Shown here one piece after another: positions 1-64,000 of a stretch of DNA of 64,000 nt. Source of the stretch: Thermoanaerobaculia bacterium. GTDB taxonomy: Bacteria; Acidobacteriota; Thermoanaerobaculia; Gp7-AA8. Within the stretch, counting starts at the first letter, position 1. Each line of letters opens with the position of its first letter. The stretch is taken from contig DATLXH010000026.1 of NCBI GenBank assembly GCA_035576005.1, positions 4,229 to 68,228 on the forward strand. The letters are read 5' to 3'. The notes under the pieces were generated by a model, which did no database searches, had not been told where the DNA came from, and saw nothing but the letters and a program-made list of their open reading frames with translations. Both the position numbers and the translations under genes were made by a program.

Positions 1-41
1 CGGTCACTTCGATTGTCTGGGCAGCCACAGCTTCGGCACCA

Positions 42-1517
42 GTGAACCTCATCCTTCCCTCGGGAATCTTTCCCGTCAGGGTAGTGGAGGAAAACGGTGA
101 ACTGTTTTTCTCTGCCGACGATCTGATCAAGGGCCTGGGAGGAACGCTCTCAAACTCGGAGCAGGCGTACAGAGCGACGGTCGGCAGCGTGGAAGCCGCG
201 TTCGGGACCGATTCGAAGCTCGCCATAGTGAGCGACACGATGTTAGAGCTATCCCGCCTTCCGGTCGTGGTCGATGGGACTCCATACCTTCCACTTCCGT
301 TCTTTCAGACCCTTGCGAAGGCCGCTCTACGACAGGCTGTTTCATTTACACCAGCCGATCGAGCTCTTCGCCTCCAGGCGATCGCCAGCGAACCTATCTC
401 TCCCCAGGTCTCGGTCGTCAACCTGCAGGGAATGTCGAAGGTGGTCATACAGCTCGCAGCGGCGGTTGACTACAGCATTGCGAAAGATGCGGCCACCTAC
501 ACGATACGATTCAAAGCGCCCGTACGAGCACCTTTCGGAGAGCAGGCATACGATGACCCTCATGTCTCGCGAATCCTGTTTCTCGGCAGCGATCTCAAGA
601 TCCAGCTGACGGCAGAAGATGTGGCGGGGTCCGCCTATCGACTCGACAACCCATTTCGAATCGTCCTGGATCTTCAAAAGGGAGTCTCTTCAATTCAGGA
701 AGGGCTTGTTGCACCGCCGCGCACTGAGACGCAACCTCAGGACCTCCCCGGGATTCGGACAATCGTCATCGATCCCGGCCATGGGGGTAAGGACGTCGGC
801 GCGACCGGACTGAAGGGACTGCTCGAAAAAGATGCGACGCTGGCGATCGCACAAAAGCTTTCGCCAATGTTGTCGAGGAGGTTGAACGTCCGCGTGATTC
901 TCACGCGGACGGGTGACAGCTCTGTGTCACTGGATGAGCGGACCTCGATTGCGAATCAATACAAGGGAGATCTTTTTCTCTCGATCCATTTAAATGCGGC
1001 CAGGACGAAAGGGGCGAGAGGTTCGGAGACCTACTTTCTTTCCCTGGAGGCCTCCGACGAGCTCGCGCGCAAGGCCGCCGAGCGGGAGAACCGCCAGGTG
1101 ATGGGTCCAACGCAAATTGAAACCGCTACGTCGTCGGACCTCCGACTGATCCTGTGGGATCTCGCGCAACAGGACTACCTCAAAGAGTCGAGTCATCTGG
1201 CCGAGGTGGTGCAGGTCGAGATGGACCGCGCGTCTGGTCTGCCGAACCGCGGTGTCAAGCAGGCGCCTTTCAAAGTGCTGGTGGGTGCGACGATGCCGGC
1301 CGCCCTGGTGGAAGTCAGTTTCATCTCTAATGAGGAAGATGAGGCAAAACTCAGGACTCCGGAGTTCCAGACTTCGATCGCGGCAACGCTGGCGGCGGCG
1401 ATTGAGCGCTTCAAGAAAGAATACGACGCGCGTAACGGGTTAGGAAACGCACCGCCGGTTGCCGCAAAAGTGGCACCGGCGCCGACCTCCTCAACCACCG
1501 CTCCCGTCACGCAATGA
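42..1517 (+). CDS. N-acetylmuramoyl-L-alanine amidase, AmiC-like (amidase_3 catalytic domain with N-terminal AMIN-like region)
   Basis: IVIDPGHGGKDVGATG motif; LSIHLNA...GSETYFLS; VEVSFISNEED, typical amidase_3 / LytC family. 4-bp overlap with next gene. Confidence 0.8.
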   Translation: MNLILPSGIFPVRVVEENGELFFSADDLIKGLGGTLSNSEQAYRATVGSVEAAFGTDSKLAIVSDTMLELSRLPVVVDGTPYLPLPFFQTLAKAALRQAVSFTPADRALRLQAIASEPISPQVSVVNLQGMSKVVIQLAAAVDYSIAKDAATYTIRFKAPVRAPFGEQAYDDPHVSRILFLGSDLKIQLTAEDVAGSAYRLDNPFRIVLDLQKGVSSIQEGLVAPPRTETQPQDLPGIRTIVIDPGHGGKDVGATGLKGLLEKDATLAIAQKLSPMLSRRLNVRVILTRTGDSSVSLDERTSIANQYKGDLFLSIHLNAARTKGARGSETYFLSLEASDELARKAAERENRQVMGPTQIETATSSDLRLILWDLAQQDYLKESSHLAEVVQVEMDRASGLPNRGVKQAPFKVLVGATMPAALVEVSFISNEEDEAKLRTPEFQTSIAATLAAAIERFKKEYDARNGLGNAPPVAAKVAPAPTSSTTAPVTQ

Positions 1518-2044
1518 GACGCTTCCGAAGGTTCTTCGCCGTGCTGTTCCTCGCAGCCGCGTGCACGGGACGTGAGACCCCGCAACTCACAACTAGGGCA
1601 GTGAATCGTGTCTCGGTCCGTCCGGTCACTCTTTTTTTCGAGACGCCGCAACTGCTCCTCGGTTCCGAGCAACGAAATCTGACGTTACCGGAGAATGAGG
1701 CCGGCGCCTTGACTCCGGTGTTGCGTGAGCTCATCCGCGGATCATCAAACGCCGCAGTGCCGAGGTCTTTCCCTCCCGACGCCGTCGTTCGGGCGACCTA
1801 CTTGATGGGGGATGGGACCGCGATTGTTGATCTTGGTGGCGCGACGCTCGTCAATGGGTGGAGTGCCGGCAGTCACGAAGAACTGATTGCCACGTTTTCC
1901 ATCGTTCACACGCTGACCGCGAACTTTCCGAGTGTGAAACGCGTGAGAATTCTCGTGAACGGACAGGCTGCAGAGACGCTAGCCGGCCACGTTGCGCTCG
2001 ACCGGTCGTTGACACCCCTTCCGTCCTTGCTGGCGGCGCGCTGA
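1514..2044 (+). CDS. GerMN-domain lipoprotein (sporulation/germination-like; commonly partners cell-wall amidases)
   Basis: Signal/lipobox-like N-terminus (FLAAACTG). GerMN-like core LGGATLVNGWSAGSHEELIATFSIVHTLTANFPSVKRVRILVNGQ. ATGA overlap with amidase stop. Confidence 0.6.
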   Translation: MRRFRRFFAVLFLAAACTGRETPQLTTRAVNRVSVRPVTLFFETPQLLLGSEQRNLTLPENEAGALTPVLRELIRGSSNAAVPRSFPPDAVVRATYLMGDGTAIVDLGGATLVNGWSAGSHEELIATFSIVHTLTANFPSVKRVRILVNGQAAETLAGHVALDRSLTPLPSLLAAR

Positions 2045-2540
2045 CGAGCTTTCATGCGGGAGAGAACATCCCCCCTTCCGAGGCCTGGAGGGATTGGAGC
2101 GTCGCGGTTGGTCGCCTCACGCCGACAATCTTGGAGGAACGCATCCTGCGTTGCTCGGGAGTTATTTGCTGAGAGCCAGCAGATTCAGTATCTTACAGAT
2201 AATGAGCGCTCGTTCTTCGAATTGACTGAGGGGAAGGGACTTGTCACGAGTCTGTTACATTGAGAAAAGTTTCACAATCTCGCGTTATACTGTTTCAGCA
2301 TTAAGTAGTCGATTGTGCTGGATGGGCAAATCGAGAAACAGTCAAGTTGCTACCTGCCATCAAATCCACGCTGAGTACTGTCCCGCTCTCCGAGATCCAA
2401 CCGCTATCTCTTCTCTCACCCCAAGCTTTTCTCAACCCATCCAGTAGCAGCATGACCCCGGCGAAAGCCGGGGTCACCTTTCGCCGGCGATGCTGTCGCA
2501 GAACTTCGGGGGAATGTTGGTGAGATGCGCGGGCCGGTTA

Positions 2541-2829
2541 GCCCGCATTTCTCACAGACCTTCGCCGTGAGGTGGCCGAGAGCGGCCTGAATGCTGAGGC
2601 GCACGACGGTTTCGCGACGGAGCATAGTTGACACTGTGTCGAGAGCAAGCGGGCCGGGTGTAGGGACGCAGGGCCTGCGTCCGGCACCCAGACATTCGCA
2701 TCAGGAATTCTGCATCCCGGCATGAACCCTCGTCCACACGATGACCGACCACAATCTTCTCGGTCAGGGACAGGGTACCGGACGCACGCCGTGCGTCCCT
2801 GCGCTCGCATTCTGTGAGAAATTCGGGCT
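2541..2829. mobile_element. MITE-like element, long form (~289 bp), copy 1. Terminal inverted repeats GCCCGCATTTCTCACAGACCTTCGCC, TA at both flanks.
   Basis: Left end ttaGCCCGCATTTCTCACA, right end TGTGAGAAATTCGGGCta. Internal sequence shared with copy at 4415-4700. Abuts holB stop codon. Confidence 0.75.
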
Positions 2830-3724
2830 AGGCGCTGGACGCAACTTGCGAACGATGAAGCTTCGCCACCGATTGCTCGATCATCATTCGTGCGTCGGCG
2901 TTCACAGCGAGACGATCGATTGCAGTCAGCGCGTCGGTCGCTGCCGACAGTAGCGCAGAGCGTCCAATGGCATCGCGAACGACGATCCTTTCCCCGGCCC
3001 CGCCATCCCGCGGCTGTTCAAGAGCACAGAGGTCGCGCAACAGCATGGCGTAGAGAGCCATGGCTTCCTTGACGGGTTCGGCCGACGAAATGACTGCTGC
3101 CATGGTCAGCAGCGCCGACACATCCCGGTCGACGGCGTAGCTGTGCAGCAGACCCATCAGGAGGGCCGACAGATTCTCGATCTCCTTCTGATCGAGGCGC
3201 AGCTCGGAGTATCCGTGCGGTGACCCAGTTCTGTCGGACACCGCTACGACGGACGATTCAAGATGCACAGACTGAGACCGCGAACGGATCGTCTGGAGCA
3301 GAAGATCGGGGGAGCGTGTGAGCAGGAGAAAGAGTGTGTCGCGCGACGGTTCCTCGAGGGTCTTGAGCAGGGAGTTTGCACCACCAACCGACAGCGACTC
3401 CGCAGGTTGAACGATGAAGACTTTCGTGCGTCCTTCGTAGGGTCGGAGGGTCGCCTCTGCAATCGCGCTGCGTACCTGGTCGATTGCGATCAGCTTGCGG
3501 TCGCCGGCGATCTCGAGATAGTGCACGTCGGGATGAATGTCGCGTCGCGTTTTGTCGCATGACACGCAGTCGTCTCCCATTGTGTGATTGAGACAGTTGA
3601 CCGTCAGAGCGACTGTTACCGCGAAGGCGCGAAGCTCCTCGGGTGAGCGCCCGTACAGGATTACCGCGTGATGAATCCCACCCCGCTGCGCGGACTCGAG
3701 GAGCAACTCTGAGGGAGAGGTCAT
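2828..3724 (-). CDS. holB: DNA polymerase III subunit delta' (HolB)
   Basis: AAA+ delta' signature: HHAVILYGRSPEELRAFAVTVALTVNC...C..C, KVFIVQPAESLSVGGANSLLKTLEEP. Confidence 0.8.
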   Translation of the reverse strand: MTSPSELLLESAQRGGIHHAVILYGRSPEELRAFAVTVALTVNCLNHTMGDDCVSCDKTRRDIHPDVHYLEIAGDRKLIAIDQVRSAIAEATLRPYEGRTKVFIVQPAESLSVGGANSLLKTLEEPSRDTLFLLLTRSPDLLLQTIRSRSQSVHLESSVVAVSDRTGSPHGYSELRLDQKEIENLSALLMGLLHSYAVDRDVSALLTMAAVISSAEPVKEAMALYAMLLRDLCALEQPRDGGAGERIVVRDAIGRSALLSAATDALTAIDRLAVNADARMMIEQSVAKLHRSQVASSA

Positions 3725-4401
3725 ACGTTCGCCGTCGAGGCTAACCGGAGCGACGGGAGACGCCGCGACACTGCCTCAATGGTCGCTGCCGTCACATCAT
3801 CCATCGAGACGCTCGCATCGATCACTGCATAGCGGATGGGGTCTGAGAGTGCAAGAGTGAGATATCCCTCCCGAACGCGCCTGTGAAATCGAAGCTCCTC
3901 TCCCTCGATCCTGCTTTCGTTCTTCGACTGCGCGGATGTCTCATTGCGTGCCGCCGCTCGCGCCAGTCCCGCTTCTTCGGGGAGATCGTAGATAAGCGTC
4001 AGGTCGGGCCGAAGACCTCCCGTGGCCAGACTGTTGAGAAGGTTCAGTCGTTCGAAGCTGAGCATTCGACCGAAGCCCTGATATGCAAGAGTCGAATCGG
4101 TGTAGCGGTCGCACAGTACCGTTGCGCCGGCTGCCACCGAGGGCTCGAGAAGCTCTGTGACATGTTGACGGCGCGAGGCGGCGTAGAGAAGGAGCTCCGT
4201 CGTCGGATCTATCGTGGAGCTCTCCTGCGGATCGAGAACGATCGCCCGGATTCGGTCGGCCAGTGGCGTGCCTCCCGGCTCTTTCGTAAGAACCACACGA
4301 CCACCCGCGCGACGGATGAGCTCCGCAAGACGCTGCAGCTGCGTCGATTTCCCACTCCCTTCGATTCCCTCGACCGTCACGAAGAATCCCCTGTTGCTCA
4401 T
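3721..4401 (-). CDS. tmk: Thymidylate kinase
   Basis: P-loop VEGIEGSGKSTQ, EPGGTPLADRIR, DRYTDSTLAYQG. Start trimmed to MSNRGFFVTVEG; the upstream ORF extension runs into the MITE. 4-bp overlap with holB. Confidence 0.85.
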   Translation of the reverse strand: MSNRGFFVTVEGIEGSGKSTQLQRLAELIRRAGGRVVLTKEPGGTPLADRIRAIVLDPQESSTIDPTTELLLYAASRRQHVTELLEPSVAAGATVLCDRYTDSTLAYQGFGRMLSFERLNLLNSLATGGLRPDLTLIYDLPEEAGLARAAARNETSAQSKNESRIEGEELRFHRRVREGYLTLALSDPIRYAVIDASVSMDDVTAATIEAVSRRLPSLRLASTANV

Positions 4402-4414
4402 TTCGTCGCATTCT

Positions 4415-4700
4415 AGCCCGCATTTCTCACAGACCTTCGCCGTGAGACGACGGATAGCGGCCTGTCTCGTTCGTTGCACGGCAATTTCGCTCCTTGACAT
4501 AGTTGACACTGTGTCCAGAGCAACCGGGGCGGGTGTAGGGACGCAGGGCCTGCGTTCGGCACCCAGACATTCGCACCTGGAATTCTGCATCCCGGCATGA
4601 ACCCTCTTCCAAAGCGATGGCCGACGACAATCTTCTCGGTCGGGACAGGGTACCGGACGCACGCCGTGCGTCCCTGTGCTCGCCTTTCTCACAAACGTGC
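4415..4700. mobile_element. MITE-like element, long form, copy 2 (right terminus degenerate), inserted 13 bp upstream of the tmk start codon
   Basis: tcTAGCCCGCATTTCTCACAGACCTTCGCCGTGAGACGACGGATAGCGGCCTG... About 90% identical to 2541-2829 over the core. Confidence 0.7.
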
Positions 4701-4731
4701 GTGGAGGGTTCAGGCTCGAGGGCGTGCTGTC

Positions 4732-5673
4732 CTACGCCGGTCCTGCAGGGCCGAGTCCTTCGCGTAGTCCGCGGAGGTAGTGCTCGCGCATGAGCTTCTC
4801 GAATATCGCTGGTCGGGCGAGCGGCTTGAAGCGCTCGCCGATGCGAGCAAGCAGCCTGAGCCGGAACATCGCAGCGCTGGTGGCGGGTGGGCGCTCTGTG
4901 AGCTCGAACACGCCGAGAAAGTGACCTAGCTCGGGGTGCTTGCTGTAAAAGACGGCCCCCGATTTCCCAACCTTGTATTGCCGTTTCGCGAAAGAGTCGA
5001 CCGTGATCGGATGGTAGTGCCGCGTAACGGCCTTTGCGTTGTAGACGATCCGCAGGCCGGCGGCTTTCAGCCTGTATGCAAGCTCGATATCCTCCCAGGC
5101 CGCTGCCGGGAACGATGTGTCGAACGGTTGCGCGACCAGCAACTCGCGAGAGAGTGAGATGTTCGACGTGTAAAAGAAGTTGAATGGAACGTCCGCGCCG
5201 TCCTCGATCAGTCGATATCCGAATTGCAGGCCGTAATCGTTAATGTAATCCATGAACGGAGTGACACGCTCGTCGAGGGGCCATCCCGTGTACCCGAGGC
5301 ACGCGACGTTAGATGCCTGTTCAGGCTGCTGGTGGATGCGGTGGTGCTCGGCTAGAAAATCCTGCTCCGGAACCGTATCATCTCCGATGAACAGGATCCT
5401 CCTGCCCGCCGAGAGCGCTACCCCGCGATTTCGAGCGTTGCCCGGGCCCGAGTTGCTCTGCGACTCGAACCGGATCGGGTAGGGGAAGCGTCCGTCACGC
5501 ATCGCGGCGGAGATGGTGGCTGCAGTCGTGTCGGAGGAGCCGTCGTCGATGACGACGACTTCGAAGGCTGGAGCGTTTTTCTGCTGGCCCAGACCGTCGA
5601 GAACCTGCAGCAGCGTCGCGAGGCGATTGAACGTAGGAATGACAACCGAGAAGTCAGGAACAGTAGACGTCAT
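4732..5673 (-). CDS. Family 2 glycosyltransferase
   Basis: FSVVIPTFNRLATLLQVLDGLGQQ...VVVIDDGSSDTT (GT2 DxD region). Start trimmed to MTSTVPDF. Confidence 0.75.
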   Translation of the reverse strand: MTSTVPDFSVVIPTFNRLATLLQVLDGLGQQKNAPAFEVVVIDDGSSDTTAATISAAMRDGRFPYPIRFESQSNSGPGNARNRGVALSAGRRILFIGDDTVPEQDFLAEHHRIHQQPEQASNVACLGYTGWPLDERVTPFMDYINDYGLQFGYRLIEDGADVPFNFFYTSNISLSRELLVAQPFDTSFPAAAWEDIELAYRLKAAGLRIVYNAKAVTRHYHPITVDSFAKRQYKVGKSGAVFYSKHPELGHFLGVFELTERPPATSAAMFRLRLLARIGERFKPLARPAIFEKLMREHYLRGLREGLGPAGPA

Positions 5674-5678
5674 CACGA

Positions 5679-6434
5679 TCAGGCCGACGCGCCTCCATCG
5701 ACTGTCAGGACCTGCCCGGTGATGCCCGATGCCTCGTCGGACAGAAGAAATGCGATGCACGAAGCAACTTCATCGGGCGTGATCGCCCGGCGCATCGGAA
5801 TCATCCGCACCATCTCTTTGCGAGCCTCGGCAGGGATGTCGGCGGTCATCTCCGTGTCGACGAGGCCCGGAGCCACGCAATTGACACGGATTCCGCTCCG
5901 GCCAACTTCGCGAGCAAGTGAGCGGGTCATCGCGATGACAGCGCCTTTGGCCGCCGCGTAATTGGTCTGGCCCGCAATGCCTCTCATTCCGGAAAGGGAC
6001 GCGACATTGACGATCGATCCCGATCGCTGCTTCATAAATGCCGGCAGCACGGCGCCGGTGGTCCAGAAGGTTCCGTCCAGGTTCGTGTCGAGAACCTCGC
6101 GCCATTGCTCTGGTGTCATGTTGTACATGAGCGAGTCCCTTCGGATCCCCGCGTTGTTCACGAGGCCGTCTACTTTGCCGAAACGTTCGATGACCTGTTG
6201 AACGATCTCTTCCATACGACCCTTGTCGCGTACATCCCCTTCGAACGCACTGACCGCGGGAGTTTCCTGTGAGTCGGCCTGCGCCGCAGCCACGTCGGAG
6301 AGCAGTCGATCGGCGGCGTCCTTCCCGCTCATGAATGTGAACGCGACAGCATGCCCCGCGCTGAGCAATTTCAGAACTGTCGCCCTGCCGATGCCCCGCG
6401 ACCCCCCGGTAACAAGAATCGTTCGACGGGCCAT
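5679..6434 (-). CDS. Short-chain dehydrogenase/reductase (FabG-like 3-oxoacyl-ACP reductase family)
   Basis: ILVTGGSRGIGRA Rossmann motif, NNAGI, YAAAKGAV catalytic YxxxK. Ends 6 bp upstream of the GT2 start, so probably an operon. Confidence 0.75.
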   Translation of the reverse strand: MARRTILVTGGSRGIGRATVLKLLSAGHAVAFTFMSGKDAADRLLSDVAAAQADSQETPAVSAFEGDVRDKGRMEEIVQQVIERFGKVDGLVNNAGIRRDSLMYNMTPEQWREVLDTNLDGTFWTTGAVLPAFMKQRSGSIVNVASLSGMRGIAGQTNYAAAKGAVIAMTRSLAREVGRSGIRVNCVAPGLVDTEMTADIPAEARKEMVRMIPMRRAITPDEVASCIAFLLSDEASGITGQVLTVDGGASA

Positions 6435-6596
6435 GAGTGTGGTGTCTCGCAAATCGCTATGCATCCTTCGGCGCGCTGCAGGCCCGCTTGCTTCGCCGCC
6501 GCTCCTCAACGATGCCCCGCATCGTCTCCGTCACATCGACTCGCCATCGGCCCTCCATCACGCCGAATAATGCCCAGCTATTTGCGAGATACCACA

Positions 6597-7742
6597 CTAG
6601 TCTGTCGGCTTTCCCGTAAGGAGGCTGTCGCAGACCAGAGTCTTCGCGCCCGCTTCCGTGCAGACGGCAAACTGTTTGCCCTCGTACATGGCAACTCCCG
6701 CGTAATCGCCCCGCGCGTTGACGATGTAGAAGGTCACTCCGAAGTTCGGATTGCCTTTGTTGTTCAGAAGGCGTTTCTCGACCGTGTTCGCGCGGATCCG
6801 TTTCACTGCTTCCATTCCGGCGTCCTTCGGGCTCATTCCCTGACGCATCTTTTCTACAATCAGATGAGACGAGAGATTGAAGAGATTCGCTTCGCCACGA
6901 CCGGTCGATCCTGCGGCCCCAATGTCTCCGTCTACATAGAGACCAGCGCCGAGGATTGGAGAATCGCCGACGCGTCCCGGGATTTTCCAGGCGAGACCGC
7001 TCGTCGTCGTGACACCACAAACCTCGCCTCTCGCGTTCACTCCGTTGCAATTGATCGTCCCGTAGTAATGCTCACGGTTCATCATTCCCTTTGCCATCCG
7101 CTTGCGGGCGGCAAGGTCTTCCGCATCGGCCCGCTTGTCAGGGTCTAGAAAATGAGAGGGATCGATCATTCTTTTCCATTCGAGGTACTGCTTTCTGGAG
7201 TTAGGAGTATTGAGGTCATCTTCAATTTCGAACCCGAAGTTCCTGGCGAACCGCTGCGCGTCTTTCCCGACGATGAGATGGTGGTCGGTCTCGTGCAGCA
7301 CCTTGAGTGCGACGAGCGATGGAGTGCGGACGCCTTCGATAGCAGCCACGGCACCGGCGCGCTTCTTCGGCCCGTGCATGCATGAAGCGTCGAGCTGAAC
7401 GATCCCCTCCGAGTTGGGCAGTCCGCCGAACCCTACGCTGTCGTCGAGCGGGTCGAGCTCGTTGATGTTGACTCCGGCCACGACCGCGTCGAGGACATCC
7501 GCCCCGTCGGTAATCATCGTGAATGCCTTCTCCACGCATGTCATTTTCCCGCCATTCCGGTAGACATTGCCGTTGGCCGAAGAAATCACCACGGGACGTA
7601 CTGTCCGGCGCGTGATCATCGTCGGTCCCTGAGCCGTCAAGGTCCCGGCTGCTGCGGTTGCTACTGCTGCGATCGCGCTACTCTGCACGAACTCACGGCG
7701 ACTGACCTTGCTCATCGGCATCTCCCTTTGCTGCGCCCGCAT
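6597..7742 (-). CDS. Tat-secreted N4-(beta-N-acetylglucosaminyl)-L-asparaginase / isoaspartyl peptidase (Ntn-hydrolase, asparaginase-2 family)
   Basis: Tat-like N-terminus SRREFVQSSAIAAVATAAAG. GTINCNGVNARGEVCGVTTTSGLAWKIPGRVGDSPILGAGLYVD autoprocessing region. Confidence 0.7.
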   Translation of the reverse strand: MRAQQREMPMSKVSRREFVQSSAIAAVATAAAGTLTAQGPTMITRRTVRPVVISSANGNVYRNGGKMTCVEKAFTMITDGADVLDAVVAGVNINELDPLDDSVGFGGLPNSEGIVQLDASCMHGPKKRAGAVAAIEGVRTPSLVALKVLHETDHHLIVGKDAQRFARNFGFEIEDDLNTPNSRKQYLEWKRMIDPSHFLDPDKRADAEDLAARKRMAKGMMNREHYYGTINCNGVNARGEVCGVTTTSGLAWKIPGRVGDSPILGAGLYVDGDIGAAGSTGRGEANLFNLSSHLIVEKMRQGMSPKDAGMEAVKRIRANTVEKRLLNNKGNPNFGVTFYIVNARGDYAGVAMYEGKQFAVCTEAGAKTLVCDSLLTGKPTD

Positions 7743-7811
7743 TGTCTCCGGGCCGGTGCGGTTCCGTCAAAGAAACCCCCATCGCCGAACGAGTTGGCCT
7801 GCACACTCAGC

Positions 7812-7860
7812 GCTTCAGCCGGGTGCTATACGGATCTTTCGCCGGTCGTTTTTCTGACGC
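7812..7860. repeat. Solitary copy of the hairpin module (GCTTCAGCCGGGTGCTA..GATCTTTCGCCGG) that is amplified in the secA-dedA intergenic region
   Basis: cttcagccgggtgctatacggatctttcgccgg matches ctgaagccgggtgctacgaatctttcgccgcc at 13893-13925. Confidence 0.5.
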
Positions 7861-7867
7861 GCACATT

Positions 7868-9580
7868 TCACCTGATGTAGCCGAGCGAACGGAGGTTCTC
7901 ATAGTACTGGTCGTTTGATCGAGTCTGACGCGCGGGCTCGTTACGCGGGCCGAATGATTCGATGCGGTTCTGACGTGAGCCAGGCAGCAGGGATCGACCA
8001 GCCATTTCTTCAGAGGCCGGAAAGCCGAAGAGGTCGGCCACCGTCGGTGCGACATCGAACGGCGTTGCGTGCTCTGTTGCCAGTGGAAAATTGGAGGAGA
8101 CTATGAAGGATCCGCGTTGCCCTTCGCCCGGAAGTCCTACGACCATGACGAGATAGCCGGAACGTGAGAGCGACTGGACCGACTCGGCGAGCTGGTCGAG
8201 GACGCGAACAGATCCAGTCAGTCTCTCCGTGGCGTCGAGCTCGAGCCGGTTGACAACGATGTCGAGCGCCGGGAAGTACGCTGTGACGAAACGCGGCTGT
8301 ACGAGTGCGATGTGTGAGTCCAGAATTGAGCTGGCCTTGCTGTCAATCAGGCGCGCGAGCTCCTGGGGTGGGGTGGTTGCTCCCGGGAATCCCGAGAAGA
8401 TCGTTCTCTGCCCGACCGAACGGAACGACGAAGAGACGACGTCATCCGTCGACCACCAGTTGACCGACAGCGACGAGATGCCGCGCGACGCAAAGATCTC
8501 CCATACATAGTCGCGCCTTCGCACGGCGGGGGGAAGTGGCACCAGCTCGCCCAGTTCGATGTGCGGCGCGAGCCAGCGAAGAACCCAGTCGTGTGCGGAA
8601 ATGGTCTGGAGCGGCGTGTTGCTCCCTGCCAGAACGACCCCTTCGATCGAGCGAACGCGATGCTGTTGCTCGCCCGTTCCCGTTCCGATCGACGCCCAGC
8701 GCTCTGCCGCTGAGTGACCGGCGAACGACGGGCCCCAGGCGCGGTGGGGGAGTCGATTCGCAAACTCCTCCCGAGCCTGAACCAACTCCTTCGTGAGGCC
8801 GTCCACCGCGATCAGAGCCAGCCGTACCGATGTGGGTTCTACGACGATCTGGGCCGGTGAGGCGGGCTCGGCTGGTTGCCGGATTCCGGACAGAGAATAG
8901 AAAAGGGCCCCGATCACGATCGTTCCCGCGACCGCAATGGGAACGATCCTCGACCTCTGATGTAGCGAAGGTATCCGTTGCACCTCATGGATCGAGAACG
9001 CCAGGAACGCCGCCGAAAAAATGATGCTCGCAACCGAAAAAAGGAGAAAGAGAAGTGCGAGCAGGAGTAGCGCCTCTCCCCGCGATGGCGGAGCGGGGAA
9101 GCCGGACCACCACGCGACAACAACACCGAGCAGCAGCGCTGCCGGCGCCATGGAGATCGGCAGCAGACTGCCGGGTGAATCGATCGTCATTCCTGCCCGC
9201 GATTTCAGCAGCAGGCCGGTAACGATGACGAGAGACAACGTGACGGCGAAACCCGCGACCAGGTAGAGAAGAAAGATGAGTGCGCTCTGGAGCGTATCGG
9301 GATTGTTACGCAGCATGGTGACTGCTGCGAGAGGCGCGGCCGCGAACGGCGCGATCAGGGTTGCGGCCTTGAGAGCCACTGCGAGCAGCTCGCTCCAGAA
9401 CGTGCGGGAGCTCCAGGGATCGAGTGCGAACCAGCGTTCGAGTCCTCGTGACAGGTACCCGAGCTCGCGAAGCTGCTCCCGCAGGTCGTCAACGGCTTGT
9501 CTGTTCAACAGAATGCAGAGTACACGACCGCATTCAGCGTCCTCGGAATGGTCCTTTGGAGAGGAACGAGGTAGCCACAC
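7868..9580 (-). CDS. Polytopic membrane protein with C-terminal alkaline-phosphatase-superfamily (phosphodiesterase/sulfatase-like) domain
   Basis: Several hydrophobic helices, then LALIAVDGLTKEL (metal-binding Asp + Thr nucleophile) and HATPFDVAPTVADLFGFP C-terminal motif. True start is uncertain. Confidence 0.5.
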   Translation of the reverse strand: MWLPRSSPKDHSEDAECGRVLCILLNRQAVDDLREQLRELGYLSRGLERWFALDPWSSRTFWSELLAVALKAATLIAPFAAAPLAAVTMLRNNPDTLQSALIFLLYLVAGFAVTLSLVIVTGLLLKSRAGMTIDSPGSLLPISMAPAALLLGVVVAWWSGFPAPPSRGEALLLLALLFLLFSVASIIFSAAFLAFSIHEVQRIPSLHQRSRIVPIAVAGTIVIGALFYSLSGIRQPAEPASPAQIVVEPTSVRLALIAVDGLTKELVQAREEFANRLPHRAWGPSFAGHSAAERWASIGTGTGEQQHRVRSIEGVVLAGSNTPLQTISAHDWVLRWLAPHIELGELVPLPPAVRRRDYVWEIFASRGISSLSVNWWSTDDVVSSSFRSVGQRTIFSGFPGATTPPQELARLIDSKASSILDSHIALVQPRFVTAYFPALDIVVNRLELDATERLTGSVRVLDQLAESVQSLSRSGYLVMVVGLPGEGQRGSFIVSSNFPLATEHATPFDVAPTVADLFGFPASEEMAGRSLLPGSRQNRIESFGPRNEPARQTRSNDQYYENLRSLGYIR

Positions 9581-9625
9581 GCTTCGTGCGCTACAACAGT
9601 CGGGTCAGTCGATCGTCGCAGACAC

Positions 9626-10582
9626 ATGCGGTCAAGGCGATTCAGATCGCGCAGGGTGCGACAAATTCGCGGAATATCGCTCCCGGTCGCACGTTCTATG
9701 ACCGGTCGCAGCTCGATGGATCCGATTCTCCTCAATCCCGACACAACCAAGCCGTTTTCGCCGCCTGTTCAACCACCGGTCCGGCGCAAGCTCTGGAAAG
9801 TCGTTTCCGCCTCACTTCTCGGTGCAGGGCTTCTCTTTCTCAAGCTGAAAACCGTCATCTTTCTGCTCTTCGCAAAGTTCAAGGTTCTGATGGTGAACCC
9901 GCTCGAAGGGTTCGGCGCCGCGCAGCTCGCGATTTCAGGCGGCTCGATGGTTGTCACCATCGGCGCGTATGCGTTCAAGATGGGGCTCCGCTTCGCCATC
10001 GGCTTCGTGCTGCTCACGGTCATCCACGAGCTCGGTCACGCACTGCTCATCCGCGCCAAGGGCTTGCGGGTGGATGCGATGGTCTTCATACCGTTCGTCG
10101 GCGGCGCGGTCACCCTCAAGGACCAGCCGACGTCCGCCTTCGACGACGCGCAGATCGGCCTAGCGGGTCCAATCGCGGGAACCCTGGCCTCTTTCGGCTG
10201 CCTGATGGTGTACCGGTGGGGCGGTGGCCCCTTATATCTCGCACTCGCATTCGCGGGGTTCCTGCTGAACGTATTCAACCTGCTCCCCATCGGGCCGCTC
10301 GACGGCGGGAGGATTGCTGGAGGGATCAGTAAGTGGATCTGGGTTCTCGGCGGCCTCGCTCTGTTCTACGTCATGGTTACGTGGAAGAGTCCGCTCCTGA
10401 TTCTCGTGCTCATCCTTGGGATGTTTCAGATCTACAAGGCGATCACGCGACCGGACCCCGGGTTTTACTCGATCACGGCCGCCCAGAGAACAATGATCGG
10501 ACTCACGTACTTTTCTCTCCTCATGTTCCTCGGGTATCAAACCGTCGTCACGCACAAAGAACTGCTCGCACTGGCGGCCTGA
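9626..10582 (+). CDS. Site-2-protease-like (M50 family) membrane metalloprotease
   Basis: HExxH within a TM helix (LLTVIHELGHALLIRAKG), multiple TM segments, LLPIGPLDGGRI second motif. Real start is probably an internal Met (the ORF would otherwise sit 45 bp from the divergent gene). Confidence 0.6.
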   Translation: MRSRRFRSRRVRQIRGISLPVARSMTGRSSMDPILLNPDTTKPFSPPVQPPVRRKLWKVVSASLLGAGLLFLKLKTVIFLLFAKFKVLMVNPLEGFGAAQLAISGGSMVVTIGAYAFKMGLRFAIGFVLLTVIHELGHALLIRAKGLRVDAMVFIPFVGGAVTLKDQPTSAFDDAQIGLAGPIAGTLASFGCLMVYRWGGGPLYLALAFAGFLLNVFNLLPIGPLDGGRIAGGISKWIWVLGGLALFYVMVTWKSPLLILVLILGMFQIYKAITRPDPGFYSITAAQRTMIGLTYFSLLMFLGYQTVVTHKELLALAA

Positions 10583-10628
10583 TTTCCTAAGGGTTGCACC
10601 TGCGCTGGTCGTGGTTTTCAGTCCGCGA

Positions 10629-10755
10629 AAGCTTTGGAGTGCGGCAGCCGCAGCTGCCGCTTTCCGGGTCATCCCGCGGATCAGATATCGGAGTCTCGAC
10701 TTGCCTCTCTCGTCGGACTCAAAAGCGGCAGCTGCGGCAGCCGCACTCCAAAGGG
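10629..10755. repeat. Nested palindromic hairpin repeat (family B) copy a: GCTTTGGAGTGCGGCAGCCGCAGCTGCCGCTTT ... AAAGCGGCAGCTGCGGCAGCCGCACTCCAAAG
   Basis: Two self-palindromic arms in inverted orientation around a ~57-bp spacer. Same structure at 19225-19358, 32885-32978 and 46511-46633. Confidence 0.7.
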
Positions 10756-10779
10756 CTCCGCTCCAGGCGAGGACTCCCG

Positions 10780-10812
10780 AAACCGGCCGGGATTGTTGCC
10801 TGACGCTTTTTG
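10780..10812 (+). promoter_or_regulatory. Candidate secA promoter (TTGCCT-N17-TAGGCT) with GAAGGAAG RBS before the ATG
   Basis: ttgcctgacgctttttgtttgataggct, about 50 bp upstream of the secA start. Sequence inspection only. Confidence 0.3.
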
Positions 10813-10858
10813 TTTGATAGGCTGATTCTCGTCGTGAACCCAGAAGGAAGCCGCTGAA

Positions 10859-13588
10859 ATGATGAATAAGGTTCTTACTTTGATTTTCGGCTCGAAGCAT
10901 GAGCGCGATGTCAAAAAGATGTTGCCGGTTGTGGCCGAGATCAACGCGCTCGAGCCTTCGATCGTCCCGCTCACGGATGAACAGCTGCGAGGCAAGACGC
11001 TCGAGTTTCGTGCCCGCCTTCGACCTGCCGTTGAGGCGATCGAGACCCTTCAGCGGGAGAGCCCCGCCGAGGAAGCAGAGATCAAACTTGCAAAAGAAGA
11101 GCTGAAGGCTCAGCTCGACGCACTCCTGCCAGAGGCGTTCGCTGTCTGTCGCGAGGCAGCGAAGAGAAGTGTCGGCATGCGGCATTTTGACGTCCAGTTG
11201 ATGGGAGGCATCGTCCTGCACAACGGCAGGATCGCAGAGATGAAAACCGGCGAGGGGAAGACCCTCATGGCGACCTTGCCGGTCTATCTGAATGCTCTGA
11301 CCGGACGCGGTATGCACGTGGTGACGGTGAACGATTACCTCGCGCGGCGGGACTCTGAGTGGATGGGTCGGGTCTACAAGTTTCTAGGTCTGAGCGTGGG
11401 AGTGATCCAGAACAATCACGGCGACCGCGAACGGCAGATCGCCTATGGCTCGGACGTCACGTACGGGACGAACAACGAGTTCGGATTCGACTACCTTCGC
11501 GACAACATGAAGTTCGACCTCGAGGCCATGGTGCAGCGAAGTCACGTGTACGCGATCGTCGACGAGGTCGACTCGATCCTGATTGATGAGGCGCGGACTC
11601 CACTCATCATCAGCGGCCCCTCTGAGGAGTCTGTCGACAAGTACTACTCGGTCGATCGAATCATTCCGCGTCTGGTCAAAGAGAAAGACTTTCAGATCGA
11701 CGAGAAGCAGCATACGGCTGTCCTGACTGAAGAGGGCGTGCTGCACGCCGAACAGCTGCTCGGGATCGAAAACCTTTACGACCCCGCGAACATGGACGTG
11801 CTCCATCACGTGAACCAGGCGTTGAAGGCACACACGCTGTACCGCGTGGACGTCGATTACGTGGTGACCGACGGCGAGGTGATCATCGTCGACGAATTCA
11901 CGGGAAGGCTGATGCCGGGCCGACGCTGGTCCGATGGACTGCATCAGGCAGTCGAAGCGAAGCAGGGGGTAAAGATCGAAGCAGAGAATCAGACGCTCGC
12001 CACGATCACGTTCCAGAACTACTTCCGCATGTACGAGAAACTCGGTGGTATGACCGGCACGGCCGACACAGAGGCCGCCGAGTTCGACAAGATCTACAGC
12101 CTCGAAGTCGTGGTGGTTCCTTCCAACAGGCCGATGGTCCGAGACGATCGTGCGGACCTCGTGTATCGCACGGAGACGGAAAAGTTCGCAGCGATCGTGG
12201 AAGAAATCAAAGAGCGACACAGTGAGGGGCAGCCGAGCCTTGTCGGTACCATCTCGATCGAAAAGTCCGAGCATCTTGGATCTCTGCTCAAGAAGCAGGG
12301 CATACCGCACGTCGTCCTGAACGCGAAGTACCACGAACGTGAGGCGGAGATCGTGGCGCAGGCTGGTCACAAAGGCGCCGTCACGATCGCGACGAACATG
12401 GCGGGGCGCGGCACAGACATCCTCCTCGGTGGCAACCCGGAGTATCTCGCGCTGCAGAAATCGAAAGGCGTCGAGGATCTTCTGGAGCGTAAGACGATCG
12501 AGGAAAAGATCAAGACGGCGTGGGATGAGGAGCATGCCGAGGTTGTCGATGCCGGCGGTCTGCACATCATCGGCACGGAAAGGCACGAGTCACGAAGAAT
12601 CGACAACCAGCTCAGAGGTCGTGCGGGAAGGCAGGGTGATCCTGGCTCGTCCCGTTTCTATCTTTCCCTCGAAGACGATCTCATGCGGATCTTCGGTTCC
12701 GATCGGATCTCCGGATTGATGCAGCGGCTTGGGATGGAAGAAGGAGTGCCGATCGAGCATGGAATGGTCAGCCGCGCCATCGAGCGTGCACAGAAACAGG
12801 TGGAGGGCCGGAACTTCGAGGCGCGGAAACATCTGCTCGAATATGACGACGTGATGAACAAGCAGCGGGCGTCGATCTACTCGCTGCGTCGCAACATCCT
12901 CGAGGGACGCGAGGGGCGTGAATACATTCTCAACGCCTCCGAAGATATCGTCGATTACCTCATCGAGACGCACCTGCCGCAGGATAATTCTTCCGAAGAG
13001 CCGAACCTGACTGAGTTCTGGGCCGAGATTTACGACTTCTTCGGGATCGATCCGAAATCTCTAACGTTCGACGCCGCGACGGCTGGTCGGGAGACCTTCA
13101 AATCCGAGCTCATTGACGCTTCCAGGAAGCGTTACGAAGAAAAAGAAGCGATGGTCGGCGCTGAGCTCATGCGCGTCCACGAGAAATATCTTCTCCTCCA
13201 GGTCATTGACGCTCAGTGGAAGGATCACTTGCTGGTTCTCGATCATCTGAAAGAAGGGATCGGCCTGCGCGGCTACGGTCAGAGGGATCCGCTCATTGAG
13301 TACAAGCGCGAGTCGTTCGATCTTTTCCAGTCGATGATGGAGCGAATCCAGGATCGCGTGGTCAAGTACCTCTGGAAGATCGAGGTGATGGTGGAGGGAC
13401 GCGAGGAGGCCGCACCTGCCCGTCTTCGCCGTGCGCCCGAGCCGCCGCGCCAGAACCTGATGTTTTCAGGAGCCCCGAAGGAGATGCAGGCCCCGATCAA
13501 GCGGCGCGAGGACAAGGTAGGACGAAACGATCCCTGTCCGTGCGGCTCGGGAAAAAAGTACAAAAAGTGCCATGGCACTGCCGCCTAG
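10859..13588 (+). CDS. secA: Preprotein translocase ATPase SecA, with C-terminal zinc-binding SEC-C motif
   Basis: [24 protein letters not shown]-like motor motifs, and [14 protein letters not shown] at the C-terminus. Confidence 0.95.
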
Positions 13589-13628
13589 GATCGAGGTGGG
13601 GACCTCGTAGTCATCCTCGAGGCTCACG

Positions 13629-13735
13629 ATGGCACCAGTCCTGCCGCCCGGCCGGCGTAAGCGCGAGGCACCAGTCTGCGGCCCAGCCGCCGAAGGCGCG
13701 AGGCACCAGTCTGCAGCCCAGCCGCCGAAGGCGGC
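13629..13735. repeat. Three tandem ~35-bp repeats (GGCACCAGTCTGCGGCCCAGCCGCCGAAGGCGCG)
   Basis: Direct reading of 13629-13735. The 3' part (CCGCCGAAGGCGGCG) is the reverse complement of the GCCGCCTTCGGCGGC hairpin in the 81-bp units. Confidence 0.6.
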
Positions 13736-13935
13736 GAAAGATCCGTAGCACCCGGCTTCAGCCGGGTGAATGCGGCGGAGAAAATCGAACAGCCCGCGGT
13801 AGCGGGCGACAGAGTGGCGGGTGCGTGGATGCCCGTGACGCGGTTCTGCCGCCCGCTCACGCGGGCTGTCTGGCTTGGCCGCTCTTCACCCGGCTGAAGC
13901 CGGGTGCTACGAATCTTTCGCCGCCTTCGGCGGCG
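13721..13935. repeat. Large inverted arrangement: hairpin module (CACCCGGCTGAAGCCGGGTG + ATCTTTCGCCGCCTTCGGCGG) in reverse orientation at 13721-13768 and forward at 13886-13935, about 115-bp spacer
   Basis: ccgccgaaggcggcgaaagatccgtagcacccggcttcagccgggtg versus cacccggctgaagccgggtgctacgaatctttcgccgccttcggcgg. Confidence 0.6.
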
Positions 13936-14320
13936 AGAGTGTCCTGGCTCGGTCCCTCCTGGGGGAAGGTCGGACCCAGGTGTGGCGCCGCGAATCTTTC
14001 GCCGCCTTCGGCGGCGAGAGTGTCCTGGCTCGGTCCCTTCTGGGGGAAGGTCGGACCCAGGTGTGGCGCCGCGGATCTTTCGCCGCCTTCGGCGGCGGGA
14101 GTGTCCTGGCTCGGTCCCTTTCTGGGAGAGGGTCGGACCCAGGTGTGGCGCCGCGGATCTTTCGCCGCCCTACGGCGGCGGGAGTGTCCCGGGCTCGGTC
14201 CCTTTTGGGGAAGGTTGGACCCCAGGTATGGCGGCGCGGATCTTTCGCCCCCCCCTACGGCGACGGGAGCGTCCGGAAGTGCGTTCCGGGGGAGATCAGA
14301 CCCCAGGCTTTGCCGCGGCC
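13910..14320. repeat. Tandem array of about five ~81-bp repeats (CGAATCTTTCGCCGCCTTCGGCGGCGAGAGTGTCCTGGCTCGGTCCCTCCTGGGGGAAGGTCGGACCCAGGTGTGGCGCCG), decaying toward the 3' end
   Basis: Units start near 13910, 13991, 14072, 14153 and 14236. Non-coding: lies between convergent secA and dedA. The 81-bp period explains the open frames on both strands. Confidence 0.7.
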
Positions 14321-14997
14321 TCGCGTTTGGACTCTCTGCTCGCTCTCCACCATTCGATGACACCCGGCAGAATGGACAGGATGATCACCACGATGATCAC
14401 GATGTGAATGTGCTTTTCAGCCTCGGGGAAGAGTTTGATGAGCGAGTAGCCAATCATGGTCATGCTGAAGACCCAGGCGATTCCGCCCACGATGTTGAAC
14501 ATCGCGAAGCGCCTGTAGGGCATGTTCGCCACGCCCGCGATCACGGGCGCGAATGTGCGAATCACCGGTACGAAGCGCGCGATGATGATGGTCTTTCCGC
14601 CGTGCTTTTCGTAGAACTCCTGCGTCTTGAGCAGATGCTTCTTCTTGAAAAGAAGTGAGTCGTCACGCTTGAAGAGTGCCGGACCGAATCGCTTTCCGAT
14701 CAGGTAGCCGGTCGCGTCACCGAGGATCGCGCAGGTGATGAGCAGAAGATTCAGATAGACGATATTCAGGTCGCCTTTCGCCGCGAAGAGCCCTGCTGTG
14801 ACAAGGAGCGAGTCTCCCGGCAGGAAGAAGCCGATCATCAGACCGGTCTCGACGAAAACGATGATTGCAAGACCGACGTACCCGCCCCATTGAATGAGCC
14901 CCTGGACGTCAGTTAGGAAGTGGAACGTGTCGCGAAGCCAGTTCAAACGGAAACTCCTGTAGAGATCTGAGTGCTGTGGCGACGATGCGATAGGCAC
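14296..14997 (-). CDS. DedA/TVP38-family membrane protein
   Basis: GFFLPGDSLLVTAGLFAAKGDLNIVYLNLLLITCAILGDATGYLIGKRFG, the DedA signature. Confidence 0.8.
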   Translation of the reverse strand: MPIASSPQHSDLYRSFRLNWLRDTFHFLTDVQGLIQWGGYVGLAIIVFVETGLMIGFFLPGDSLLVTAGLFAAKGDLNIVYLNLLLITCAILGDATGYLIGKRFGPALFKRDDSLLFKKKHLLKTQEFYEKHGGKTIIIARFVPVIRTFAPVIAGVANMPYRRFAMFNIVGGIAWVFSMTMIGYSLIKLFPEAEKHIHIVIIVVIILSILPGVIEWWRASRESKREAAAKPGV

Positions 14998-15078
14998 GCC
15001 AACACAGTCCGCTGTGGCCGGTCATTCCGATGTCCGGCGCCTTCCCCACCCGCCGCCGGACATTGGAATTGGAATGTC

Positions 15079-15256
15079 CGGCCACTAGTGGAGGGTGTCG
15101 CAAATCCCCCGGCATTCCTCGGGGATGATGAATGGTCGGATGCGAGGCGGCGCGACGCAGGCAATGCGGACATTGTTGAGGAGCGCCAACGAAGCAGCCG
15201 GCCGTTCAGCGCCCCGAGGAATGCTGGGGATTTGCGACACCCTCCACTAGCAGAGC
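15079..15256. repeat. About 178-bp element bounded by perfect ~40-bp inverted repeats (CTAGTGGAGGGTGTCGCAAATCCCCGGCATTCCTCGGGG) with TA at both ends. A further imperfect IR lies immediately upstream (15035-15078).
   Basis: Arms at 15079-15117 and 15218-15256 are exact reverse complements. Sits in the divergent region between dedA and the halogenase-like gene. Confidence 0.6.
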
Positions 15257-15308
15257 GTGGAGCAGTTTGCACGCTACCGGAAGAGCCGTATCATCGCGAC
15301 TGTTCGAG

Positions 15309-16871
15309 ATGGCGATGACCCCTGAGCGCTATGACGTGATCATCCTCGGAGGAGCCTTCAGCGGCGCCTCCGCAGCGATTCTGCTCAGAAGGGAGTTGCC
15401 TGAGCTTCGCGTCCTGGTGGTCGAGAAGGCCACTGCATTCGACGCGAAGGTTGGAGAAGCGACAACGGAAATGTCGGCCATGTTCCTCACGCGCCGTCTC
15501 GCTTTGTGGCAGCACCTCGAGCGCGAGCATCTTCCCAAGGAAGGTTTGCGCTACTGGTTCCAGAACGAAAAGGTGACCTCGCACGAGAACGCGACGGAAG
15601 CCGGTGGTTTCCTGAGAAGCTCAGTACCAGCATTTCAGTTGCGGCGTGATGTGCTCGATGAGCATCTTCTCGCGACCGCAGTCGCCGAAGGGGCGGAGCT
15701 CATGCGCCCGGCACGGGTCAAAGAGGTCAACCTCGCCGACTTCGACAGCGAAGTGATCGTGGAGAGTGACGACGCAACCACCACGCTCCGAACCCGCTGG
15801 GTGCTCGATGCCACAGGACGGGTCACGTACCTCGGCAAGCGGCTTGGGATCATCGACCGCAACGATGATCATCCTACGGCGTCGATCTGGGGACGTTGGA
15901 CGGGAGTCCGCAATATTGACGACCTTGCGGCACGTAGTGGGGGAGGCCTGTCCGCGCGGAACATTGGCTCACGCCGTCTCGCGACGAATCACTATACCGG
16001 CTACGGCTACTGGATCTGGGTCATCCCCCTGGGCAATGGGGAAACGAGCATCGGGATTGTTTTCGATAAACGCCTCGTCGATCTTCATCAGAGTAAGGAC
16101 CGCGAAGCCGACTACATCGCTTTCATGCGGGCGATCCCGTCGCTGGCGCAACTGCTCGATGGGGCGACACTCCGCTCGGACGATTTCCGGTTCTACGGAC
16201 AGCTTGCCTACTCGGCGCGTCAGTACATGGGCAGAGGCTGGGCGCTCCTCGGCGACGCAGCGTCGTTCCTCGATCCCTACTATTCGCCGGGGCTCGACCA
16301 CGCCGCCTTTTCCGTCGAGGCGACACTGGGGATCATCAAAGCTGATCAGCAATCGCGTCCTCTTGATTCGCTGATTCGGGAACACAATGAAACGTTTGTC
16401 CGGTCGTACCATCGATTCTTCGAGGCCGCTTATCGGGACAAGTACTTTTACATGGGCGAGGCTGATCTGCTGGCGGCTTCGTTCATCCTCGATACCGCGC
16501 ATTACTACATCTTCCTTGTGGTTCCCGCGTACCGCTTCATGAAGAAATTTTTCTGGATGCCGGTTCTCGGCCCCAAGCCCGCATTTTTCAGCTATCACCT
16601 CATGAGTCTTTACAATCGCCGCTTCAAGCGAATCGCTCTGGCGCGACGCGAGCGAGGTGAGGGCGAGCGACGAAACGACGGCCGACGGTACAAGGCGTAC
16701 TTCAACCTGAACATGGCACCGTTCCAGATGGTGCTTCGCGGCTTGAAGATGTGGGCCGGCGCGGAAATCGACCTGCTACGCCTCGTATTGACGAAGAGGA
16801 AGAGCGGGGTCGCACAGCGGTTTGGCAGCGATGCGCCGGTTCCGGCGACGACGATCGAGCCCGGTCGCTGA
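15309..16871 (+). CDS. Flavin-dependent halogenase-like FAD oxidoreductase
   Basis: N-terminal dinucleotide fold YDVIILGGAFSGASAAILL. GYGYWIWVIPLGNGETSIG contains the WxWxIP motif characteristic of flavin-dependent halogenases. Start chosen at MAMTPERYDV; an in-frame Met exists at 15267. Confidence 0.6.
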   Translation: MAMTPERYDVIILGGAFSGASAAILLRRELPELRVLVVEKATAFDAKVGEATTEMSAMFLTRRLALWQHLEREHLPKEGLRYWFQNEKVTSHENATEAGGFLRSSVPAFQLRRDVLDEHLLATAVAEGAELMRPARVKEVNLADFDSEVIVESDDATTTLRTRWVLDATGRVTYLGKRLGIIDRNDDHPTASIWGRWTGVRNIDDLAARSGGGLSARNIGSRRLATNHYTGYGYWIWVIPLGNGETSIGIVFDKRLVDLHQSKDREADYIAFMRAIPSLAQLLDGATLRSDDFRFYGQLAYSARQYMGRGWALLGDAASFLDPYYSPGLDHAAFSVEATLGIIKADQQSRPLDSLIREHNETFVRSYHRFFEAAYRDKYFYMGEADLLAASFILDTAHYYIFLVVPAYRFMKKFFWMPVLGPKPAFFSYHLMSLYNRRFKRIALARRERGEGERRNDGRRYKAYFNLNMAPFQMVLRGLKMWAGAEIDLLRLVLTKRKSGVAQRFGSDAPVPATTIEPGR

Positions 16872-16949
16872 GTCAGTCGCGGCGAAGCGCATGTGTCGTG
16901 AACGCTGCCGTGCGTCGCGCCTTCCGGGAGACCACGGCACACGCAAAAC

Positions 16950-18338
16950 CTACCGAATTGAATCGAGCTCCGTTAGCGCTGCCTTCCTGACCTTCCCCCG
17001 CTCATCACGGGGGATCGAGTCGATGAGCTTGATGATTCTCGGCACTTTGTGGGACGAGAGTTTCTGTCTGCAGTGACCGCGGATCTGCTCGCGCGTAATG
17101 GCCGGATCCGCGACCACCGCGGCCGCGACGACCTCGCCCCTCGCCCCGGCAGGCTCGCCATAAACTTTTGCATCTCGCACTCCGTCCAGCTGCATCAGAA
17201 CGGCTTCTACCTCGCGCGGGTTCACCTTCTTTCCAGCTGTGTTGATCTGGCCGCCGACGCGTCCAACCAGCTGAACGGATCCATCACTGTGGAGGCTTGC
17301 GATATCGTCTGTGATGAAGCCGGCTGAGGAGAATCGTTCCTCCTCCCCCGGGGTGCCGCCAAAGTAGCCCCGGGCAACCGCGTCGCTCCTGACGACCATC
17401 CGGCCCGACTCCACATCGGTTGAGAGCTCGACTCCATCCATGGCTGAGCCGACCTCATTCCTCTCCGCGGCAGCGCCAGCACGGTCGTATGTAATGCCGC
17501 CGGTCTCACTACATCCATAAAAGGTATGAATCTCTTTGCCGAACCGTTCGCGGAAGCGGTGAGAAACTCTCGCCGTGAGGGGCGCTCCTGCCGAGATAAA
17601 GGTTCGCACCGTCTCGAACTGCCCGTCACTCGCGAGCGTCTGAGAGAGCAGGTCAAACATCAAAGGAATCCCCGGCAGGACCGTGCAGCTGAAGCGGTTG
17701 GAAAGCTCGATGAGAGAAATCGGAACGTAGTCGTTTGAGATTACGATCGACGTTCCCTGCAGCAGAAGGGGCGTCACCAGATTTGAAAACCCGTACGAGT
17801 GGGAGAAAGGAATGGCTCCCAGATTCCGATCGTCGGCACGAATCAGCATCGTGGAGGTGATGTTTCTGCAGTCGGCAATCAGGCAGCTTTCGGGGGTGAT
17901 GATCGCTCGCGGGTCACCCGTGGAGCCTGATGTCAGTTTCAGAACAGCCGTGCCCTCAGCGGCTCGCCGTGAAGCCGCCGGTTGAACAGATGTCACTTCG
18001 CGGGGAGATCCGCGGATGACTGCTTTGACTCCGAGTCGATCAATCACCTGGGCCACCTCGGAGGAGCGACTGTCCCGGTCGATGGGGAGCGCGACCGAAT
18101 GCAACCTCAATGTGGCGAGGATGGCCGCGACGAAATCCACGGAATTCGGGAGCTGGATCGCTACGACTGTGCCCTCCGCGACGCCTCTCGAGGATAAAGT
18201 TGAAGCGAGCTCGTCGGCCCTGTCTAGAAGCTGACGTCGTGAGGTCGAAAGGAAAGACGAGCCGTCGATCAATGCCGGGGCGCCGGGGTCTTCCTCTGCG
18301 AGTGCCACGAAGGTGGTGTAGATCGACTCGATCGTCAT
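16950..18338 (-). CDS. AMP-dependent synthetase/ligase (acyl-AMP / acyl-ACP ligase family)
   Basis: AMP-binding core LKLTSGSTGDPRA, YGCSETGG, and the C-terminal GKVRK lysine region. Confidence 0.8.
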   Translation of the reverse strand: MTIESIYTTFVALAEEDPGAPALIDGSSFLSTSRRQLLDRADELASTLSSRGVAEGTVVAIQLPNSVDFVAAILATLRLHSVALPIDRDSRSSEVAQVIDRLGVKAVIRGSPREVTSVQPAASRRAAEGTAVLKLTSGSTGDPRAIITPESCLIADCRNITSTMLIRADDRNLGAIPFSHSYGFSNLVTPLLLQGTSIVISNDYVPISLIELSNRFSCTVLPGIPLMFDLLSQTLASDGQFETVRTFISAGAPLTARVSHRFRERFGKEIHTFYGCSETGGITYDRAGAAAERNEVGSAMDGVELSTDVESGRMVVRSDAVARGYFGGTPGEEERFSSAGFITDDIASLHSDGSVQLVGRVGGQINTAGKKVNPREVEAVLMQLDGVRDAKVYGEPAGARGEVVAAAVVADPAITREQIRGHCRQKLSSHKVPRIIKLIDSIPRDERGKVRKAALTELDSIR

Positions 18339-18496
18339 CTTGGAGTGCTGATGTTACGACATGGACGTGGAACAGCTCCGCGGCCCGGGATCCCATCCAC
18401 GATTTTGTCTCAGTCTGTGGCTGGACCGTTACGGGACGCTCGCTCGATGGGCTAGACTGCGAGTCTCTATTCATCGCATTCCGTTGGAGGAAAAGA

Positions 18497-18778
18497 TTGT
18501 CTGACCGTGATCAGCTGAAGCAAAAGTTGAAGGAGTTACTGATCGATCGACTCAAGTTCGAGGATATGACAGCCGCGGACATCGGGGACGATGAGCCGCT
18601 GTTCGAAGGTGGCCTTGCTCTCGATTCGATCGACGCTCTCGAGATCGTGGTCATGCTCGAGAGTGAATTTGGAATCAAGGTCAAAAATGAGACGTCGGCA
18701 CGCGACTCCTTCAAATCCATTTCCTCTCTCGCTGATCTGGTAGACCGGAAGACGAAAGAAGCGCAGCTTCAGGGGTAA
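18497..18778 (+). CDS. Acyl carrier protein (TTG start, GGAGGAAAAG RBS)
   Basis: LDSIDALEIVVMLESEFG phosphopantetheine-attachment Ser motif. The six-frame ORF 18110..18778 is a read-through; true start set by RBS and length (93 aa). Confidence 0.75.
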   Translation: MSDRDQLKQKLKELLIDRLKFEDMTAADIGDDEPLFEGGLALDSIDALEIVVMLESEFGIKVKNETSARDSFKSISSLADLVDRKTKEAQLQG

Positions 18779-18783
18779 GACAA

Positions 18784-19173
18784 TTGTCTTCCTGGCTCTC
18801 GACGCTGCCACATCAGATCCCGTTCAGGGCGGCCTCGCGGGTCACCCGGATGGATGAGGTCTCCGTTGACGGAATCTATCTCTGCAGTTCCGCTGATGCC
18901 TTGACCGAGGGCGGGCCTGTCCCTGTGTGGATGGTGATAGAAGCGATGGCTCAGATAGCGGGAGGTCTCGCGTTCCGTGACCGTCCCGGCCATGGATACC
19001 TCTCGGCCATTGACGACGCCTCCATCGACGGGCCGCTGGAGAGTGGAGAGAGTCTCGAGCTGAAGGTCGAGATGGAGGCAAACTTCGGGGGGATTTTTCG
19101 CTTCAGGGGCCGTGCATTTCGAGCGGGCTCGGAGTGTGCGCGAGCGAAGTTTTATCTGGCCACGCCTCCGTAG
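18784..19173 (+). CDS. Hotdog-fold dehydratase (FabA/FabZ-like, ApeI/ApeP-like)
   Basis: 129 aa. VPVWMVIEAMAQIAGGLAF resembles the hotdog central-helix region of 3-hydroxyacyl-ACP dehydratases. Starts 6 bp after the ACP. Confidence 0.55.
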   Translation: MSSWLSTLPHQIPFRAASRVTRMDEVSVDGIYLCSSADALTEGGPVPVWMVIEAMAQIAGGLAFRDRPGHGYLSAIDDASIDGPLESGESLELKVEMEANFGGIFRFRGRAFRAGSECARAKFYLATPP

Positions 19174-19224
19174 AGTTCCACCTTCAGCGCTTGCGCCCGG
19201 TCAGAAGTGTTCAAACGCGAGGGC

Positions 19225-19358
19225 GAAGCTTTGGAGTGCGGCAGCCGCAGCTGCCGCTTTTGCTTCGAACTCGGTTGACATCGACGGCCAACGGAGATTT
19301 CATCCCGGGAGTGACACAGAAAGCGGCAGCTGCGGCTGCCGCACTCCAAAGGCTTCGC
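19225..19358. repeat. Family B nested palindromic repeat, copy b (GGCGAAGCTTTGGAGTGCGGCAGCCGCAGCTGCCGCTTT ... AAAGCGGCAGCTGCGGCTGCCGCACTCCAAAGGCTTCGCC)
   Basis: Located in the 283-bp gap between the dehydratase and KS genes, inside the biosynthetic locus. Confidence 0.7.
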
Positions 19359-19456
19359 CCGCCTCCGAAGGTCGTTGCAGTAGGAATCCGGCATCGGGAT
19401 GACGTCTGGTGTCGTGCGTGTTGAGCTGAGTACCTCAGACCTTTTGTCTCAAGATC

Positions 19457-20683
19457 ATGCGCAAACCAGACACGAACATCAGAGTTGCTGTTACCGGGAT
19501 CGGGATCATTTGCTCGATTGGAAGTAATGCCGACGAGGTGTGGACCGCAATTGAACAGGCAAGGGCGGGCATCGGCCCGCTGACTGCGTTCGGCGACGAG
19601 ACATTCACGACAGACATCGCCGCCGAGGTCCCTGCAGACTTTGCGAGCGATCTGTTTGCCCGCGCGTCGGAGATGAAGCGTCTGTCACGAACCGACCTCC
19701 TTGCGATCAAGGCTGCCCAGGAAGCGGTCACTCAGGCTGATCTCGATGCGAACACTCTGATTCTTCGAGAACGGACGGTCGTGTGTACAGGAACTTCGAC
19801 GGGCGGTCTGCTCGAGGGTGAATCATACTTTTTCGAGCGACTCGTCCGTGGAGCCGGGAAGACGAGCGCTTCCCGCGTCCTGCAGCAGCCGACATCAGGA
19901 CCATCTGACGCCGTCGCCAGAACGCTCGGACTCGGCGGCGGCGTTTTATCGAACGCAACCGCATGTGCCTCAGGCGGCGCGGCCATCGGAATGGCTGCCG
20001 ATCTTTTGCGCTCAGGTCATGTTGACTCGGCGTTGGCGGGTGGAAGCGATGCGCTATGCCGGTTGACCTACAGTGGGTTCAATGTTCTGGGAGCAGTGGA
20101 TCCGGCTGCATGCGCGCCGTTCAGCGCCGATCGTAAAGGGATCACTCTGGGGGAAGGCGCGGCCTACGTCGTGCTCGAACGATGGGACGACGCGGTTGCC
20201 CGCGGTGCCCGGATCCTGGCCGAGCTGGGTGGTTACGGTGCGTCATGTGATGCCCACCACCCGACTGCGCCGGCCGAGGATGGTCGCGGAGCGTCGGCGG
20301 CAATGATGGGGGCGCTACTCGATAGCGGATCGACTGGATCGGACATCGATTACATCAACGCACATGGAACGGGAACTCTCCTCAATGACTCTGCCGAGAC
20401 GCGGGCCATCGTGACGACCCTGGGCAGCGAGGTTCCCGCGTCTTCAACGAAATCCTTCTTCGGGCACACTCTCGGCGCTGCCGGAGGGCTGGAAGCGGTG
20501 ATCACAGTCCTCGCTCTGCAGCATCAGATGGCGCCCCCTACGCTGAGGCTTCAGACGGCTGCTCAAGACTGCGCTCTCGACTACATTCCGCTCACGCCGC
20601 GCCCTATGGTCATCAGGCAGGCGCTGTCAAACACATTTGGCTTCGGCGGGAGCAACGTCTCATTGCTGTTTCGGGCGAGTTGA
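19457..20683 (+). CDS. Beta-ketoacyl-ACP synthase (KAS II / type II PKS KS-alpha-like)
   Basis: Active-site Cys in SNATACASGGAAIG; His motifs NAHGTGT and FGHTLGAAGG. Confidence 0.85.
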   Translation: MRKPDTNIRVAVTGIGIICSIGSNADEVWTAIEQARAGIGPLTAFGDETFTTDIAAEVPADFASDLFARASEMKRLSRTDLLAIKAAQEAVTQADLDANTLILRERTVVCTGTSTGGLLEGESYFFERLVRGAGKTSASRVLQQPTSGPSDAVARTLGLGGGVLSNATACASGGAAIGMAADLLRSGHVDSALAGGSDALCRLTYSGFNVLGAVDPAACAPFSADRKGITLGEGAAYVVLERWDDAVARGARILAELGGYGASCDAHHPTAPAEDGRGASAAMMGALLDSGSTGSDIDYINAHGTGTLLNDSAETRAIVTTLGSEVPASSTKSFFGHTLGAAGGLEAVITVLALQHQMAPPTLRLQTAAQDCALDYIPLTPRPMVIRQALSNTFGFGGSNVSLLFRAS

Positions 20684-21903
20684 TGAAGAGCGGTTCGCGT
20701 GTCGCGATCGAAGGGGTCGGTCTGGTCGCTCCTGGTGCTACCGGCGTCGAACAGTTCGAACAACTCCTGATGGAAGGTCGCAGCGGAATCGCAATGGTCG
20801 ACCGGTTTGACACGTCTGGCCAGAATGCTCACAAGGCGGGTCTGATCAGAGGGTTTCAGGCCCGTCAATTCATTGCTCCCGGCAAGATCCGCCGGATGAA
20901 CACCCTCTCGCGTCAGGCGGTCGCGGCCACGAAGATGGCTCGCACCGACGCAGCGATCGAGACTAATCGTTACGATCCTTCAGAAATCGGGGTCGCGCTC
21001 GGCACTGCGTTCGGCCCGGTTCAGACATCGGTTGACTACATGCGTGAGTATGTCGAGCAGGGAAGCTCACTGGCTCCGCCGCAGCTTTTCGCAGAGTCGG
21101 TTGCGAATGCGCCGGGAAGTCATATCGCAATCGAATTCGATCACCGAGGATTCAATCTCACATTGACGCAACGGGAGTCGTCAGCTCTTGCAGCCACGAT
21201 GTTTGCCTGTTCGCAGATTGTGAAAGGGACAGTGAAAGCGGCGATGGCGGTTGGCGTCGAAGAGCTCAATGAGATTACGTTCAGCGTACTCGACAAGATC
21301 GGCGCGCTGTCGTCGAATGGAGCGAAGGAAGAGGCGTCGCGACCGTTCGATCGTGATCGCGACGGAATGGTCGTCGGCGAGGGAGCGGCCGCTTTCTATC
21401 TCGACGGATCTCCGCGGGATGGCGAGACATCCTACGGGTACTTTGCCGGATTCGGCATCGCGCGGGACAGGACGGCGTCCATCTCTAATTGGGGGACCGG
21501 CGCGAGCGCGGTGGTCCGCGCGATGAGCGACGCTTTGCGTGACGCGGAGATCACGATCGGCGAAGTTGATGCGATCTGGGCCTCCGCCAATGGAAGTCTC
21601 GCGGGCGACAGGCTCGAGGCCTCTGCGCTCCGCCAGATGTTCGGAAACTCAGTACCGCCCGTCGTCGCGACCAAGGGCTACTTCGGTGAATACGCGGGCG
21701 CCGGCGCACTTCATCTTGTTACGGCCGCAGTAGCGATGCGGAGGCAGTGGATCCCCGCGTCCCTCGGTTTCGAGGAAAGCGAAATCGGCCTGGAGTTGCC
21801 AGTCAACATTGCTGGCCGGCCCAGTCCGCTGAGGAACATCCTCGTCAACTCGCTCTCTGCCGGTGGTGGAATCGTTTGTGCGATCCTTTCCCGACAGTCA
21901 TGA
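20680..21903 (+). CDS. Ketosynthase-like protein lacking the active-site Cys (chain-length-factor / KS-beta-like)
   Basis: KS fold (VGVEELNEI, DRDGMVVGEGAAAFYL), but the Cys position reads LTLTQRESSALAA (Gln/Arg in place of Cys). ATGA overlap with the upstream KS. Confidence 0.65.
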   Translation: MMKSGSRVAIEGVGLVAPGATGVEQFEQLLMEGRSGIAMVDRFDTSGQNAHKAGLIRGFQARQFIAPGKIRRMNTLSRQAVAATKMARTDAAIETNRYDPSEIGVALGTAFGPVQTSVDYMREYVEQGSSLAPPQLFAESVANAPGSHIAIEFDHRGFNLTLTQRESSALAATMFACSQIVKGTVKAAMAVGVEELNEITFSVLDKIGALSSNGAKEEASRPFDRDRDGMVVGEGAAAFYLDGSPRDGETSYGYFAGFGIARDRTASISNWGTGASAVVRAMSDALRDAEITIGEVDAIWASANGSLAGDRLEASALRQMFGNSVPPVVATKGYFGEYAGAGALHLVTAAVAMRRQWIPASLGFEESEIGLELPVNIAGRPSPLRNILVNSLSAGGGIVCAILSRQS

Positions 21904-22571
21904 AAATCCTGGGCGTCATTCCCGCATTCAACGCCGAACAGACGGTGGGCGGTCTTGTCAGAAAATCGCTCGCTCACCTGAGTGATGTGATCGTCGTTGA
22001 CGACGGCTCGTCGGACAAGACCGGCTACGAAGCCGCTAACGCCGGGGCGATCGTGTTGCGGCACGAAGTGAATCGGGGCAAGGGCGCCGCGCTCAAGACA
22101 GCGTTTGAGTACGCGACCTCGCACGAATACGATGCCGCCATAACGCTCGATGCGGATGGACAGCATCTTCCCGAGGACATTCCCAAGCTCAGTCGTGCCT
22201 TCAGTGAGACGGGCGGAGATCTGATCATCGGGAGCCGGCGTCACCTCTTCGCGCAAATGATTCCTCGCCGAAGGATGGCCAACAAATTTTCCTCGTGGGC
22301 TATCTCAGTCGGATCCGGTGCGAAGGTTGACGACTCGCAGAGCGGCTATCGACTCTACAGCGCCAGGCTGATGAAGGCTCTACCAATTCGCTCATCTGGA
22401 TTCGATATGGAGAGTGAAGTTATCGTGCGTGCGGCGCGGAGCAAAATGAAGATCGTGATGATCCCGATCGAGCTCGGCTTCGTGGATGGTTTACAGACCA
22501 GTTACTACCGCCCGATACGCGACACCTTCAAGATTCTCGGGACGGCGCTGCGCACTCGATTCCTCGGTTGA
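21900..22571 (+). CDS. Family 2 glycosyltransferase (dolichyl-phosphate mannosyltransferase-like, ApeJ-like)
   Basis: MKILGVIPAFNAEQT...VIVVDDGSSDKTG...ITLDADGQH. 4-bp overlap with the CLF-like gene. Confidence 0.75.
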   Translation: MKILGVIPAFNAEQTVGGLVRKSLAHLSDVIVVDDGSSDKTGYEAANAGAIVLRHEVNRGKGAALKTAFEYATSHEYDAAITLDADGQHLPEDIPKLSRAFSETGGDLIIGSRRHLFAQMIPRRRMANKFSSWAISVGSGAKVDDSQSGYRLYSARLMKALPIRSSGFDMESEVIVRAARSKMKIVMIPIELGFVDGLQTSYYRPIRDTFKILGTALRTRFLG

Positions 22572-22782
22572 GCCGGCGCCGCCGCAAGCGCGTAGAACGC
22601 TGATGAAGTCTTGACACGACGACTTCATCAGAAGGACCGAGGATCTGGTCGGGGCCTCGGCAACAGTCAACGATTCCTGACCCTCAGTGTAAGGCCCCCC
22701 ACTCAGATCCTCCGCTCGACGCTCGGGAGGACTCCGGCGAGGAACACGTTCCTCGTGTCGCAATGCGGGGTAGAATCGCGCT

Positions 22783-23469
22783 GTGACGATCCCCGCAATC
22801 CGATTCAGGAAATTCAGCCTCTTTGCCGACCTGGATGACGTTGAGCTGGGAGCGATTGCTGCGCTCGCGAAGCCACGCAGCTATTCGAAAGACGATGTGA
22901 TCTTTCACGAGGATGAGACAGGTGACGTCTTTTGTCTCATCATCTCGGGTCAGGTGAAAGTAACGATGATCTCGCCGGAAGGTAAGGAGATCATTCTCTC
23001 GATGCTTGGAGAGGGCGAGTTTTTTGGAGAGATGGCGCTCTTCGACGACCAGCCGCGCTCGGCGACGATCGTCGCCACGCAGGCTCTCGAGCTCCTGACT
23101 CTCTGGAGATCAGATTTCCTGAAGATCCTCAGCGAGAATTTCTCTATCACCAGAAAGGTCCTCGTGGTGATCTCGCGGCGACTCAGGCATGCGTCTCACA
23201 GAATTGAATCGCTGGCAACGATGGATGTCTATGGCCGCCTGGCGCGATTTTTCCTCGACCTCGCGAAAGAGAACGGGAAAGAGGTGGGTAATGGATTCAT
23301 CGCTGTCATCCGTCCGACGCACCAGGCGATTGCGAACACAATCGGAACCTCGCGAGAAACGGTTTCACGTCTGATTCATGACCTCATCCAGCAGAACCTG
23401 CTGATTTCAGAGGGCAAAACCATCTACCTTCGCAAGACTGCCCTGGATCACTTCAGGAGTGGTTTGTAG
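22783..23469 (+). CDS. Crp/Fnr-family transcriptional regulator (cNMP-binding + HTH)
   Basis: cNMP-binding GEFFGEMALFDDQPRSATIVA; C-terminal HTH SRETVSRLIHDL. Confidence 0.8.
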   Translation: MTIPAIRFRKFSLFADLDDVELGAIAALAKPRSYSKDDVIFHEDETGDVFCLIISGQVKVTMISPEGKEIILSMLGEGEFFGEMALFDDQPRSATIVATQALELLTLWRSDFLKILSENFSITRKVLVVISRRLRHASHRIESLATMDVYGRLARFFLDLAKENGKEVGNGFIAVIRPTHQAIANTIGTSRETVSRLIHDLIQQNLLISEGKTIYLRKTALDHFRSGL

Positions 23470-23545
23470 TGCTGCGGACTGGGGTCGGTTCGGCTGACGT
23501 GCAATTGACAGCGTCCGCGACGACGCGCTGCGCTGTCACGAGCTG

Positions 23546-24139
23546 ATGGTGTCTTCGTTGTCGCCGCAGGGCCGGCACGGCGTCCTCACAATCCCGAACG
23601 GCATCTCGCTGCTCCGACTTCTTATCGTTCCATTCGTTCTCCTTTTTGCCCACCGCGGAGAGTTCAGGCTCGCTTTCTGGCTCTTCGTGTTCGCGGCGAT
23701 CACGGATGGGGTCGACGGCTGGCTTGCGCGACGACTGAATCAAAGGTCGTCAGTCGGGGCGATGCTCGATCCAGCGGCTGACAAGGTCATGGCCATCCTC
23801 GGCTTTGTCATGTTCACGTTGAGCGACCGGATACCGTTCCGCCTCCCGCTCTGGTTGACGTTCACGATTTTCGTGCGTGATTTCATGATTGTTGTATTTG
23901 CGTACCTGCTGTTCACCAGGATCCGGATCAAGCGTTTCCCGCCGACCATCTCAGGCAAAGTCTCGACTGTGGTTCAGGTCGTTACGCTCGCGGCCGTGAT
24001 CGCGGTCAACGCTTTCTCCGGGATCGGCTGGGAGGGTGTCCAGATGCTTTTCAAGGTCGCGCTCGTCACCACGCTCTTTTCAGCCTTCGGCTACCTGCGG
24101 CGCGCAGAGATCATGTTGAAACTCGAAAGGGCGGAGTAG
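23546..24139 (+). CDS. CDP-alcohol phosphatidyltransferase family protein
   Basis: DGVDGWLARRLNQRSSVGAMLDPAADK matches D-G-x2-A-R-x8-G-x3-D-x3-D. Confidence 0.8.
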   Translation: MVSSLSPQGRHGVLTIPNGISLLRLLIVPFVLLFAHRGEFRLAFWLFVFAAITDGVDGWLARRLNQRSSVGAMLDPAADKVMAILGFVMFTLSDRIPFRLPLWLTFTIFVRDFMIVVFAYLLFTRIRIKRFPPTISGKVSTVVQVVTLAAVIAVNAFSGIGWEGVQMLFKVALVTTLFSAFGYLRRAEIMLKLERAE

Positions 24140-24218
24140 GAGGACGACATCGAGGCAGTCTCGCTTCTTGCCTCCCGTCGAAATAAGATGCCATGAAGTC
24201 GCCGTTTCGTGAGCCGGT

Positions 24219-24295
<77 letters not shown>

Positions 24296-24301
24296 ATCCC
24301 T

Positions 24302-24387
<86 letters not shown>

Positions 24388-24423
24388 TCCCTTCATTTTC
24401 CTGACAAAACGGAAGCCCATACG

Positions 24424-25698
24424 ATGCTGATTGATTATCGCGAACTGTCCTCGGTGAAGCGCCTCGTCGAAGTGGAGATCCCTTCAGAGGCGGTCTCGAG
24501 TGAGATTAAAAAAGTGGCATCTGACTTCGGACGTCAGGCGCGGATCCCTGGATTCCGTGCCGGCAAGGTTCCTCAGAAGGTCGTCAAAAATCGATTCATG
24601 AAGGAGATCCAGGAAGAAGTAGTCGATCGGCTGCTGCCGCGGTTCTTCCAGCAGGCGGTGACTGAGAAAAAGGAAGCTGCCATCGGGAATCCTGATCTCA
24701 AGCGGATGGATCCACTGGTGGAAGGGCAGCCACTGACCTTCGTAGCGGAGTTCGAGATCAAGCCTACCGTGGAGCTGGCGGAGTACAAAGGGATCGAGAT
24801 CCGCGAGCCATCCGTCGAGGTTGGCGAGGCTGACATCGACCAGATCCTCGAACGTTATCGGGAGCAGTCGAGTTTTTATCGGCCAGTCCACAACCGCCCG
24901 GCGGAGAAAGACGACATCGTCGTGATCGATCTCATCAGCACGGCGGACGGAATGGAGACCCAACGTTCTGAGGATGGGCACATCAAGGTGGGTGAAGCGA
25001 GTCCGATCCCTGAGTTGCATGAGGCGATCCTCGGGAAACTTCCGGACGATCGATTCAGCTTTGAAAAAGAGTATGGAGACGACGTGCCGAGCGAGAGTTT
25101 TCGCGGACGCACTGTGCGCCATGAAGTGACGATCAACGAAATTCGGGTGCAGGAGAAGCCGGAGCTCAGTGACCAGTTCGCCAAGAGCGTGGGCACCTGG
25201 GATAGTCTCGAAGAAATGCGCGCGAAGGTGGGAGACGATCTCAAGCGCCATCGCGAACAGGAAGCGATTCGGAACAAGCGTGACCAGCTTGGTGAGGTTC
25301 TCCTGTCCAGACACCAGTTCGAAGTCCCCGATGTGATGGTGGAGGACGAGCTGGGCAAATCGCTGCAGAACTATGCGAGGTATCTCGCCTCACAGCAGGT
25401 CGATCTGGAGAAGGCTGGGATCGACTGGATGAGCGTTCGCAAGGAGTTTCGACCTGAAGCGGTAAAGCGGGTCAAGCGGGGACTCATCCTCGATGAAATT
25501 GCGAAGCGCGAAGGGCTGGTCGTGAGTGATCTCGAGGTCGATGCGGAGATTCGAAAAGCGGCGCACGAAGGACGACGAGAATTCGCCGATGTGAAACATC
25601 ACCTCAAGCACGACGGTGGTTACGAGTCGCTTCGTCTGTCGCTCAGCGAGGAGAGAGCTCTGGCGATGCTGCTCGATCACGCTGTGGTCACGACATAA
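24424..25698 (+). CDS. tig: Trigger factor
   Basis: MLIDYRELSSVKRLVEVEIPSEAV...GFRAGKVP. Start trimmed; the six-frame ORF starts inside the tRNA genes. Confidence 0.9.
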   Translation: MLIDYRELSSVKRLVEVEIPSEAVSSEIKKVASDFGRQARIPGFRAGKVPQKVVKNRFMKEIQEEVVDRLLPRFFQQAVTEKKEAAIGNPDLKRMDPLVEGQPLTFVAEFEIKPTVELAEYKGIEIREPSVEVGEADIDQILERYREQSSFYRPVHNRPAEKDDIVVIDLISTADGMETQRSEDGHIKVGEASPIPELHEAILGKLPDDRFSFEKEYGDDVPSESFRGRTVRHEVTINEIRVQEKPELSDQFAKSVGTWDSLEEMRAKVGDDLKRHREQEAIRNKRDQLGEVLLSRHQFEVPDVMVEDELGKSLQNYARYLASQQVDLEKAGIDWMSVRKEFRPEAVKRVKRGLILDEIAKREGLVVSDLEVDAEIRKAAHEGRREFADVKHHLKHDGGYESLRLSLSEERALAMLLDHAVVTT

Positions 25699-25747
25699 GG
25701 CTGGATATAGAACGCGCAACGCAGAAAAAGAACGAGGGAGTACGTCG

Positions 25748-25781
25748 TCTCGCGGCGAAGGTCTGTGAGAAATGCGGGTTA
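25748..25781. repeat. Solo right-terminus fragment of the MITE family (GGCGAAGGTCTGTGAGAAATGCGGGTTA)
   Basis: Matches the right TIR of the copies at 48355-48537 and 50956-51138. Confidence 0.6.
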
Positions 25782-25876
25782 ATTCCAACCGCGGGCTGGG
25801 CGGAATGACCTGGACACCCAATTGATTCTTACAGCACGCAACCCATCATCCGCACTCAACGGGAGAATGATCCACC

Positions 25877-26464
25877 ATGGTTTTGATTCCGATGGTAGTA
25901 GAGCAGACGAGTCGTGGGGAGCGTGCCTACGACATTTATTCGCGGCTGCTCAAAGACAACGTAATTTTTCTCGGTCAGCCGATCGACGACACCGTGTCGA
26001 ATCTGGTGATTGCGCAGATGCTGTTTCTCGAGGCTGAGAACCCGGAGAAAGACATTTCGATCTACATCAACTCGCCAGGTGGCTCGATCACCGCAGGGCT
26101 GGCGATTTACGACACGATGCAGTATGTGAAGCCCGACATCACGACGATCTGCATAGGCCAGGCAGCCTCAATGGCTGCGGTCCTGCTGGCTGCGGGGAAG
26201 AAAGGAAAACGGTACGCCTTGCCAAACTCGAGAGTACTCATTCATCAGCCACTCATGCATGGTCTGGGCGGTCAGGCGAGCGAGATCGACATTCACGCCA
26301 AAGACATCATGCGGATGAAGCAAAGGATCAACTCGATCCTTTCAGATCACAGCGGTCAGCCGATCGATAAAGTCGATCGCGACACCGATCGAGATTACAT
26401 TCTTCAAGCCTCGGAGGCCGTCACCTACGGGCTCGTCGATCAGGTGATCTCCAAGCGCGATTAG
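25877..26464 (+). CDS. clpP: ATP-dependent Clp protease proteolytic subunit
   Basis: [28 protein letters not shown] (catalytic Ser), LIHQP (His). Confidence 0.95.
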
Positions 26465-26737
26465 GAGCAAGTCCACGTTGATGCCGTCTATGCGGGTGGC
26501 TTTGACACCCGCGAGGACGAAAATACGCCCCTCGTCGCGAAGAGTCCCCGCCGCGTGGAATACACCTTTGTTTCCGATAGCGTGTAGAACTCCTTCCCGC
26601 AATGCCTCGGCGGAGCACCTCCATGCATCGGAATGAAGTTCTTTTAAGAGTATGTTGTCAGAGGTCTACGCGGAGACATTCTTGACACTCCTCACTTACG
26701 CGTAGAACATTGCTTCCAATCGAGAGGATCGAGCTCA

Positions 26738-27988
<1,251 letters not shown>

Positions 27989-28066
27989 CACTCCGTACCG
28001 GTACCGCCGCAGTTGCCGTCGGGTTACGCCGTGGAAGGACGGCCTCGCCGGCAGGAACAAAAAACT

Positions 28067-30466
28067 ATGCCCAACTCCAAGTCGCAGTTCGTTCCGCTCG
28101 TTCCATTACGTGACATGGTCGTATTTCCCTCGATGATGGCCCCATTCGTCGTCGGGCGTCGCGCATCAATCCTCGCGCTCGAAGCCACTCTCTTAACTAC
28201 GGAAAAGCGGATCTTTCTGGCAACGCAGCGCGACCCGAAAGTCGATGATCCGAAAATGGACGAGATCTTTCCGATCGGTGTCATCGCAACGGTTGTCCAG
28301 AACCTCAAGCTTCCCAATCAGAACGTGAAGGTCATGGTCGAGGGGATCAGCCGAGGGGAAATCCGCTCGTTCGTGGAGACCGACGGTTACATATCCGTTG
28401 AGGTCGCGCCGATCGACACGAGCTGTCCTGTCACTCCTGAGGTCACCGAGTACATTCAGAAGCTGGTCGAGATCTTCGAGCAGTACGCGAAGATGTCGCA
28501 CCATCTAGCTTTCGAAGGGGTCATGTCGTCGCTCAAGCTCGACGATCCCGATAAATTCGCTGACACGCTCTCGTCACACCTTCTCATCACGACGGTGGAA
28601 AAACAGCAGCTCCTGGAAACTTCCAACCCTTACGAGCGCCTTCAGAAGCTGCAGGATTTTCTCGAGATCGAGATTGAGAAAATCAACATCGATAAGCGAA
28701 TCAACTCCAAGGTCAAAAAGCAGATGGAGCGGGCTCAGAAGGAGTACTACCTCAACGAGAAAATCAAGGCGATTCACCAGGAGCTCGGCCGCAAGGACGA
28801 CCGCTCTGATGAAGTCGAGGAGCTCAAGCAGAAGATCGAAGCTGCCGGAATGCCGCAGGAAACGAAAGAGAAGGCACTCCAGGAGCTCAAGCGGCTCGAG
28901 TCGATGCCAGGGGTTTCCGCTGAAGCAACCGTTTCACGGAACTACATCGAGTGGCTCGTGTCGGTCCCCTGGAAGAAGACATCCAAAGAGATCCGCGACA
29001 TCGAGCGTGCCGAGCAGATCCTCAACGAAGATCACTACGGTCTGAACAAGATCAAGGACCGAATTCTCGAGTTCCTTGCTGTGCGTCAACTCGTCAAGGG
29101 TCCGAAGGGATCCATTCTCTGTTTCGTCGGACCACCGGGCGTTGGCAAGACCTCGCTGGCCAAGTCCATCGCGAGAGCGACCGGCCGGAAGTTTGTCCGC
29201 CTTTCGCTGGGCGGAGTACGGGATGAGGCTGAAATTCGCGGACATCGCAGGACCTACATCGGAGCCTTTCCGGGTCAGATCATTCAGCGGATGAAAAAGG
29301 CCGGCACGATCAATCCCGTCTTTCTCCTCGACGAGGTCGACAAGATGGCCATGGACTTTCGTGGCGATCCTTCGGCAGCGCTGCTGGAGGTTCTGGATCC
29401 TGAGCAGAATCATGCATTCGTCGATCATTACCTCGATGTCGAGTACGACATCTCCAAGGTCATGTTCATCGCGACGGCGAACGTCACGCACACGATCCCC
29501 GCCCCTCTGAAGGATCGGATGGAGATCATTCAGCTGTCGGGATACACCCATCTCGAGAAGCTCTCGATTGCGAGGCAGTTTCTCGTTCCCAAGCAGCGCA
29601 CCGAGCATGGTCTGGAAGAGACCAACATCGTCACGGAAGACAGCGCGCTCGAAGAGTTGATCAGTTCCTATACTCGGGAGTCGGGAGTTCGAAGTCTGGA
29701 GCGCGAGATTGGCTCGGTGTATCGCAAGATTGCGCGCAGCGTCGTGCGTGAGGGTGCCGACTTCAAAGCTCTCATCGACCAGGCTAAGGTCCGGGAGCTG
29801 ATGGGAAAGCCGCGCTTCCGATCGCACGCCATTCACGACACAAGCGAGATCGGTCTCGCTACGGGGCTTGCCTGGACGGAGGTGGGGGGAGAGATTCTCA
29901 CTACGGAAGTCGCGCTCTCACGTGGAAAAGGGATTCTGACGCTGACAGGAAAGCTGGGCGACGTCATGCAGGAGTCTGCCCGCGCCGCACTTTCCTATGT
30001 CCGCTCACGAGCGCACCTGTTCGGGATCGATCCCGAGTTTCACGACAAGATCGATATCCACATCCATGTTCCTGAAGGGGCAATCCCGAAAGATGGCCCA
30101 TCGGCAGGGATCACGATGGCTACAGCGCTACTGTCGGCCGTCACCAAAATTCCGATTCATCGCGACGTTGCCATGACTGGCGAGATCACGTTGCGGGGGA
30201 AGGTTCTCCCGATCGGCGGCGTCAAGGATAAGATCCTTGCTGCCTCCCGTGCAGGAATCACCAGGGTGATCCTGCCGTTGGATAACGAGCGTGACCTCGA
30301 GGATATCCCTGCAGATGTCCGTGAGAAGATGGAATTTCATCTCGTCGAATCGATGGATCAGGTTGTAGCCGTCGCGCTCGATGGCACGATCGTTCCATTG
30401 GAAGCTAAGGAAAAATTACCCGAGCCAGCCAAGACAATCGGTGGCGAAGAGCCCCTCACTCACTGA
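28067..30466 (+). CDS. lon: ATP-dependent Lon protease
   Basis: LON N-domain ([13 protein letters not shown]), AAA+ GPPGVGKTS, protease domain with catalytic [15 protein letters not shown]. Start set at MPNSKSQ. Confidence 0.95.
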
Positions 30467-30600
30467 AAATGCCGCGTTGGTACGGGATCGTTCGGTCCCG
30501 TACCGGCGGCAGTTCGATTTGACCTGATTCAACCCCTCAGCACCCCTGCCACTCCAACCTTCTTTCAAACCATCCGATTTGTGAACCTAAGTCTCTAACT

Positions 30601-31191
30601 TTGGAAATACGATCAGTCGTCTTTCACCGGGCGGCGTACGACCCGAAGGATTTCCCCCAGGACAAGCGCCCTCAGTTCGCGATCATCGGGCGCTCGAATG
30701 TTGGAAAGTCGAGCCTGATCAACACGATTTTGAAGCGCAAAGGCATCGCCAGGGTCAGCCAGACTCCCGGCAAGACACAAGCGGTCCAGTTCTACCTCAT
30801 TAACGACAAGTTCTACATCGTCGATCTACCTGGATACGGCTACGCCAAAGTTTCAAAGCAGACCTCTGCGTCATGGGGCGCGCTGGCGCGTTCGTATTTC
30901 GAATCAGCGGAGGAACTGAAGCTCACTTTCCTGCTTCTGGATGCCAGACGCACTCCTTCGGATCATGACCTTGATATGCGTGACTGGATGGATGAGGCCA
31001 ACGTGGCCTGGCAGGCTGTTCTGACGAAAGTCGACAAACTTTCCAACAATGAGATGGCGAGCGCGGTGCGAGGGGTCGGTGAGACGCTGGGGCGTGAGGC
31101 GAATTCTTTCATCAGGTTCTCCAAAGTCACGAGGGAAGGGGTCGATCGAATCTGGCGTCCGATCGATGCCGAGCTGCAGAAATCCAACTAG
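30601..31191 (+). CDS. engB: Ribosome-biogenesis GTPase EngB/YihA
   Basis: G1 [15 protein letters not shown]3 DLPGYG, G4 TKVDK. Non-ATG (TTG) start as given in the ORF track. Confidence 0.8.
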
Positions 31192-31247
31192 TTACCCGTC
31201 ACTGGACGCTGGCTACAACGTTCGCAGATGCTTCTCGCGAGGAAACG

Positions 31248-32870
31248 ATGGAACAACAGGAACTGGACCCAAAAGTAAAAGAGAAAGAACGGGAAGCGTC
31301 AGGCGACGGGTCGGAGAAGGAGCGTCCGCTGAAGTCGGCTGCAGAAAAATCCGAGAAAACCGACAAGGCGGAAAAGCCTCCCAGGGCGGCGAAAGAACGG
31401 GGCGAGAAGAGCGAGCGTTCTGAGAAGAGTCGCGAGGTCGCGGACAAGCCAAAGCGTGTTGCCCGTGAGTCGGATGAGGCGTCCGCCGCCGAGCCTCCAG
31501 TCGAAGCGGAAGTAGCGGCAGGTCACGTCAACAATGCAGCCGGGCCCGATCGTCACAAGCCGCGCGGAGACGTGGCGAGAAAGGTCGAGACGCCAGCCGC
31601 GGGACAACAGGCCGCTGATACGCTCGATATTCGCGTTCTCAAGGAGATGAAGCTGAGCGAGGTCTCCCGGATCGCAAAAGAGCATGGCGTCGAAAACGCT
31701 GCCGGGATGCGGAAGCAGGATCTTATCTTTTCAATTTTGCAGGCTCAGACAGAAAAGAGCGGTCTGATTTTCTCCGAGGGGGTTCTCGAGTGCCTGCCTG
31801 ACGGCTTTGGTTTTCTGCGAGCACCTGAATACAACTACCTTCCGGGCCCCGATGATATCTATGTTTCACCCTCCCAGATTCGGCGATTCGATCTTCGAAC
31901 GGGCGACACGGTTTCCGGTCAGGTGCGTCCTCCGAAAGAGGGAGAACGCTACTTCGCTCTCATCAAGGTGGAAGCAGTGAACTTCGAGCATCCTGAGGTC
32001 GCGCGCGACAAGGTCCTGTTCGATAATCTGACCCCGCTATATCCGGAGAATCGCATCAGGCTCGAAGTGCAGGACAACATGTCGGCCAGGGTTCTCGATC
32101 TCGTGGCGCCGATCGGGAAAGGCCAGCGCGGCCTTATCGTAGCGCCCCCGCGAACCGGCAAGACGATGCTGCTGCAGGCAATCGCAAATTCAATCACGTC
32201 GAATCATCCCGAGGTCACCCTCATTGTTCTTCTTATTGATGAGCGCCCTGAGGAAGTGACGGACATGCAGCGTTCTGTGAGGGGCGAGGTCATCTCGTCG
32301 ACCTTCGACGAGCCTGCTTCGCGCCACGTTCAGGTGGCGGAGATGGTCATTGAGAAAGCGAAACGGCTCGTGGAGCACAAGCGCGATGTCGTAATCCTTC
32401 TCGACTCCATAACCCGGCTCGCTCGTGCCTACAATACTGTTGTTCCACCGTCAGGAAAGGTGCTCTCAGGCGGCGTCGACTCGAACGCGCTGCAGCGACC
32501 GAAACGTTTTTTCGGCGCGGCGAGAAACGTGGAAGAAGGTGGGTCGCTGACGATCGTAGCGACGGCGCTGATCGACACTGGTTCGCGGATGGACGACGTG
32601 ATCTTCGAGGAGTTCAAGGGGACCGGTAACATGGAGGTTCACCTTGATCGCAAGCTCTCGGACAAGAGGGTCTTTCCTGCGCTCGACATCAACAAGTCCG
32701 GAACAAGGAAGGAAGAACTGCTCCTCGAGCGAAACGAGCTCAACAGAATCTGGGTCCTTCGCAAGGTGTTCAGCCCGCTCTCGACCGTGGAGTCGATGGA
32801 ACTGCTGATAGACAAGCTCGACAAGACGAAGACAAACGCGGAGTTCCTCAACTCCATGAGCTCGATGTAG
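31248..32870 (+). CDS. rho: Transcription termination factor Rho with ~120-aa lysine/glutamate-rich N-terminal insertion
   Basis: Rho N-terminal domain [21 protein letters not shown]-binding FGFLR, P-loop PPRTGKT. Confidence 0.95.
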
Positions 32871-32884
32871 TTGGACGATTCAAG

Positions 32885-32978
32885 GGGCGAAGCTTTGGAG
32901 GGCGGCAGACGCAGCTGCCGCTTTCTGTGTAGCGTCGCGATTTCACAAAAGAGGCAGCTATGCGGCTGTCGGAAGCGT
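32885..32978. repeat. Degenerate family B palindromic repeat, copy c (second arm decayed)
   Basis: ggcgaagctttggagggcggcagacgcagctgccgcttt, followed by an imperfect reverse arm. Immediately downstream of the rho stop. Confidence 0.5.
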
Positions 32979-33050
32979 TCCGGGACGGCAATGTGGCCTG
33001 GAGACAGTCCAACGAAACGAAATCGCTCTAGCCGGCGTTAGATAGATCAG

Positions 33051-35501
33051 ATGAAACAAAAACGAACTCCGGTGAGGGATTGTCTCTGGCGGCATTCCGC
33101 AGGGATTGCTTTCCTCATCATGGTGGTCTTCGTGGCCGGGATCGGCTTTCTCGGCTACACCTACTCGGTGGTCACTCGAAAATTTGATTCGAGTAGAAGG
33201 TGGGATCTGCCGAGCCGCATTTACTCCGACAGCACCGAGATCGTGCCGGGACTGACGTTCTCGAAGAGCATGCTCGAGCCGAAGCTCAATCACGTCGGCT
33301 ATCACGAAGTGAAGCAAGAGGTCGCAAGTCCGGGCGAGTACCGTTTCAATGGCTCAACACTGGAGATCCACCTTCAGAACTTCGTCTATCCGGACATGGA
33401 GTTTCACTCGACCGCCGTCGCGATCGACATGCCTGGTGGGAGAGTCGCGAGCATTCGGAGACTCTCGGACGGCGTGGCGCTGCGTGGTGTGCGGATCGAG
33501 CCTGAGCTCATTACCTCTATCTACGACGACGTCATGGAAGACCGCCTTCCTCTATCGCTCAAAGTCGTACCAAAGGTGCTGACCGACGCGATCATCGCGA
33601 CGGAGGACCGGAGCTTCTACCGGCACGAAGGGATCTCTCTCCGAGGCATCCTTCGCGCGGCCATACACGACGTACGAACAGGGACCCGAGCCGCAGGTGG
33701 CTCTACTTTGACTCAGCAGCTGGTCAAAAATCTCTACCTCAATCCCGAGCGGACATTCCGGCGGAAGGCGCTGGAAGCCGTGATGTCAATTCTGCTCGAG
33801 GCGCGCTACACGAAAAGCGACATCCTCGAGGCTTATCTCAATGAGATCTACCTCGGACAGAACGGGTCGGTGCAGGTGGTAGGAGTCGAACAGGCCTCGC
33901 AGATCTACTTCGGAAAGCGCGCGGCAGGACTGAAGCTCACTGAGGCAGCGACCATTGCAGGGATGATTCGCTCACCGAACGTCCTTTCTCCGCTCAAATA
34001 TCCCGAGCGCTCACACGCACGCCGTGATGTCGTGCTTTCGCTCATGCTGGGACAGAAATTGATCACGGAGGCTCAGTATGAAGAGGCGGTGGCCTCGCCG
34101 CTGGTCGTGAACAAGTTTCCGAAGTCGCTCAGAACCGCTCCTTTCTTCATCGACTACGTGCTCAAGCAGTTGCGTGAGACCTATCCTGAGACCCAGCTGA
34201 AAACGGAGGGGCTCAGAATCTTCACTACGCTTGACACGATGATGCAGCGTTCCGCCGAGCAGGCTCTGAACTCCGGGACGGCTTCCCTCGGCAAAAAGTA
34301 CAGCTGGATCAGGAAGTCTCCCACTCCTTTGGAGGGAGTGGTCGTGACTCTCCAGCCGGGGACCGGATACGTGAAGGCGCTCGTTGGCGGGCGCAGCTAC
34401 TCGAAGAGTCAATTCAACCGTGCCTTCCAGGCCCGCAGGCAACCCGGTTCTCTGTTCAAACCATTCGTCTACGTCGCGGCCATGGATCCGGCCCGGGGAG
34501 ACGAGGCGCTGACAGCGGCTTCAATCCTGGACGACAGCCCTATTACGGTTCGCAGCGGATCGTCGCTCTGGCGACCGCAGAATTATGACAATCAGTTTCA
34601 CGGAAGTCTCACGGTCCGGCGGGCGCTCGCAATGTCTTACAACATTCCAGCTGTCCGCGCCGCAATCAACGCAGGCGTTCCCAACGTCATAAAGCTCGCA
34701 TCGAGAATCGGTGTGCAGAGCAAGCTGGAACCGTATCCTTCGATTTCTCTAGGCTCTTTTGAAGTTACTCCGCTGGAGATCGCGTACGCCTATTCGGTCT
34801 TCGCAAATGAGGGCGTGAAAGCCGAGCCCATTTCCATTCTTGCCGTGGCAACCCGTGAGGGAAAGCTGCTCGAGCGTCGCGAAGTGCAGATGAAGCGGGT
34901 GGCGCCCGCGAACGTCTGCTACGTAATGAACGACATTCTGAAAGACGTGATCCGTTACGGGACCGCAGCAAAACTGGGATCGACAGGTTTCAGCCGCCCC
35001 TTTGCGGGGAAAACCGGGACGACCAACAATTATCGCGACGCCTGGTTCGTCGGTTACTCCCCGCGGGTAGTCACGCTCGTGTGGGTCGGCTTCGATGATG
35101 GTCACAGCGTTCGCCTCTCAGGCGGTGACGCCGCTTTGCCAATCTGGGCGTCTCACATGAACCGGATTGTAGGAATGATTCCGAACACCGATTTCAAACG
35201 TCCGGATGATGTCATCGAGCGCTCGATCGATTCGATGAGCGGCAGGATCGCGACCCCGTATTGTCCGAGCGCCAGGAGCGAGCTTTTTGCGCGCGGCACT
35301 GAACCGGAATCGACCTGTCACCTTCACTCGGGGTATTCGGGCTTCCCGACGGCGGGAATCGAGTCAGACGCCACCAGACCTGCTGACGAATATCCGACCC
35401 GTCCAGCGCAGTCCGCAGACGCGGGAGAGACCTCAAAACCGAAGAAAGAGAAGAGAAAGGACGGGATTCCTAGGATCTTTCGCTGGATCTTCGGAAATTG
35501 A
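33051..35501 (+). CDS. Bifunctional class A penicillin-binding protein (glycosyltransferase + transpeptidase), PBP1A-like
   Basis: GT51 motifs IIATEDRSFYRHEGI, GGSTLTQQLVKN. Transpeptidase SLFKPF (SxxK) and KTGTT. Confidence 0.9.
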   Translation: MKQKRTPVRDCLWRHSAGIAFLIMVVFVAGIGFLGYTYSVVTRKFDSSRRWDLPSRIYSDSTEIVPGLTFSKSMLEPKLNHVGYHEVKQEVASPGEYRFNGSTLEIHLQNFVYPDMEFHSTAVAIDMPGGRVASIRRLSDGVALRGVRIEPELITSIYDDVMEDRLPLSLKVVPKVLTDAIIATEDRSFYRHEGISLRGILRAAIHDVRTGTRAAGGSTLTQQLVKNLYLNPERTFRRKALEAVMSILLEARYTKSDILEAYLNEIYLGQNGSVQVVGVEQASQIYFGKRAAGLKLTEAATIAGMIRSPNVLSPLKYPERSHARRDVVLSLMLGQKLITEAQYEEAVASPLVVNKFPKSLRTAPFFIDYVLKQLRETYPETQLKTEGLRIFTTLDTMMQRSAEQALNSGTASLGKKYSWIRKSPTPLEGVVVTLQPGTGYVKALVGGRSYSKSQFNRAFQARRQPGSLFKPFVYVAAMDPARGDEALTAASILDDSPITVRSGSSLWRPQNYDNQFHGSLTVRRALAMSYNIPAVRAAINAGVPNVIKLASRIGVQSKLEPYPSISLGSFEVTPLEIAYAYSVFANEGVKAEPISILAVATREGKLLERREVQMKRVAPANVCYVMNDILKDVIRYGTAAKLGSTGFSRPFAGKTGTTNNYRDAWFVGYSPRVVTLVWVGFDDGHSVRLSGGDAALPIWASHMNRIVGMIPNTDFKRPDDVIERSIDSMSGRIATPYCPSARSELFARGTEPESTCHLHSGYSGFPTAGIESDATRPADEYPTRPAQSADAGETSKPKKEKRKDGIPRIFRWIFGN

Positions 35502-35541
35502 ACGACTCCGCTTCTTGTCTCCAGAGCTGGCGCCCAACTCT

Positions 35542-36348
35542 ATGGAAAACGTGAGCGAGAAGGAAAGTGGCAACCAGTTCCTCAACGGAGTTCGGGAAAG
35601 CTCTCGCGATTTCTTCCTGTATGTTGGCGGGCTCTGGGATCTGGCTGTCCAGACTGTAAGGGAAACCTTCAGGCGACCATTCGAGACTCAGATCTTCCTG
35701 ACGCAGCTCGATCAGATCGGAGTGAAATCGCTATCGATTGTCGCCATCACGGCGGTATTCATCGGGATGGTTCTTGCGCTTCAGACTGCGTATGCGCTAT
35801 CGGCCTTCGGTGGAAAGCTTTTCATTGGCAAGGTCGTTTCGCTCTCACTCGTGCGCGAGCTTGCGCCCGTTCTGATGTCGCTCATGGTGGGAGGGCGTGT
35901 CGGCGCCGGAATCACGGCTGAGATCGGGACGATGAAGGTCACCGAGCAGATCGATGCGCTCAGAGCGCTGGCAACGAGTCCGATTCGTAAGCTCGTGGTG
36001 CCGAAAGTTCTCGCTACGACATTGATGCTCCCGATTCTGACCACGCTTGCGTGTGGCCTGGGGATTCTCGGCGGCTTGCTCGTCGCCGTCTTTAACCTTC
36101 AGCTGACTGCGAATTTCTACATGCGGAGCATCTGGACGACTCTGCGCTACAACGACCTCGCGTCAGGAATCGGTAAGACGGTATTTTTCGGATTCGCGCT
36201 CTCTTTGATTGCGTGTTTCAACGGACTTCGGACGTCCGGAGGGGCCGACGGCGTCGGGAGAGCAACTACGGCTACGGTAGTGACGGGATCCATCTCGATC
36301 CTCATCATGGACTTTTTTCTTACGAAGCTCTTCCTTCTCATCCAATGA
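35542..36348 (+). CDS. mlaE: Mla/Ttg2-type ABC transporter permease (MlaE)
   Basis: MlaE core VRELAPVLMSLMVGGRVGAGITAEIGTMKVTEQIDALRAL. Start trimmed to MENVSEK. Confidence 0.8.
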   Translation: MENVSEKESGNQFLNGVRESSRDFFLYVGGLWDLAVQTVRETFRRPFETQIFLTQLDQIGVKSLSIVAITAVFIGMVLALQTAYALSAFGGKLFIGKVVSLSLVRELAPVLMSLMVGGRVGAGITAEIGTMKVTEQIDALRALATSPIRKLVVPKVLATTLMLPILTTLACGLGILGGLLVAVFNLQLTANFYMRSIWTTLRYNDLASGIGKTVFFGFALSLIACFNGLRTSGGADGVGRATTATVVTGSISILIMDFFLTKLFLLIQ

Positions 36349-37175
36349 GTGAAGAGGGAATTACACCGGAAAGACGCAGCGAATCACGCGACACTGCGGA
36401 TCGCCGTCAGCAGGAACGCGATGTTTTTGTCGAGTTCCGGGACGTAACGAAATCCTATGGCAGCAAGAAGGTGCTGCGGGGCGCGAGCCTCAAGATCTAC
36501 CGCGGCGAAGTCGTGGTCATCCTTGGAGGGTCGGGAACAGGCAAGTCCGTCACCCTCAGAAATATTCTCGGCCTCGAAATCCCCGACTCAGGAGCCGTGA
36601 TCATCGAAGGCGAGGACATCGTTGACTTTCCCGAGGAAGAGCTCTATCGGGTTCGGAAAAAATTCGGAATGCTTTTTCAGAGTGGAGCCCTTTTCGATTC
36701 TATGAATGTATTCGACAACGTTGCCTATCCGTTGCGCGAGCATTCCGATCTCGCGGAAGAAGAACTGACTCGCGTCGTGCGTGAAAAACTCGAGATGGTA
36801 AACCTCCCCGATTCGGAGCATCTGATGCCCGTCGATTTGTCAGGCGGCATGAGAAAGCGCGTCGGGCTGGCGCGCTCGATCGTCCTCGATCCAAAAATGA
36901 TTCTCTACGACGAGCCCACGACCGGGCTCGACCCCATCACTTCACACAAGATCAACGAGCTGATCGTAACCCTTCAATCCAAGTTGAACGTCACTTCAGT
37001 GGTTGTGACCCATGACATCCAGTCAGCATTCTCGGTAGGAGACCGCATCGCGTTCCTCAATGAGGGCATTTTCGAGTGGGTTGGAACGATGCAAGAAGCT
37101 CGCGACTCCGACCATCCGGTACTGAGAGAATTTCTTCAGACATCTGCGGTGATGGCGGCACAACCGACCAAATGA
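36345..37175 (+). CDS. mlaF: Mla-type ABC transporter ATP-binding protein (MlaF)
   Basis: Walker A GGSGTGKS, LSGGMRKR signature, ILYDEPTTGLD. ATGA overlap with mlaE. Confidence 0.85.
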   Translation: MSEEGITPERRSESRDTADRRQQERDVFVEFRDVTKSYGSKKVLRGASLKIYRGEVVVILGGSGTGKSVTLRNILGLEIPDSGAVIIEGEDIVDFPEEELYRVRKKFGMLFQSGALFDSMNVFDNVAYPLREHSDLAEEELTRVVREKLEMVNLPDSEHLMPVDLSGGMRKRVGLARSIVLDPKMILYDEPTTGLDPITSHKINELIVTLQSKLNVTSVVVTHDIQSAFSVGDRIAFLNEGIFEWVGTMQEARDSDHPVLREFLQTSAVMAAQPTK

Positions 37176-37272
37176 GAATGGGTTGCGGCTATTCTTTGTT
37201 TTCGCAGGTTTGCCCGGATTCCTCATGCCGCGGCACCTGTGAAGCAGCAGCTGAGAAGTTCCGGCGAACGAT

Positions 37273-38673
37273 ATGACTAAGGTACAGAAAACTTCATCGA
37301 GAAATGCACGCATCGGAGCGCTGGTCGCGGTCTCGACCATATCTTTGATGATCTTTCTTTTTTTCATCGGGTCGGAGCAGAAACTGTTTGCCCGAAAGAC
37401 CGAGTACGGCGTGCATTTCACGAACGTCACAGGTCTCGCCGAGGGAAACCCGGTCAAGCTGTCAGGAGTGACGATCGGTGTGGTGAAGGACATCACCCTC
37501 CCCGAGTCTCCGAAAGAAAATACGGTCCAGATTTCGGTGATGGTCGATCGGAAGTTTGCGCCGCGGATCCGGACCGATTCGAGGGCTCGCCTGAAAAAGC
37601 TCGGACTTCTAACAGGTGACAGCTACGTCGATATCACTGCCGGGTCGCCGACCCTCGCCGAGTTGCCTGCGAAATCGATCATTCCGGCGCAGAAGGCCAC
37701 CGATGTCGATGCCCTCATCGCTTCGGGCGGCGACCTGGTCGACAATTTCGTAACTATGTCGTACTCGCTCAAGAACATTCTGGGCAGAATCGACCGGGGA
37801 GAGGGGCTGATCGGTGAACTGACGTCGCAGCCTGAGACGAAACAGAAGGTGGTAGATACGGTTCTGCTCACTCTGAACCGGACGAACGCAGTTCTGGATC
37901 ACGTACAGTCAGGAAAGGGACTTGTGGGTAAGCTCGTCTACGACGATGCTTACGCGAACCAGCTGACATCCTCGCTGAATAGCAGCGTCGGATCGCTCCA
38001 GTCGGTGATGGGAAACGTTCAGCGGAGCTTTGAGAGTGGCACCGGCATGCTTCCGACCTTACTCAACGATCCGCAGGGAAGAACAAAGGTCCTCGCGCTG
38101 GTGGACAATCTGCAACTCACGGCAGAGAGAATTGCTGGATTCAGTCAGGGGCTGCAAACCGGAGAAGGAATCGTCCCCAGGCTGATCAGTGATAAGGAGT
38201 TTGCCGACGAGACGCTCGCTGAGTTCCGGCTTCTCGTCAATCAGCTCAATGAGACCGCAAGGAAACTCAACAGCGGTGAGGGTACGGCAGGAAAACTCAT
38301 CGCGGACCCTTCTGTATATGAATCGATCAACGACATCCTGATTGGTATCAACGAGTCCAAGATGCTCCGGTGGCTGATTCGTAATCGCCAGTCCAGCGGC
38401 ACTTCGAAACGTTTCGGCGTGGAGAAGAAGGAAGCGCCCTCGGTGAAACCTCCCGGGAAGAGCTCAGACATCGGTAAGGAAAAGTCGCCAGAGGCTCAGG
38501 CACCGCCCGTCACTCCTCCAGGGGACGAAACCCCTCCTGGCAACCCCCCGGTGCCCGGTCTGCAGTCTCCGGAGTCAGGTACCAGTCCAGTGCCGGTACC
38601 ACCCACTCCCCCAAATACAACGACGGTGCCCCCGAGCGGCGGCTCTCAGCCAGGCGCCAGCGCCACTCCGTGA
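37273..38673 (+). CDS. mlaD: MCE-domain protein (MlaD-like) with long Pro/Thr-rich C-terminal tail
   Basis: N-terminal TM, MCE core VKLSGVTIGVVKDITL, then helical repeats and a terminal PPVTPPGDETPPGNPPVPGLQSPESGTSPVPVPPTPP tail. Confidence 0.75.
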   Translation: MTKVQKTSSRNARIGALVAVSTISLMIFLFFIGSEQKLFARKTEYGVHFTNVTGLAEGNPVKLSGVTIGVVKDITLPESPKENTVQISVMVDRKFAPRIRTDSRARLKKLGLLTGDSYVDITAGSPTLAELPAKSIIPAQKATDVDALIASGGDLVDNFVTMSYSLKNILGRIDRGEGLIGELTSQPETKQKVVDTVLLTLNRTNAVLDHVQSGKGLVGKLVYDDAYANQLTSSLNSSVGSLQSVMGNVQRSFESGTGMLPTLLNDPQGRTKVLALVDNLQLTAERIAGFSQGLQTGEGIVPRLISDKEFADETLAEFRLLVNQLNETARKLNSGEGTAGKLIADPSVYESINDILIGINESKMLRWLIRNRQSSGTSKRFGVEKKEAPSVKPPGKSSDIGKEKSPEAQAPPVTPPGDETPPGNPPVPGLQSPESGTSPVPVPPTPPNTTTVPPSGGSQPGASATP

Positions 38674-38799
38674 TTTCTTGCGCGGCTTCGGGTTGTGAAA
38701 GGTAATCTGCGAGTAGTGGTTGATGCCGCGCAGGCACCGGGATGGAAATCATTCTGATGGGAGCCCTCGCAAACCAGCAACGTCCGACGGAGTGAATGC

Positions 38800-40137
38800 A
38801 TGAACATTACAGTGATCGGCACGGGATATGTCGGTCTGGTTACGGGAGCGGGTCTTTCGGACTTTGGTAACGAAGTCACCTGCGTCGACATTGACGCATC
38901 AAAGATTGAAGCACTGCAGGCCGGAGTGATTCCCATCTATGAGCCGGGGCTGCAGGCGATTGTCGCGAAGAACGCGGCGGAAGGCCGCCTCCGATTCACA
39001 ACCGATCTTGGCGGGTCGATTCGCTCGGCGCGGGCGATTTTTATCGCTGTAGGAACGCCGCAGAAGAAAGATGGCTCGGCTGATCTGCGGTATGTCGAGG
39101 AAGTTGCCAGGACCATCGCCACGCACATGGATGGGCCCAAGCTGATTGTGACCAAGTCGACCGTTCCCATCGGTACCGGGCGAATCATCGAATCGATTCT
39201 CGAGGCAGCGGGCAAAAAGCATCTGGCCTCTGTGGTCTCCAATCCGGAGTTTCTCCGCGAAGGATCCGCAATCGAGGACTTCATGCGTCCCGACCGCGTT
39301 GTCATCGGCGCTTCCGATGAAGAAGCAATCGCTCTCATGAAGGAGATCTACGCTCCGCTTCACATGTTGGAAGTGCCTTTCGTTGTGACGAACGTTGAGT
39401 CGTCAGAGCTCATCAAGTACGCGGCGAACGGCTTCCTCGCCACGAAGATTTCTTTCATCAATGAGATTGCGGTCTTGTGTGAAAAGCTCGGGGGCGATGT
39501 TCAGGATGTCGCCCGTGGAATCGGACTGGATTCCCGAATCGGCGCAAAGTTTCTGCAGGCAGGGCCAGGCTTTGGAGGATCATGCTTTCCAAAAGACACG
39601 GCAGCCATCGCTGACATCGCTCGGCGCCACGGTTACACGTTTCAGATCATCGACGCTGTTCTCGCTGTCAATGAAGACATCAAGGAACGGAGCGTGCGGA
39701 AGGTGATCGAAGCAGTCGATGACGTGGAGGGGAAAGTGATCGGGATTCTGGGACTTGCGTTCAAGCCTGAGACAGACGACATGCGCGACTCTCCGACCAT
39801 TCCTCTGATCGAGGGTCTTCAGCGGCTGGGAGCAAAGGTGAAGGCCTACGATCCGCAAGCGATGGAGAACGCCCGGAAGATGTTCGACGGTGTGGAGTTT
39901 TGTCATGATGCCTACCAGACGGCGAGTGACAGCGACGCCCTGGTGATCGCAACGGAATGGAACGAGTTCCGTGCTCTGAACCTGGACCGGATCAAGAGAG
40001 TGATGCGAGCTTCCGTGATCATTGATCTTCGAAACCTCTATGACCCGGTGAGAATGGAAAAGCAGGGATTTGCCTACACATGCCTTGGTCGCAGCAAGGT
40101 GATGCTGCGGGCGGCCTCGTCGCGGGTTGCCAACTGA
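38800..40137 (+). CDS. ugd: UDP-glucose 6-dehydrogenase
   Basis: [14 protein letters not shown], catalytic GGSCFPKD. Confidence 0.9.
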
Positions 40138-41078
40138 TGGGCCGCGCGCTGATTACTGGAGGAGCCGGATTCCTGGGCTCCCACTTGTGCGACCTCTTTC
40201 TCTCCCGAGGCCATGAAGTAGTCTGCATGGACAACTTCATCACCGGCAATCCCCAGAACATTGCGCATCTTCTTGGTCGCGATGGTTTCAGCTTCATCAA
40301 GTACGACGTAACGAACTACATCCATATCGACGGTCCGCTGGATTACGTCCTTCACTTCGCGTCGCCTGCCAGCCCCATCGACTACCTCGAGAAGCCCATT
40401 CAGACTTTGAAAGTCGGATCGCTGGGGACGCACAAGACCCTCGGCGTTGCAAAGGACAAGACGGCTCGATATCTGATCGCATCCACTTCAGAGACATATG
40501 GCGATCCTCTCGTGCATCCGCAGAGAGAAGATTACTGGGGCAATGTGAATCCGGTTGGTCCGCGTGGCGTCTACGATGAAGCCAAGCGGTTTGCTGAAGC
40601 AATGACAATGGCCTATCACCGGTTCCACGGGATGGAAACGCGCATCGTGCGGATCTTCAACACATATGGCGAGAGGATGCGGCTGCGCGATGGCCGCGTG
40701 GTTCCCGCGTTCATCTCACAGGCACTATCGAATGAGCCGATGACGGTTTTCGGGGACGGCTCACAGACCCGTTCGTTCTGCTACGTCTCCGATCTGATCG
40801 ATGGGATCTACCGGCTTCTCATGTCGGACGAGGTCACACCGGTCAACATCGGCAACCCGGCAGAGATGACAGTGCTTCAGTTCGCCGAGGAGATCAAGCG
40901 GTTGACCAACTCCAAAGCTCCGATCGTCTTCAAGCCTCTCCCTGAGGACGACCCGAAAATTCGTCGTCCCGACATCACCAAAGCCAAGGCTCTGCTGGGA
41001 TGGGAGCCGAAGGTTCCGCTCTCGGAAGGGCTTTCCCGGACTATCGAGTTCTTCAGGGGTGTTCTCAAACCGGTCTGA
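40137..41078 (+). CDS. UDP-glucuronate decarboxylase (UDP-xylose synthase)
   Basis: [22 protein letters not shown] (YxxxK). 1-bp overlap with the ugd stop. Confidence 0.85.
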
Positions 41079-41338
41079 GCCGGTGCAACGCGGAGTTGGG
41101 CTTGGGGACATCAAACGCGACTGATTCTCATGATCACTCTAACGACATACGACCGGGCTCCGAGAATGGCTTCCGCGCCGATGACCTTCCGACAAAGTGT
41201 GTGTCTTGAGGTTTCTTCTGTTACAGGGACTTCGTCCCATGCCCTCCACTCGATGACTCCGCCACGCGAAATGCTGATGGCGTCCTCGCGAAGACTTGCG
41301 ATCATGGACAGTCGCACCGTCGTCTCCGTACCTCCCGT

Positions 41339-42202
41339 ATGATCCTCCGTCTCGCGGTCACGCTGATGGCAGTCTCAATGCTCACTGCCATGACCGTCGC
41401 TGCGGATGGATTGAGACCGCGTTTGGCCCATCCACGGCTCGCCTTCCTCGAGGAAGCCACGTCTCTGATGTGGGTGGGTGCCCATCCCGATGATGAAGTG
41501 TTAGTGAGTCCGATCCTGGCCTCTGTGTGTCTCGGCGACGCGGCTGTCTGCTCGCTCTTGATCCTCACGAGAGGAGAACAGGGCTCATGCCTGCTGCCCG
41601 CTGGCTGTGGCGTGGCCCTGAGCACGGTTCGGAGTGGAGAAGCCGGTCGCGGCTCAGACTTGTTTCAAGCTGACTTGATTCTTCAAACGCTAGCTGACGG
41701 CGGGGGTCGGCCAGATGGTAGTGCGCCGAACTGGGAAGCCGCGTTCGGTGGCCGGGAGCGACTTGTGGCTAGATTCGCGACGCTGATCGAGGCCGTGGCA
41801 CCCGAGGTCGTCCTGACTTTCGATCCGCGTCACGGGACAACCTGCCACCCAGATCATCGAGCAACGGGACAGCTGGTCGTGGACGCGCTCCGAACTCTCG
41901 CGCGACCGCCCAGGCTCTTCTTTCTAGAGACCAGGGCCAGGGTGACACTATCGCCCGTGCGGATGGAGTTGCATTCCCCTGCGCCTCTTGGAGCGTTGAT
42001 CAGAAGGTTCGACGCCAACAGGTCTTTATCGGGATCCACAGAGACCGGCTGGGACTGGATGCTGAAGTCAATGAGGATTCATCGGAGTCAATTTGATGAT
42101 GCCTGGCTTCGCGCGGTCGAGCAAGTACCGGAAGCGCAGCGAGTGGTCTATTACGCATCGGCCGAGGCAGCCTCGGCTGTGACGCTGGACGAGTGTCATT
42201 AG
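41339..42202 (+). CDS. PIG-L / LmbE-family N-acetylglucosaminyl deacetylase, with signal peptide
   Basis: Signal peptide, then VGAHPDDEV zinc-binding motif and a later HPDH. Confidence 0.65.
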   Translation: MILRLAVTLMAVSMLTAMTVAADGLRPRLAHPRLAFLEEATSLMWVGAHPDDEVLVSPILASVCLGDAAVCSLLILTRGEQGSCLLPAGCGVALSTVRSGEAGRGSDLFQADLILQTLADGGGRPDGSAPNWEAAFGGRERLVARFATLIEAVAPEVVLTFDPRHGTTCHPDHRATGQLVVDALRTLARPPRLFFLETRARVTLSPVRMELHSPAPLGALIRRFDANRSLSGSTETGWDWMLKSMRIHRSQFDDAWLRAVEQVPEAQRVVYYASAEAASAVTLDECH

Positions 42203-42298
42203 CCCTTCCAGCAGCTTCACCGATCATTATCCGACTCTACAACAAGCAAAGATCGGATGAACAGGCGGGCATGCTGTTCACAAACCTGTTAGGCGCCT

Positions 42299-42370
42299 AA
42301 CCCGCATTTCTCACAGCTTTTCACCGCGAGGCGACGGATAGCGGCCTGTCTGAGTCGTTGCACAACGGCT
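42299..42370. repeat. MITE-family left-half fragment (taACCCGCATTTCTCACAGCTTTTCACCGCGAGGCGACGGATAGCGGCCTGTCT...)
   Basis: Shares left TIR and the GACGGATAGCGGCCTGTCT core with full copies; no right TIR. Confidence 0.55.
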
Positions 42371-42475
42371 CTCTACGCTGGCTTGCTGGGCCGCGTTTTT
42401 TTGCGACATACTTTTAAATGGCCTGATGCTTGTCTATCTTTCGCGCAAGACAGACGGGATTGTCGGTCCCCGCAC

Positions 42476-44497
42476 TCACCAGACTTCGCAGCGTTTTGCC
42501 TCCGGACGAACCATCGCCGCGCCTTCCTTGCAGCCGAACGTCTTTGCAAAGTCGGGTAGATTCGCGACCGATCCGATGACCCGGTACTTCGCGACGGGAT
42601 GTGGATCGTTCTGAATCATCAGGCGCTGAGTCTCCGGCCGCGTTTCATCGCCTCGAAACTGACCCCAGGCAATGAAGAACTGTTGCGCCGGCGTCAAGCC
42701 ATCAATGACCGGAGCCGGGCGGGTCTGCTGCGCCTTCTGGAATGCCAGCCAGGCGATCTTTGCTCCCGCAAGATCGCCGATCGCTTCCCCTAGTACCAGC
42801 TTGCCATTGTGATGAATGCCAGGCTCGATGAAGTAGCTCTCGTATTGATCTGAGACGCACTGCGTCTTTTCCTGAAATCGTTTCAGGTCCTCTGCTGTCC
42901 ACCAGTTGTTCAGGTGGCCGGTAGCGTCGTATTTTGCTCCCTGATCGTCAAATCCGTGACTGATCTCGTGGCCTATCACGACGCCAATCGCACCGTAGTT
43001 GATGGCGTCCGCAGCGCGAACATCGAATGCCGGCGACTGAAGGATTCCGGCAGGAAAAACGATCTCGTTGAGCAGCGGATTGTAATAGGCGTTCGAGGTC
43101 GGTGGCGTCATCCCCCATCGAAGCCGGTCGACGGGCTTTCCGATCTGTGATCGATCGTCCGCCGTCGCGTGTTTGAGTCCTGCGACGACATTCTCCCAAT
43201 GCGAGGATCGCGCGATGGGTACGCGGCTGTAGTCGATCCAGCGGTCGGGATAGCCAACCTTTGGATTGAACGTTGCCAGCTTGGCCATGGCCTGCTTTTT
43301 TGTAGCGGGACTCATCCAGTCGAGGCCGCGGATGGTGTCGCCCATTGCGGAGAGCAGATTCTTCACCAGCTCCTGCATTTTCGCTTTGGCCTCGGGCGGG
43401 AAGTAGCGCTCGACGTACCGCTGTCCGAGAGCTTCTCCGAGGAGCGCATCGTCTGCTTCGACGCAACGCTTCCAGCGTGGTTTCATTTCTTTCTGTCCAC
43501 GCAGGAACTTTCCGTAGAATTCGAAGTCGGCCCGGGCTATCGTCTCGGACAGATGGTCGGCGGCGCCGTTGATGACGTTCCAGGCCAGATAGCTCTTCCA
43601 TGCGCGGAGAGGTGTCGATCGCAGCTCCCGTCCGACAGCGGCCATGAACAGTGGCTGGTCGATGTTGAGGTCGTCGTGCGGGACTGAGGCGCGGTCGAAA
43701 TAACGCGTCCAATCGAATCCCGGAGTCATCCGCTGAAGAGTGATGAGCCTGTGCTTGTGATCCGTGGATGCCGGGTCGCGAAGGGACACGTTGTCGAGTG
43801 AGGCTGCCGCAAGCCGTGTCTCCAGCGCAAAGACTGCATCGGCTGCGTTCCTGGCGGAGGCAGTGCTCGACCCGGTCAGCTCGAACATGCGCCCTACATG
43901 TTTCACATACTCCCGTCTGGCATCGGCGAATCGCTTATCGGGCTTGAAGTAATAATCGCGGTCGGGAAGTCCGAGACCGGAAGCGCTGACATTCGCAAGG
44001 ACTTGCGTAGGGTTGTGATTGTCCGGCGAAGATCTAACGGCGAACGGCGCGTAGATCTGAAGCTCGTGCAGATTTGCGATTGCGTCCTGTAACTCGTCCC
44101 GATTTCGGATGGCGCGGATTCTGGCTAGAAGTGGTTGTATTGGCTTGCTTCCAAGCTCGTCGATCCGCGACTGATCCATGCATGCGCCGTAAAAGTCACT
44201 GATCTGCTGGTCAATTGAGCCCGTGGGCCAGTCTTTCCGCCGCGAGGTTTCGTCGAGCAGTTCGCGAAGCTGATTCTTCGCCTGCTCTCCGGCCGCCCAG
44301 CGCCGGCTCCAGCGATTCATCGACGCCGGGATCGGATTCTCGCGCCGCCAGGCACCGTTTGCATAGTCGAAGAAGTCTGTGCAGGCGTCGATGTTCTTGT
44401 CGACGTCTTCGATGTACACCCCGCGCTCGTTCGGCGGTGTCTGCGCGGAGAGCGCCGTGGAGAAAAGGAAGGCCACAGTGATGAGGATGTTTCGCAT
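42476..44497 (-). CDS. Secreted M13-family zinc metallopeptidase (neprilysin/PepO-like)
   Basis: Signal peptide MRNILITVAFLFSTALSAQ. Zincin VIGHEISHGFD. C-terminal WGQFRG...E motif. Start trimmed by 171 codons. Confidence 0.85.
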   Translation of the reverse strand: MRNILITVAFLFSTALSAQTPPNERGVYIEDVDKNIDACTDFFDYANGAWRRENPIPASMNRWSRRWAAGEQAKNQLRELLDETSRRKDWPTGSIDQQISDFYGACMDQSRIDELGSKPIQPLLARIRAIRNRDELQDAIANLHELQIYAPFAVRSSPDNHNPTQVLANVSASGLGLPDRDYYFKPDKRFADARREYVKHVGRMFELTGSSTASARNAADAVFALETRLAAASLDNVSLRDPASTDHKHRLITLQRMTPGFDWTRYFDRASVPHDDLNIDQPLFMAAVGRELRSTPLRAWKSYLAWNVINGAADHLSETIARADFEFYGKFLRGQKEMKPRWKRCVEADDALLGEALGQRYVERYFPPEAKAKMQELVKNLLSAMGDTIRGLDWMSPATKKQAMAKLATFNPKVGYPDRWIDYSRVPIARSSHWENVVAGLKHATADDRSQIGKPVDRLRWGMTPPTSNAYYNPLLNEIVFPAGILQSPAFDVRAADAINYGAIGVVIGHEISHGFDDQGAKYDATGHLNNWWTAEDLKRFQEKTQCVSDQYESYFIEPGIHHNGKLVLGEAIGDLAGAKIAWLAFQKAQQTRPAPVIDGLTPAQQFFIAWGQFRGDETRPETQRLMIQNDPHPVAKYRVIGSVANLPDFAKTFGCKEGAAMVRPEAKRCEVW

Positions 44498-44539
44498 CAG
44501 GGGAGTATACGTCCGTCGTTCAGGGATGGCGGGAGCGGT

Positions 44540-44578
44540 TAGCCCGTGTCGCGGCAAAGGTCTGTGAGAAATGCGGGC
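44540..44578. repeat. Mini MITE derivative: left and right termini fused (ttAGCCCGTGTCGCGGCAAAGGTCTGTGAGAAATGCGGGCta)
   Basis: TA-flanked; carries both terminal motifs without the internal region. Confidence 0.55.
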
Positions 44579-44590
44579 TAGAATGGCAGC

Positions 44591-45163
44591 ATGGTTTCCG
44601 GTCTGACCGCGGGATTTCTGCTGGACCGCCAGTGGCACTGGCTGAGGGGTGAGATGGACCAGAGCAAGCGACCGGCACTCCTCACGCTTTGCCGGATTCT
44701 CGCCGATGAGCACGTCCCCTATGCCATCATCGGCGGGCTGGCTCTTCAGGTTCATCATCGGGAGCCTCGGACGACTCTCGATATCGACATAGCCGTGCTG
44801 AATCGAGAGACGATTCCGCGAGACGCTATGAGGGCCGCTGGGTTTGAATTCGGCGCAGTCTTGCGACACTCCGAACACTGGGCTGCAGCCGACGGAACTC
44901 CAGTGCAGTTCAGTGACGACCCTGTACTGGCCCACGCGGTAACAGAGGCGGTCGAGGTTGTTCTCGAGGGAGTGACACTGCGAGTGATCGCCGTGAAAGA
45001 CCTCCTCCACGAGAAGCTTCGAGCCGGATCTGATCCTGCTCGTCGACGGTCCAAGCGCCTCCAGGATCTGGCCGACGTTCAGTCCCTACTCGAAGAAGAT
45101 CCCGGTCTGGCTCACGAGCTCACAGAAACAGAGCAAGCCCTGCTCGATAAGCTCCCGCGTTGA
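44591..45163 (+). CDS. Putative minimal nucleotidyltransferase (Pol-beta superfamily) protein
   Basis: YAIIGGLALQVHHREPRTTLDIDIAV fits the hG[GS]-x(9-13)-DhDh NTase motif. No HEPN partner adjacent. Start uncertain (abuts MITE fragment). Confidence 0.4.
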   Translation: MVSGLTAGFLLDRQWHWLRGEMDQSKRPALLTLCRILADEHVPYAIIGGLALQVHHREPRTTLDIDIAVLNRETIPRDAMRAAGFEFGAVLRHSEHWAAADGTPVQFSDDPVLAHAVTEAVEVVLEGVTLRVIAVKDLLHEKLRAGSDPARRRSKRLQDLADVQSLLEEDPGLAHELTETEQALLDKLPR

Positions 45164-45186
45164 TCCAGGCGAAGCCCGGACCGGGA

Positions 45187-46473
45187 TTACCGGAGAATCG
45201 TCTCTTCCCTTCGTGGCCCTGTGGAAATGATTGAGACAGGTGTTTCCAGCTCATCTTCCACGAAGGCAATGTAGTCCTGCGCTTGCTGCGGCAGCTCCTC
45301 AAACGAGCCGGTGCCGACGGTTGAGCGTTGCCACCCTTTAAAAGCGCGATATTCAGGCCTGTAGTCGCCGTCGTTGACGCCGTAACGCGGGAAGGTCTTC
45401 ATGCTCGTACCTCGGACTTTGTAGCCGACGCAGACCTGGATCTCTTCCAGCTCATCGAAGACGTCGATCTTCGTCAATGCGATCTGGTCAATCCCGTTCA
45501 GCATCGCCGTGGTTCGCAAGATTGGGAGGTCGAGCCATCCGCAACGGCGGGGGCGTCCCGTGGTCGTGCCGTACTCATTTCCCCTGGCGCGGAGATGATC
45601 GCCTGTCTTGTCGAGCAGCTCGGTCGGGAAGGGGCCGCCGCCTACTCTGGTCGTGTATGCCTTTGCTACCGCGATCACACCGTTGATGTGACGCGGAGCA
45701 ACTCCGAGACCGGTTGAGATGCCACCGACGACGCAGTTTGAGGACGTGACATAGGGATAGGTTCCGTGATCGATGTCGAGCAGGGAGCCCTGCGCTCCTT
45801 CGAACATCACCTTCTTCCCGTCTCGGATGAGGTCGTTAATGAGTAACACAGTGTTCTCGACCATGCCGCCGAGGAGCTCACCGAAGCGGAGATACTGGTC
45901 GACCAGCTCTTGAGGATCGAAGCCTTCCTTGCCGTACACAGTCGTCAGAACCGAGTTCTTTTCCGAGCAGGCGAACTCGATCTTTTGCTTGAGAATCGCA
46001 GGGTCGAGCAGGTCCCCGATGCAGATTCCGTAACGGCTGACCTTCGTTTCGTACGCCGGGCCGATGCCTCGTCCCGTGGTTCCAATTTTCGCCTTGCCTG
46101 CGGATTCTTCACGCGCGACGTCGAGTGCTCGATGGTAGGGGAGGATGCAGTGCGCTGACTCGCTGATTTTGAGGTTTCCGTCGAACGTGACCCCGAGCTC
46201 GCCCAGGCTTTTCATCTCGTCGAGCAGTGCCTGGGGGTCGATCACCATCCCGTTGCCAAGGATGCAGAGTTTTCCCGGGTGGAGGATGCCGGAGGGAATC
46301 AGGTGGAGTGAGTAGTGCCGGTCGGCAAACTTCACTGTATGGCCGGCGTTGTGCCCGCCCTGGAATCTGGCGACGACGTCGAAGTGCTCGCAGAGAAGAT
46401 CGACGATCTTCCCTTTACCCTCGTCGCCCCACTGGGCACCTATGACAGCTACGTTCTGTCCTGGGAGTTTCAT
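45187..46473 (-). CDS. purA: Adenylosuccinate synthetase
   Basis: VAVIGAQWGDEGKGKIVD P-loop, GTTGRGIGPAY, GTTTGRPRRCGW. Confidence 0.95.
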   Translation of the reverse strand: MKLPGQNVAVIGAQWGDEGKGKIVDLLCEHFDVVARFQGGHNAGHTVKFADRHYSLHLIPSGILHPGKLCILGNGMVIDPQALLDEMKSLGELGVTFDGNLKISESAHCILPYHRALDVAREESAGKAKIGTTGRGIGPAYETKVSRYGICIGDLLDPAILKQKIEFACSEKNSVLTTVYGKEGFDPQELVDQYLRFGELLGGMVENTVLLINDLIRDGKKVMFEGAQGSLLDIDHGTYPYVTSSNCVVGGISTGLGVAPRHINGVIAVAKAYTTRVGGGPFPTELLDKTGDHLRARGNEYGTTTGRPRRCGWLDLPILRTTAMLNGIDQIALTKIDVFDELEEIQVCVGYKVRGTSMKTFPRYGVNDGDYRPEYRAFKGWQRSTVGTGSFEELPQQAQDYIAFVEDELETPVSIISTGPRREETILR

Positions 46474-46510
46474 GAGCGCGGGGAGCCTAGCATGTTTCGA
46501 CCGCCTCGCT

Positions 46511-46633
46511 GGCGAAGCCTTTGGAGTGCGGCAGCCGCAGCTGCCGCTTTCTGTGTCACTTCATGAAGCGGTTGATTCATCCGCGTTCGACTCAAAAGCG
46601 GCAGCTGCGGCTGCCGCACTCCAAAGCTTCGCC
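46511..46633. repeat. Family B nested palindromic repeat, copy d
   Basis: ggcgaagcctttggagtgcggcagccgcagctgccgcttt-43 bp-aaagcggcagctgcggctgccgcactccaaagcttcgcc. In the divergent purA/hutH intergenic region. Confidence 0.7.
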
Positions 46634-46822
46634 TCAGCCGGGCCGGAGCTTCGAGGGCCGCTCCGCTCCCAAAGCAGCGATCGGTCCATTGATGCACGAC
46701 CATGCACGCCATCTCGCCGCGATTTGCGACACACTTCAGTTGGGCTGTGAATCGATTGGATCGTTGCGACGTATGATTGTTTCGAGAGAGAGGGTCCCAG
46801 TGCCACGGAAGAGCCCGAACAA

Positions 46823-48340
46823 ATGAAAACGATCACGATCGACGGCTCGTCGATGACACTGAGCGACGTGCGCGCTGCTGCGTTCAGGGAAGTGAAGTTC
46901 CAACTCTCCGATGACGCAAGGCGGCGAATGAAGGCCTCCAGACTTCTCGTGGAAGAGATTACCGCGAAGGGGTCTCAGGTCTACGGGATCACGACAGGCT
47001 TCGGCGTCTTTTCGGATGTCGCCATCTCGCCTGACAAGACGCGAGAGCTTCAGCGGAATCTGGTTTTGTCTCACTGTGCTGGCGTTGGCGACCCGTACTC
47101 AATTGAAACTTCCAGAGCGATGATGATCCTCAGGGCGAATGCTCTGGCGAAGGGATACTCAGGCATCAGGCCGGAGATCGTCGACCTGCTGGTCATGCTG
47201 CATCGAGAGGACATTGTCCCGATCATTCCATCACAGGGATCTGTCGGCGCCTCGGGGGATCTGGCGCCACTGGCGCATCTGGCGAGCGTCCTGATTGGAG
47301 AGGGAACTGTCTGGCGTCGAGGGAAGAAGGTTGGGGCCATGGTCGCGCTGGAAGCCGCAAGGGTCTCGCCCGTCACGCTGGAAGCAAAGGAAGGTCTTGC
47401 GCTCATCAACGGGACCCAGGCGATTACGGCTCAGGGTGGGCTGGCCCTGCACAAAGCCTCCACTCTGTTGGATCTTGCAGATTTAGTCGGAGCGATGAGT
47501 CTCGACGCGCTGCTCGGTACGGATGCAGCATTCGATGAACGCGTTCATCTGGCGCGCCCGCACGCGGGACAACTTCATGTCGCTGCACACCTCCGAGGAC
47601 TGCTGGAAGGTAGCGGGTTACGAGAATCTCATCGCGACTGCGAGAGGGTACAGGATGCCTACTCACTGCGGTGCATGCCTCAGGTTCACGGCGCGGTACG
47701 CGATGCAGTAATGTTTGCCACGGCCACCATTGAGATTGAGATCAACTCGGCTACGGACAATCCGCTGATTTTCGCGGAGGAACATGCAGTGATCTCCGGC
47801 GGGAACTTTCATGGAGCCCCGGCGGCCCTGGCCTGTGACATCGCGGCCATCGCACTGACTGACCTCGCCTCGATCAGTGAGCGAAGAATCGAGCGACTGG
47901 TGAATCCCCAACTCTCGAACGGACTGCCGGCATTTCTAGTCAGGGACGGAGGGCTGAACAGCGGTTTCATGATTGCTCAGGTAACGGCCGCTGCTCTCGT
48001 CTCAGAGTGTCGAGCGTTCGCGCATCCGGCTTCTGTCGATTCGATCCCGACCTCGGCGAACAAAGAGGATCACGTCTCGATGGGTCCGATTGCATCGATG
48101 AAGCTGGCCAGGGTGGTAGAAAATGTCGCCGCCGTCCTTGCGATCGAGGCGATCTGCGCGGCACAGGCGATCGAGCTGCGGCGGCCGGTCACGAGCTCCC
48201 CTCGAATTGAGAAGGCGTTCGACGTCATTCGGACGCGCGTCCCATTCTGGGAAAGCGATCGGTACCTGCACGCAGACCTCACTGCGGCCATCGAGCTCCT
48301 TCCGGCGCTTCACAAACTGATGACTTCCAGAGGTTTTTAG
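46823..48340 (+). CDS. hutH: Histidine ammonia-lyase (MIO-dependent)
   Basis: MIO-forming GSVGASGDLAPLAHLA. Selectivity residues Ser-His in NLVLSHCAGVG indicate HAL rather than TAL/PAL. Confidence 0.85.
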   Translation: MKTITIDGSSMTLSDVRAAAFREVKFQLSDDARRRMKASRLLVEEITAKGSQVYGITTGFGVFSDVAISPDKTRELQRNLVLSHCAGVGDPYSIETSRAMMILRANALAKGYSGIRPEIVDLLVMLHREDIVPIIPSQGSVGASGDLAPLAHLASVLIGEGTVWRRGKKVGAMVALEAARVSPVTLEAKEGLALINGTQAITAQGGLALHKASTLLDLADLVGAMSLDALLGTDAAFDERVHLARPHAGQLHVAAHLRGLLEGSGLRESHRDCERVQDAYSLRCMPQVHGAVRDAVMFATATIEIEINSATDNPLIFAEEHAVISGGNFHGAPAALACDIAAIALTDLASISERRIERLVNPQLSNGLPAFLVRDGGLNSGFMIAQVTAAALVSECRAFAHPASVDSIPTSANKEDHVSMGPIASMKLARVVENVAAVLAIEAICAAQAIELRRPVTSSPRIEKAFDVIRTRVPFWESDRYLHADLTAAIELLPALHKLMTSRGF

Positions 48341-48354
48341 GGCTTTGTCGCCGT

Positions 48355-48537
48355 AGCCCGCATTTCTCACAGACCTTCGCCGCGAGACGACGGATAGCGG
48401 CCTGTCTCGTTCGTTACACGGCAATTTCGCTCCTCGACATAGTGTCGACTATGCCTTCGTCGCAAAATCGCCGTGCGCCTCGCATCCAGGCCACTCTCCG
48501 CCGTCTCACGACAAAGGTCTGTGAGAAATGCGGGCTA
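48355..48537. mobile_element. MITE-like element, short form (~183 bp), complete, TA-flanked
   Basis: cgTAGCCCGCATTTCTCACAGACCTTCGCC...GGCGAAGGTCTGTGAGAAATGCGGGCTAga, about 90% identical to 50956-51138. Confidence 0.8.
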
Positions 48538-48559
48538 GAAGACTTCATGGGCTTGGAAG

Positions 48560-49246
48560 TTGCCGGCTCCAGTGGGAAGATGGGCCCATGAAGCTGGCGA
48601 CGTTCTTCGGAGGTGTTCCATGGTTCCAGACGTAAGCAGGCCTACTTTGGATGGGGGACCGCCGCAATACGTTTCCATCGACGCCTTCGTCGAGGGAATC
48701 AGGGCGATCTCCGAAGGTGTGATCACCAAACCAATCGTTTCAGATTACCTTCAGAACAATGTCGTGAACCCGGCCGACTTTGAACGATTCAAGCATTGGG
48801 AGGCCGAGCGGCACACACGGAATCTCATCTTCCGAAATGAGATGATCGAGATCATGCTGATCTGCTGGAACATCGGCAACCAGACACCACTTCACACCCA
48901 CAACGGGCAGCTCGGCTGGATGGAAATGATCGAGGGGAAGTTGAAAGTGGAAAACTTCCGACACCTCGCGTGCAACAAGCCGGAGAATCAGGAAGTGGTG
49001 GGGCTCGATTGCCTCGCGGGCGCAACCTCAATTCAGATGGCGCACATTGACGACGAACTGGTCACTCCGGGCGGCGCACTGAATACGGTTGACAAGAATC
49101 ATACGATCCACAGGATCTCGAATCTTCCCGAGTGGAATGAGCGCGCGGTGAGTGTGCACATCTACTCTCGCCCGATCGACTCGTGTGTGGTCTTCGATCT
49201 CGACGCGCAGCGCTGTTACCGGCGCGATCTCAAGTACGATTTCTAG
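48560..49246 (+). CDS. Cupin-fold protein, cysteine-dioxygenase type I-like
   Basis: Cupin motif 1 GNQTPLHTHNGQLGWMEMIEG. Start uncertain. Confidence 0.45.
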   Translation: MPAPVGRWAHEAGDVLRRCSMVPDVSRPTLDGGPPQYVSIDAFVEGIRAISEGVITKPIVSDYLQNNVVNPADFERFKHWEAERHTRNLIFRNEMIEIMLICWNIGNQTPLHTHNGQLGWMEMIEGKLKVENFRHLACNKPENQEVVGLDCLAGATSIQMAHIDDELVTPGGALNTVDKNHTIHRISNLPEWNERAVSVHIYSRPIDSCVVFDLDAQRCYRRDLKYDF

Positions 49247-49290
49247 CCGGCTAGCCCGGCATCCTATGGAACTTCGGGCGTCTGCTGCCT

Positions 49291-49968
49291 TCACATAGCG
49301 CCTCGCTGGCGGAGCGACACGAAGCGATTCGCGCCGAGGATCAGGTGATCGGCGATCTCCACGCCGAGAAGTTTCCCGGCTTCAACAATCTTTCTGGTGA
49401 ACATGAGGTCTTCCGCGGACGGCGCAGGATCGCCGGACGGGTGATTGTGAAAAATGATCACAGACGCGGCGTTCTCGTCGAGGGCATGACGAAGCACATC
49501 GCGTGTCGATACTGTCGTTGCATTCAATGTCCCGACATAAATCTCCCGTTCGCGTATCACGCGATTCTTGGAATCGAGATAGACCGCGCCCAGACGCTCC
49601 TGCACATGATGCGAGTAGCGCGCGATGAGAGCAGGCGCGATTGAATCGGGACTCCTCACCGGGTCACCGACTCGGTCGGGAAGTGCGGCCAGTCTGCGTC
49701 CGATCTCGAGTGCAGCTGCGATACGCGCACACTTCGCCGCTCCTACACCGGCCACTCGCTTTCCCGACGTCCACTCTTTGCGGGAGAGTGAGATCAGTCC
49801 CTCAGAGAGCAGTTCGCGAGCGAGCTGAATTGAGCTCTTACCGGCAATCCCCGTCCCGAGAAGAATTGCGACCAGCTCGCTGTCCGAGAGGCTCGGTGCG
49901 CCGTGAAGGAGCATGCGTTCTCTGGGTCGTTCGTCAGTGGGAAGATCCGCAATCATGTTGTGCGTCAT
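49291..49968 (-). CDS. radC: RadC-family JAB/MPN-domain protein
   Basis: HHH N-terminal region; JAMM HNHPSGDPAPSAEDLMFTRKI. Confidence 0.85.
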   Translation of the reverse strand: MTHNMIADLPTDERPRERMLLHGAPSLSDSELVAILLGTGIAGKSSIQLARELLSEGLISLSRKEWTSGKRVAGVGAAKCARIAAALEIGRRLAALPDRVGDPVRSPDSIAPALIARYSHHVQERLGAVYLDSKNRVIREREIYVGTLNATTVSTRDVLRHALDENAASVIIFHNHPSGDPAPSAEDLMFTRKIVEAGKLLGVEIADHLILGANRFVSLRQRGAM

Positions 49969-50708
49969 TTGAGACCCCTCGAGATGGCGTGCACAAGGAG
50001 CGGGAGGGCCTGAGCTGCGGGAAGCTCGAGGGCGAAGTTCAGCAACGGACTGATTGCAGAAGCGACCGGATTGACTTCTACTGACAGCGAGCCTCGAAAG
50101 AGACTTACCAGCCCTGCAGCCGGCTGGACGACCCCGGAGGTTCCTACAACCAGCAGCAGCTCGGCGCCGGCTACTGCGTCCGCCGCGATCTCGAGGTGCT
50201 GAGGATCAAGTGCTTCGCCGAACCAGACGACGTCCGGTCTGAGGAGTGAACCGCAGCCGCAACGTGGGGGCAGTAGAGCGAACGCCTCTTCGGCAGGCAC
50301 GACCGTGCCCTCGCGGACGCAGCGCGCTCTGAAGAGATTTCCGTGTAGCTCCACCACATCATCCGAGCCTGCCCGTCCGTGGAGCCCATCAACATTCTGT
50401 GTAATCAGTGTCAGTTGTACTGCGGATATCCGAGCCAGCGCTGCCAGGGCCCGGTGCGCCTCATTTGGCAGGGCAGCTCGAATCAGGTTTCGCCGCCACT
50501 CATACCAGCGCCAGATCTGGAGAGGATTCCGTTCAAACGCCGAGGGCGTCGCGAGCTCCTCGGGACGAAGACCTTCCCAGAGGCCGCCAGCACCCCGAAA
50601 TGTTGGGATTCCACTTTCTGCTGAAACGCCGGCACCCGTCAGGACGGCCACCGCTCGAGGACGCGCCTTCTCGATCGCGAGGATTACTTCATAGATGCTG
50701 TTTGCCAT
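49965..50708 (-). CDS. cobB: NAD-dependent protein deacylase (Sir2/CobB family)
   Basis: VLTGAGVSAESGIPTFRGAGGLWE, CxxC...CxxC zinc ribbon (CRERCHGR..PHCGC). Start trimmed to MANSIYEV; upstream ORF extension covers a MITE. Confidence 0.8.
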   Translation of the reverse strand: MANSIYEVILAIEKARPRAVAVLTGAGVSAESGIPTFRGAGGLWEGLRPEELATPSAFERNPLQIWRWYEWRRNLIRAALPNEAHRALAALARISAVQLTLITQNVDGLHGRAGSDDVVELHGNLFRARCVREGTVVPAEEAFALLPPRCGCGSLLRPDVVWFGEALDPQHLEIAADAVAGAELLLVVGTSGVVQPAAGLVSLFRGSLSVEVNPVASAISPLLNFALELPAAQALPLLVHAISRGLK

Positions 50709-50955
50709 ACCGATTTTTTGTGGTTGCAGACCCGCGAGGAAGGTAGGGAATCGACGAGAGTGTCGAGTCGGAGAGCGGGTGTGCCGCAGAGGAGCGGCCG
50801 GTGGGCAAGCGGATCTTACAACAGGTGGGCGATGCTTTCGCTTTCTTATTCGACTCGAGATGTGGGCTTGTGGCGTGCGACCGACCCCGCTGGAGGCTTG
50901 TCGCCGAACGCCAGAAAGATCGGTGGTCGAAGCACCTGCGCTTCTTGAGTGGGCT

Positions 50956-51138
50956 AAGCCCGCATTTCTCACACTCCTTCTGCTGCGGCAGCGGATAGCG
51001 GCCTGTCTGCTTCGTTGCACGACGGTTTCGCTCCTCGACATAGTGTCAACTATGCCCTCGTCGCGAAACTGTCGTGCGCCTCGCATCCAGGCCACTCTCC
51101 GCTGCCTCGCAACGAAGGAGTGTGAGAAATGCGGGCTA
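50956..51138. mobile_element. MITE-like element, short form, complete, TA-flanked
   Basis: ctAAGCCCGCATTTCTCACA...TGTGAGAAATGCGGGCTAca. Between the cobB start and the 3' end of the surA-like gene. Confidence 0.8.
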
Positions 51139-52140
51139 CAGCGGCAGATTTTTCTCGTTCACCTGAACGAATGCATCTTTCCGAAGGCGTTCGATGTAGG
51201 CCTTGTAGTCGCGCTGGAACGTCTCCTCGCTCGCATCCTTTCGTAGACGATCTCTGACCGATTCGAACGAAGGTACTTCGGACGGGAGCCGCTCCTCGAC
51301 CTTGAGGATATGGATGCTGGACTTGAGCTCAACCGGACCAGCGATACCGGCACCATTGAGATTGAAGACGGCACTGTCGAGATCCGTCAGTAACTCCCCC
51401 CGCGCGATCTCTCCGAGCTCCCCTCCCTTCTCTTTGGTCGGTGACTCAGAGAGCTCCTTAGCCAATGTTTCGAATGTCTCGCCGGCGCGGACCCTTCTGG
51501 CAATGTCCTGAGCCTTGCTGCGCGCTGCAGCCAGGGCCGGAGCGCTGTCGTCTGCAGGCTTGAGGATGACGATTTCCCGCACTCTTGCGCGCTCGGGCAG
51601 GCGAAACTGATCGCGTTCCCTTGTGTATCGCTCTCGCAGCTCGCGGTCGTTCAGATCTTCGCGATTCCGGAGCTCTCTGGCAAAGACCTTGTTCGTGAGG
51701 AGGGAGTCTCGCAATCTTGACTCCATGTCGGCCCGAGTCATCCCCGACTTGCGAAGCGAATCGACGAACTGCTCATCGGTCTCGAGCCCGTACTGACCCT
51801 TGAGACGTTTGACCGCTTCGGCAATTTCCGCGGGTGAGACGCTGAGGCTGAGTCTGTCAGCTCGATCTTTGATCAGCATCTCATTGAGCATGTCGTCGAT
51901 AAGGGTCTTCCTGAGCTCGCTGCTCCGGCCCGCAACCTGGTCCGGTGGCAGAGACTGTCGCAGCTCGTTGAGGCCATCCTCCAGTCTCTTGACGTACTGA
52001 GAGCGGGTGATGATCCGGTCGCCTACCCTCGCTACGATGCTTTCGACCAGGTCGGCAGCGTGCGAAGAAGTCGCGATCAGGAGAGTGAGGGTGGCAACAG
52101 CTAGTTTAGTCATGCGTGAATTTCCTCGTCGCAGATTCAA
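51136..52140 (-). CDS. SurA-like periplasmic chaperone / parvulin-type PPIase
   Basis: Signal peptide, SurA N-domain, parvulin ARVREIVILK...GGELGEIARGEL. Confidence 0.7.
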   Translation of the reverse strand: MNLRRGNSRMTKLAVATLTLLIATSSHAADLVESIVARVGDRIITRSQYVKRLEDGLNELRQSLPPDQVAGRSSELRKTLIDDMLNEMLIKDRADRLSLSVSPAEIAEAVKRLKGQYGLETDEQFVDSLRKSGMTRADMESRLRDSLLTNKVFARELRNREDLNDRELRERYTRERDQFRLPERARVREIVILKPADDSAPALAAARSKAQDIARRVRAGETFETLAKELSESPTKEKGGELGEIARGELLTDLDSAVFNLNGAGIAGPVELKSSIHILKVEERLPSEVPSFESVRDRLRKDASEETFQRDYKAYIERLRKDAFVQVNEKNLPL

Positions 52141-52157
52141 CGGTGGCAGAGGGGTAA

Positions 52158-53114
52158 TTATTCGTTTTTCGACCTCGGCATTGCGCCATCGTATGGAAAA
52201 GGGAGCCGTTTTGTCAGGATCGTGACAGCGACGTCGCGCCGGGCCTTCGCGAGAAGGTCGCTCAGGGCCTGACGCATCGAGTCTTCTTTGATCCGGGCGC
52301 GGATGATCGGCTCGGCCACCCCGAGCTCAACGACTCCTGCGGGTCGGCGTGCGTCGACCTGGAAGATGTGGAATGTGGAGTCCGCCCTGATCACGCGGCT
52401 GCCGGCTCCTGGAGTCATCCTGAAAATCTCCTCCTCGAACAGTTTGGGAAGCTGCCCGCGACTCACGAAGCCGATGTCACCGCCGCTTGCAGCATTCGGG
52501 GCGGTTGAGTGCTTCTCCGAGAGCTCGGCGAAGCTGGCGCCTCGACCGAGCTCGGTCACGATCTTGTTCGCGAGCTCTTCGTCGCGCACCAGGATCTGGC
52601 GGACATGGAGCTCCTCGCCGGTCGCAAATTCTTCCTTCCGACGCAGGTAATAGTCGCTCACGCGCTCAGCGGAAGGTTCCGGTACGTCTGCCGTTGCTCC
52701 CGATACGAGCTGCGCACGGCGAAGCTGGTCGCGTTTTTCGGCCGCGGTCGATCCGGGATCTTTCCGCACGGCTGCGGCGATGACGTCAGCGGGTATTTCG
52801 ACTCCACGCAGAGCTGCGTACTCAGAGAGGAGCACCTCTTCGAGGTACTGGTCCAGGAGGGCGCTCGATACGGTGGGCGCCATCTGCGCGAGATCAGTCC
52901 CGGCATTTCGCTCGAGGTAACGTTTGAAGTCATCAATCGTCGAGTAGCGGACCCCGACGCGGGCAATCGCCTGCGGAGGAATTCCAGCACTCTTCCGACA
53001 GGACGTTGCGAGAGTGGCGCAGCAGAGGCCGGCCAGAAGTGCCCATCGGGATGTAGACCACGGTTGCATGAAGGATTGGGGTGAGGAGCGGAGTCTAACA
53101 CGGCGCTGAGACAT
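52158..53114 (-). CDS. PpiC-type peptidyl-prolyl isomerase (second SurA/PrsA-like paralogue)
   Basis: Lipoprotein-like signal. Parvulin ELHVRQILVRDEELANKIVTELGRGASFAELSEKHS...GGDIGFVSRGQLP. Confidence 0.7.
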   Translation of the reverse strand: MSQRRVRLRSSPQSFMQPWSTSRWALLAGLCCATLATSCRKSAGIPPQAIARVGVRYSTIDDFKRYLERNAGTDLAQMAPTVSSALLDQYLEEVLLSEYAALRGVEIPADVIAAAVRKDPGSTAAEKRDQLRRAQLVSGATADVPEPSAERVSDYYLRRKEEFATGEELHVRQILVRDEELANKIVTELGRGASFAELSEKHSTAPNAASGGDIGFVSRGQLPKLFEEEIFRMTPGAGSRVIRADSTFHIFQVDARRPAGVVELGVAEPIIRARIKEDSMRQALSDLLAKARRDVAVTILTKRLPFPYDGAMPRSKNE

Positions 53115-53225
53115 GAACGCAGGCCGCGCATGCCAGGAATACGCGCGTTTTCAGCTCGGGATGAGACCGGTTCACTGACTGACGTCGTTGAGCCGCGAAG
53201 CGGCGTATCCCTCTCCCCGGCGGGG

Positions 53226-53374
53226 AGAGGGAAGCGAGCGGAGCGAAGAGAGGGAGAGGGGCGTGAAAGTCTTGCCAGTCCGTTGAAAAAAGGCGAGGTC
53301 TTCCTATCTCTCGCGGCCCCTCTCCCGGTCGCTTACGCGACCACCCTCTCCCCGCCGGGGAGAGGGATTCGCCC
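53226..53374. repeat. Two 23-bp GC palindromes (CCCTCTCCCCGGCGGGGAGAGGG / CCCTCTCCCCGCCGGGGAGAGGG) 126 bp apart, REP-like, with GAGAGGG-rich filler
   Basis: Direct reading of 53226-53248 and 53352-53374 in the ppiC-mfd intergenic region. Confidence 0.55.
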
Positions 53375-53496
53375 CCTTCGGGGCGCGAGTCCCGCCGGGT
53401 CATCACCTCTTCCCCAGCTGCCTCACGCTGTTAACCCGCTCGGATGACACCTGGCAGCGCGAAAAACGACATGGAACACACGGGGAGAAGGAGGCG

Positions 53497-56400
53497 CTAG
53501 GCCGCGAGCGACGTCAAAATCATCCCGATCTCGGCAATCACTTCACCGCCCGCCGATGCGAGTGGCAGCGAGAGCGCGCCTGCTGGAGAAAATCTGGCTC
53601 CCTCCTGCTCGTTGAGGAGAGTGAGGAGCCGCGCGGGATCGATTCGGGAATCCGGTCGCAGCTTGAGGACCACGCGCTGTCCTTCGCGAACCGCTGACAG
53701 CACCCCGATCGACTGCGCAAGCTGCTTGAGTTGAACGAACGCGATAAGGTTCTCAACGCTTGGAGGGAGTGCCCCGAAGCGATCGCGCATCTCCGATCGT
53801 ATGACCTCGAGCCTCTGAGCGTCCGCTGCCGAAGCAATCTTCTTGTAGAAGGTCATCCGGAGGCTCTCTTCATCCATGTAATCGCGTGGAATGTAGATGT
53901 CCACTCCAAGATTCATCGACGTGTCGACAGCCTCCTCGACCTTCTCTCCTTTCATCTCCTTGACTGCCTCGTCGAGGAGCTTGACGTACATTTCGAAACC
54001 GACGGCCGCAATCTGACCCGACTGTTCGCCTCCGAGGATGTTCCCGCCTCCCCGTATCTCCAGATCCCTCGCGGCGATACGGAATCCCGCACCGAGGTCG
54101 GAAAACTCCTGGATCGCTGCCAGACGCTTCCGGGCATCGGAGCTGAGGATTTTGTCGGAGGGGACCAGCAGATAGCAGAAGGCGAGGCGATCGCTTCTGC
54201 CTACCCTTCCACGAAGCTGATAGAGCTGAGACAGGCCGAAACGCTCGGCATGGTTGATCAGGATTGTGTTGCAGGCCGGGATGTCGATTCCATTCTCGAT
54301 GATCGTCGTCGCAAGGAGAACGTCGAACTCACGCGCGATGAACGCGCCCATGGCCTTTTCGAGCTCGCGCTCGTCCATCTGCCCGTGACCGACGATCACT
54401 CGGAGCCCCGGTACGATCTTCTCGAGGCTCTCCTTCATCGCGTAGATCGACTCCACCCGATTGTGTACGAAAAAGATCTGGCCTCCTCGACCTAGTTCGA
54501 ACTCAATTGCTTCACGGATGAATTCGAAGTTGTAGGGAACGACGGCGGTCTGGATCGCGAGTCGGTCTTTTGGAGGCGTCTCGATGACCGATATGTCGCG
54601 AATGCCGACGAGAGACATGTGCAGGGTTCTTGGGATCGGCGTGGCCGACATCGACAGGACGTCTACCGCCTTTTTGAGTTGCTTGAGCTTCTCCTTCTGG
54701 CCGACGCCGAAGCGCTGCTCTTCGTCGATGACTACGAGACCGAGGTCTTTGAACTGAAGGTCCTTCGAGAGGACGCGATGCGTGCCGATGACAATATCGA
54801 TCTCACCGGAGCCGAGTTTTGCGACCAGCTCTTTCTGTTCTTTTGCCGAGTAATACCGGCTGAGTAACGCGATCGATACGGGAAACGACGCGAAGCGCCG
54901 CATGAAGGTCCGATGATGCTGATAGGCGAGGATTGTGGTGGGCGCAAGGAAGGCGACCTGCTTTCCGTCCATCACGGCCTTGAACGCAGCGCGCATTGCG
55001 ACTTCCGTCTTTCCGTATCCGACATCGCCGCAGAGAAGGCGGTCCATTGGCTTGTGCGACTCCATGTCGCTTTTGAGATCTTCGATCGCGGAGAGCTGGT
55101 CGTCCGTCTCGTCAAACTCGAAAGACTCTTCGAATTCGAATTGCCAGGGCGAGTCCTTACTGAAGCGATGGCCTTTGACCATCTGCCGCGTGGCGTAGAG
55201 CTTGAGCAGCTCGTCAGCCATGTCGCGCATCGCTTTTTTCACGCTTGCTTTGGTTCGAGCCCAGCTGGTTCCGCCAAGCTTGTCGAGCCTGGGAGGTGTC
55301 TCGGCGCCCCCTGAGTATTTCTGGATGAGATTGAGACTCTCCATCGGCAGCAGCAGCTTGCCGCCATCGTGATACTCGAGCTCCATCACTTCGCGATCAG
55401 TCTCACCGAATGGAATGCGTTGTAGTCCCTTGAATCGCGCGACTCCGTGATCGACGTGAACGATGTAATCACCGACCTTGAGATCACGGAGATCGGTCAG
55501 GAATGCCTGGGTCGCCTTTTTGCGGCTCACAGTGCTGCTGCCGCTGGTTGGGGGATCGAACAGGTCCCACTCGGAAAGAATTGACAATCCCGCTTCGCGG
55601 AATCGAAATCCGCGCGCCAGCGCGCCGTTCGTCACGGTCAGTACCGGGGCGGGAGTGTCCCCTTCATCCCGGTAAGGTACGGAGAACTCACGGAGGAGGC
55701 GCTCGATCTTCTCGCGGCCGCCGCGTGTTGCGATAAAGAGGATGGGGTTGAGCCCGGCCGCAATTTCCTCCTGGAGGAACGCTGCGAGCTCACCCAGACG
55801 GTTGACGAAGACTTCCGCAGCCGGAGCCGCGATGTGCAGCGCTTGTCTGTCGTCGCGACCCTCGATTCTGAGCTCTGACATCGCGAGGTGAGCCCGGTCC
55901 AGGAAACTGCTGATCTCCGAAGGTGGCGTCAGTAGTTTTTCGGGAGGGTAGATCGCCTTGCCTTTCCCGGCCGCTATCTCGTACTCGTTGCGCAGCAATT
56001 CCCCATATTTTTCGATCGAGTTTCGGACCTGATCGGGCTCGAAAACGGTAACCAGCCAATCCTCGCCGAGGTAATCGGGAAATGAGACGCTGGCTGAAGC
56101 GATCGGAAGGTAATGGTCGAGCCCAGGGAAGCTCGCGCCCTCGCTGAGCCGTTCGACCTTGTCGTTGAGGTCGCGCTTGTACAGAGGGTCATTGAAGTCG
56201 ACCGACAAGCGTCGCGCGAGCGCCGTGCGCGATTGCTTATCAAACGGAAACTGCGCGACCGGCTCGATATTGAAGGACGCGAGGTGATCGCTCGAGCGCT
56301 GCGTTTCAGCATCGAAATGACGAAGCGACTCGACGTTGTCACCGAACAACTCGATTCGCACCGGCAGGTCTGCGTTGGGAGGATAGAAGTCGAGAATCCC

Positions 56401-57048
56401 GCCACGAAACGCGAACTCGCCGATCTCCCCCACGAGGTCCGTTCTGACGAAACCGTTCTCGACAAACTTCTGGAGCAGCTCTTTCACATCGAGCTCAGTG
56501 CCGGTTGTGATTGTCGTGATTCGCGAAGCGAAGCTGGCTGGCTCCGGAAGGCGGTTGAACAGGGCTCGCACCGGGAGCACCAGCGTGTCGACGGACCGTG
56601 TCACCAATCGACCAAGAGTTCGGACTTCCTCTCGCACCACTGCCAGTGAGGGGGCTACCTCCTGATAGGGAGAGAGTGACGGCGCGGGGAAGCCTGCTAC
56701 CGAGGAAGGGTCACGGTGAAAAAGCTCGAGTGCGCGCAGCAGTTGGGATGAATCAACCTCTCCCGGAACGACGATGACTAATGGTCTCTTCGCGAGCTCC
56801 TGGATGCTGCTCAACAGAGCGGCTCTTGCCTCGAGAGAGAGTCCGGTGATCTCGACCTTTTTCTGGTCCAGCGTGCTGACGAGATGGTGGACCTGGTCGG
56901 AAATCGTAAGGTGACGCCGGATCTCGCTGAGAAGAGCAGCGTTTCGTGGTTCAGTCATTGTGCAGGAAGGTTGAGTCGTCAGGTAGCGTTGGCGGGCGAG
57001 CCCATCCGGTAACGGGCGAAGAATCCCCGGCATTTCGAGGTCGTTCAC
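53497..57048 (-). CDS. mfd: Transcription-repair coupling factor
   Basis: 1183 aa. UvrB-homology N-terminus, RecG-like helicase motifs ([19 protein letters not shown]), TRG motif, C-terminal TRCF domain. Confidence 0.95.
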
Positions 57049-57174
57049 AGCGAGAGGGCTTTCTAGCAGATGACACGCTGACCGATCGAAAGCGTGGCGA
57101 CCTTCGGCGTCTACATCCTCCGCACCAATCGCGGCAAGACGGGGAACGTGCGCGCGCTCAAGCTACGGAGACAT

Positions 57175-59376
57175 CTATTGCACTCTGGCCGGTGAAGGTG
57201 GACGGACTCCGTAGATTCGTCGGTATTCATTTCGATTTCGCGTGACGTTCTTCACGTAGAGCTTGGTTTCCGCGTACGGAATCGATTCGATGAAAATGTC
57301 GATGTCATCGGTGGGAGTTCTCGCAAGCCATCGGTTGACCGGGGTTTCGCCGGCGTTGTAAGCGGCGATTGCAAGCGTCTCACGGCCGTTCAATGCGTCA
57401 ATTTTCTGTCGAAGTTCCGCGGCACCCATCGTGATGTTGATCGAAGGATTGAACAGATCCTCTCTCGAAGGTGGGGTGATGTTCCCGAGCGTTGCGATCC
57501 GGGTGGCTTCGGCCGGCATCAGCTGCATGAGTCCCACGGCTCCCGCACTGGAAACCACGGTCGGGTCGAAGCCGCTCTCCTGCCTGATCACCGAGGCGAT
57601 CAGGTAGGGATCGACGTTGTACTTTTCCGCTGCGGGCCAGAGAACATCTCCGTAAGGCAGAGGGAAGACCATCTCCCAGAATTTCTTTGGTGCCCCCGGC
57701 GCGCCGCGGCGGATCTGTTCACGGAAGCGACGCTGCAGAAGCGAGTTTGCTCCCATCGTTTGTCCAGCTTCGGAGTAGAGTTCGGCCAGACGGTAGGCCA
57801 AAGTCAGATTGGATGGATCACGGGCGGCGAGTAGCCGAACCTCGGCCGCGGCTTCTCTCTGCATTCCGATCTGGAGCAGCTCCGCCACAAGGGCGAGGCC
57901 GGCCTCGTGGTCAGGCATGCTGATCCCGAGATCCGGGAAGCTGCTCGCGACGTCCTGTGGTACGCCGGCTCCGGGAGGCATCCCGAGGATTTCTCTGGCG
58001 CGATACGCGTAATAACTGTAGGGATAGAGCTGAATCAACCGGTTGAAAGACGCGTCTCGTTTGGCGTTGTCGTTATTTCGAGCGTGAATTTTCCCTGACC
58101 AGAAGAGCGAGTTCGTTGCGTAATCAGAATTCGGGAAGGCCTTCAAATACTTGTCGTAGGTGGCCAGAGCTTCCGAATCTTTTTTCGCGACGGTGTAAGT
58201 CCATCCGAGGGTCCAGAGGTTCTCTCCCTGCTCGCCTGCGGCGCCAGCATCGACGGCCTGAGTCAGGTAGCTGATGGCTTTGTCGGAATTCATTTCATCA
58301 GTGACGTAGTACTTGCCGAGTTGAAGCTTCGCCGCGGTAGCTTCCGGCGAGGCCGGGTATTTGGTAATGATCTCGTCGAGAATCCGGAGGAATTCTGAGT
58401 TGCGATCCGTTCTCCAGAATGCTCGTGCCCGCAGGAACTGCATCGCGACATAGTTGTCGTCGGCAGTTGTGAAATTCTCGGCGATCACCGAGTCATAACG
58501 CCTCGTGTTGAAAAAGGAACGGGCGCGAAGCGCACGGAGAGCCCCCGAGCTGGCTTTATCGGGGAAACGTCGCGCGATCCTTTCCAGAAGGTCGATTGCC
58601 TGATCGTAACGATTTACCTTCCCAATCCGATCGGCCAGCGCAGCACTATCCTCGTATGTGAGTTGATCGAGAGGGGCGCCCTCGCCCGCCTGAAGATTGC
58701 CGTACGTCTTTTCCGTGTATCGCCCCTGGGGATATTTTCGCAGGATTCGAAGGCGCAGTTGAGTAGCAAGATCCTTCATTCCGGCCGAGTCGAGTAGCCC
58801 GGCTGTGGAGACAAGGTCCGCTTCTGTGTACTCGTCGATCTCGACCGATTCGAGCATCTGGAGCTGAGCGGTTGCATTCGTCCGGTCGCCTGCCAGGGCG
58901 TAGAGACCCGGTAGCCGAACCTGGGCGGTCCGGGCTGCTGACGACGTGGGGCTCTCGGCAAGAATCTGCTGGCCCGTTGCGATCGCCTCGAGCGGTTTGC
59001 CGAGCTTCTGCTGAGCAGTCATCAGGCGGAGCCGCAGCACAGGAGCCAGGGTGGGGGATGCGCCGATCGCGGTTGCAAGAGAGCTTGCGGCTTCCTGCGG
59101 ACGATCCTTCTCGAGGTAAAGAAGTCCCAGCATCGCGATCGCGCGCGATCGCGTCTGGGGATCCGGGGAGATCGCGAGGCCGCGAAGTCCCGCCTCGGCC
59201 GACTCCCAATTACCTGCGCCCTGGGCCTCTCGGACGGCGCTGATATCTGCCGGCGCGGCTGGCGGGAGAGCGGCGGGTCGAACAACGAGCGGTGTGGAGG
59301 TCGTACGAGTCTGGCCGCACGCTGCGGCGAAGCCCGTACCCACAACTACAATAAGAGCGAGTGATGTGCGTTTCAC
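57175..59376 (-). CDS. Soluble lytic murein transglycosylase (Slt70-like, superhelical TPR-like domain + SLT domain)
   Basis: Lipoprotein signal MKRTSLALIVVVGTGFAAAC. SLT catalytic region ASVIRQESGFDPTVVSSAGAVGLMQLMP. Confidence 0.85.
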   Translation of the reverse strand: MKRTSLALIVVVGTGFAAACGQTRTTSTPLVVRPAALPPAAPADISAVREAQGAGNWESAEAGLRGLAISPDPQTRSRAIAMLGLLYLEKDRPQEAASSLATAIGASPTLAPVLRLRLMTAQQKLGKPLEAIATGQQILAESPTSSAARTAQVRLPGLYALAGDRTNATAQLQMLESVEIDEYTEADLVSTAGLLDSAGMKDLATQLRLRILRKYPQGRYTEKTYGNLQAGEGAPLDQLTYEDSAALADRIGKVNRYDQAIDLLERIARRFPDKASSGALRALRARSFFNTRRYDSVIAENFTTADDNYVAMQFLRARAFWRTDRNSEFLRILDEIITKYPASPEATAAKLQLGKYYVTDEMNSDKAISYLTQAVDAGAAGEQGENLWTLGWTYTVAKKDSEALATYDKYLKAFPNSDYATNSLFWSGKIHARNNDNAKRDASFNRLIQLYPYSYYAYRAREILGMPPGAGVPQDVASSFPDLGISMPDHEAGLALVAELLQIGMQREAAAEVRLLAARDPSNLTLAYRLAELYSEAGQTMGANSLLQRRFREQIRRGAPGAPKKFWEMVFPLPYGDVLWPAAEKYNVDPYLIASVIRQESGFDPTVVSSAGAVGLMQLMPAEATRIATLGNITPPSREDLFNPSINITMGAAELRQKIDALNGRETLAIAAYNAGETPVNRWLARTPTDDIDIFIESIPYAETKLYVKNVTRNRNEYRRIYGVRPPSPARVQ

Positions 59377-59765
59377 GATTCCCTCTCCTCGGCGCGCCCG
59401 GCAATTTTTTTCGTCAGCGTCGTTGCGTCAAATCCGGTGGATGTGAAGAAGCCGGCGGCGTAACAGTCGTTTGCGACAGCGAGTTCTGTAAGACCTTCTA
59501 CGGCTGCAAGTCTTTCGATCTCCCGCATGAAGATGGTTCCTGCACGCTTGCGCCGTAGCGGTTGGGAGACAAAGATCTTCTGGATCGTCAGCTGAGTCTC
59601 CGCTTCCCGGGTGAGCGCGAAAGCGACGACGTCACCGGCGAGCTTACCCAGAAAGCCAGCCAGTTCTCCCTCCGCTCTTGCGGTGTCTATGCCGGAATCG
59701 AGATGTCTGATCTCGCTCCAGTCACTTACGAGGATTCGTCGAACAAAGAGTTTTTGACCTTTCAT
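59373..59765 (-). CDS. GNAT-family N-acetyltransferase (putative)
   Basis: 130 aa. RRKRAGTIFMREIERLA resembles the GNAT motif A (R/Q-x-x-G-x-G/A) region. Overlaps the slt start by 4 bp. Weak assignment. Confidence 0.4.
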   Translation of the reverse strand: MKGQKLFVRRILVSDWSEIRHLDSGIDTARAEGELAGFLGKLAGDVVAFALTREAETQLTIQKIFVSQPLRRKRAGTIFMREIERLAAVEGLTELAVANDCYAAGFFTSTGFDATTLTKKIAGRAEERES

Positions 59766-59895
59766 CGAGCGTCCTGGGGACTGGTCTCCGTGACGAGGGG
59801 ACCCGATCGATCAACTATAGACGTTACGTTGCGGTAAACCCGTTCGGATTCCTCCCTGAATGGGAAGTTTGAGGTCCAGCATCAGTTATACTGTT

Positions 59896-59927
59896 CAAAA
59901 TAAATATTTTCTTGACAAAAACTCCAA
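59896..59927 (+). promoter_or_regulatory. Candidate sigma-70-like promoter (TTGACA-N16-TACACT) in an AT-rich patch upstream of the recombinase gene
   Basis: ttcttgacaaaaactccaacggatttacactgacg. Local GC drops to about 35% over 59880-59960. Confidence 0.3.
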
Positions 59928-59978
59928 CGGATTTACACTGACGGCACCTCCCCTTAGGTTCCAAAGAATCCAAAGAAG

Positions 59979-60995
59979 ATGACAACTATGAACGTTCAAC
60001 AGGCGATCGACCGCTTTCTCGAAGACGGACACACCCGGAATCTCTCCGAACGCACCCTGCGCGCGTACCAGTCGGACCTCACGCAGTTTCAGCACCATGT
60101 GAGTGATGCCGCTGCTACGGAGATTACACACGACGTGCTCGAAAAGTACCTCGAGATGCTCGGCACCGGGGCCTATCGTGATACGTCTATCCGGCGCAAG
60201 GTCGCTGCACTTAAGGTCTTTTTCCGATATCTCGAGGAAGACGGCGTCGTTACGGCTTCGCCTGCAAAGATGCTCAAGATTAAGCAGCCGGTCGAGAACC
60301 GGATGCCTGTAGTGCTGTCCAATCGTGAGATTAAAGCTCTTCTGGCAGCTCCTAAAAAGCTGATCGAACGGCTTGCGTCCCGCCAGAACGATTCTGCAGG
60401 GGGGCGAAATCGCTTCTTCTGCGCGGTCCGCGACAATCTCATCATCGAGTTGCTGCTCACCACCGGCATGAGGATCGGTGAGCTCGTCGCCCTGGATGTG
60501 TCCGATGTGGAGCGCGAATCCTCGCAGTTGCGCATCACGGGGCGTTCGATGCGCGGCAGATCCGTGTCCATCACCTCGGCTCCGATCATTGAGCTCCTCA
60601 ACAACTATCTCGAGATGAGAAGCGAGCGGAAGCCCGATACGACAGCGCTGTTCATCGGTCGCTCGGGGACACGATTGACCATCTACTCCATCGAGAACAT
60701 CTTCAAGAAGCATGTGCGAGTTGCCGAGATCAAACGTCATGTGACTCCGCATTCGCTGCGGCACACGATGGCTGCAAATCTGGTCAACAGCGGTACCGAC
60801 ATCCGTGCGGTGCAGGAGATGCTGGGGCACGCTTCGATTCTCTCGACGCAGGTCTACACAAAGCTGCCGCCGTTGCGTGCCCGACGAAAGGTGGAATCTC
60901 GTGACGTTCCTGTCGTGGTACTGGCGGAAGCGTCGAGCGACATGTCACCAGAGCAGACGGTTCCTGTCGACCGCCTTTCGATTCGCAGGAAGTAA
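59979..60995 (+). CDS. Tyrosine site-specific recombinase, XerC/XerD family
   Basis: N-terminal SAM-like domain (RTLRAYQSDLTQF). Catalytic R...HxLRH...Y: HSLRHTMAANLVNSGTDIRAVQEMLGHASILSTQVYTKL. Confidence 0.85.
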   Translation: MTTMNVQQAIDRFLEDGHTRNLSERTLRAYQSDLTQFQHHVSDAAATEITHDVLEKYLEMLGTGAYRDTSIRRKVAALKVFFRYLEEDGVVTASPAKMLKIKQPVENRMPVVLSNREIKALLAAPKKLIERLASRQNDSAGGRNRFFCAVRDNLIIELLLTTGMRIGELVALDVSDVERESSQLRITGRSMRGRSVSITSAPIIELLNNYLEMRSERKPDTTALFIGRSGTRLTIYSIENIFKKHVRVAEIKRHVTPHSLRHTMAANLVNSGTDIRAVQEMLGHASILSTQVYTKLPPLRARRKVESRDVPVVVLAEASSDMSPEQTVPVDRLSIRRK

Positions 60996-61142
60996 CTCTG
61001 GCCGTTGTCATTGCGCTTCAGCATGTGCTGTCGCGCGTCGGCCACCTGCTCTCAGCTCAGTTGGTAGAGTACAAGCTTCCCAAGCTTGGTGTCGTGGCCC
61101 GGCAGGCTGCGTTTGACTGTGTCGCACAGGCACACATAAACT

Positions 61143-61379
61143 GTGTTCATGAAGAATATCACCCTCAGTGTCGACGAGAAGGTCCTCTCCGCGGTGCGAC
61201 AACATGCCGCCGCGCGCTCGACGTCAGTCAACCAGATCGTCCGCGACTATCTCGGCGAGATTGCGCAGCGCGACAATCGTGCGCGCGGGGCGCGCCGGCG
61301 TCTGCGCTCGCTCAGCAATCGTTCGGTCGCGAAGATCGGGCGTGCTTCGTGGACTCGCCAGGAGCTCCATGAGCGTTGA
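61143..61379 (+). CDS. vapB: Type II antitoxin (VapB-like)
   Basis: 78 aa. ITLSVDEKVLSAVRQHAAARSTSVNQIVRDYL DNA-binding antitoxin fold. Stop overlaps the PIN gene start (ATG at 61369). Confidence 0.6.
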   Translation: MFMKNITLSVDEKVLSAVRQHAAARSTSVNQIVRDYLGEIAQRDNRARGARRRLRSLSNRSVAKIGRASWTRQELHER

Positions 61380-61782
61380 CTGTTTTCTCGATACGAACGT
61401 GATCGTCTACGCTGCGGCCGGGCGTGGCGGCGAGAGCGCAAAGCGCAAACGCGCTCTCGATCTTATCGAGACTCGCGAGTTCGGACTCTCAGCCCAGGTC
61501 CTCCAGGAGTTCTACGTCACGGTCGTTCACAAGATCGAGATCCCTCTCGCGCCAATCGAGGCACTCGAGTGGATCGAGCAACTCGAAGCGTTTCCGTGTC
61601 TCCCCGTCGATTCCGGACTCGTGAAGGTCGCCGCCGAGCTCAGCCTCCGGCACCGAATCTCGTATTGGGACGGAGCGATCCTCGCTGCGGCGGAGTCTCT
61701 GGGCGCAGCGGTCCTCTATAGCGAGGATCTCAGCCACGGTCAACGTTACGGACTCGTTCAAGTCCTGAATCCTTTCATGTAG
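61369..61782 (+). CDS. vapC: PIN-domain toxin (VapC-like ribonuclease)
   Basis: CFLDTNVIVYAA (first acidic residue), SAQVLQEF, WDGAILAAAESLGAAVLYSEDL. 137 aa. The six-frame ORF 61168..61782 is an out-of-context 5' extension. Confidence 0.75.
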   Translation: MSVDCFLDTNVIVYAAAGRGGESAKRKRALDLIETREFGLSAQVLQEFYVTVVHKIEIPLAPIEALEWIEQLEAFPCLPVDSGLVKVAAELSLRHRISYWDGAILAAAESLGAAVLYSEDLSHGQRYGLVQVLNPFM

Positions 61783-62021
61783 GAGCTTCCCAACTCTTGT
61801 GATCATCCGACATCACCTTGGCCATCAATGTGGCCCCCTCGGACCTGATTGGCATGCTTGCAGAGCCGCGTGGCCAACACGTCCGCCGCGGTGGCGAGCG
61901 GCGTGATGCGCAACGGCGGTGCGGGCTCAACCCGTGAATCACGGATCCATCTTGCTGACGAGCGCCATTGGGATCGCATCAAGGTTGACGCGACTCCATC
62001 GGCAAGGCCATAGTTCGCTCG

Positions 62022-63999
62022 ATGCGCTCACTCCTTCCTTTTCGTTCCCGTCGTCATGATTGTGAGTGGATCGGAGGTCGTTACACGCTTCCGAACAAGG
62101 TTCGCGTTGGCGACGTGGTGGTACAGCCCGAAGTGGTCCTGTGGCTCGAGTTGCCGCGCGGAGTCATTGTCGGCACGAAGATCACCGTCCCAGGCGAACC
62201 GGTTCCGTTCGCGGAGACTTTGAAGGACTCGATGAAGCACCCTGCCGAGGGATCACCCAGGCAGCCGTCACGCATTCGCGTGCCGGAGGCGCAACTTGCC
62301 GAGGCTCTGCGGGGGGCGATTGGCAGCGGGGTCCCTGTCATCATCGCGCCTGTGCCCGAGTTGGACGCTGCCTTCGCGGATCTTACTCATGCGATCGCCG
62401 GAACCGAGCCTCGACCGGCGTATCAATCGTATCTGGGCGGCGGGGCGATCTCGCCGGCGGTGGTTGCCAGGCTCTTCTCCGCCGCGAGCATTCTGTTCCG
62501 GGCCGCCCCGTGGCGCCACGTTTCGGAAGAACAGATCCTGCGCGTCGATATCCCGCGTCTCGCGGTCGACGGAGGGTGTCTGTCCGTCATCGGTGGCGCG
62601 GGTGAGAGTTTCGGTTTGCTGCTTTTCCGCTCGATTGAAGCCTACAAGGCGTTCGCGAGCGGGCCGCCCGCGCCGGCAAGCGAGGAAGAGTTGTTCGCTC
62701 CGCGCCCGGATCGCGAGGCTTCCCTTCTCTCCCTTTCGTTCGACCGCAAGAAGGACCTCCCTTCTTCGATGCAACGCGAGATCGAGCACCATCGCTGGTC
62801 CGTTGCTGGAGCGAAGGCCTACCCGGCTTTGATCGCACTCGATACAGACGCGATTCCGCTACAGCCAACCGAGCGCGCTTTCCAGATCATGACTGTTTGC
62901 ACATCCGCGTTCCTGGCATTCCTGGCGAGCCATCGGAATCTCTTCGATGCCGACGATCCGGAAACGATCTGCGAGTCATTCACCAGCGACGACGATGTGA
63001 CGGTGACCCTTACCGCGCCGTACGGAACGAACGCACTCTTCGATGTGGAGGATTTCTTCAGCCCCGAGGCGGACGCGTTTCTGGAGCGCACTCCGACGCG
63101 GCCCGCGGCCGGAAGGAACGACCCCTGCCCGTGTGGAAGCGGAAAGAAGTATAAGAAGTGTCACCTCGACGCCGACCGCTCTGGCAAAGAACTCACATCG
63201 GAAAGCGCCCCCGTTCATGAGATGGACTTTCGCCTCGTCAGTTCCATCGGGCGATTCGCCTCCAGCCGTTTTGGTGACTCATGGCTGGGCCGCCCGGCAG
63301 AAGACTTCAAAGACGACGAGGCGGCGCTCCAGCTCTTCCCCCCGTGGGTTGCATGGACGGCAGTCGTCGACGGGAAGAGGATTGCAGATGTCTTTTTCGA
63401 GGAGAAGGGCGCGCGCCTGTCTTCGGACGAGCGCGACTGGTTTGACGCCCAGCGGCGCGTATGGCTAAGCGTTTGGGAAGTCACCAGAGTCGTTCCCGGA
63501 ACGATCGATGTGCGCGACCCGCTGACCGGTCAGAAGCGTTCCGTACGGGAGGGCCGCGGATCGCGCTTGGTCGTGGCGCGCGATGCCCTGCTCGCCCGAG
63601 TGGTCGATTTTCACGGCCTCTCGCTCTTCGACGGGATGTACGGGCGCGCGCTTCCGCCCGCGGATGCGCTCGAGGTGATTCGCAGCGTTCGTTCCAAGCT
63701 GCGTGTGAGCAAGGGAGATGTCGCTGTGGAACGCTTGCAGGATCCGAAGATCGGCCGCTTCATGATCGACCGCTGGCGTGAGGCAGTTGACGATCTGGAT
63801 CGCCGGGCATCCATTCCTCCGGTGCTGGAGAACACCGATGGCGATCCACTGCTGTTCGTGACCGAGTCGTTTCAGTTCGAAAACAGTGCGCGCGCCGAGA
63901 TCGAGGAGCGTCTGTTGAAAATGGATGGCCTCGACGACGTCCGAACCGCGAATGGAGAAAGCGAGCTTACCTTCGTCCGCCTGGGAAATCCACTTCACA
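62022..63999 (+). CDS. Large uncharacterized protein with internal SEC-C metal-binding motif ([13 protein letters not shown]); partial, continues past the window end
   Basis: Open frame (positions = 0 mod 3) from the stop at 61986 to the window edge; first Met at 62022, and no stop within the window, so it is not listed in the ORF track. Over 650 aa. Confidence 0.55.
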   Translation, partial: MRSLLPFRSRRHDCEWIGGRYTLPNKVRVGDVVVQPEVVLWLELPRGVIVGTKITVPGEPVPFAETLKDSMKHPAEGSPRQPSRIRVPEAQLAEALRGAIGSGVPVIIAPVPELDAAFADLTHAIAGTEPRPAYQSYLGGGAISPAVVARLFSAASILFRAAPWRHVSEEQILRVDIPRLAVDGGCLSVIGGAGESFGLLLFRSIEAYKAFASGPPAPASEEELFAPRPDREASLLSLSFDRKKDLPSSMQREIEHHRWSVAGAKAYPALIALDTDAIPLQPTERAFQIMTVCTSAFLAFLASHRNLFDADDPETICESFTSDDDVTVTLTAPYGTNALFDVEDFFSPEADAFLERTPTRPAAGRNDPCPCGSGKKYKKCHLDADRSGKELTSESAPVHEMDFRLVSSIGRFASSRFGDSWLGRPAEDFKDDEAALQLFPPWVAWTAVVDGKRIADVFFEEKGARLSSDERDWFDAQRRVWLSVWEVTRVVPGTIDVRDPLTGQKRSVREGRGSRLVVARDALLARVVDFHGLSLFDGMYGRALPPADALEVIRSVRSKLRVSKGDVAVERLQDPKIGRFMIDRWREAVDDLDRRASIPPVLENTDGDPLLFVTESFQFENSARAEIEERLLKMDGLDDVRTANGESELTFVRLGNPLH

Positions 64000-64000
64000 A

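Follow-up and report, generated by a model that had tools for sequence, protein, structure and literature searches.

The 700 bp that separate secA from dedA, in the 64-kb stretch of Thermoanaerobaculia DNA that we analysed (hereafter, the window), hold one copy of a 215-bp palindromic repeat together with two local tandem arrays (Table 1). We consider it likely that this tract consists of nested extragenic palindromes of transposon origin and is not a dedicated locus. What had looked like a 700-bp ‘structured non-coding tract’ beside an essential gene would then be selfish-repeat debris, to be masked as a repeat and not mined as regulatory RNA, as a CRISPR-like array or as an ORF. An earlier sequence-only reading had presented the tract as built of nested repeats; these repeats are real and were for the most part placed correctly, but the spacer, the fifth array unit and the solitary outlying copy that it listed needed correction. 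Our understanding of secA or dedA is unchanged by the analysis, and the kind of element found here has already been described and has no demonstrated function. The analysis does define, for a class that has received little study, a repeat family and the transposase that is its likely parent.

Table 1. Features of the secA–dedA region and the related remnant elsewhere in the window. Hairpins are written as stem–loop–stem; positions are those of the window.
Feature	Position	Strand	Sequence	Evidence or remarks
Isolated arm remnant, ~33 nt	7812–7846	+		Another intergenic region; 28-nt BLAST matches at 89–93%
secA	10859–13588	+		Pfam SecA_DEAD, P-loop_SecA, SecA_SW, SEC-C; homologs named SecA of Thermoanaerobaculia
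35-bp head-to-tail array, 2.9 units	13631–13733	+		Tandem Repeats Finder, repeat search
Palindromic element, doublet of two inverted half-elements	13720–13934	none		BLAST, nhmmer, ssDNA fold
Hairpin B, left terminal	13721–13735		GCCGCC-GAA-GGCGGC	Sequence reading, arm fold, covariation
GTAG + hairpin A, left	13745–13768	+	CACCCGGC-TTCA-GCCGGGTG	Sequence reading, inverted repeat, fold
Hairpin C, left inner	13792–13807		GCCCGC-GGTA-GCGGGC	Inverted repeat; kept in all copies
Hairpin C′, right inner	13851–13866		GCCCGC-TCAC-GCGGGC	Inverted repeat, alignment
Hairpin A′ then CTAC (minus-strand reading: GTAG + hairpin)	13887–13910	−		
81-bp head-to-tail array, 4.1 units	13913–14249	+		Tandem Repeats Finder, 92% matches, score 547
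Hairpin B′, right terminal	13920–13934		GCCGCC-TTC-GGCGGC	Inverted repeat, fold
Fifth, degenerate 81-bp-type unit	14240–14322	+		68–70% identical
VTT/DedA-family membrane protein gene (dedA)	14296–14997	−		Pfam VTT_dom

As had been noted before, the flanking genes converge on the tract, with SecA encoded on the plus strand and the VTT/DedA protein on the minus strand. The dedA product is 80% identical to its ortholog in a related locus (L115), starting at residue 18, and the true start of the gene probably lies near 14946. At gathering thresholds, Rfam returned two tRNAs in the whole window and nothing in the tract, and a scan for sigma-70 promoters detected no promoter-like site inside it. 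Intrinsic terminators were found in the tract no more often than by chance (2, compared with 1.0 expected). The array units are contiguous and spacers are absent, in line with the previous judgement that this is not CRISPR; a CRISPR array was rejected because there are no unique spacers and the CRISPR-DR matches were sub-threshold (17–19 bits versus a cut-off of 45). The tract had also been seen as exceptional, a view that did not hold, as several other palindromic repeat families are present in the same 64 kb.

The palindromic element forms the core of the tract. Two inverted modules had been recognised in it, and we indeed found two 50-nt copies at 13721–13770 and 13885–13934 that are 98% complementary and 114 nt apart. 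The sequence between them, formerly taken for a spacer of ~115 bp, is instead the centre of one 215-nt palindrome and contains a further inverted repeat (13789–13813 and 13845–13869). Each half-element consists of three hairpins, in the order B, then GTAG and A, then C, with GTAG at 13745–13748 and its complement CTAC at 13907–13910. Folded as ssDNA, the 215-nt palindrome reached −110 kcal/mol (z = −16.9). Both hairpin strings are unique to the tract within the window, where 0 chance matches are expected.

When 86 half-elements were aligned (alignment A1), 97.3% of the cells at base-paired positions were paired, and double changes occurred at 8 pairs, compared with 2.3 in shuffles and 1–3 in slid controls. 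Covariation was present in both hairpin A (pair 65/77: GC 69, CG 17, none unpaired) and hairpin B (pair 98/108: CG 73, UA 12), and the CTAC columns were invariant or nearly so. Judged by these sequence comparisons, the hairpin structure of the arms appears to be under constraint. A reading of the B loop as a cUUCGg tetraloop was rejected, since in the register of the stem the loop spans only three nucleotides, TTC on one strand and GAA on the other. In DNA, triloops of the C-GNA-G type have very high stability, which would fit recognition as ssDNA.

The tract had been regarded as a unique local curiosity, whereas the element at its core belongs to a family that is dispersed genome-wide and has ties to a Y1 transposase. 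A 19-base pattern taken from the arm matched 57 eight-kb blocks of the related Thermoanaerobaculia MAG SMAG_U11946, as well as 5 blocks of the Thermoanaerobaculia MAG SMAG_U11898 and one of a third such MAG, SMAG_U4539 (L112). Using an nhmmer profile of the half-element, we detected 142 copies in 65 loci, 57 of which come from one MAG; the matches in the window itself were at 13719–13815 on the minus strand (53 bits) and 13843–13934 on the plus strand (49 bits). BLAST and MAFFT identified ~40 full-length copies in SMAG_U11946 that share the ends of the window element, 13720–13934. E-values between the window and the MAG went down to 3e-23 over 13706–13934, and the matches ended mostly at 13719–13721 and at 13934, with an overall identity between the window copy and the MAG copies of only ~70%. 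A family of ~205–215-bp palindromic doublets is dispersed through Thermoanaerobaculia genomes.

The half-elements are mostly arranged as inverted doublets, and solo halves and clusters also occur. All copies are intergenic, save for one that seems to overlap a roughly predicted ORF, and their gene context (17 convergent, 16 tandem and 4 divergent) reveals a bias to the 3′ ends of genes. No target-site duplication of at least 3 bp was detected beyond chance in 48 doublets, a result that is weaker for composite subfamilies, whose true ends may lie further out.

The link to a Y1 (HUH) transposase comes from related loci. In L092, an ORF matching Pfam Y1_Tnp (91 bits) and NCBIfam transpos_IS200 (72.4 bits, cut-off 55) is enclosed by inverted arms of 98 nt with 92% complementarity, and the right arm starts within 1–2 nt of the stop codon. 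The HUH motif and the catalytic tyrosine of its product align to those of solved IS200/IS605 TnpA structures. A further four loci (L124, L125, L126 and L127-129), found in the same MAG and in other samples, encode homologs with 61–79% identity, each bracketed by the same arms; across loci, the arms around the transposase genes measure 68–98 nt and are 82–92% complementary. Because the same arms directly bracket a Y1 transposase gene in five related loci, the ORF-less 205–215-bp palindromes are non-autonomous derivatives of this transposase element. These ORF-less doublets are far more abundant than the transposase-bearing form, and the copy at 13720–13934 appears, from its homology to the arms, to be such a non-autonomous, ORF-less form of the Y1-transposase element. 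Within the 64-kb window, a Y1 transposase gene is absent. On the NCBIfam RAYT model NF047646, the arm-bracketed protein scored 34.9 bits and failed the cut-off of 80, and a true RAYT of the MAG (82.7 bits, at L082) is not adjacent to an element. Homologs of the arm-bracketed transposase are labelled RayT by JGI.

The arrangement of the element is of the ‘TIRtron / TIR-repeat’ type already described for Acidobacteria, where TIRtrons and TIRYT-associated TIR repeats were reported (Di Nocera, De Gregorio and Rocco 2013, PMC3733652) along with an Acidobacteria-specific group of tyrosine transposases in Koribacter, Terriglobus, Acidobacterium and Granulicella (PMC3733652). In both, long terminal inverted repeats that are partly self-complementary flank a small Y1 (HUH) transposase gene, the same TIRs recur as a moderately abundant intergenic family of singles, dimers and clusters, and the host belongs to the phylum Acidobacteriota. 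Indeed, our data contain a Y1 gene with long TIRs (in the relatives), a dispersed TIR family and a window element homologous to these TIRs. Unlike the described TIRtrons, the present family comes from the class Thermoanaerobaculia, outside the genomes of that study, and it is likened to them by arrangement, not by the sequence of the Koribacter ORF1552 TIR. Head-to-tail 35- and 81-bp arrays of the outermost hairpin alone are likewise not described there (PMC3733652).

Similarities also extend to the REP and REPIN–RAYT systems (Bertels and Rainey 2011, PMC3116915; PMC5581495) and to enterobacterial BIME clusters. As in these systems, a GTAG tag stands directly 5′ of a hairpin, two inverted units form a long hairpin doublet, the copies are numerous, extragenic and preferentially located at gene 3′ ends, a Y1 transposase partner is present in one or two copies, and clusters and tandem reiterations take flanking DNA along. 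In contrast, the arms here are 70–98 nt long and contain three hairpins instead of a single 20–40-nt REP, the arm-bracketed protein passes the IS200-type model and fails the RAYT model, and head-to-tail arrays such as those found here are rare in GTAG REP families. With IS200/IS605, the family shares the transposase fold and catalytic motifs, hairpins at the ends, the lack of target-site duplication and a tiny full element (~700 bp, comparable to IS200), and as for PATEs (ORF-less IS200/IS605 derivatives), ORF-less copies outnumber full ones. The ends of classical IS200/IS605 elements, however, are asymmetric and without terminal inverted repeats, whereas the arms here are long, symmetric and inverted. 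A DDE-type MITE was rejected: the elements do have TIRs, but not the fixed-length target-site duplication that accompanies them in such a MITE, and the partner enzyme is a Y1 HUH and not a DDE transposase.

Tandem arrays flank the palindromic element on both sides. Tandem Repeats Finder reproduced the 35-bp units reported previously (×2.9 at 13631–13733, 89% matches). Each of these includes hairpin B, in part or in full, together with sequence that flanks it, the last one running into the left end of the element, and the unit identities are 86% and 78%. When a 35-bp unit was compared to a module in the flank of MAG copies, the alignment score came almost wholly from hairpin B, which makes this a weak lead. 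On the right side, where ‘about five’ 81-bp units had been counted, there are four good units, but the fifth is only 68–70% identical; it overlaps the dedA stop codon (14296–14298) and the last ~8 dedA codons. An 81-bp unit is composed of the linker ATCTTTC, hairpin B′ (~26 nt in common with the element end) and an interior of ~55 nt, so that only linker and hairpin B are shared with the palindromic element. The units are spaced at 81, 81, 82–83 and 83–85 bp, and the identity between neighbours decreases from 97.5 to 95.1 to 87.1% with distance from the element.

The interior of the 81-bp unit was absent from the related loci, from the rest of the 64-kb window and from a metagenome scan, in which a 20-base pattern of the interior gave four chance matches in coding-like sequence that had no other similarity and were discarded. 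Derivation of the interior from the right half of the element was rejected as well, the similarity not being significant (alignment score of 16; shuffles averaged 13.9, and 441 out of 2000 scored as high or higher). Single 81-nt units fold no better than shuffles (z = +0.9 to −1.8). Arrays or duplicated end modules recur beside elements in the MAG and in L112, the SMAG_U4539 locus, which contains a tandem array of the whole element (268 bp × 2.6).

By analogy with IS200/IS605 TnpA and RAYT enzymes, the transposase would recognise the arm hairpins in ssDNA and would move or copy doublets into intergenic sites, with no target duplication. One such doublet may have inserted between the convergent secA and dedA genes. 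The anatomy of the tract suggests that short segments with the outermost hairpin B and sequence next to it subsequently multiplied head to tail, giving 35-bp units on the left of the element and 81-bp units on the right. Most likely, this happened by slippage during replication or by unequal recombination, with direct copies of hairpin B and linker as the substrate. The newest array units would then be those that adjoin the element. Whatever influence the tract may have on where secA or dedA transcripts end would presumably be a by-product.

Alternatively, instead of slippage or unequal recombination, the transposase itself could have built the arrays by cutting and rejoining ssDNA aberrantly at one hairpin-B end after another. 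A hairpin B at the start or end of every unit of both arrays would agree with such an origin, as would the recurrence of arrays or duplicated end modules beside other elements, and published models have RAYT-processed circular intermediates giving rise to REP dimers and arrays (PMC3733652). We nevertheless think this route unlikely, as the units are devoid of hairpin A and of the GTAG/CTAC tag, the parts most like a recognition site, and as a 26-nt direct repeat suffices for slippage or unequal crossing-over.

The arm also resembles the Acido-Lenti-1 RNA motif (Rfam RF01687; Weinberg et al. 2010, PMC2864571), listed by Rfam as an sRNA of unknown function. Both comprise an 8-bp hairpin (4-nt loop) that is directly followed by GCUA, a ~12-nt linker, a 5–6-bp GC hairpin (3-nt loop) and a short tail, and both occur in many copies per genome in Acidobacteria. 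In place of the sRNA listed by Rfam, the motif here makes up the ends, in inverted orientation, of a DNA element. Against RF01687, the window arm scored 23.7 bits (E = 0.005), below the gathering cut-off of 37, with an architecture that matches the model and the seed SS_cons, and the SMAG_U11946 loci that were scanned yielded no copy at or above this cut-off. Membership in Acido-Lenti-1 is not claimed, as the transposase-bracketing arms gave no match even at E ≤ 1.

This resemblance raises the question of whether the repeats are structured small RNA genes of the Acido-Lenti-1 class, present as an inverted pair and a tandem array and acting in trans or as stabilisers or terminators in the 3′-UTRs of secA and dedA. 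Besides the Rfam classification of this two-hairpin motif as an sRNA and the score of the window arm, it would be in keeping with such genes that both arms of a homologous element (L007) exceed the gathering score (55.4 and 40.0 bits), that the arm hairpins co-vary, that copies favour gene 3′ ends and that Lentisphaera seed members also stand in same-strand arrays, with periods of 69–200 nt. However, covariation is equally expected for ssDNA hairpins that are recognised by a Y1 transposase, and the perfect two-strand palindrome leaves the strand of an RNA undefined. The lack of an internal promoter-like site, a terminator-like count at chance level, the physical bracketing of a transposase gene by the arms in five loci and the scores of the Thermoanaerobaculia arms, which are below the Rfam threshold or undetected, further render this explanation rather improbable. 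Conversely, it is conceivable, if something of a long shot, that the Acido-Lenti-1 ‘sRNA’ is no RNA gene but, at the DNA level, the terminal arm of Y1-transposase elements (TIRtrons) and of their palindromic derivatives devoid of an ORF, and that outer-hairpin arrays, both here and in Lentisphaera, are footprints of transposase end-joining on ssDNA. The Rfam ‘sRNA’ family RF01687 may then be a transposon end, and Y1 transposase activity could be read from outer-hairpin arrays.

That the copy numbers of the arrays, or the arrays themselves, are artefacts of assembling a repeat-rich metagenomic region seems distinctly improbable. The 97.5% identity of 81-bp units 1 and 2 and a break in the contig of the closest relative 57 nt after secA could point in this direction, but the units carry an ordered gradient of diagnostic substitutions and 1–4-nt indels, unlike collapse or chimerism, and the junctions of the flanks with secA and dedA are clean. 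In this relative (L114), SecA is 95% identical and the sequence differs from the first base past the secA stop codon; the tail of its contig, up to the break 57 nt past the stop, has no similarity to the secA–dedA tract. The locus L115 (SecA 83% identical) has the same secA–dedA synteny with an intergenic region of 220 bp that contains none of these repeats. On the basis of these two loci, the repeat tract is lineage-variable. Repeats of this type may contribute to short-read assembly breaks in the lineage.

Finally, a coding role for the 81-bp array, be it for a repetitive protein or for an added C-terminus of a gene next to it, can be dismissed as extremely improbable: long ORFs do cross the array in four frames and its period is a multiple of 3, but the uneven unit spacing shifts the frame of the same peptide between units, GC is flat over the three codon positions of these ORFs (GC1/GC2/GC3 of 0.62–0.72, unlike the real genes in the window, with GC2 of 0.36–0.49 and GC3 of 0.69–0.76), the ORFs crossing the repeats contain no significant Pfam family, and the ends of secA and dedA lie where comparison with their orthologs would place them. 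The earlier description of the tract as non-coding is supported by the same flat codon-position GC and lack of Pfam matches in the ORFs across it.

One trace of the arm lies elsewhere in the window, where a ‘solitary module copy’ had been placed at 7812–7860. Arm-derived sequence is present at this site, but only as a ~33-nt fragment without a complete hairpin (Table 1), which spans the linker, with the 3′ half of hairpin A on one side of it and the first part of hairpin B on the other.

The secA-dedA tract is a real finding: palindromic repeats derived from a transposon are nested there and have been amplified locally in tandem. The stop codons of secA (13588) and dedA (14296) enclose 707 bp with a G+C content of ~67-71%, compared with ~58% in the flanking genes, which Pfam identified as SecA (+ strand) and a VTT/DedA protein (- strand). 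The sequence-only reading had outlined the tract correctly, as judged by the tandem arrays, the inverted arms and these flanking genes, and its two hairpin strings were confined to the tract, with zero matches expected by chance. What it had taken for a spacer between two hairpin modules, however, is part of a single 215-nt palindrome, within which a second inverted pair is nested. Of its roughly five 81-bp units, the fifth does exist but is degenerate and overlaps the end of dedA; likewise, related sequence is present where it had placed a solitary copy (7812-7860), but only as a ~33-nt fragment, a remnant.

Coordinates of repeats and associated features in the window and in loci from other genomes or samples
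Feature	Locus	Positions	Remarks
35-bp tandem unit	window	13631-13733	x2.9; Tandem Repeats Finder
81-bp tandem unit	window	13913-14249	x4.1; Tandem Repeats Finder
Inverted 50-nt arms	window	13721-13770 / 13885-13934	98% complementary, 114 nt apart; repeat search
Second inverted pair, nested inside the 50-nt arms	window	13789-13813 / 13845-13869	repeat search
Half-elements by nhmmer profile	window	13719-13815, 13843-13934	the only two in the window
Array of whole elements	L112	2860-3546	268 bp x2.6
Half-elements around the Y1 ORF	L092	left 4892-4989, right 5490-5587	98 nt, 92% complementary
Outward-facing half-elements	L092	4640-4738, 5708-5800	
CCGAGGTAYSAT...CGGGACTTCC motif	L092	4990-5037	
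CCGAGGTAYSAT...CGGGACTTCC motif	L124, L125, L126, L127	about 1920-2000	
RAYT gene	L082	7052-8000 (-)	
GTCATCCTGAGC...-type motif	L115	3905-4020	~100-bp palindrome
GTCATCCTGAGC...-type motif	window	13611-13640	
~185-bp family, copies	window	2539-2811, 4414-4686, 48354-48537, 50957-51138	48354-48537 and 50957-51137 self-complementary (palindromic)
~185-bp family, fragments	window	25743-25781, 42294-42363, 44544-44585	
~135-bp family	window	10625-10753, 19221-19362, 46508-46633, 32885-32930	
~135-bp family	L114	1087-1229	
~135-bp family	L115	869-1007	
~165-bp repeat	window	15085-15250, 6436-6601	self-complementary
21-bp-type arrays	L051	419-967	
21-bp-type arrays	L075	2-274	
21-bp-type arrays	L032	3079-3259	
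21-bp-type arrays	L065	5276-5564	
21-bp-type arrays	L047	4940-5363	
tRNA-Lys(CTT) and tRNA-Leu(TAG)	window	24220-24387	adjacent genes

The palindrome is one copy of a dispersed element. Scanned against one genome per species, a 19-base arm pattern matched 57 eight-kb blocks in one Thermoanaerobaculia MAG (SMAG_U11946), five blocks of SMAG_U11898, one Pyrinomonadaceae contig (L007) and one Thermoanaerobaculia contig (L112); ~45 more matches in other phyla, which had no other similarity, were taken as chance. The window itself was placed in Thermoanaerobaculia, Acidobacteriota, by its SecA homologs. Within many blocks + and - matches lay ~185 bp apart, and BLAST of the tract against these loci repeatedly aligned window positions 13719/13720 to 13934, with constant ends. 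A MAFFT alignment of 40 full-length copies revealed a terminal hairpin B (GCCGCC-GNA-GGCGGC), a linker (GAAAGATCTGTAG), hairpin A, a variable stretch, hairpin C (GCCCGC-GNA-GCGGGC) and, after a short variable centre, the same parts mirrored. An nhmmer profile of the half-element detected 142 halves across 65 loci. Many copies in SMAG_U11946 are flanked by modules that are repeated in turn, which places the elements within mosaics, and in L112, from another Thermoanaerobaculia MAG, the whole palindromic element plus a ~60-nt spacer is the unit of a tandem array.

Over the three hairpins in an alignment of 86 half-elements, paired cells made up 97.3%. Eight pairs were changed on both sides, compared with 2.3 in column shuffles and 1-3 with slid partners; these counts take in related copies, and the double changes are not independent events. 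Pair 65/77 of hairpin A, for example, was GC in 69 halves, CG in 17 and unpaired in none, pair 98/108 of hairpin B was CG in 73 and UA in 12, and hairpin A of the window is fully paired despite several differences from the MAG consensus. The counts show constraint, or copying from compensated masters. Folded as single-stranded DNA, the 50-nt arms form two hairpins each (z about -5) and the whole element reaches -110 kcal/mol (z = -16.9).

Six-frame ORFs of all loci were searched with two Y1 (tyrosine, HUH) transposase sequences, used as bait only, and candidates were verified by Pfam and NCBIfam. A 150-aa ORF of L092, a locus of SMAG_U11946, matched Y1_Tnp (91 bits) and IS200/IS605 transposase (72.4 bits, cut-off 55), and both the HUH motif and the catalytic tyrosine could be aligned with TnpA structures solved for Sulfolobus elements, ISDra2 and IS608. 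The ORF lies between two half-elements, the right one starting within 1-2 nt after the stop codon, which leaves no room for a separate transposon end. More than 2000 homologs were present in the database, chiefly from Acidobacteriota metagenomes; they go by the name IS200/IS605 transposase or RayT, and almost every cluster is represented by a single contig. In each of four further loci with homologs at 61-79% identity (L124, a second paralog of the same MAG, and L125, L126 and L127-129 from other samples), the gene was bracketed by these same B-A-C / C'-A'-B' arms. Because arms of the palindrome family bracket Y1 genes in all five loci, the ORF-less ~205-bp doublets represent the common, non-autonomous version of a Y1 element of ~700 bp, with at least 48 doublets in sampled blocks vs two gene-bearing copies in SMAG_U11946. 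A more distant Y1 gene in L083 lies between 56-nt arms of different sequence that likewise open on a GC hairpin whose loop is GAA.

The five loci with family arms all share a conserved motif, CCGAGGTAYSAT...CGGGACTTCC, in the stretch separating the left arm from the Y1 start codon; it may serve the transposase as a promoter or for translational control. L092 also carries outward-facing half-elements 120-153 nt either side of the transposase-bearing element, which abut two convergent genes at their ends; the full element seems to lie within, or beside, a split doublet. In addition, SMAG_U11946 encodes a bona fide RAYT in L082 (82.7 bits against a cut-off of 80 for NCBIfam REP_Tyr_transpos); the gene is truncated by the limit of the sampled block, and the closest element is 2.4 kb away.

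The ends of 48 doublets showed no target-site duplication of ≥3 bp, which fits Y1 "peel and paste" elements and rules out a DDE-type MITE. Against rough GC3-based gene calls, every copy was intergenic except for one apparent overlap with such a call, and the 37 classifiable copies were in convergent (17), tandem (16) or divergent (4) context, against a random intergenic expectation of 25/50/25%. This kind of element, TIR repeats of a Y1 transposase, is already known. The closest are the "TIRtrons" ("TIRYT"), tyrosine-transposase genes between long TIRs, which can make repeat families as singles, dimers and clusters; a sharply defined transposase group is specific to Acidobacteria, and the TIRs of Koribacter versatilis ORF1552 are a repeat family (Di Nocera et al., PMC3733652). 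REP/REPIN-RAYT systems also have a GTAG tag, inverted doublets and a transposase partner at near-single copy but differ in unit size and transposase subfamily. In classical IS200/IS605 elements the enzyme is shared and target duplication is likewise absent, but the ends are asymmetric.

Each 81-bp unit starts with ATCTTTC and hairpin B' (the right arm's outer ~26 nt), followed by a ~55-nt interior, and each 35-bp unit contains hairpin B, complete or partial. Identity between neighbouring 81-bp units drops moving away from the element (97.5, 95.1, 87.1 and 70.5%), and the last 81-bp unit reaches into the variable C-terminal codons of dedA. Local head-to-tail amplification was probably seeded by direct copies of the module with hairpin B, most simply by slippage or unequal recombination, and the youngest units would then adjoin the element; alternatively, the arrays might have been made by transposase-mediated end joining. 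The 81-bp interior had no copy in related loci, the rest of the window or the metagenome collection, its similarity to the element half was not significant, and single 81-nt units folded no better than shuffled sequence. The arrays were rejected as coding: in the ORFs crossing them GC is flat over the three codon positions (0.62-0.72), against GC2 0.36-0.49 and GC3 0.69-0.76 in real genes of the window, these ORFs have no Pfam match, and the repeated peptide shifts frame between units, since these are spaced 81, 81, 82-83 and 83-85 bp.

Rfam gave no match in the tract at gathering thresholds. The best sub-threshold match, of the left arm to Acido-Lenti-1 (RF01687, listed as an sRNA), scored 23.7 bits vs 37, and the arm is by score not a member. 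Its architecture nevertheless equals the family consensus, and some seed members resemble it closely in sequence. L007 carries a full-length homolog of the window element, whose two arms both exceed the RF01687 threshold, on opposite strands (55.4 and 40.0 bits); Thermoanaerobaculia transposase-flanking arms had no match at E ≤ 1. By seed coordinates, Lentisphaera members stand in same-strand arrays that repeat every 69-74, 110-115 and 192-200 nt and are embedded in small-hairpin mosaics. The window arm works in the manner of Acido-Lenti-1 and is probably a distant relative of it. The single point of wider interest, as a possible lead, is that an Rfam "sRNA" family could be re-read as a transposon end. 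The window's only Rfam matches at gathering score were two adjacent tRNA genes.

The content of the secA-dedA intergenic region is lineage-specific. In L115 (SecA 83% identical), which shares the secA-dedA-oxidoreductase order, the region measures 220 bp, contains a different palindrome and lacks all repeats of the window tract. L114 (SecA 95% identical) diverges at the first base past the stop codon, its contig ending 57 nt on, and in relatives at 81% identity another gene lies downstream. A GTCATCCTGAGC...-type motif, present in the syntenic gap of L115, recurs at the outer edge of repeat mosaics in the window and in several MAG-copy flanks (e.g. L029, L068), and may be a further repeat family or an outer module of composite elements.

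Several more palindromic repeat families occur within the same 64 kb, one of them in the next intergenic region. There, a copy of a ~165-bp repeat fills the gap between dedA and an FAD-oxidoreductase gene, so palindromic elements lie on both sides of dedA. A dispersed ~185-bp family, unrelated to the tract, has copies 74-97% identical to one another, and a palindromic ~135-bp family has one copy just upstream of secA, as also in the two closest relatives (L114, L115). Numerous unrelated tandem arrays with 21-bp (and 42/63-bp) periods and as many as 21 copies also occur in SMAG_U11946, and some of them share the unit ACGTGCGGCGTCACGTCCGGA.

Follow-up and report, generated by a model that had tools for sequence, protein, structure and literature searches.

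A conserved ketosynthase cassette of Thermoanaerobaculia as a putative reduced relative of aryl-polyene lipid clusters

The locus considered here, from a Thermoanaerobaculia bacterium (GCA_035576005.1), raises the question of whether a compact set of genes for an AMP-ligase, an ACP, a hotdog protein, a ketosynthase (KS), a Cys-less KS partner (CLF), and a GT2 glycosyltransferase specifies an aryl-polyene (APE) or xanthomonadin-type product or a different acylated lipid. In the window, i.e., the whole stretch of 64,000 nucleotides that was analyzed, a sequence-only reading had described nine co-oriented or tightly packed genes that additionally included a halogenase-like gene (FDH1), a Crp regulator, and a phosphatidyltransferase. 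All nine open reading frames were recovered with the domain families ascribed to them (Table 1); however, they are not co-oriented, as the AMP-ligase runs opposite to the others and diverges from the ACP operon. The ACP and hotdog genes are adjacent as described, although spaced by 5 nt (ACP stop to the hotdog TTG start) rather than 6. Of the ATGA overlaps proposed to couple KS, CLF, and GT2, that between CLF and GT2 is genuine, whereas KS and CLF share a TGATG with a 1-nt overlap, which would be TTGA if the TTG at 20680 were the CLF start. The ACP start is most likely a TTG with GGAGG ahead of it, as assigned from homologs and the SD sequence, and NCBI places the FDH1 start at 15315 (518 aa). 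A tenth gene, overlooked in the sequence-only reading, encodes a DedA-family protein and is divergent from FDH1.

Table 1. Features in and around the cassette (positions are those of the window)
Feature	Coordinates	Strand	Supporting evidence or note
DedA/VTT-family membrane protein	14296..14997	-	Pfam VTT_dom 76 bits; DedA PRK10847 202.6; UptA 64
FDH1, divergent flavin-dependent-halogenase family, 520 aa	15309..16871	+	Pfam Trp_halogenase 55 bits
AMP-dependent ligase, 462 aa	16950..18338	-	Pfam AMP-binding 170 bits and AMP-binding_C
Putative ApeE-type ACP, 93 aa	18497..18778	+	PP-binding 36 bits; NF006617 65.6 bits
FabZ-like hotdog, 129 aa	18784..19173	+	Weak FabZ match, no Pfam match
REP/MITE-like repeated palindrome	19229..19351		32-nt perfect inverted arms
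KS, 408 aa	19457..20683	+	Pfam ketoacyl-synt N and C domains
CLF (Cys-less KS partner), 406 aa	20683..21903	+	KS-like without the triad
GT2 glycosyltransferase, 223 aa	21900..22571	+	Pfam Glycos_transf_2 80 bits
Crp/Fnr-family regulator	22783..23469	+	cNMP_binding and HTH_Crp_2
PgsA-like CDP-alcohol phosphatidyltransferase	23546..24139	+	CDP-OH_P_transf 109 bits; TIGR00560 91.6
tRNA-Lys, tRNA-Leu, then tig, clpP, clpX, lon	24220-24295 (tRNA-Lys), 24302-24387 (tRNA-Leu)		3' of the PgsA-like gene

Conservation and chromosomal setting

The cassette is real and is a conserved feature of soil Acidobacteria within the class Thermoanaerobaculia. In a sample of 80 species-level Thermoanaerobaculia/Acidobacteriota MAG loci (every carrier is a MAG and none an isolate), the conserved unit comprises an AMP-ligase on the minus strand facing genes for the ACP, a His-less hotdog, the KS, a Cys-less partner with Glu in place of the Cys, and the GT2. 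The ACP, hotdog, KS, and GT2 accompany the CLF in 62 of the 63 species-level loci with enough flanking sequence, and the AMP-ligase lies on the opposite strand in 48/49 related loci, an arrangement far beyond chance. The block is always found between SecA and a Crp-PgsA-tRNA-Tig-ClpP array in related loci, amid core genes in every carrier, and its identities across relatives (KS ~70%, ACP ~75%, CLF ~58%) match those of the flanking housekeeping proteins (SecA 76%, Tig 53%). The KR, TE, LolA, and MMPL genes, whose absence had already been remarked upon, are indeed missing at this locus and likewise in the 80 related loci.

The whole SecA-to-ClpP region is syntenic; hence, adjacency alone is no proof of shared function for FDH1 or DedA. 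The Crp and phosphatidyltransferase genes, previously counted as part of the locus, belong to the conserved chromosomal backbone, and no link between them and the cassette was found: Crp travels with PgsA (in one locus, L065, both are inverted together), Crp and GT2 are kept apart in most relatives by opposite-strand M28 peptidase and ParA genes, and the Crp-PgsA-tRNA-Tig-ClpP order is kept in relatives. The phosphatidyltransferase, which falls below the cut-off of 109 bits on the pgsA model TIGR00560, is probably a housekeeping enzyme, and nothing ties it to the attachment of a cassette product to a head group, as had been suggested. The 283-bp gap between the hotdog and KS genes contains a REP-like palindrome; in related loci this gap is absent (median -14). 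Further copies of the palindrome occur at 10632-10753 and 46519-46626, with a half copy at 32893, and this REP/MITE-like element is outside the pathway.

Predicted functions of the cassette components

The ACP, with DSID as its phosphopantetheine site, is predicted to be a dedicated carrier of the ApeE type: it scores 65.6 bits on NF006617 (ApeE family; cut-off 70, with E. coli ApeE itself at 89.5), is 40% identical to E. coli ApeE, and matches AcpP with 25 bits. The AMP-ligase, presumed to be the starter-loading enzyme, displays the core motifs TSGSTG, YGCSET, GRVGG, and ERGKV. The profiles and structures nearest to it are generic (FadD13, MatB, and oxalate-, feruloyl-, and 4-chlorobenzoate-CoA ligases), and profile, structure, and sequence comparisons revealed no particular kinship with aryl-acid ligases or ApeH (only 25% identity). 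No aryl-acid supply gene was found for the cassette; an aromatic amino-acid lyase at 46823-48340, considered as a TAL for this role, was rejected as it is HutH. The protein formerly read as a hotdog dehydratase does match FabZ (3e-10, 40 bits, cut-off 113), but the catalytic His is missing: alignments with FabZ structures from the PDB show that the loop with the GHFP His is deleted and the Glu of EAMAQ is kept, and none of the 69 family members has a His at the FabZ catalytic position. Without it, the FabZ His/Glu mechanism is not usable, and dehydratase activity appears doubtful. The family HMM yields 22 bits with amxFabZ, 3 bits with ApeP, and no match with ApeI.

The KS is predicted to be active from its intact triad (Cys170, His303, and His337). 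The specialized affinity envisaged for the KS/CLF pair is visible in the KS, which scores 302 bits on the ApeO-family model NF006618, but this is below the cut-off of 407, and FabF scores higher (368 bits, cut-off 494). In pairwise comparisons, the KS is 37% identical to anammox amxFabF2 (261 bits), with 204 bits for ApeO and 194 for E. coli FabF. The CLF has Glu165 for the Cys and Asn303 and Glu336 for the two His, a state that is invariant in the family, as is a TQRESS motif. It does not match the 240-aa ApeC; its best PDB match is 9s5h_C of the amxFabFmut family (170 bits vs ≤145 for any FabF). In a library of 1.84 billion proteins, the CLF family is a single 50%-identity cluster (576 bits), with the next match at 353 bits. 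In a neighbor-joining tree, all Cys-less partners form one clade, and the Thermoanaerobaculia KS and CLF adjoin those of the 'type B' clusters, viz., the uncharacterized metagenomic clusters L143, L154, L155, and L162. The GT2 (motifs DDGSSD and DADGQH, no TM segment) has as its best NCBIfam match the polyprenyl-phospho-GalNAc synthase PpgS (101 bits), followed by AglJ, and is 29% identical to the N-terminal half of ApeJ and 33–39% to the GT2s of type B clusters. These features point to a soluble sugar transferase of the polyprenyl-phosphate/lipid-phosphate type.

The nearest solved relative of the KS/CLF pair is 9s5h (262 bits for the KS and 170 for the CLF), assigned via ~90% identity to Brocadiaceae proteins and belonging with the anammox 'Cluster I' (amxACP-amxFabZ-amxFabF2-amxFabFmut, KustE3603-3606; PDB 9s5h/9s5i). 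The structure is most likely that of a preprint which, without citing the PDB code, presents amxFabF2/amxFabFmut as a KS/CLF-like heterodimer that decarboxylates malonyl-ACP and yields acetoacetyl-ACP (bioRxiv 10.64898/2026.05.19.726425). This activity, the similarity of the pair, the identical ACP-hotdog-KS-KS' order, the FabF-like KS, the fatty-acyl and small-acid CoA ligases among the best ligase profiles, and the housekeeping-like conservation in a core-gene setting in every carrier are all consistent with a somewhat unlikely alternative, a specialized module of the fatty-acid type akin to Cluster I, wherein the KS/CLF, using a dedicated ACP, would prime or elongate short acyl-ACPs to give an unusual aliphatic chain of a core membrane lipid, and the FDH-like gene, DedA, Crp, and PgsA would be mere syntenic neighbors. 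It fits poorly with an ACP that is ApeE-type and not amxACP-like, the 22 bits of the hotdog family against amxFabZ, the lack of the radical-SAM and FAD amine-oxidase-like genes of the anammox-type pair, and the translational coupling of the GT2 to the CLF; moreover, most relatives have a canonical aromatic-type carrier-protein halogenase between ligase and ACP, which a simple aliphatic chain would not readily explain.

Halogenases and the DedA protein

When tested against a geranylgeranyl-reductase reading, the halogenase-like assignment of FDH1 held. Its best PDB sequence matches are all halogenases (~1e-16; FasV/8zop, CmlS, CtcP, PltA), and its family-invariant motifs include GGAFSG (14-19), K77, the WxWxIP motif as WIWVIP (235-240), and FLDPYYSPG (320-328). 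Foldseek searches of the PDB with an AF2 model (pLDDT 72.5) returned FDHs or the uncharacterized FDH-like flavoprotein 3nix as the top 45 matches, with PltM and CtcP as the best full-length ones. FDH1 has in common with PltM, CtcP, FasV, CmlS, PltA, and CndH the Lys, WxWxIP, FxDPxxSxG, and the fold, but differs from them in its low identity (only 15–22%), in the GGAFSG where GxGxxG is expected, and in a family-specific 145-aa helical C-terminus. It adjoins the cassette in ~34/45 species loci, is missing in 11/45, and occurs without the cassette, alone with DedA, at L002; we consider it a candidate accessory tailoring enzyme. In about two thirds of relatives (33–37 of 52 loci), a second FDH, Hal2, lies between the ligase and the ACP and is a canonical variant-B FDH (FasV 212 bits, CmlS 209, CndH 204, PltA 191). 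Some loci dispense with FDH1 or Hal2. No canonical carrier-protein halogenase of the Hal2 type is present in this window; hence, any halogenation here could come only from FDH1, near which no flavin reductase was identified. The reading of FDH1 as halogenase-like is upheld as regards FDH motifs and fold, but FDH1 is accessory and the canonical family halogenase missing. In this window specifically, the connection to a halogenase is a weak one.

Among halogenase profiles, the one that scores best with both FDH1 and Hal2 is CmlS, an enzyme from the dichloroacetyl pathway of chloramphenicol that probably acts on an activated aliphatic acyl group. This, the full-length match of the FDH1 model to CtcP and the phloroglucinol halogenase PltM, and the lack of a KR and a functional DH in the cassette would accord with a purely inferential and very unlikely phenolic-lipid reading: the KS/CLF would make a short poly-β-keto chain on a fatty-acyl or aryl starter, unreduced because no KR is present, which would cyclize (acyl-phloroglucinol, resorcinol, or pyrone type) or be halogenated at an activated methylene, with the FDHs halogenating and the GT2 supplying a sugar. 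However, the cassette contains no cyclase, aromatase, or thioesterase, the CLF has Glu where aromatic type II PKS CLFs have Gln, and the KS resembles FabF and the highly reducing Iga11 (240 bits) more closely than it does the actinorhodin KS (201) or AntD (172).

In at least 32 of 62 related loci, a DedA-family gene lies immediately upstream, and where FDH1 is missing it adjoins the AMP-ligase on the same strand. DedA is a possible accessory and candidate lipid or polyprenyl-phosphate transporter, whose link to the cassette we infer.

A proposed lipid pathway and its comparison with known systems

We propose that the AMP-ligase and the facing five-gene operon (ACP, hotdog, KS, CLF, GT2) form a lipid-building cassette that would work like a stripped-down APE-type lipid pathway and be vertically inherited and typical of the Thermoanaerobaculia lineage, an explanation to which, taken as a whole, we assign roughly even odds (about 0.5). 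The ligase would adenylate a carboxylic-acid starter and load it onto the dedicated ACP; this might be an electron-rich aryl acid, given that about two thirds of relatives have a carrier-protein-type halogenase gene between ligase and ACP. The KS/CLF heterodimer would add a limited number of malonyl units to the starter, and the housekeeping FAS would supply any keto-reduction and dehydration, since the cassette lacks a KR and its hotdog the catalytic His; alternatively, the hotdog might serve as a partner without catalytic activity, or handle thioesters by means of its Glu. The PpgS/ApeJ-like GT2 would then transfer a sugar to a lipid phosphate to create a polar anchor, a step modeled on the GalNAc-phosphate-glycerol anchor proposed for aryl-polyene lipids (bioRxiv 10.1101/2020.12.19.423268, also our source for the role of ApeJ and the APE lipid structure). 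The product, most likely a membrane lipid that is sometimes halogenated, would remain in the membrane, with the neighboring DedA as a candidate flippase. As neither the cassette nor its 80 relatives have a KR and the hotdog is His-less, a reduced or polyene chain would need enzymes acting in trans, a supply that is unproven; no acyltransferase or thioesterase is present for off-loading the ACP. Observations weighing against the lipid-cassette explanation are that no specialized model gives the KS as high a score as FabF, that the ligase matches are generic, and that FDH1 occurs without the cassette at L002, with both FDH genes dispensable in some loci.

Among known systems, anammox Cluster I has the same order of ACP, FabZ-like, KS, and Cys-less KS genes, its Brocadiaceae amxFabF2/amxFabFmut are 37%/31% identical to the KS/CLF (261/177 bits), and its partner has likewise lost the whole Cys-His-His triad. 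However, the Cys position is Val or Thr there versus the invariant Glu of the cassette, amxFabZ keeps the GHFP His, and BLAST detects no relationship between the ACPs; the anammox cluster adds FAD amine-oxidase-like and B12 radical-SAM genes and lacks the AMP-ligase, GT2, and halogenase. In Xanthomonas, the genes for xanthomonadin, a brominated aryl polyene and thus a halogenated membrane-bound pigment, similarly bring together an AMP-ligase, ACP, DH, KS, GT2, and a halogenase-like gene. Those clusters also encode XanB2 (3-/4-HBA synthase), the KR XanH, acyltransferases, and MMPL/LolA export, none of which is at the cassette.

The APE clusters (apeA-R of E. coli CFT073, ape of Xenorhabdus doucetiae) have the same type II, discrete-enzyme logic, with an ACP, AMP-ligase, hotdog, and KS with an inactive partner. 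Their published core comprises the KSs apeO/R, an ACP, the CLF apeC, the DHs apeI/P, the KR apeQ, and the transporter apeM (bioRxiv 10.1101/2020.12.19.423268). In the cassette, ApeR (initiating KS), ApeQ (KR), ApeK (TE), ApeD (LPLAT), ApeL/M/N (export), and ApeB have no counterparts, a single His-less hotdog replaces the two proteins ApeI and ApeP, the GT2 has no equivalent of the ApeJ acyltransferase half, and the CLF is full-length and FabF-like; the cassette lies in the core chromosome of one class, whereas APE clusters are patchily distributed. Thus, of the suggested APE or xanthomonadin identity, the dedicated ACP-dependent KS/CLF with AMP-ligase and GT2, the ApeE-like ACP, and the ApeJ-N-like GT2 remain, but most membership tests were negative (no ApeR, ApeQ, ApeM/L/N, or ApeC-type CLF). 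A bona fide pigment cluster, in which an aryl acid on the ACP would pass through iterative KS/CLF, KR, and DH cycles to a conjugated polyene with a halogenated aryl head, anchored through the GT2, would draw on those retained features, on the 302 bits of the KS on the ApeO-family model, and on the carrier-protein-type aromatic halogenase adjoining the ACP in most relatives. We consider it unlikely, in view of the missing core genes, a CLF with no similarity to ApeC, a KS under the ApeO cut-off and better on FabF, a sole hotdog that lacks the catalytic His and is neither ApeP- nor ApeI-like, and the lack of an aryl-acid supply gene, the lyase being HutH; no sign of an aryl starter or polyene was found at the locus. 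From these comparisons, the cassette appears to be related to the aryl-polyene clusters without being a member of the APE family.

The type B clusters provide the closest non-family CLFs (35–37% identity for L154/L155/L162 and 31% for L143), with an NKE/NRE-ASS motif containing the Glu, as well as KS (39%), GT2 (33–39%), and Hal2 (38–39%) relatives, and share an ApeE-like ACP and a Hal2-like FDH with the cassette family. Neither the AMP-ligase nor the His-less hotdog was seen in their available sequence; unlike the cassette, they contain a FabG-like KR, an LpxL-like acyltransferase, MMPL, and LolA, as in APE clusters, which is a further point for the pigment reading, and add methyltransferase, deacetylase, and B12 radical-SAM genes. 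It is thus in larger, export-equipped clusters that the KS, CLF, GT2, and halogenase have their nearest relatives outside the family, which bears out the sequence-only suggestion of a reduced or novel variant, and our verdict is that the locus is an uncharacterized reduced variant of the APE-type/type II FAS-PKS lipid clusters.

Organization and conservation of the cassette

A search of 185,579 species-representative genomes with a profile of the Cys-less KS partner (CLF) recovered 112 relatives, from which 80 loci were kept, all 80 from metagenome-assembled genomes (MAGs) of Thermoanaerobaculia/Acidobacteriota. ORF calling combined with BLAST labelling uncovered a recurrent map, namely SecA-[DedA(-)]-[FDH1]-AMP-ligase(-)-[Hal2]-ACP-hotdog in the 5' half and KS-CLF-GT2-[M28(-), ParA(-)]-Crp-PgsA-Tig-ClpP in the 3' half, where brackets mark optional genes, FDH1 is the divergent halogenase-like protein of the window and Hal2 a second, canonical halogenase of its relatives. 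ACP, hotdog, KS and GT2 genes accompany the CLF gene in 62 of the 63 loci with sufficient flank, and the AMP-ligase gene lies on the opposite strand in 48/49. Since the identities of the cassette proteins to those of the window (KS ~70%, ACP ~75%, CLF ~58%, GT2 ~57%, ligase ~56%, hotdog ~47%) are in line with those of neighboring core proteins (SecA 76%, Tig 53%, ClpP 88%), the comparison indicates that the cassette has been inherited vertically under purifying selection. No isolate with the cassette was found, every named source being a MAG. One CLF homolog (P0213, 58% identical) carries the NCBI label 'Verrucomicrobiota bacterium', all other family members being from Acidobacteriota; faulty binning or labelling, not horizontal transfer, probably accounts for this.

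ORF calling and domain searches in the window (G+C 59%) recovered all nine ORFs, with the domains, that the sequence-only reading had listed as co-oriented or tightly packed; the AMP-ligase gene departs from that description, being on the minus strand, convergent with FDH1 and divergent from the ACP gene. The ACP gene most likely starts at a TTG with an upstream GGAGG, yielding a 93-aa product like its homologs, and its stop is 5 nt from the hotdog start, where 6 bp had been claimed. Of the reported ATGA overlaps, that of CLF/GT2 is accurate, whereas KS/CLF is a 1-nt overlap (TGATG). The DedA-family gene had been overlooked. Housekeeping genes border the locus, with SecA on its upstream side and tig, clpP, clpX, lon, and engB on its downstream side. 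A pair of tRNAs, the only RNA elements found in the window with Rfam at gathering thresholds, precedes tig, so the mechanical tig call begins too early. An ORF overlapping the end of SecA has no Pfam hit and a low GC3 (0.62), and is probably a non-gene or a short lineage-specific gene; the corresponding place in the related locus L001 is taken by genes of toxin-antitoxin-like type (NTP_transf_2/HepT) and by one for a 602-aa protein carrying an IPTL-CTERM motif.

The Crp regulator and phosphatidyltransferase had also been counted as cluster members. Both are instead part of a conserved Crp-PgsA-tRNA-Tig-ClpP backbone, are split from GT2 by the opposite-strand M28/ParA genes in most relatives, and are inverted as one block in one of them (L065); hence, we leave them out of the cassette. 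The phosphatidyltransferase has a clear CDP-OH_P_transf domain and scores 91.6 bits on TIGR00560 (cut-off 109.1). The reported lack of ketoreductase (KR), thioesterase, MMPL, and LolA genes extends from the window locus to all 80 related loci. ORFs in the gaps of the latter, considered as hidden extra biosynthetic genes, were variable and non-recurrent.

The window also contains a REP/MITE-like intergenic element, in which a variable 44-59 nt spacer separates two inverted arms of 32 nt (CTTTGGAGTGCGGCAGCCGCAGCTGCCGCTTT) that are both GC-rich hairpins in their own right; three full copies occur in 64 kb. One of these occupies the 283-bp hotdog-KS gap, which has no equivalent in related loci. 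Promoter and terminator scans of the window did not exceed the shuffled expectation, except for the hairpins of this element. A 166-bp palindrome (25-nt perfect and 18-nt arms), present as a single copy in the window, may be an operator or structured element.

Coordinates of features in the window and, where stated, in related loci
Feature	Position	Strand	Remark
EpsD-like GT2 gene	4732-5760	-	EPS-type; region 4732-6509
FabG-like SDR gene	5679-6509	-	same region
REP/MITE-like element, full copy	10632-10753
ORF overlapping SecA end	13540-14290	+
DedA-family gene	14296-14997	-	directly upstream of FDH1
Palindrome	15085-15250		DedA/FDH1 divergent intergenic region
AMP-ligase gene	16950-18338	-
ACP gene, most likely start	18497		TTG
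REP/MITE-like element, full copy	19229-19351		separates hotdog from KS gene
tRNA-Lys(CTT) and tRNA-Leu(TAG)	24220-24387		between pgsA-like gene and tig
Mechanical tig ORF call	24262-
REP/MITE-like element, half copy	32893-32924
REP/MITE-like element, full copy	46519-46626
HutH gene	46823-48340	+
Cysteine dioxygenase-like gene	48560-49246
Hal2 gene, locus L001	12930-14183		~417 aa; between AMP-ligase and ACP
DedA-FDH1 pair, locus L002	8850-11545		beside DnaJ

Core enzymes and optional flavoproteins

The KS has an intact catalytic triad (Cys170, His303, His337); at these positions the CLF has Glu165, Asn303, and Glu336, of which the Glu and Asn do not vary across an alignment of 18 family members, and an FGE motif recurs in five family CLFs. 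From the homology of the pair to chains B and C of the structure 9s5h and from a preprint on anammox bacteria (bioRxiv 10.64898/2026.05.19.726425), we infer that they form a physical heterodimer controlling chain length. The hotdog protein aligns with FabZ and keeps the Glu of the EAMAQ motif, with the GHFP loop bearing the catalytic His deleted in the window protein and in 69/69 family members. It scores 40 and 33 bits on FabZ models (cut-offs 113 and 155) and has no Pfam hit, including to the ApeP-like and ApeI-like domains, whereas the anammox FabZ does match these. An initial BLAST hint at the ApeP family (E=0.009) failed when tested with the family HMM, which gave 22 bits for amxFabZ, 3.4 bits for ApeP, and no match for ApeI. 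Given the deleted loop, the lack of Pfam hits, and the weak family-HMM scores, a dehydratase call is unsafe. The AMP-ligase has intact ANL motifs, and its nearest profiles and structures are generic (FadD13, MatB, and oxalate-, feruloyl-, and 4-chlorobenzoate-CoA ligases). The GT2 is a soluble DPM1/PpgS-type enzyme, with the polyprenyl-phospho-GalNAc synthase PpgS as its top NCBIfam match (101 bits).

FDH1 is 100% identical to a protein encoded on an NCBI 'Thermoanaerobaculia bacterium' MAG contig. It matches the Pfam Trp_halogenase domain with 55 bits, and its PDB sequence matches are all halogenases (FasV/8zop, CmlS, CtcP, PltA, ChlB4, Bmp2, PltM, and CndH) except for the uncharacterised FDH-like flavoprotein 3nix. 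The WxWxIP motif noted earlier is present as WIWVIP (235-240), invariant in sets of 27 and 37 family members; the FLDPYYSPG motif is invariant too. K77 (LPKEG), in the place of the catalytic Lys that follows the GE(A/S)T motif in flavin-dependent halogenases, is likewise invariant and aligns with the Lys of FasV (QRKYG), CmlS (VKK), and Hal2 (VPKHG), a placement that rests on alignment, as the region has a pLDDT below 50 in the model. The FAD motif is an invariant GGAFSG in place of GxGxxG, the third Gly being replaced by Ala. The top 45 PDB structural neighbors of its AlphaFold model (pLDDT 72.5, pTM 0.75) are FDHs or 3nix, with PltM and CtcP (TM ~0.62) as the best full-length matches, C-terminal helical domain included. 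With the Lys, WxWxIP, and a predicted FDH-like fold, FDH1 is, as judged from sequence and model, a divergent flavin-dependent halogenase homolog and not a geranylgeranyl-reductase look-alike. No partner flavin reductase was identified in the locus.

FDH1 is an accessory gene, adjoining the cassette in ~34 of 45 loci. In the related locus L002, DedA and FDH1 genes (products 68% and 70% identical to those of the window) occur as a pair far from any KS genes, so FDH1 may also function independently of the cassette. Hal2 lies between ligase and ACP in 33-37 of 52 related loci and belongs to the canonical halogenases of the carrier-protein type ('variant B'; FasV 212 bits, CmlS 209, CndH 204, PltA 191); the ligase-ACP interval of the window, at only 158 bp, shows it to be missing there. 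Species differ in their combinations, with loci having both, either, or neither, as one would expect of optional tailoring enzymes. The description as halogenase-linked is weaker for the window locus, where FDH1 is accessory and Hal2 missing, than for its relatives.

Predicted pathway and relatives in anammox bacteria and metagenomes

Based on homology and gene order, we propose, with a probability of roughly 0.5 for the scheme as a whole, that the cassette directs loading by the ligase, extension by KS/CLF, and anchoring by GT2 of an envelope lipid. The ligase would place a carboxylic acid onto the ACP, which is of the ApeE type; where present, Hal2 would halogenate this tethered starter, and accordingly the starter would be electron-rich and probably aromatic. 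The KS/CLF heterodimer would then attach a defined number of C2 units. Any reduction and dehydration would be borrowed from the housekeeping FAS, with the His-less hotdog either serving as a partner without catalytic function or handling thioesters through its Glu. Finally, GT2 would make a polar lipid anchor, and the product would stay in the envelope, DedA being a candidate flippase. In the window, the only FabG-like SDR, a 3-oxoacyl-ACP reductase by NF009466 (248 bits, cut-off 222), was rejected as an in-trans KR: it lies 9 kb upstream of the cassette, is non-syntenic, adjoins an EpsD-like GT2 gene, and was not found in the stretches of related loci that were analyzed. Were reduction dispensed with altogether, as the missing KR and the unsafe dehydratase call would allow, the product would be an unreduced polyketide-phenol lipid, an outcome we consider highly improbable.

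Among solved structures, the KS and CLF match best to chains B (262 bits) and C (170 bits), respectively, of 9s5h, which we identified via ~90% identity to Brocadiaceae proteins. These are most likely the amxFabF2/amxFabFmut pair, described as a KS/CLF-like heterodimer in anammox bacteria in a preprint that does not carry that PDB code (bioRxiv 10.64898/2026.05.19.726425). The Brocadiaceae locus has the same ACP-FabZ-KS-KS' order, and the window KS (37% identical) and CLF (31%) are closer to its pair than to ApeO or E. coli FabF; the genes following KS' there code for FAD amine-oxidase-like and B12 radical-SAM proteins. This kinship, along with the generic ligase, is compatible with an FAS-like module of the anammox type that makes aliphatic chains only, which we regard as unlikely in view of the carrier-protein-type Hal2 of many relatives and the starter that its action would imply.

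Beyond the family, the Thermoanaerobaculia CLFs form one 50%-identity cluster (576 bits) in a library of 1.84 billion proteins, the next matches (<=353 bits) being ~820-aa fused KS-CLF proteins and stand-alone partners with a shared (Q/H/N)(R/K)E motif. In the fusions (e.g., P0364 and P0365; 353 bits to the CLF profile), the N-terminal half is an active KS and the C-terminal half is Cys-less. A metagenome scan returned mainly the same Thermoanaerobaculia cassette plus 12 divergent loci, and no close relatives of P0369, the nearest stand-alone CLF outside the family. Two further gene contexts were seen. The first context, type A, resembles the anammox cluster (radical SAM, KS, KS', FAD oxidase). 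Four metagenome contigs (L119, L130, L158, L161) have sets like anammox Cluster I (B12 radical SAM, KS, Cys-less KS, FAD amine-oxidase-like), and since their KS and KS' share no more than 33-45% identity with the Brocadiaceae pair, this module may extend beyond anammox bacteria. The second, type B (L143, L154, L155, L162), combines a Hal2-like halogenase, KS, Glu-type CLF, FabG-like KR, ApeE-like ACP, and a GT2 33-39% identical to that of the window with an LpxL-like acyltransferase, MMPL, LolA, B12 radical-SAM enzymes, a methyltransferase, and a polysaccharide deacetylase; by gene content, it is an export-equipped cluster predicted to make an aryl-polyene (APE)-like lipid. In a neighbor-joining (distance) tree without support values, all Cys-less partners fall in one clade, and the Thermoanaerobaculia KS and CLF are placed beside the type B sequences.

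To our knowledge, anammox bacteria are as yet the only organisms in which KS/CLF heterodimers of lipid pathways have been demonstrated. That the Glu-type partner shares a clade with amxFabFmut and the partners from APE-like clusters suggests that such heterodimers are widespread in lipid-type pathways. More tentatively, and in its full extent unlikely to be right, one might envisage a new membrane lipid class of soil Thermoanaerobaculia, with a short KS/CLF-made acyl or aryl-acyl chain on a sugar-phosphate-lipid anchor, halogenated by one or two FDHs in most lineages, whose Glu-type Cys-less partner would be the hallmark of an ancient clade, formed by chain-length factors of lipid pathways, that joins the present cassette to the ladderane Cluster I of anammox bacteria and to the APE-like export clusters.

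Thermoanaerobaculia are abundant, uncultured Acidobacteria of soils and sediments, and we know of almost no information on their lipids. The occurrence of a six-gene cassette at one chromosomal position in at least 80 species-level genomes, with conservation equal to that of neighboring housekeeping genes, points to a physiologically important envelope molecule; if halogenated, it could be a lineage biomarker and would be one of the few membrane lipids that enzymes halogenate. With so few genes, the cassette is tractable for in vitro reconstitution, and it is a good target because it is conserved throughout an abundant class without cultured members, has optional halogenases, and is akin to the anammox KS/CLF pair. 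The cassette does not overturn current understanding.

Comparison with aryl-polyene clusters

The sequence-only reading had proposed an APE- or xanthomonadin-type locus, while allowing for a reduced or novel variant. In the literature searched, nothing links Acidobacteria, aryl polyenes, and halogenases, and the cassette itself is undescribed there. Using the E. coli CFT073 ape proteins, we calibrated the NCBIfam models NF006618, NF006587, and NF006617 as the ApeO, ApeR, and ApeE families, respectively. On NF006618 (cut-off 407), the window KS scores 302 bits and ApeO 556; it reaches 368 bits on the FabF model and shares 35% identity with ApeO and 37% with E. coli FabF. The CLF, a 406-aa FabF-like protein as against the short ApeC, lacks BLAST similarity to the latter (E=9.2). 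The ligase is 25% identical to ApeH, and there is one hotdog protein in place of the ApeI/ApeP dehydratase pair. The window locus has no counterparts of ApeR, ApeQ, ApeK, ApeD, and ApeL/M/N; of these, the initiating KS ApeR, the ketoreductase ApeQ, and the export components ApeM/L/N are also lacking in the 80 related loci. To count as an ape BGC by the operational definition in the literature, a locus needs KS, ACP, CLF, DH, KR, and transporter genes (bioRxiv 10.1101/2020.12.19.423268), and the window locus does not qualify.

In flexirubin pathways, TAL is the source of the aryl starter. An aromatic amino-acid lyase in the window, considered as a candidate of this kind, is the histidine ammonia-lyase HutH instead (691 bits, cut-off 539; FlxA-TAL 350, cut-off 700); no hutU/hutI was seen nearby, and it is flanked by a REP-like copy and a cysteine dioxygenase-like gene.

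Two components have partial APE affinities. The ACP scores 65.6 bits on NF006617, just under the cut-off of 70, and is 40% identical to ApeE, with an AcpP match of 25 bits. Over 230 aa, the GT2 shares 29% identity (79 bits) with the N-terminal half of ApeJ; it has no equivalent of the acyltransferase half, and the cassette has no acyltransferase. APE lipids contain a GalNAc-phosphate-glycerol moiety, and ApeJ is proposed to add GalNAc onto a phosphatidate-type intermediate, followed by acylation (bioRxiv 10.1101/2020.12.19.423268); by analogy to this role, it is plausible that the PpgS/ApeJ-N-like GT2 makes a sugar-phosphate-lipid anchor. The APE/xanthomonadin-type interpretation thus has partial affinities in the ACP and GT2 and fails for the KS, CLF, dehydratase pair, KR, and export, and a genuine aryl-polyene pigment pathway is quite improbable. 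The other option, a reduced or novel variant, fits better: the cassette proposed here to load, extend, and anchor an envelope lipid is best classed as a new, reduced variant of the APE-type lipid clusters within the type II FAS/PKS-like systems.

Follow-up and report, generated by a model that had tools for sequence, protein, structure and literature searches.

Overall organization of the segment

The right-hand end of the 64,000-nucleotide stretch of Thermoanaerobaculia DNA analysed here (the window) is probably a composite, in which about 3.8 kb of foreign DNA, consisting of two integrase-less cassettes, has been added at a tRNA-Gly(CCC) gene next to a resident Xer-family recombinase. The acquired DNA is an ordinary kind of small genomic islet with one uncharacterised protein family as cargo. 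In the 5' to 3' direction, the order is recombinase, a tRNA fragment (positions 9–52), vapBC, a degenerate anticodon-arm fragment, the SEC-C gene and an intact tRNA. The AT-rich patch, recombinase, vapBC pair and large open reading frame listed in a preliminary description were all recovered, and the features are as follows.

59766–59978, no strand: AT-rich intergenic region separating the divergent GNAT (-) and recombinase (+) genes
59912–59939, + strand: sigma-70-like promoter, TTGACA-16-TACACT
59979–60995, + strand: Xer-family tyrosine recombinase, 338-residue open reading frame
61054–61096, + strand: fragment A, left direct repeat, tRNA-Gly(CCC) positions 9–52
61113–61142, + strand: vapBC promoter (TTGACT-18-TAAACT) and palindromic operator (ACACAG..CTGTGT)
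61143–61379, + strand: vapB, ribbon-helix-helix (RHH) antitoxin
61369/61372–61782, + strand: vapC, PIN-domain toxin, overlapping vapB
61779–61799, + strand: fragment B, degenerate tRNA-Gly(CCC) anticodon arm, positions 24–45 with one base deleted
62022–64442 (window part 62022–64000), + strand: SEC-C protein gene (P0001), 806 residues, stop codon beyond the window
62064–62396, + strand: DUF6930-type RNase H-like fold, residues 15–125
62454–63026, + strand: DUF7309, residues 145–335
63114–63167, + strand: SEC-C zinc knuckle, residues 365–382
From extended coordinate 64866: intact tRNA-Gly(CCC), 3.8 kb downstream of fragment A and 866 nt past the window end

The suggestion that vapBC and the SEC-C gene are accessory was borne out, as none of the 80 related loci has a homologue of vapB, vapC or the SEC-C gene downstream of the recombinase. 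The GC content of the insert is raised only marginally (0.618 versus 0.587±0.016). No integrase was found between the repeats in the open reading frame list, the Pfam domain search or the gene calls, and neither an empty-site strain nor a circular or excised form was found.

tRNA-derived repeats and the vapBC module

The att-like direct repeats anticipated for the segment are derived from tRNA-Gly(CCC) and bracket vapBC and the SEC-C gene. In the nearest relatives (L009, L012, L022, L027, L041, L074 and L081), a whole tRNA-Gly(CCC) lies 66–343 nt after the recombinase. At this position the window contains only the internal fragment A, whose distance from the recombinase stop codon agrees with that of the tRNA in the relatives. 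Fragment A comprises the D arm, anticodon arm, variable loop and the start of the T stem. Over its first 30 nt (61054–61083), it shows no difference from the 5' part of the intact tRNA with which the L001 contig ends, and by hand count it agrees with the real tRNA allele of L081 at 41 of 43 bases. Neither ARAGORN nor Rfam called it as a tRNA. Since fragment A lacks both tRNA positions 1–8 and the -10 box found upstream of the relatives' tRNA, a single clean integration is insufficient, and a later deletion or an extra event is needed. The right-hand tRNA-Gly was read to position 38, where the L001 contig ends, and its intactness refers to the 5' half.

Fragment B (GTAGGAGCTTCCCAA-CTCTTG) is located exactly where the vapBC DNA homology to other genomes stops, and is probably the junction between the two cassettes. 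It is short and only moderately above background, with a score of 35–37 where the background over 1.07 Mb peaks at 31; a chance hit of this kind within 3.8 kb has a roughly estimated expectation of 0.005. The score is 37 against another species' tRNA allele and 20 against the host allele, which argues for import with a cassette rather than local duplication.

VapB matches the Pfam families DUF6364 (E 2.7e-6) and RHH_1 (E 5e-4) and is called as a gene in L001, with an alternative start at 61149 that gives 76 residues. VapC matches the PIN family (E 7e-14) and has acidic residues where a PIN active site should have them (D7, E46, D100 and D119). The pair resembles type II VapBC systems in the overlap of an RHH antitoxin gene with a PIN toxin gene, in the palindromic promoter operator and in these acidic residues, but differs in that the C terminus of VapC is about 4 residues shorter than in close relatives (137–144 residues at 86–92% identity), because its stop codon, which lies inside fragment B, is supplied by the tRNA-derived junction. 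Four other vapBC loci share the promoter/operator sequence, with which the DNA homology begins (the left unit end); this homology breaks at 61776–61780. The identity of VapC to its relatives reaches 92%, compared to only ~70–83% for host core genes, which we count as mobility of vapBC. Of the vapBC relatives examined, most lie away from tRNA genes; thus, vapBC is to be regarded as cargo rather than as an element dedicated to tRNA targets. Judging from its sequence, vapBC would be an ordinary addiction or stress module, with a PIN RNase neutralised by an RHH repressor, and as an addiction module it would help to keep the islet in place.

In the ancestral state of this lineage, the recombinase gene would have been followed directly by tRNA-Gly(CCC). 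The ~3.8 kb would then have been added at the tRNA, with site-specific recombination around the anticodon stem-loop as the most likely route, as a 0.7-kb cassette carrying the vapBC toxin-antitoxin (TA) module and a 3-kb cassette carrying the solitary SEC-C gene together with a promoter and a 5' part that rebuilt the tRNA. Neither cassette contains an integrase, and the recombining enzyme may have acted in trans or have since been lost.

An unlikely alternative dispenses with site-specific integration altogether, such that tRNA-Gly was duplicated locally and decayed, and vapBC and the SEC-C gene entered by illegitimate or homologous recombination. Such a history would fit the loss of both tRNA ends from fragment A, its left flank, which is unlike the ancestral promoter, and the presence of vapBC relatives in non-tRNA contexts without repeats. 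However, the vapBC homology unit begins and ends at fragment boundaries, the allele preference of fragment B (37 versus 20) points away from the host, and several other genomes contain fragment arrays that begin at or near the anticodon arm.

Related arrays at tRNA-Gly(CCC)

Integrase-less cassette arrays are also found at tRNA-Gly(CCC) in two other genomes. In L074, the order is recombinase, tRNA-Gly, a PIN and Phd-like pair, a fragment, one gene, a fragment, one gene and a fragment. In L092, tRNA-Gly is followed by two fragments and then, 26 nt after the second, by a vapBC with a VapC that shares 86% identity with that of the window (~81% DNA identity). The same geometry recurs in L016, L048 and L056, where 5'-half tRNA fragments likewise lie on the left.

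These arrangements suggest that att-flanked remnants have probably accumulated in tandem at a tRNA hotspot, in a manner comparable to that of the cis-mobilizable elements of Streptococcus and the tycheposons of Prochlorococcus. Tandem integrations with partial tRNAs between them have been described for tycheposon islands (10.1101/2020.12.28.424599). The shared features are partial-tRNA direct repeats separating successive cargo, pieces of which some are integrase-less, newer arrivals that push older ones along, and cargo that varies between related genomes. In contrast to these systems, the cassettes of the window type are very small (0.7–3 kb, with one gene or one TA pair), an integrase-bearing parent element was not seen in the loci examined, and the left fragment of the window lacks positions 1–8. 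Furthermore, the 3' part of the tRNA is usually supplied by the incoming DNA, whereas the intact tRNA of the window is at the far end, so that here the 5' part would have been supplied by the incoming DNA.

It is rather improbable that the locus is an integron-like platform, in which the resident Xer-like recombinase would itself insert cassettes that lack an integrase into the anticodon arm of the neighbouring tRNA-Gly(CCC) and build arrays beside its own gene. The recombinase gene and the tRNA are adjacent and on the same strand in the lineage of the window, the cassettes of the window and L074 are small, integrase-less and limited to one gene or TA pair (0.7–3 kb), and both window fragments keep the anticodon stem-loop, an inverted repeat around a 7-nt loop, as is usual for tyrosine-recombinase core sites. 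Nevertheless, an array of this kind is present in L092, where the surrounding 10 kb yielded no homologue of the recombinase, and in many relatives the recombinase and the tRNA are separated by 1–9 kb that contain conserved housekeeping-like genes and no repeats. Moreover, fragment arrays occur in only a handful of the 80 loci, the cassette orientation is mixed, and the recombinase scores 95 bits with the integron-integrase model (cut-off 265).

The recombinase locus

The public protein record of the recombinase starts 3 codons later (59988) and contains 335 residues. The protein consists of an N-terminal SAM-like domain and a Phage_integrase domain (Pfam, E 1e-36) with the catalytic motifs TGMR, HSLRH, LGH and VYT, and its best matches by NCBIfam and PDB are XerD, XerC and XerA. 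It shares with these dimer-resolution recombinases the two-domain architecture, the catalytic-type motifs and a single conserved chromosomal locus per genome in 80 species. It differs in scoring far under the XerC/XerD equivalog cut-offs of 330–335 bits (XerD 209, XerC 208, the nearest NCBIfam models) and in a 40-residue C-terminal extension with a conserved basic motif at its end.

The 80 orthologous loci belong to 80 Thermoanaerobaculia/Acidobacteriota species (64–72% identity), and nearly all have mfd, slt and GNAT, in this order, as neighbours on the left-hand side. This arrangement is the conserved Xer gene with syntenic neighbours that the preliminary description had named as speaking against its own reading. 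The recombinase, which it had read as part of an accessory-looking segment, is therefore not the integrase of an element but a resident, vertically inherited chromosomal gene located outside the repeats. The AT-rich patch (GC 0.479, window 0.588) is likewise no island edge but a native divergent promoter region, whose sigma-70-like promoter matches the consensus at 10 of 12 positions and whose GNAT-recombinase pair is kept in relatives.

A single mobile element or defence island, with the recombinase (59979–60995) as its own integrase, vapBC as stabiliser and the SEC-C protein as defence cargo, is very improbable: the recombinase adjoins a tRNA-derived repeat and a TA pair and falls below the XerC/XerD cut-offs (209 versus 330–335 bits), but its position outside the repeats, its neighbours in 80 species with core-gene-like identities, by which this reading is already contradicted, and the absence of the cargo downstream of it in 80/80 loci all oppose this model, and PADLOC matched only the 18-residue SEC-C motif, with no system-level match.

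The SEC-C protein

The large open reading frame starts at ATG 62022, stays open for 659 codons up to the window end and, as described earlier, continues past it. The stop codon is 442 nt beyond, which gives 806 residues, a large protein but not the giant one envisaged, and 423 untranslated nt separate the stop from tRNA-Gly(CCC). SEC-C (Pfam, E 1e-10; invariant residues R365, N366, C369, C371, S373, K376, Y377, K378 and C380) is not the sole recognisable feature, as had been thought: Pfam also detects DUF7309, and relatives display DUF6930, DUF7986 and an Xre_MbcA_ParS_C-like C terminus. In P0001, SEC-C is followed by DUF7986 and then by a DUF2384-like tail. The family has a wide distribution, with 890 cluster representatives at E≤1e-30, and occurs as a solitary gene in unrelated contexts, which weakens the element or defence reading of the protein.

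Acidic residues of the N-terminal fold are conserved among 55 family members: E15 in all 51 aligned there, E43 in 55/55 (51 E, 4 D), position 89 in 80%, E113 invariant and D115 in 52/55 (49 D, 3 E). These residues lie on strand 1, behind strand 4 and on the helix that follows strand 5, as in RNase H-like/DDE transferases (the retroviral integrase core, TnsB, IstA and Mos1), a match to the catalytic residues in secondary-structure order only. In contrast to these enzymes, the identity is 6–14%, the profile gave no signal with HIV integrase, RuvC or RNase H, Foldseek found nothing below E 1e-3, and the gene lacks inverted repeats and multi-copy behaviour. That an unrecognised insertion sequence, with P0001 as its transposase, inserted itself at the site is hardly credible: the integrase/transposase-core-like fold with its acidic residues, the zinc knuckle downstream and the solitary gene would suit it, but terminal inverted repeats around the gene are absent, the clusters are small and mostly single-contig, the nearest relatives are ~66% identical, close to host divergence, and there are no phage matches, with plasmids matching the C-terminal half only.

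The CxCx8CH zinc knuckle and its flanking signature are shared with the SecA C-terminal tail, YecA and YchJ; in SecA, the motif binds SecB and ribosomes (10.1101/613315). P0001 differs from these proteins in carrying the motif centrally and not at an end, within a disordered linker, and in being a multidomain protein that lacks a UPF0149 or NTF2-like domain and a translocase ATPase. The RNase H-fold integrase-core-like domain with its conserved acidic residues, a second related domain, the zinc knuckle and the C-terminal helical domain together suggest that P0001 may be a nucleic-acid-processing enzyme or scaffold. C-terminal helical domains of this type are used by antitoxins for binding partner proteins. 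No RES or ADP-ribosyltransferase toxin gene was found beside SEC-C homologues in the eight chromosomal and three plasmid loci examined. With the C-terminal domain model of the Xre/MbcA/ParS antitoxins (DUF2384), P0001 itself scores 15.4 bits (cut-off 24.5), whereas 32 of the 55 family members match at E≤0.01 (best 1.6e-6).

Organization of the locus

The segment lies at the right-hand end of the window and continues into L001, a 3,839-bp Logan contig that overlaps window positions 61065-64000 exactly and adds 903 nt. Positions beyond 64000 are extended coordinates.

Features of the window and its rightward extension
10859-13588, + strand: 909-aa ORF with a SEC-C motif at its C-terminal end
24220-24387, + strand: tRNA-Lys(CTT) and tRNA-Leu(TAG), in tandem
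59766-59978: GNAT-recombinase intergenic region, GC 0.479 (window 0.588)
59912-59939: sigma-70-like site inside this intergenic region
59979-60995, + strand: two-domain tyrosine recombinase (Pfam Phage_integrase PF00589, E 1e-36)
61054-61096: fragment A, tRNA-Gly(CCC) positions 9-52, between the recombinase gene and vapB
61143-61379: vapB, ribbon-helix-helix gene overlapping the PIN gene by 8-11 nt
61369-61782: vapC, PIN gene overlapping vapB, with conserved PIN acidic residues
61779-61799: fragment B, GTAGGAGCTTCCCAA-CTCTTG, matching the anticodon arm (positions 24-45) of the tRNA-Gly(CCC) allele of other species
62022 (ATG) to the window end, stop at 64442: SEC-C gene, SEC-C motif at residues 365-382
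64443-64865 (L001 3379-3801): spacer, 423 nt untranslated from the SEC-C stop to the tRNA
64866-64903: right copy, tRNA-Gly(CCC) 5' half, read to position 38 at the end of L001

The preliminary description had likened the combination of recombinase, toxin-antitoxin pair and SEC-C protein to the architecture of integrated elements and defence islands. The components that it listed are all present: the AT-rich patch before the recombinase, the overlapping antitoxin/PIN toxin pair, and the open frame with a SEC-C motif, which continues past the window end and is completed by L001 to 806 residues. The interpretation holds in part, in that vapBC and the SEC-C gene are acquired and are bounded by tRNA-derived repeats, but the recombinase belongs to the chromosomal core. 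A recombinase beside a toxin-antitoxin pair does not by itself mark a mobile element, and synteny needs to be checked first; here only the neighbours of the recombinase are acquired.

The recombinase is a conserved chromosomal gene

The recombinase has an N-terminal SAM-like core-binding domain (PF02899, E 3e-14) and all of the catalytic residues R..HxxR..H..Y, in the motifs TGMR162, HSLRH258, LGH282 and VYT292. Its closest families are XerD, XerC and XerA (~209 bits), far under the equivalog cut-offs (208.8 and 208.2 bits with the two NCBIfam models, XerC and XerD, whose thresholds are 329.6 and 335.15), and its orthologues carry the public names 'tyrosine-type recombinase/integrase', 'XerD' or 'XerC/XerD'. 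With each species represented by a single genome, a scan gave orthologues at 64-72% identity in 80 loci, all from Thermoanaerobaculia or unclassified Acidobacteriota. When these loci were searched by tblastn with the window's own proteins, mfd, a lytic transglycosylase-like gene (slt) and the GNAT gene were found on the same side of the recombinase in nearly every locus that was long enough, and vapB, vapC and the SEC-C gene were downstream of it in none of the 80. The recombinase is a conserved chromosomal core gene rather than cargo; it is not element-borne, because its orthologues share the left-hand synteny in 80 species.

The recombinase has a C-terminal extension of ~40 residues beyond the usual Xer length (window 60880-60995, and orthologues in loci L009-L081), closed by a conserved basic motif that is RLSIRRK in the window, whereas relatives have KLPIKKK or KLTIKKQR. 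In two loci only (L067, 2575-3357, and L072, 4192-4974, both on the - strand), another tyrosine recombinase is encoded 6-7 kb upstream of the conserved gene; it shows 31% identity over 280 residues and could be a partner Xer or an integrase.

Direct repeats derived from tRNA-Gly(CCC)

The insert between the recombinase and the right tRNA copy is bounded by direct repeats derived from tRNA-Gly(CCC), namely fragment A and the 5' half at 64866-64903; att-like repeats beyond the window were what the preliminary description had advised looking for. Between the repeats lie vapB, vapC and the SEC-C gene only, with no integrase. Integrase-less remnants flanked by att sites are known as cis-mobilizable elements. 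Fragment A lacks tRNA positions 1-8 and everything beyond position 52, and is not called as a tRNA by ARAGORN or Rfam; an Rfam search of 59700-64000 returned no RNA family, and the 423-nt spacer has no Rfam match. A figure of 100% over positions 9-52 for fragment A is circular, as the allele used was built from the fragment itself. Independent support comes from window 61054-61083, which is identical to the last 30 nt of L001, and from a base count by hand, in which 41 of the 43 bases match the real tRNA-Gly(CCC) allele of a related locus (L081). Fragment B scores 35-37, whereas the highest background score across 1.07 Mb of related sequence is 31; from that background, the chance of a similar match within 3.8 kb is estimated at roughly 0.005. 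It supplies the stop codon of vapC, and the close relatives of VapC extend about four residues further at the C terminus. The sole complete tRNA genes in the window are the tandem tRNA-Lys(CTT) and tRNA-Leu(TAG).

Fragment A, 62-105 nt past the recombinase stop, occupies the site of the tRNA in relatives: in seven of the loci, with L009, L012, L074 and L027 as several of the closest among them, tRNA-Gly(CCC) lies directly behind the recombinase, in the same orientation and at a distance of 66-343 nt. Elsewhere the tRNA is 1.3-9.5 kb from the recombinase with recurrent conserved genes between, and the distance therefore reflects lineage-specific gene order, not a universal hotspot. In relatives, a TACAAT/TAGAAT box is located ~20 nt upstream of tRNA-Gly(CCC). 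The right tRNA copy has TAGAAT ~75 nt upstream, ~55 nt further than in relatives, and fragment A has no such box upstream, which indicates that the left junction was remodelled and that a single clean integration is insufficient. A metagenome scan with the 3' end of the recombinase found no empty-site strain.

The vapBC module

The two small genes have the arrangement of a type II VapBC system, with a PIN toxin bearing conserved acidic residues encoded after an overlapping gene for a small DNA-binding antitoxin, and their sequences make them most likely an ordinary PIN/ribbon-helix-helix addiction module. Many VapC relatives are 86-92% identical; host genes reach at most ~70% identity in species representatives, and 83% for the recombinase (orthologue P0380). 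DNA homology to four other vapBC loci begins at window 61096/61112, at the vapBC promoter immediately behind fragment A, and stops at 61776/61780, at fragment B. Three of the four are in a non-tRNA context and the fourth is locus L092. Eight further, more distant vapBC loci were recovered in a metagenome scan through a shared operator; none of the eight has a tRNA-Gly nearby, and vapBC is thus cargo rather than a tRNA-specific element.

Cassette arrays in other genomes

Locus L092 (2213-6426) contains an intact tRNA-Gly(CCC), behind which lie two fragments, the first covering positions 30-76 and the second positions 56-76; the vapBC promoter lies 26 nt after the second fragment, and the VapC is 86% identical to that of the window. 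In L074 (8604-11800, 97-3290 nt after the recombinase), an intact tRNA-Gly(CCC) precedes three tandem units, all of which end in a degenerate 3' tRNA fragment: a 0.7-kb PIN/Phd-like pair and two single genes whose products (329 and 337 aa) look secreted. None of the three units contains an integrase. Tycheposon islands, in which tandem integrations are divided by partial tRNAs and accompanied by degenerate remnants, resemble these arrays in having tandem cargo pieces with partial tRNA between (10.1101/2020.12.28.424599). Arrays at tRNA-Gly(CCC) made up of very small cassettes without an integrase recur in these little-studied soil Acidobacteriota.

Fragments of the 5' half of tRNA-Gly(CCC) are present in L016 (positions 1-42, about 12451-12492), L048 (positions 2-40) and L056 (positions 1-45), the latter two near the downstream ends of their loci. 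All three have a similar CCATGCCGATCATTTC-like sequence after the break, with the same geometry as in the window, and suggest an element family that displaces the tRNA 5' half. In L016, this sequence is followed by an island with a NACHT NTPase.

Origin of the locus

The locus probably comprises a resident recombinase gene and two integrase-less cassettes accreted at tRNA-Gly(CCC), with later remodelling of the left junction. Ancestrally, tRNA-Gly(CCC) would have stood next after the Xer-family recombinase gene. One cassette with vapBC and another with the SEC-C gene and a rebuilt 5' part of the tRNA, both lacking an integrase, would have accreted at the anticodon arm of the tRNA through recombination by an enzyme that acted in trans or has since been lost, and the left junction would have been altered subsequently. 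The locus is a tRNA-linked islet with a toxin-antitoxin module, of a kind already known, and carries a member of an uncharacterised but widespread protein family.

Local duplication and decay of the tRNA could also account for the fragments, which we consider unlikely. An integron-like platform, in which the resident Xer-like recombinase captures cassettes at the anticodon arm of tRNA-Gly(CCC), is improbable: the recombinase scores 95 bits with the integron-integrase model TIGR02249 (cut-off 265) and is not IntI-type, the separators in the arrays are tRNA fragments rather than attC-type sites, the cassettes of L074 and of L092 do not all point the same way, and a search of the 10 kb around the L092 array found no homologue of the recombinase. 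On this reading, the conserved recombinase beside tRNA-Gly(CCC) in Thermoanaerobaculia would act as a resident integrase capturing small integrase-less cassettes (toxin-antitoxin pairs, and single genes such as that of the SEC-C protein), which would amount to a tRNA-based, integron-like system of gene capture. An unrecognised transposase activity of the SEC-C protein is very improbable, as its gene has no terminal inverted repeats around it and shows no multi-copy behaviour; lacking such flanking repeats, the gene was also rejected as an insertion sequence. Finally, a single element carrying the recombinase as its own integrase, as first proposed, is contradicted by the mfd-slt-GNAT-recombinase synteny across the 80 loci, the observation that the preliminary description had itself named as decisive against it.

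The SEC-C protein family

The SEC-C protein is identical to P0001, an 806-aa protein from a Thermoanaerobaculia metagenome-assembled genome (73,971-bp contig). Its motif has the CxCx8C[H/C] pattern with the flanking residues (PF02810, E 1e-10), matches SecA and YchJ peptides in the PDB, and has cysteines (C369, C371 and C380) that are invariant in 55 aligned members. Among sequences clustered at 50% identity, 890 representatives belong to the family at E <= 1e-30 and 3,192 at E <= 1e-10, with named members in Acidobacteriota, Polyangia, Eisenbacteria and Nitrospirota. The preliminary description had named membership of a widespread housekeeping family as a finding that would go against its reading; the family is indeed widespread, but uncharacterised, and a literature search for DUF6930, DUF7309 and DUF7986 found no papers. 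DUF7309 and SEC-C are present in all 55 aligned members, DUF6930 in 51, and DUF7986 is recorded for most. Divergent proteins of the DUF6930-DUF7309-SEC-C-DUF7986 family number in the hundreds and come from several soil phyla. A C-terminal Xre_MbcA_ParS_C (DUF2384) domain is matched in 32 of the 55; P0001 is under the Pfam threshold (15.4 bits vs 24.5), which some relatives pass (e.g. P0044, 28.4 bits).

The gene stands alone: in seven loci of six homologues, examined in addition to that of the window, no neighbouring gene recurs, and no RES or ADP-ribosyltransferase toxin gene was found beside homologues in eight chromosomal and three plasmid loci. Proteins that consist of the C-terminal half only (~450 aa, from SEC-C onwards) are encoded, also by solitary genes, on Legionella, Methylomonas, Rhodococcus, Rhizobium and Ruegeria plasmids. 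No phage homologues were found. PADLOC gave no whole-protein match to a defence-system model; its only hits join the motif region (aa 338-393) to the tail ends of two models, E2 and PDC-S12. On the Ruegeria plasmid (L088; NZ_CP102411.1, 64717-65985), the C-terminal-half homologue is annotated as a DUF2384 protein, and is surrounded by small plasmid genes (WGR, DUF6429, DUF3560 and a methyltransferase) with no adjacent toxin gene annotated. An N-terminal-half homologue (49% identity over residues 1-385) is encoded in L040 (3711-4838, - strand), ~5 kb upstream of the recombinase and thus in another place than the copy in the window.

Predicted fold and function

An AlphaFold model based on 55 sequences (mean pLDDT 84.6) predicts an RNase H-like fold for the N-terminal domain. 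Of the conserved acidic residues, E15 is on strand 1 and E43 on strand 2, position 89 (D or E in 80%) comes behind strand 4, and the invariant E113 lies together with D115 on the helix that follows strand 5; these are the elements on which D, D, E catalytic residues would be expected. DUF7309 has the same predicted strand-helix order, with conserved D176, D245 and D286, the last of which is an alanine in the window protein. Foldseek found nothing below E 1e-3 in the PDB, and hhalign detected no similarity between the two N-terminal domains and HIV integrase, RuvC or RNase HI. The SEC-C knuckle is within a low-confidence linker of the model; in SecA, the same zinc-knuckle motif binds SecB and ribosomes (10.1101/613315). 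The most likely role of the protein is that of a scaffold or metal-dependent enzyme acting on nucleic acids and tethered by its SecA-type zinc knuckle; the fold offers this enzyme role as a first testable idea. Fold and conservation are all that point to catalysis, and a catalytic nuclease or transferase is a tentative assignment, somewhat short of even odds.

The 909-aa ORF at 10859-13588 is very likely secA itself, so that the translocase bearing the canonical motif would be encoded nearby; its SEC-C motif is 79% identical to that of the large SEC-C protein over 28 residues.
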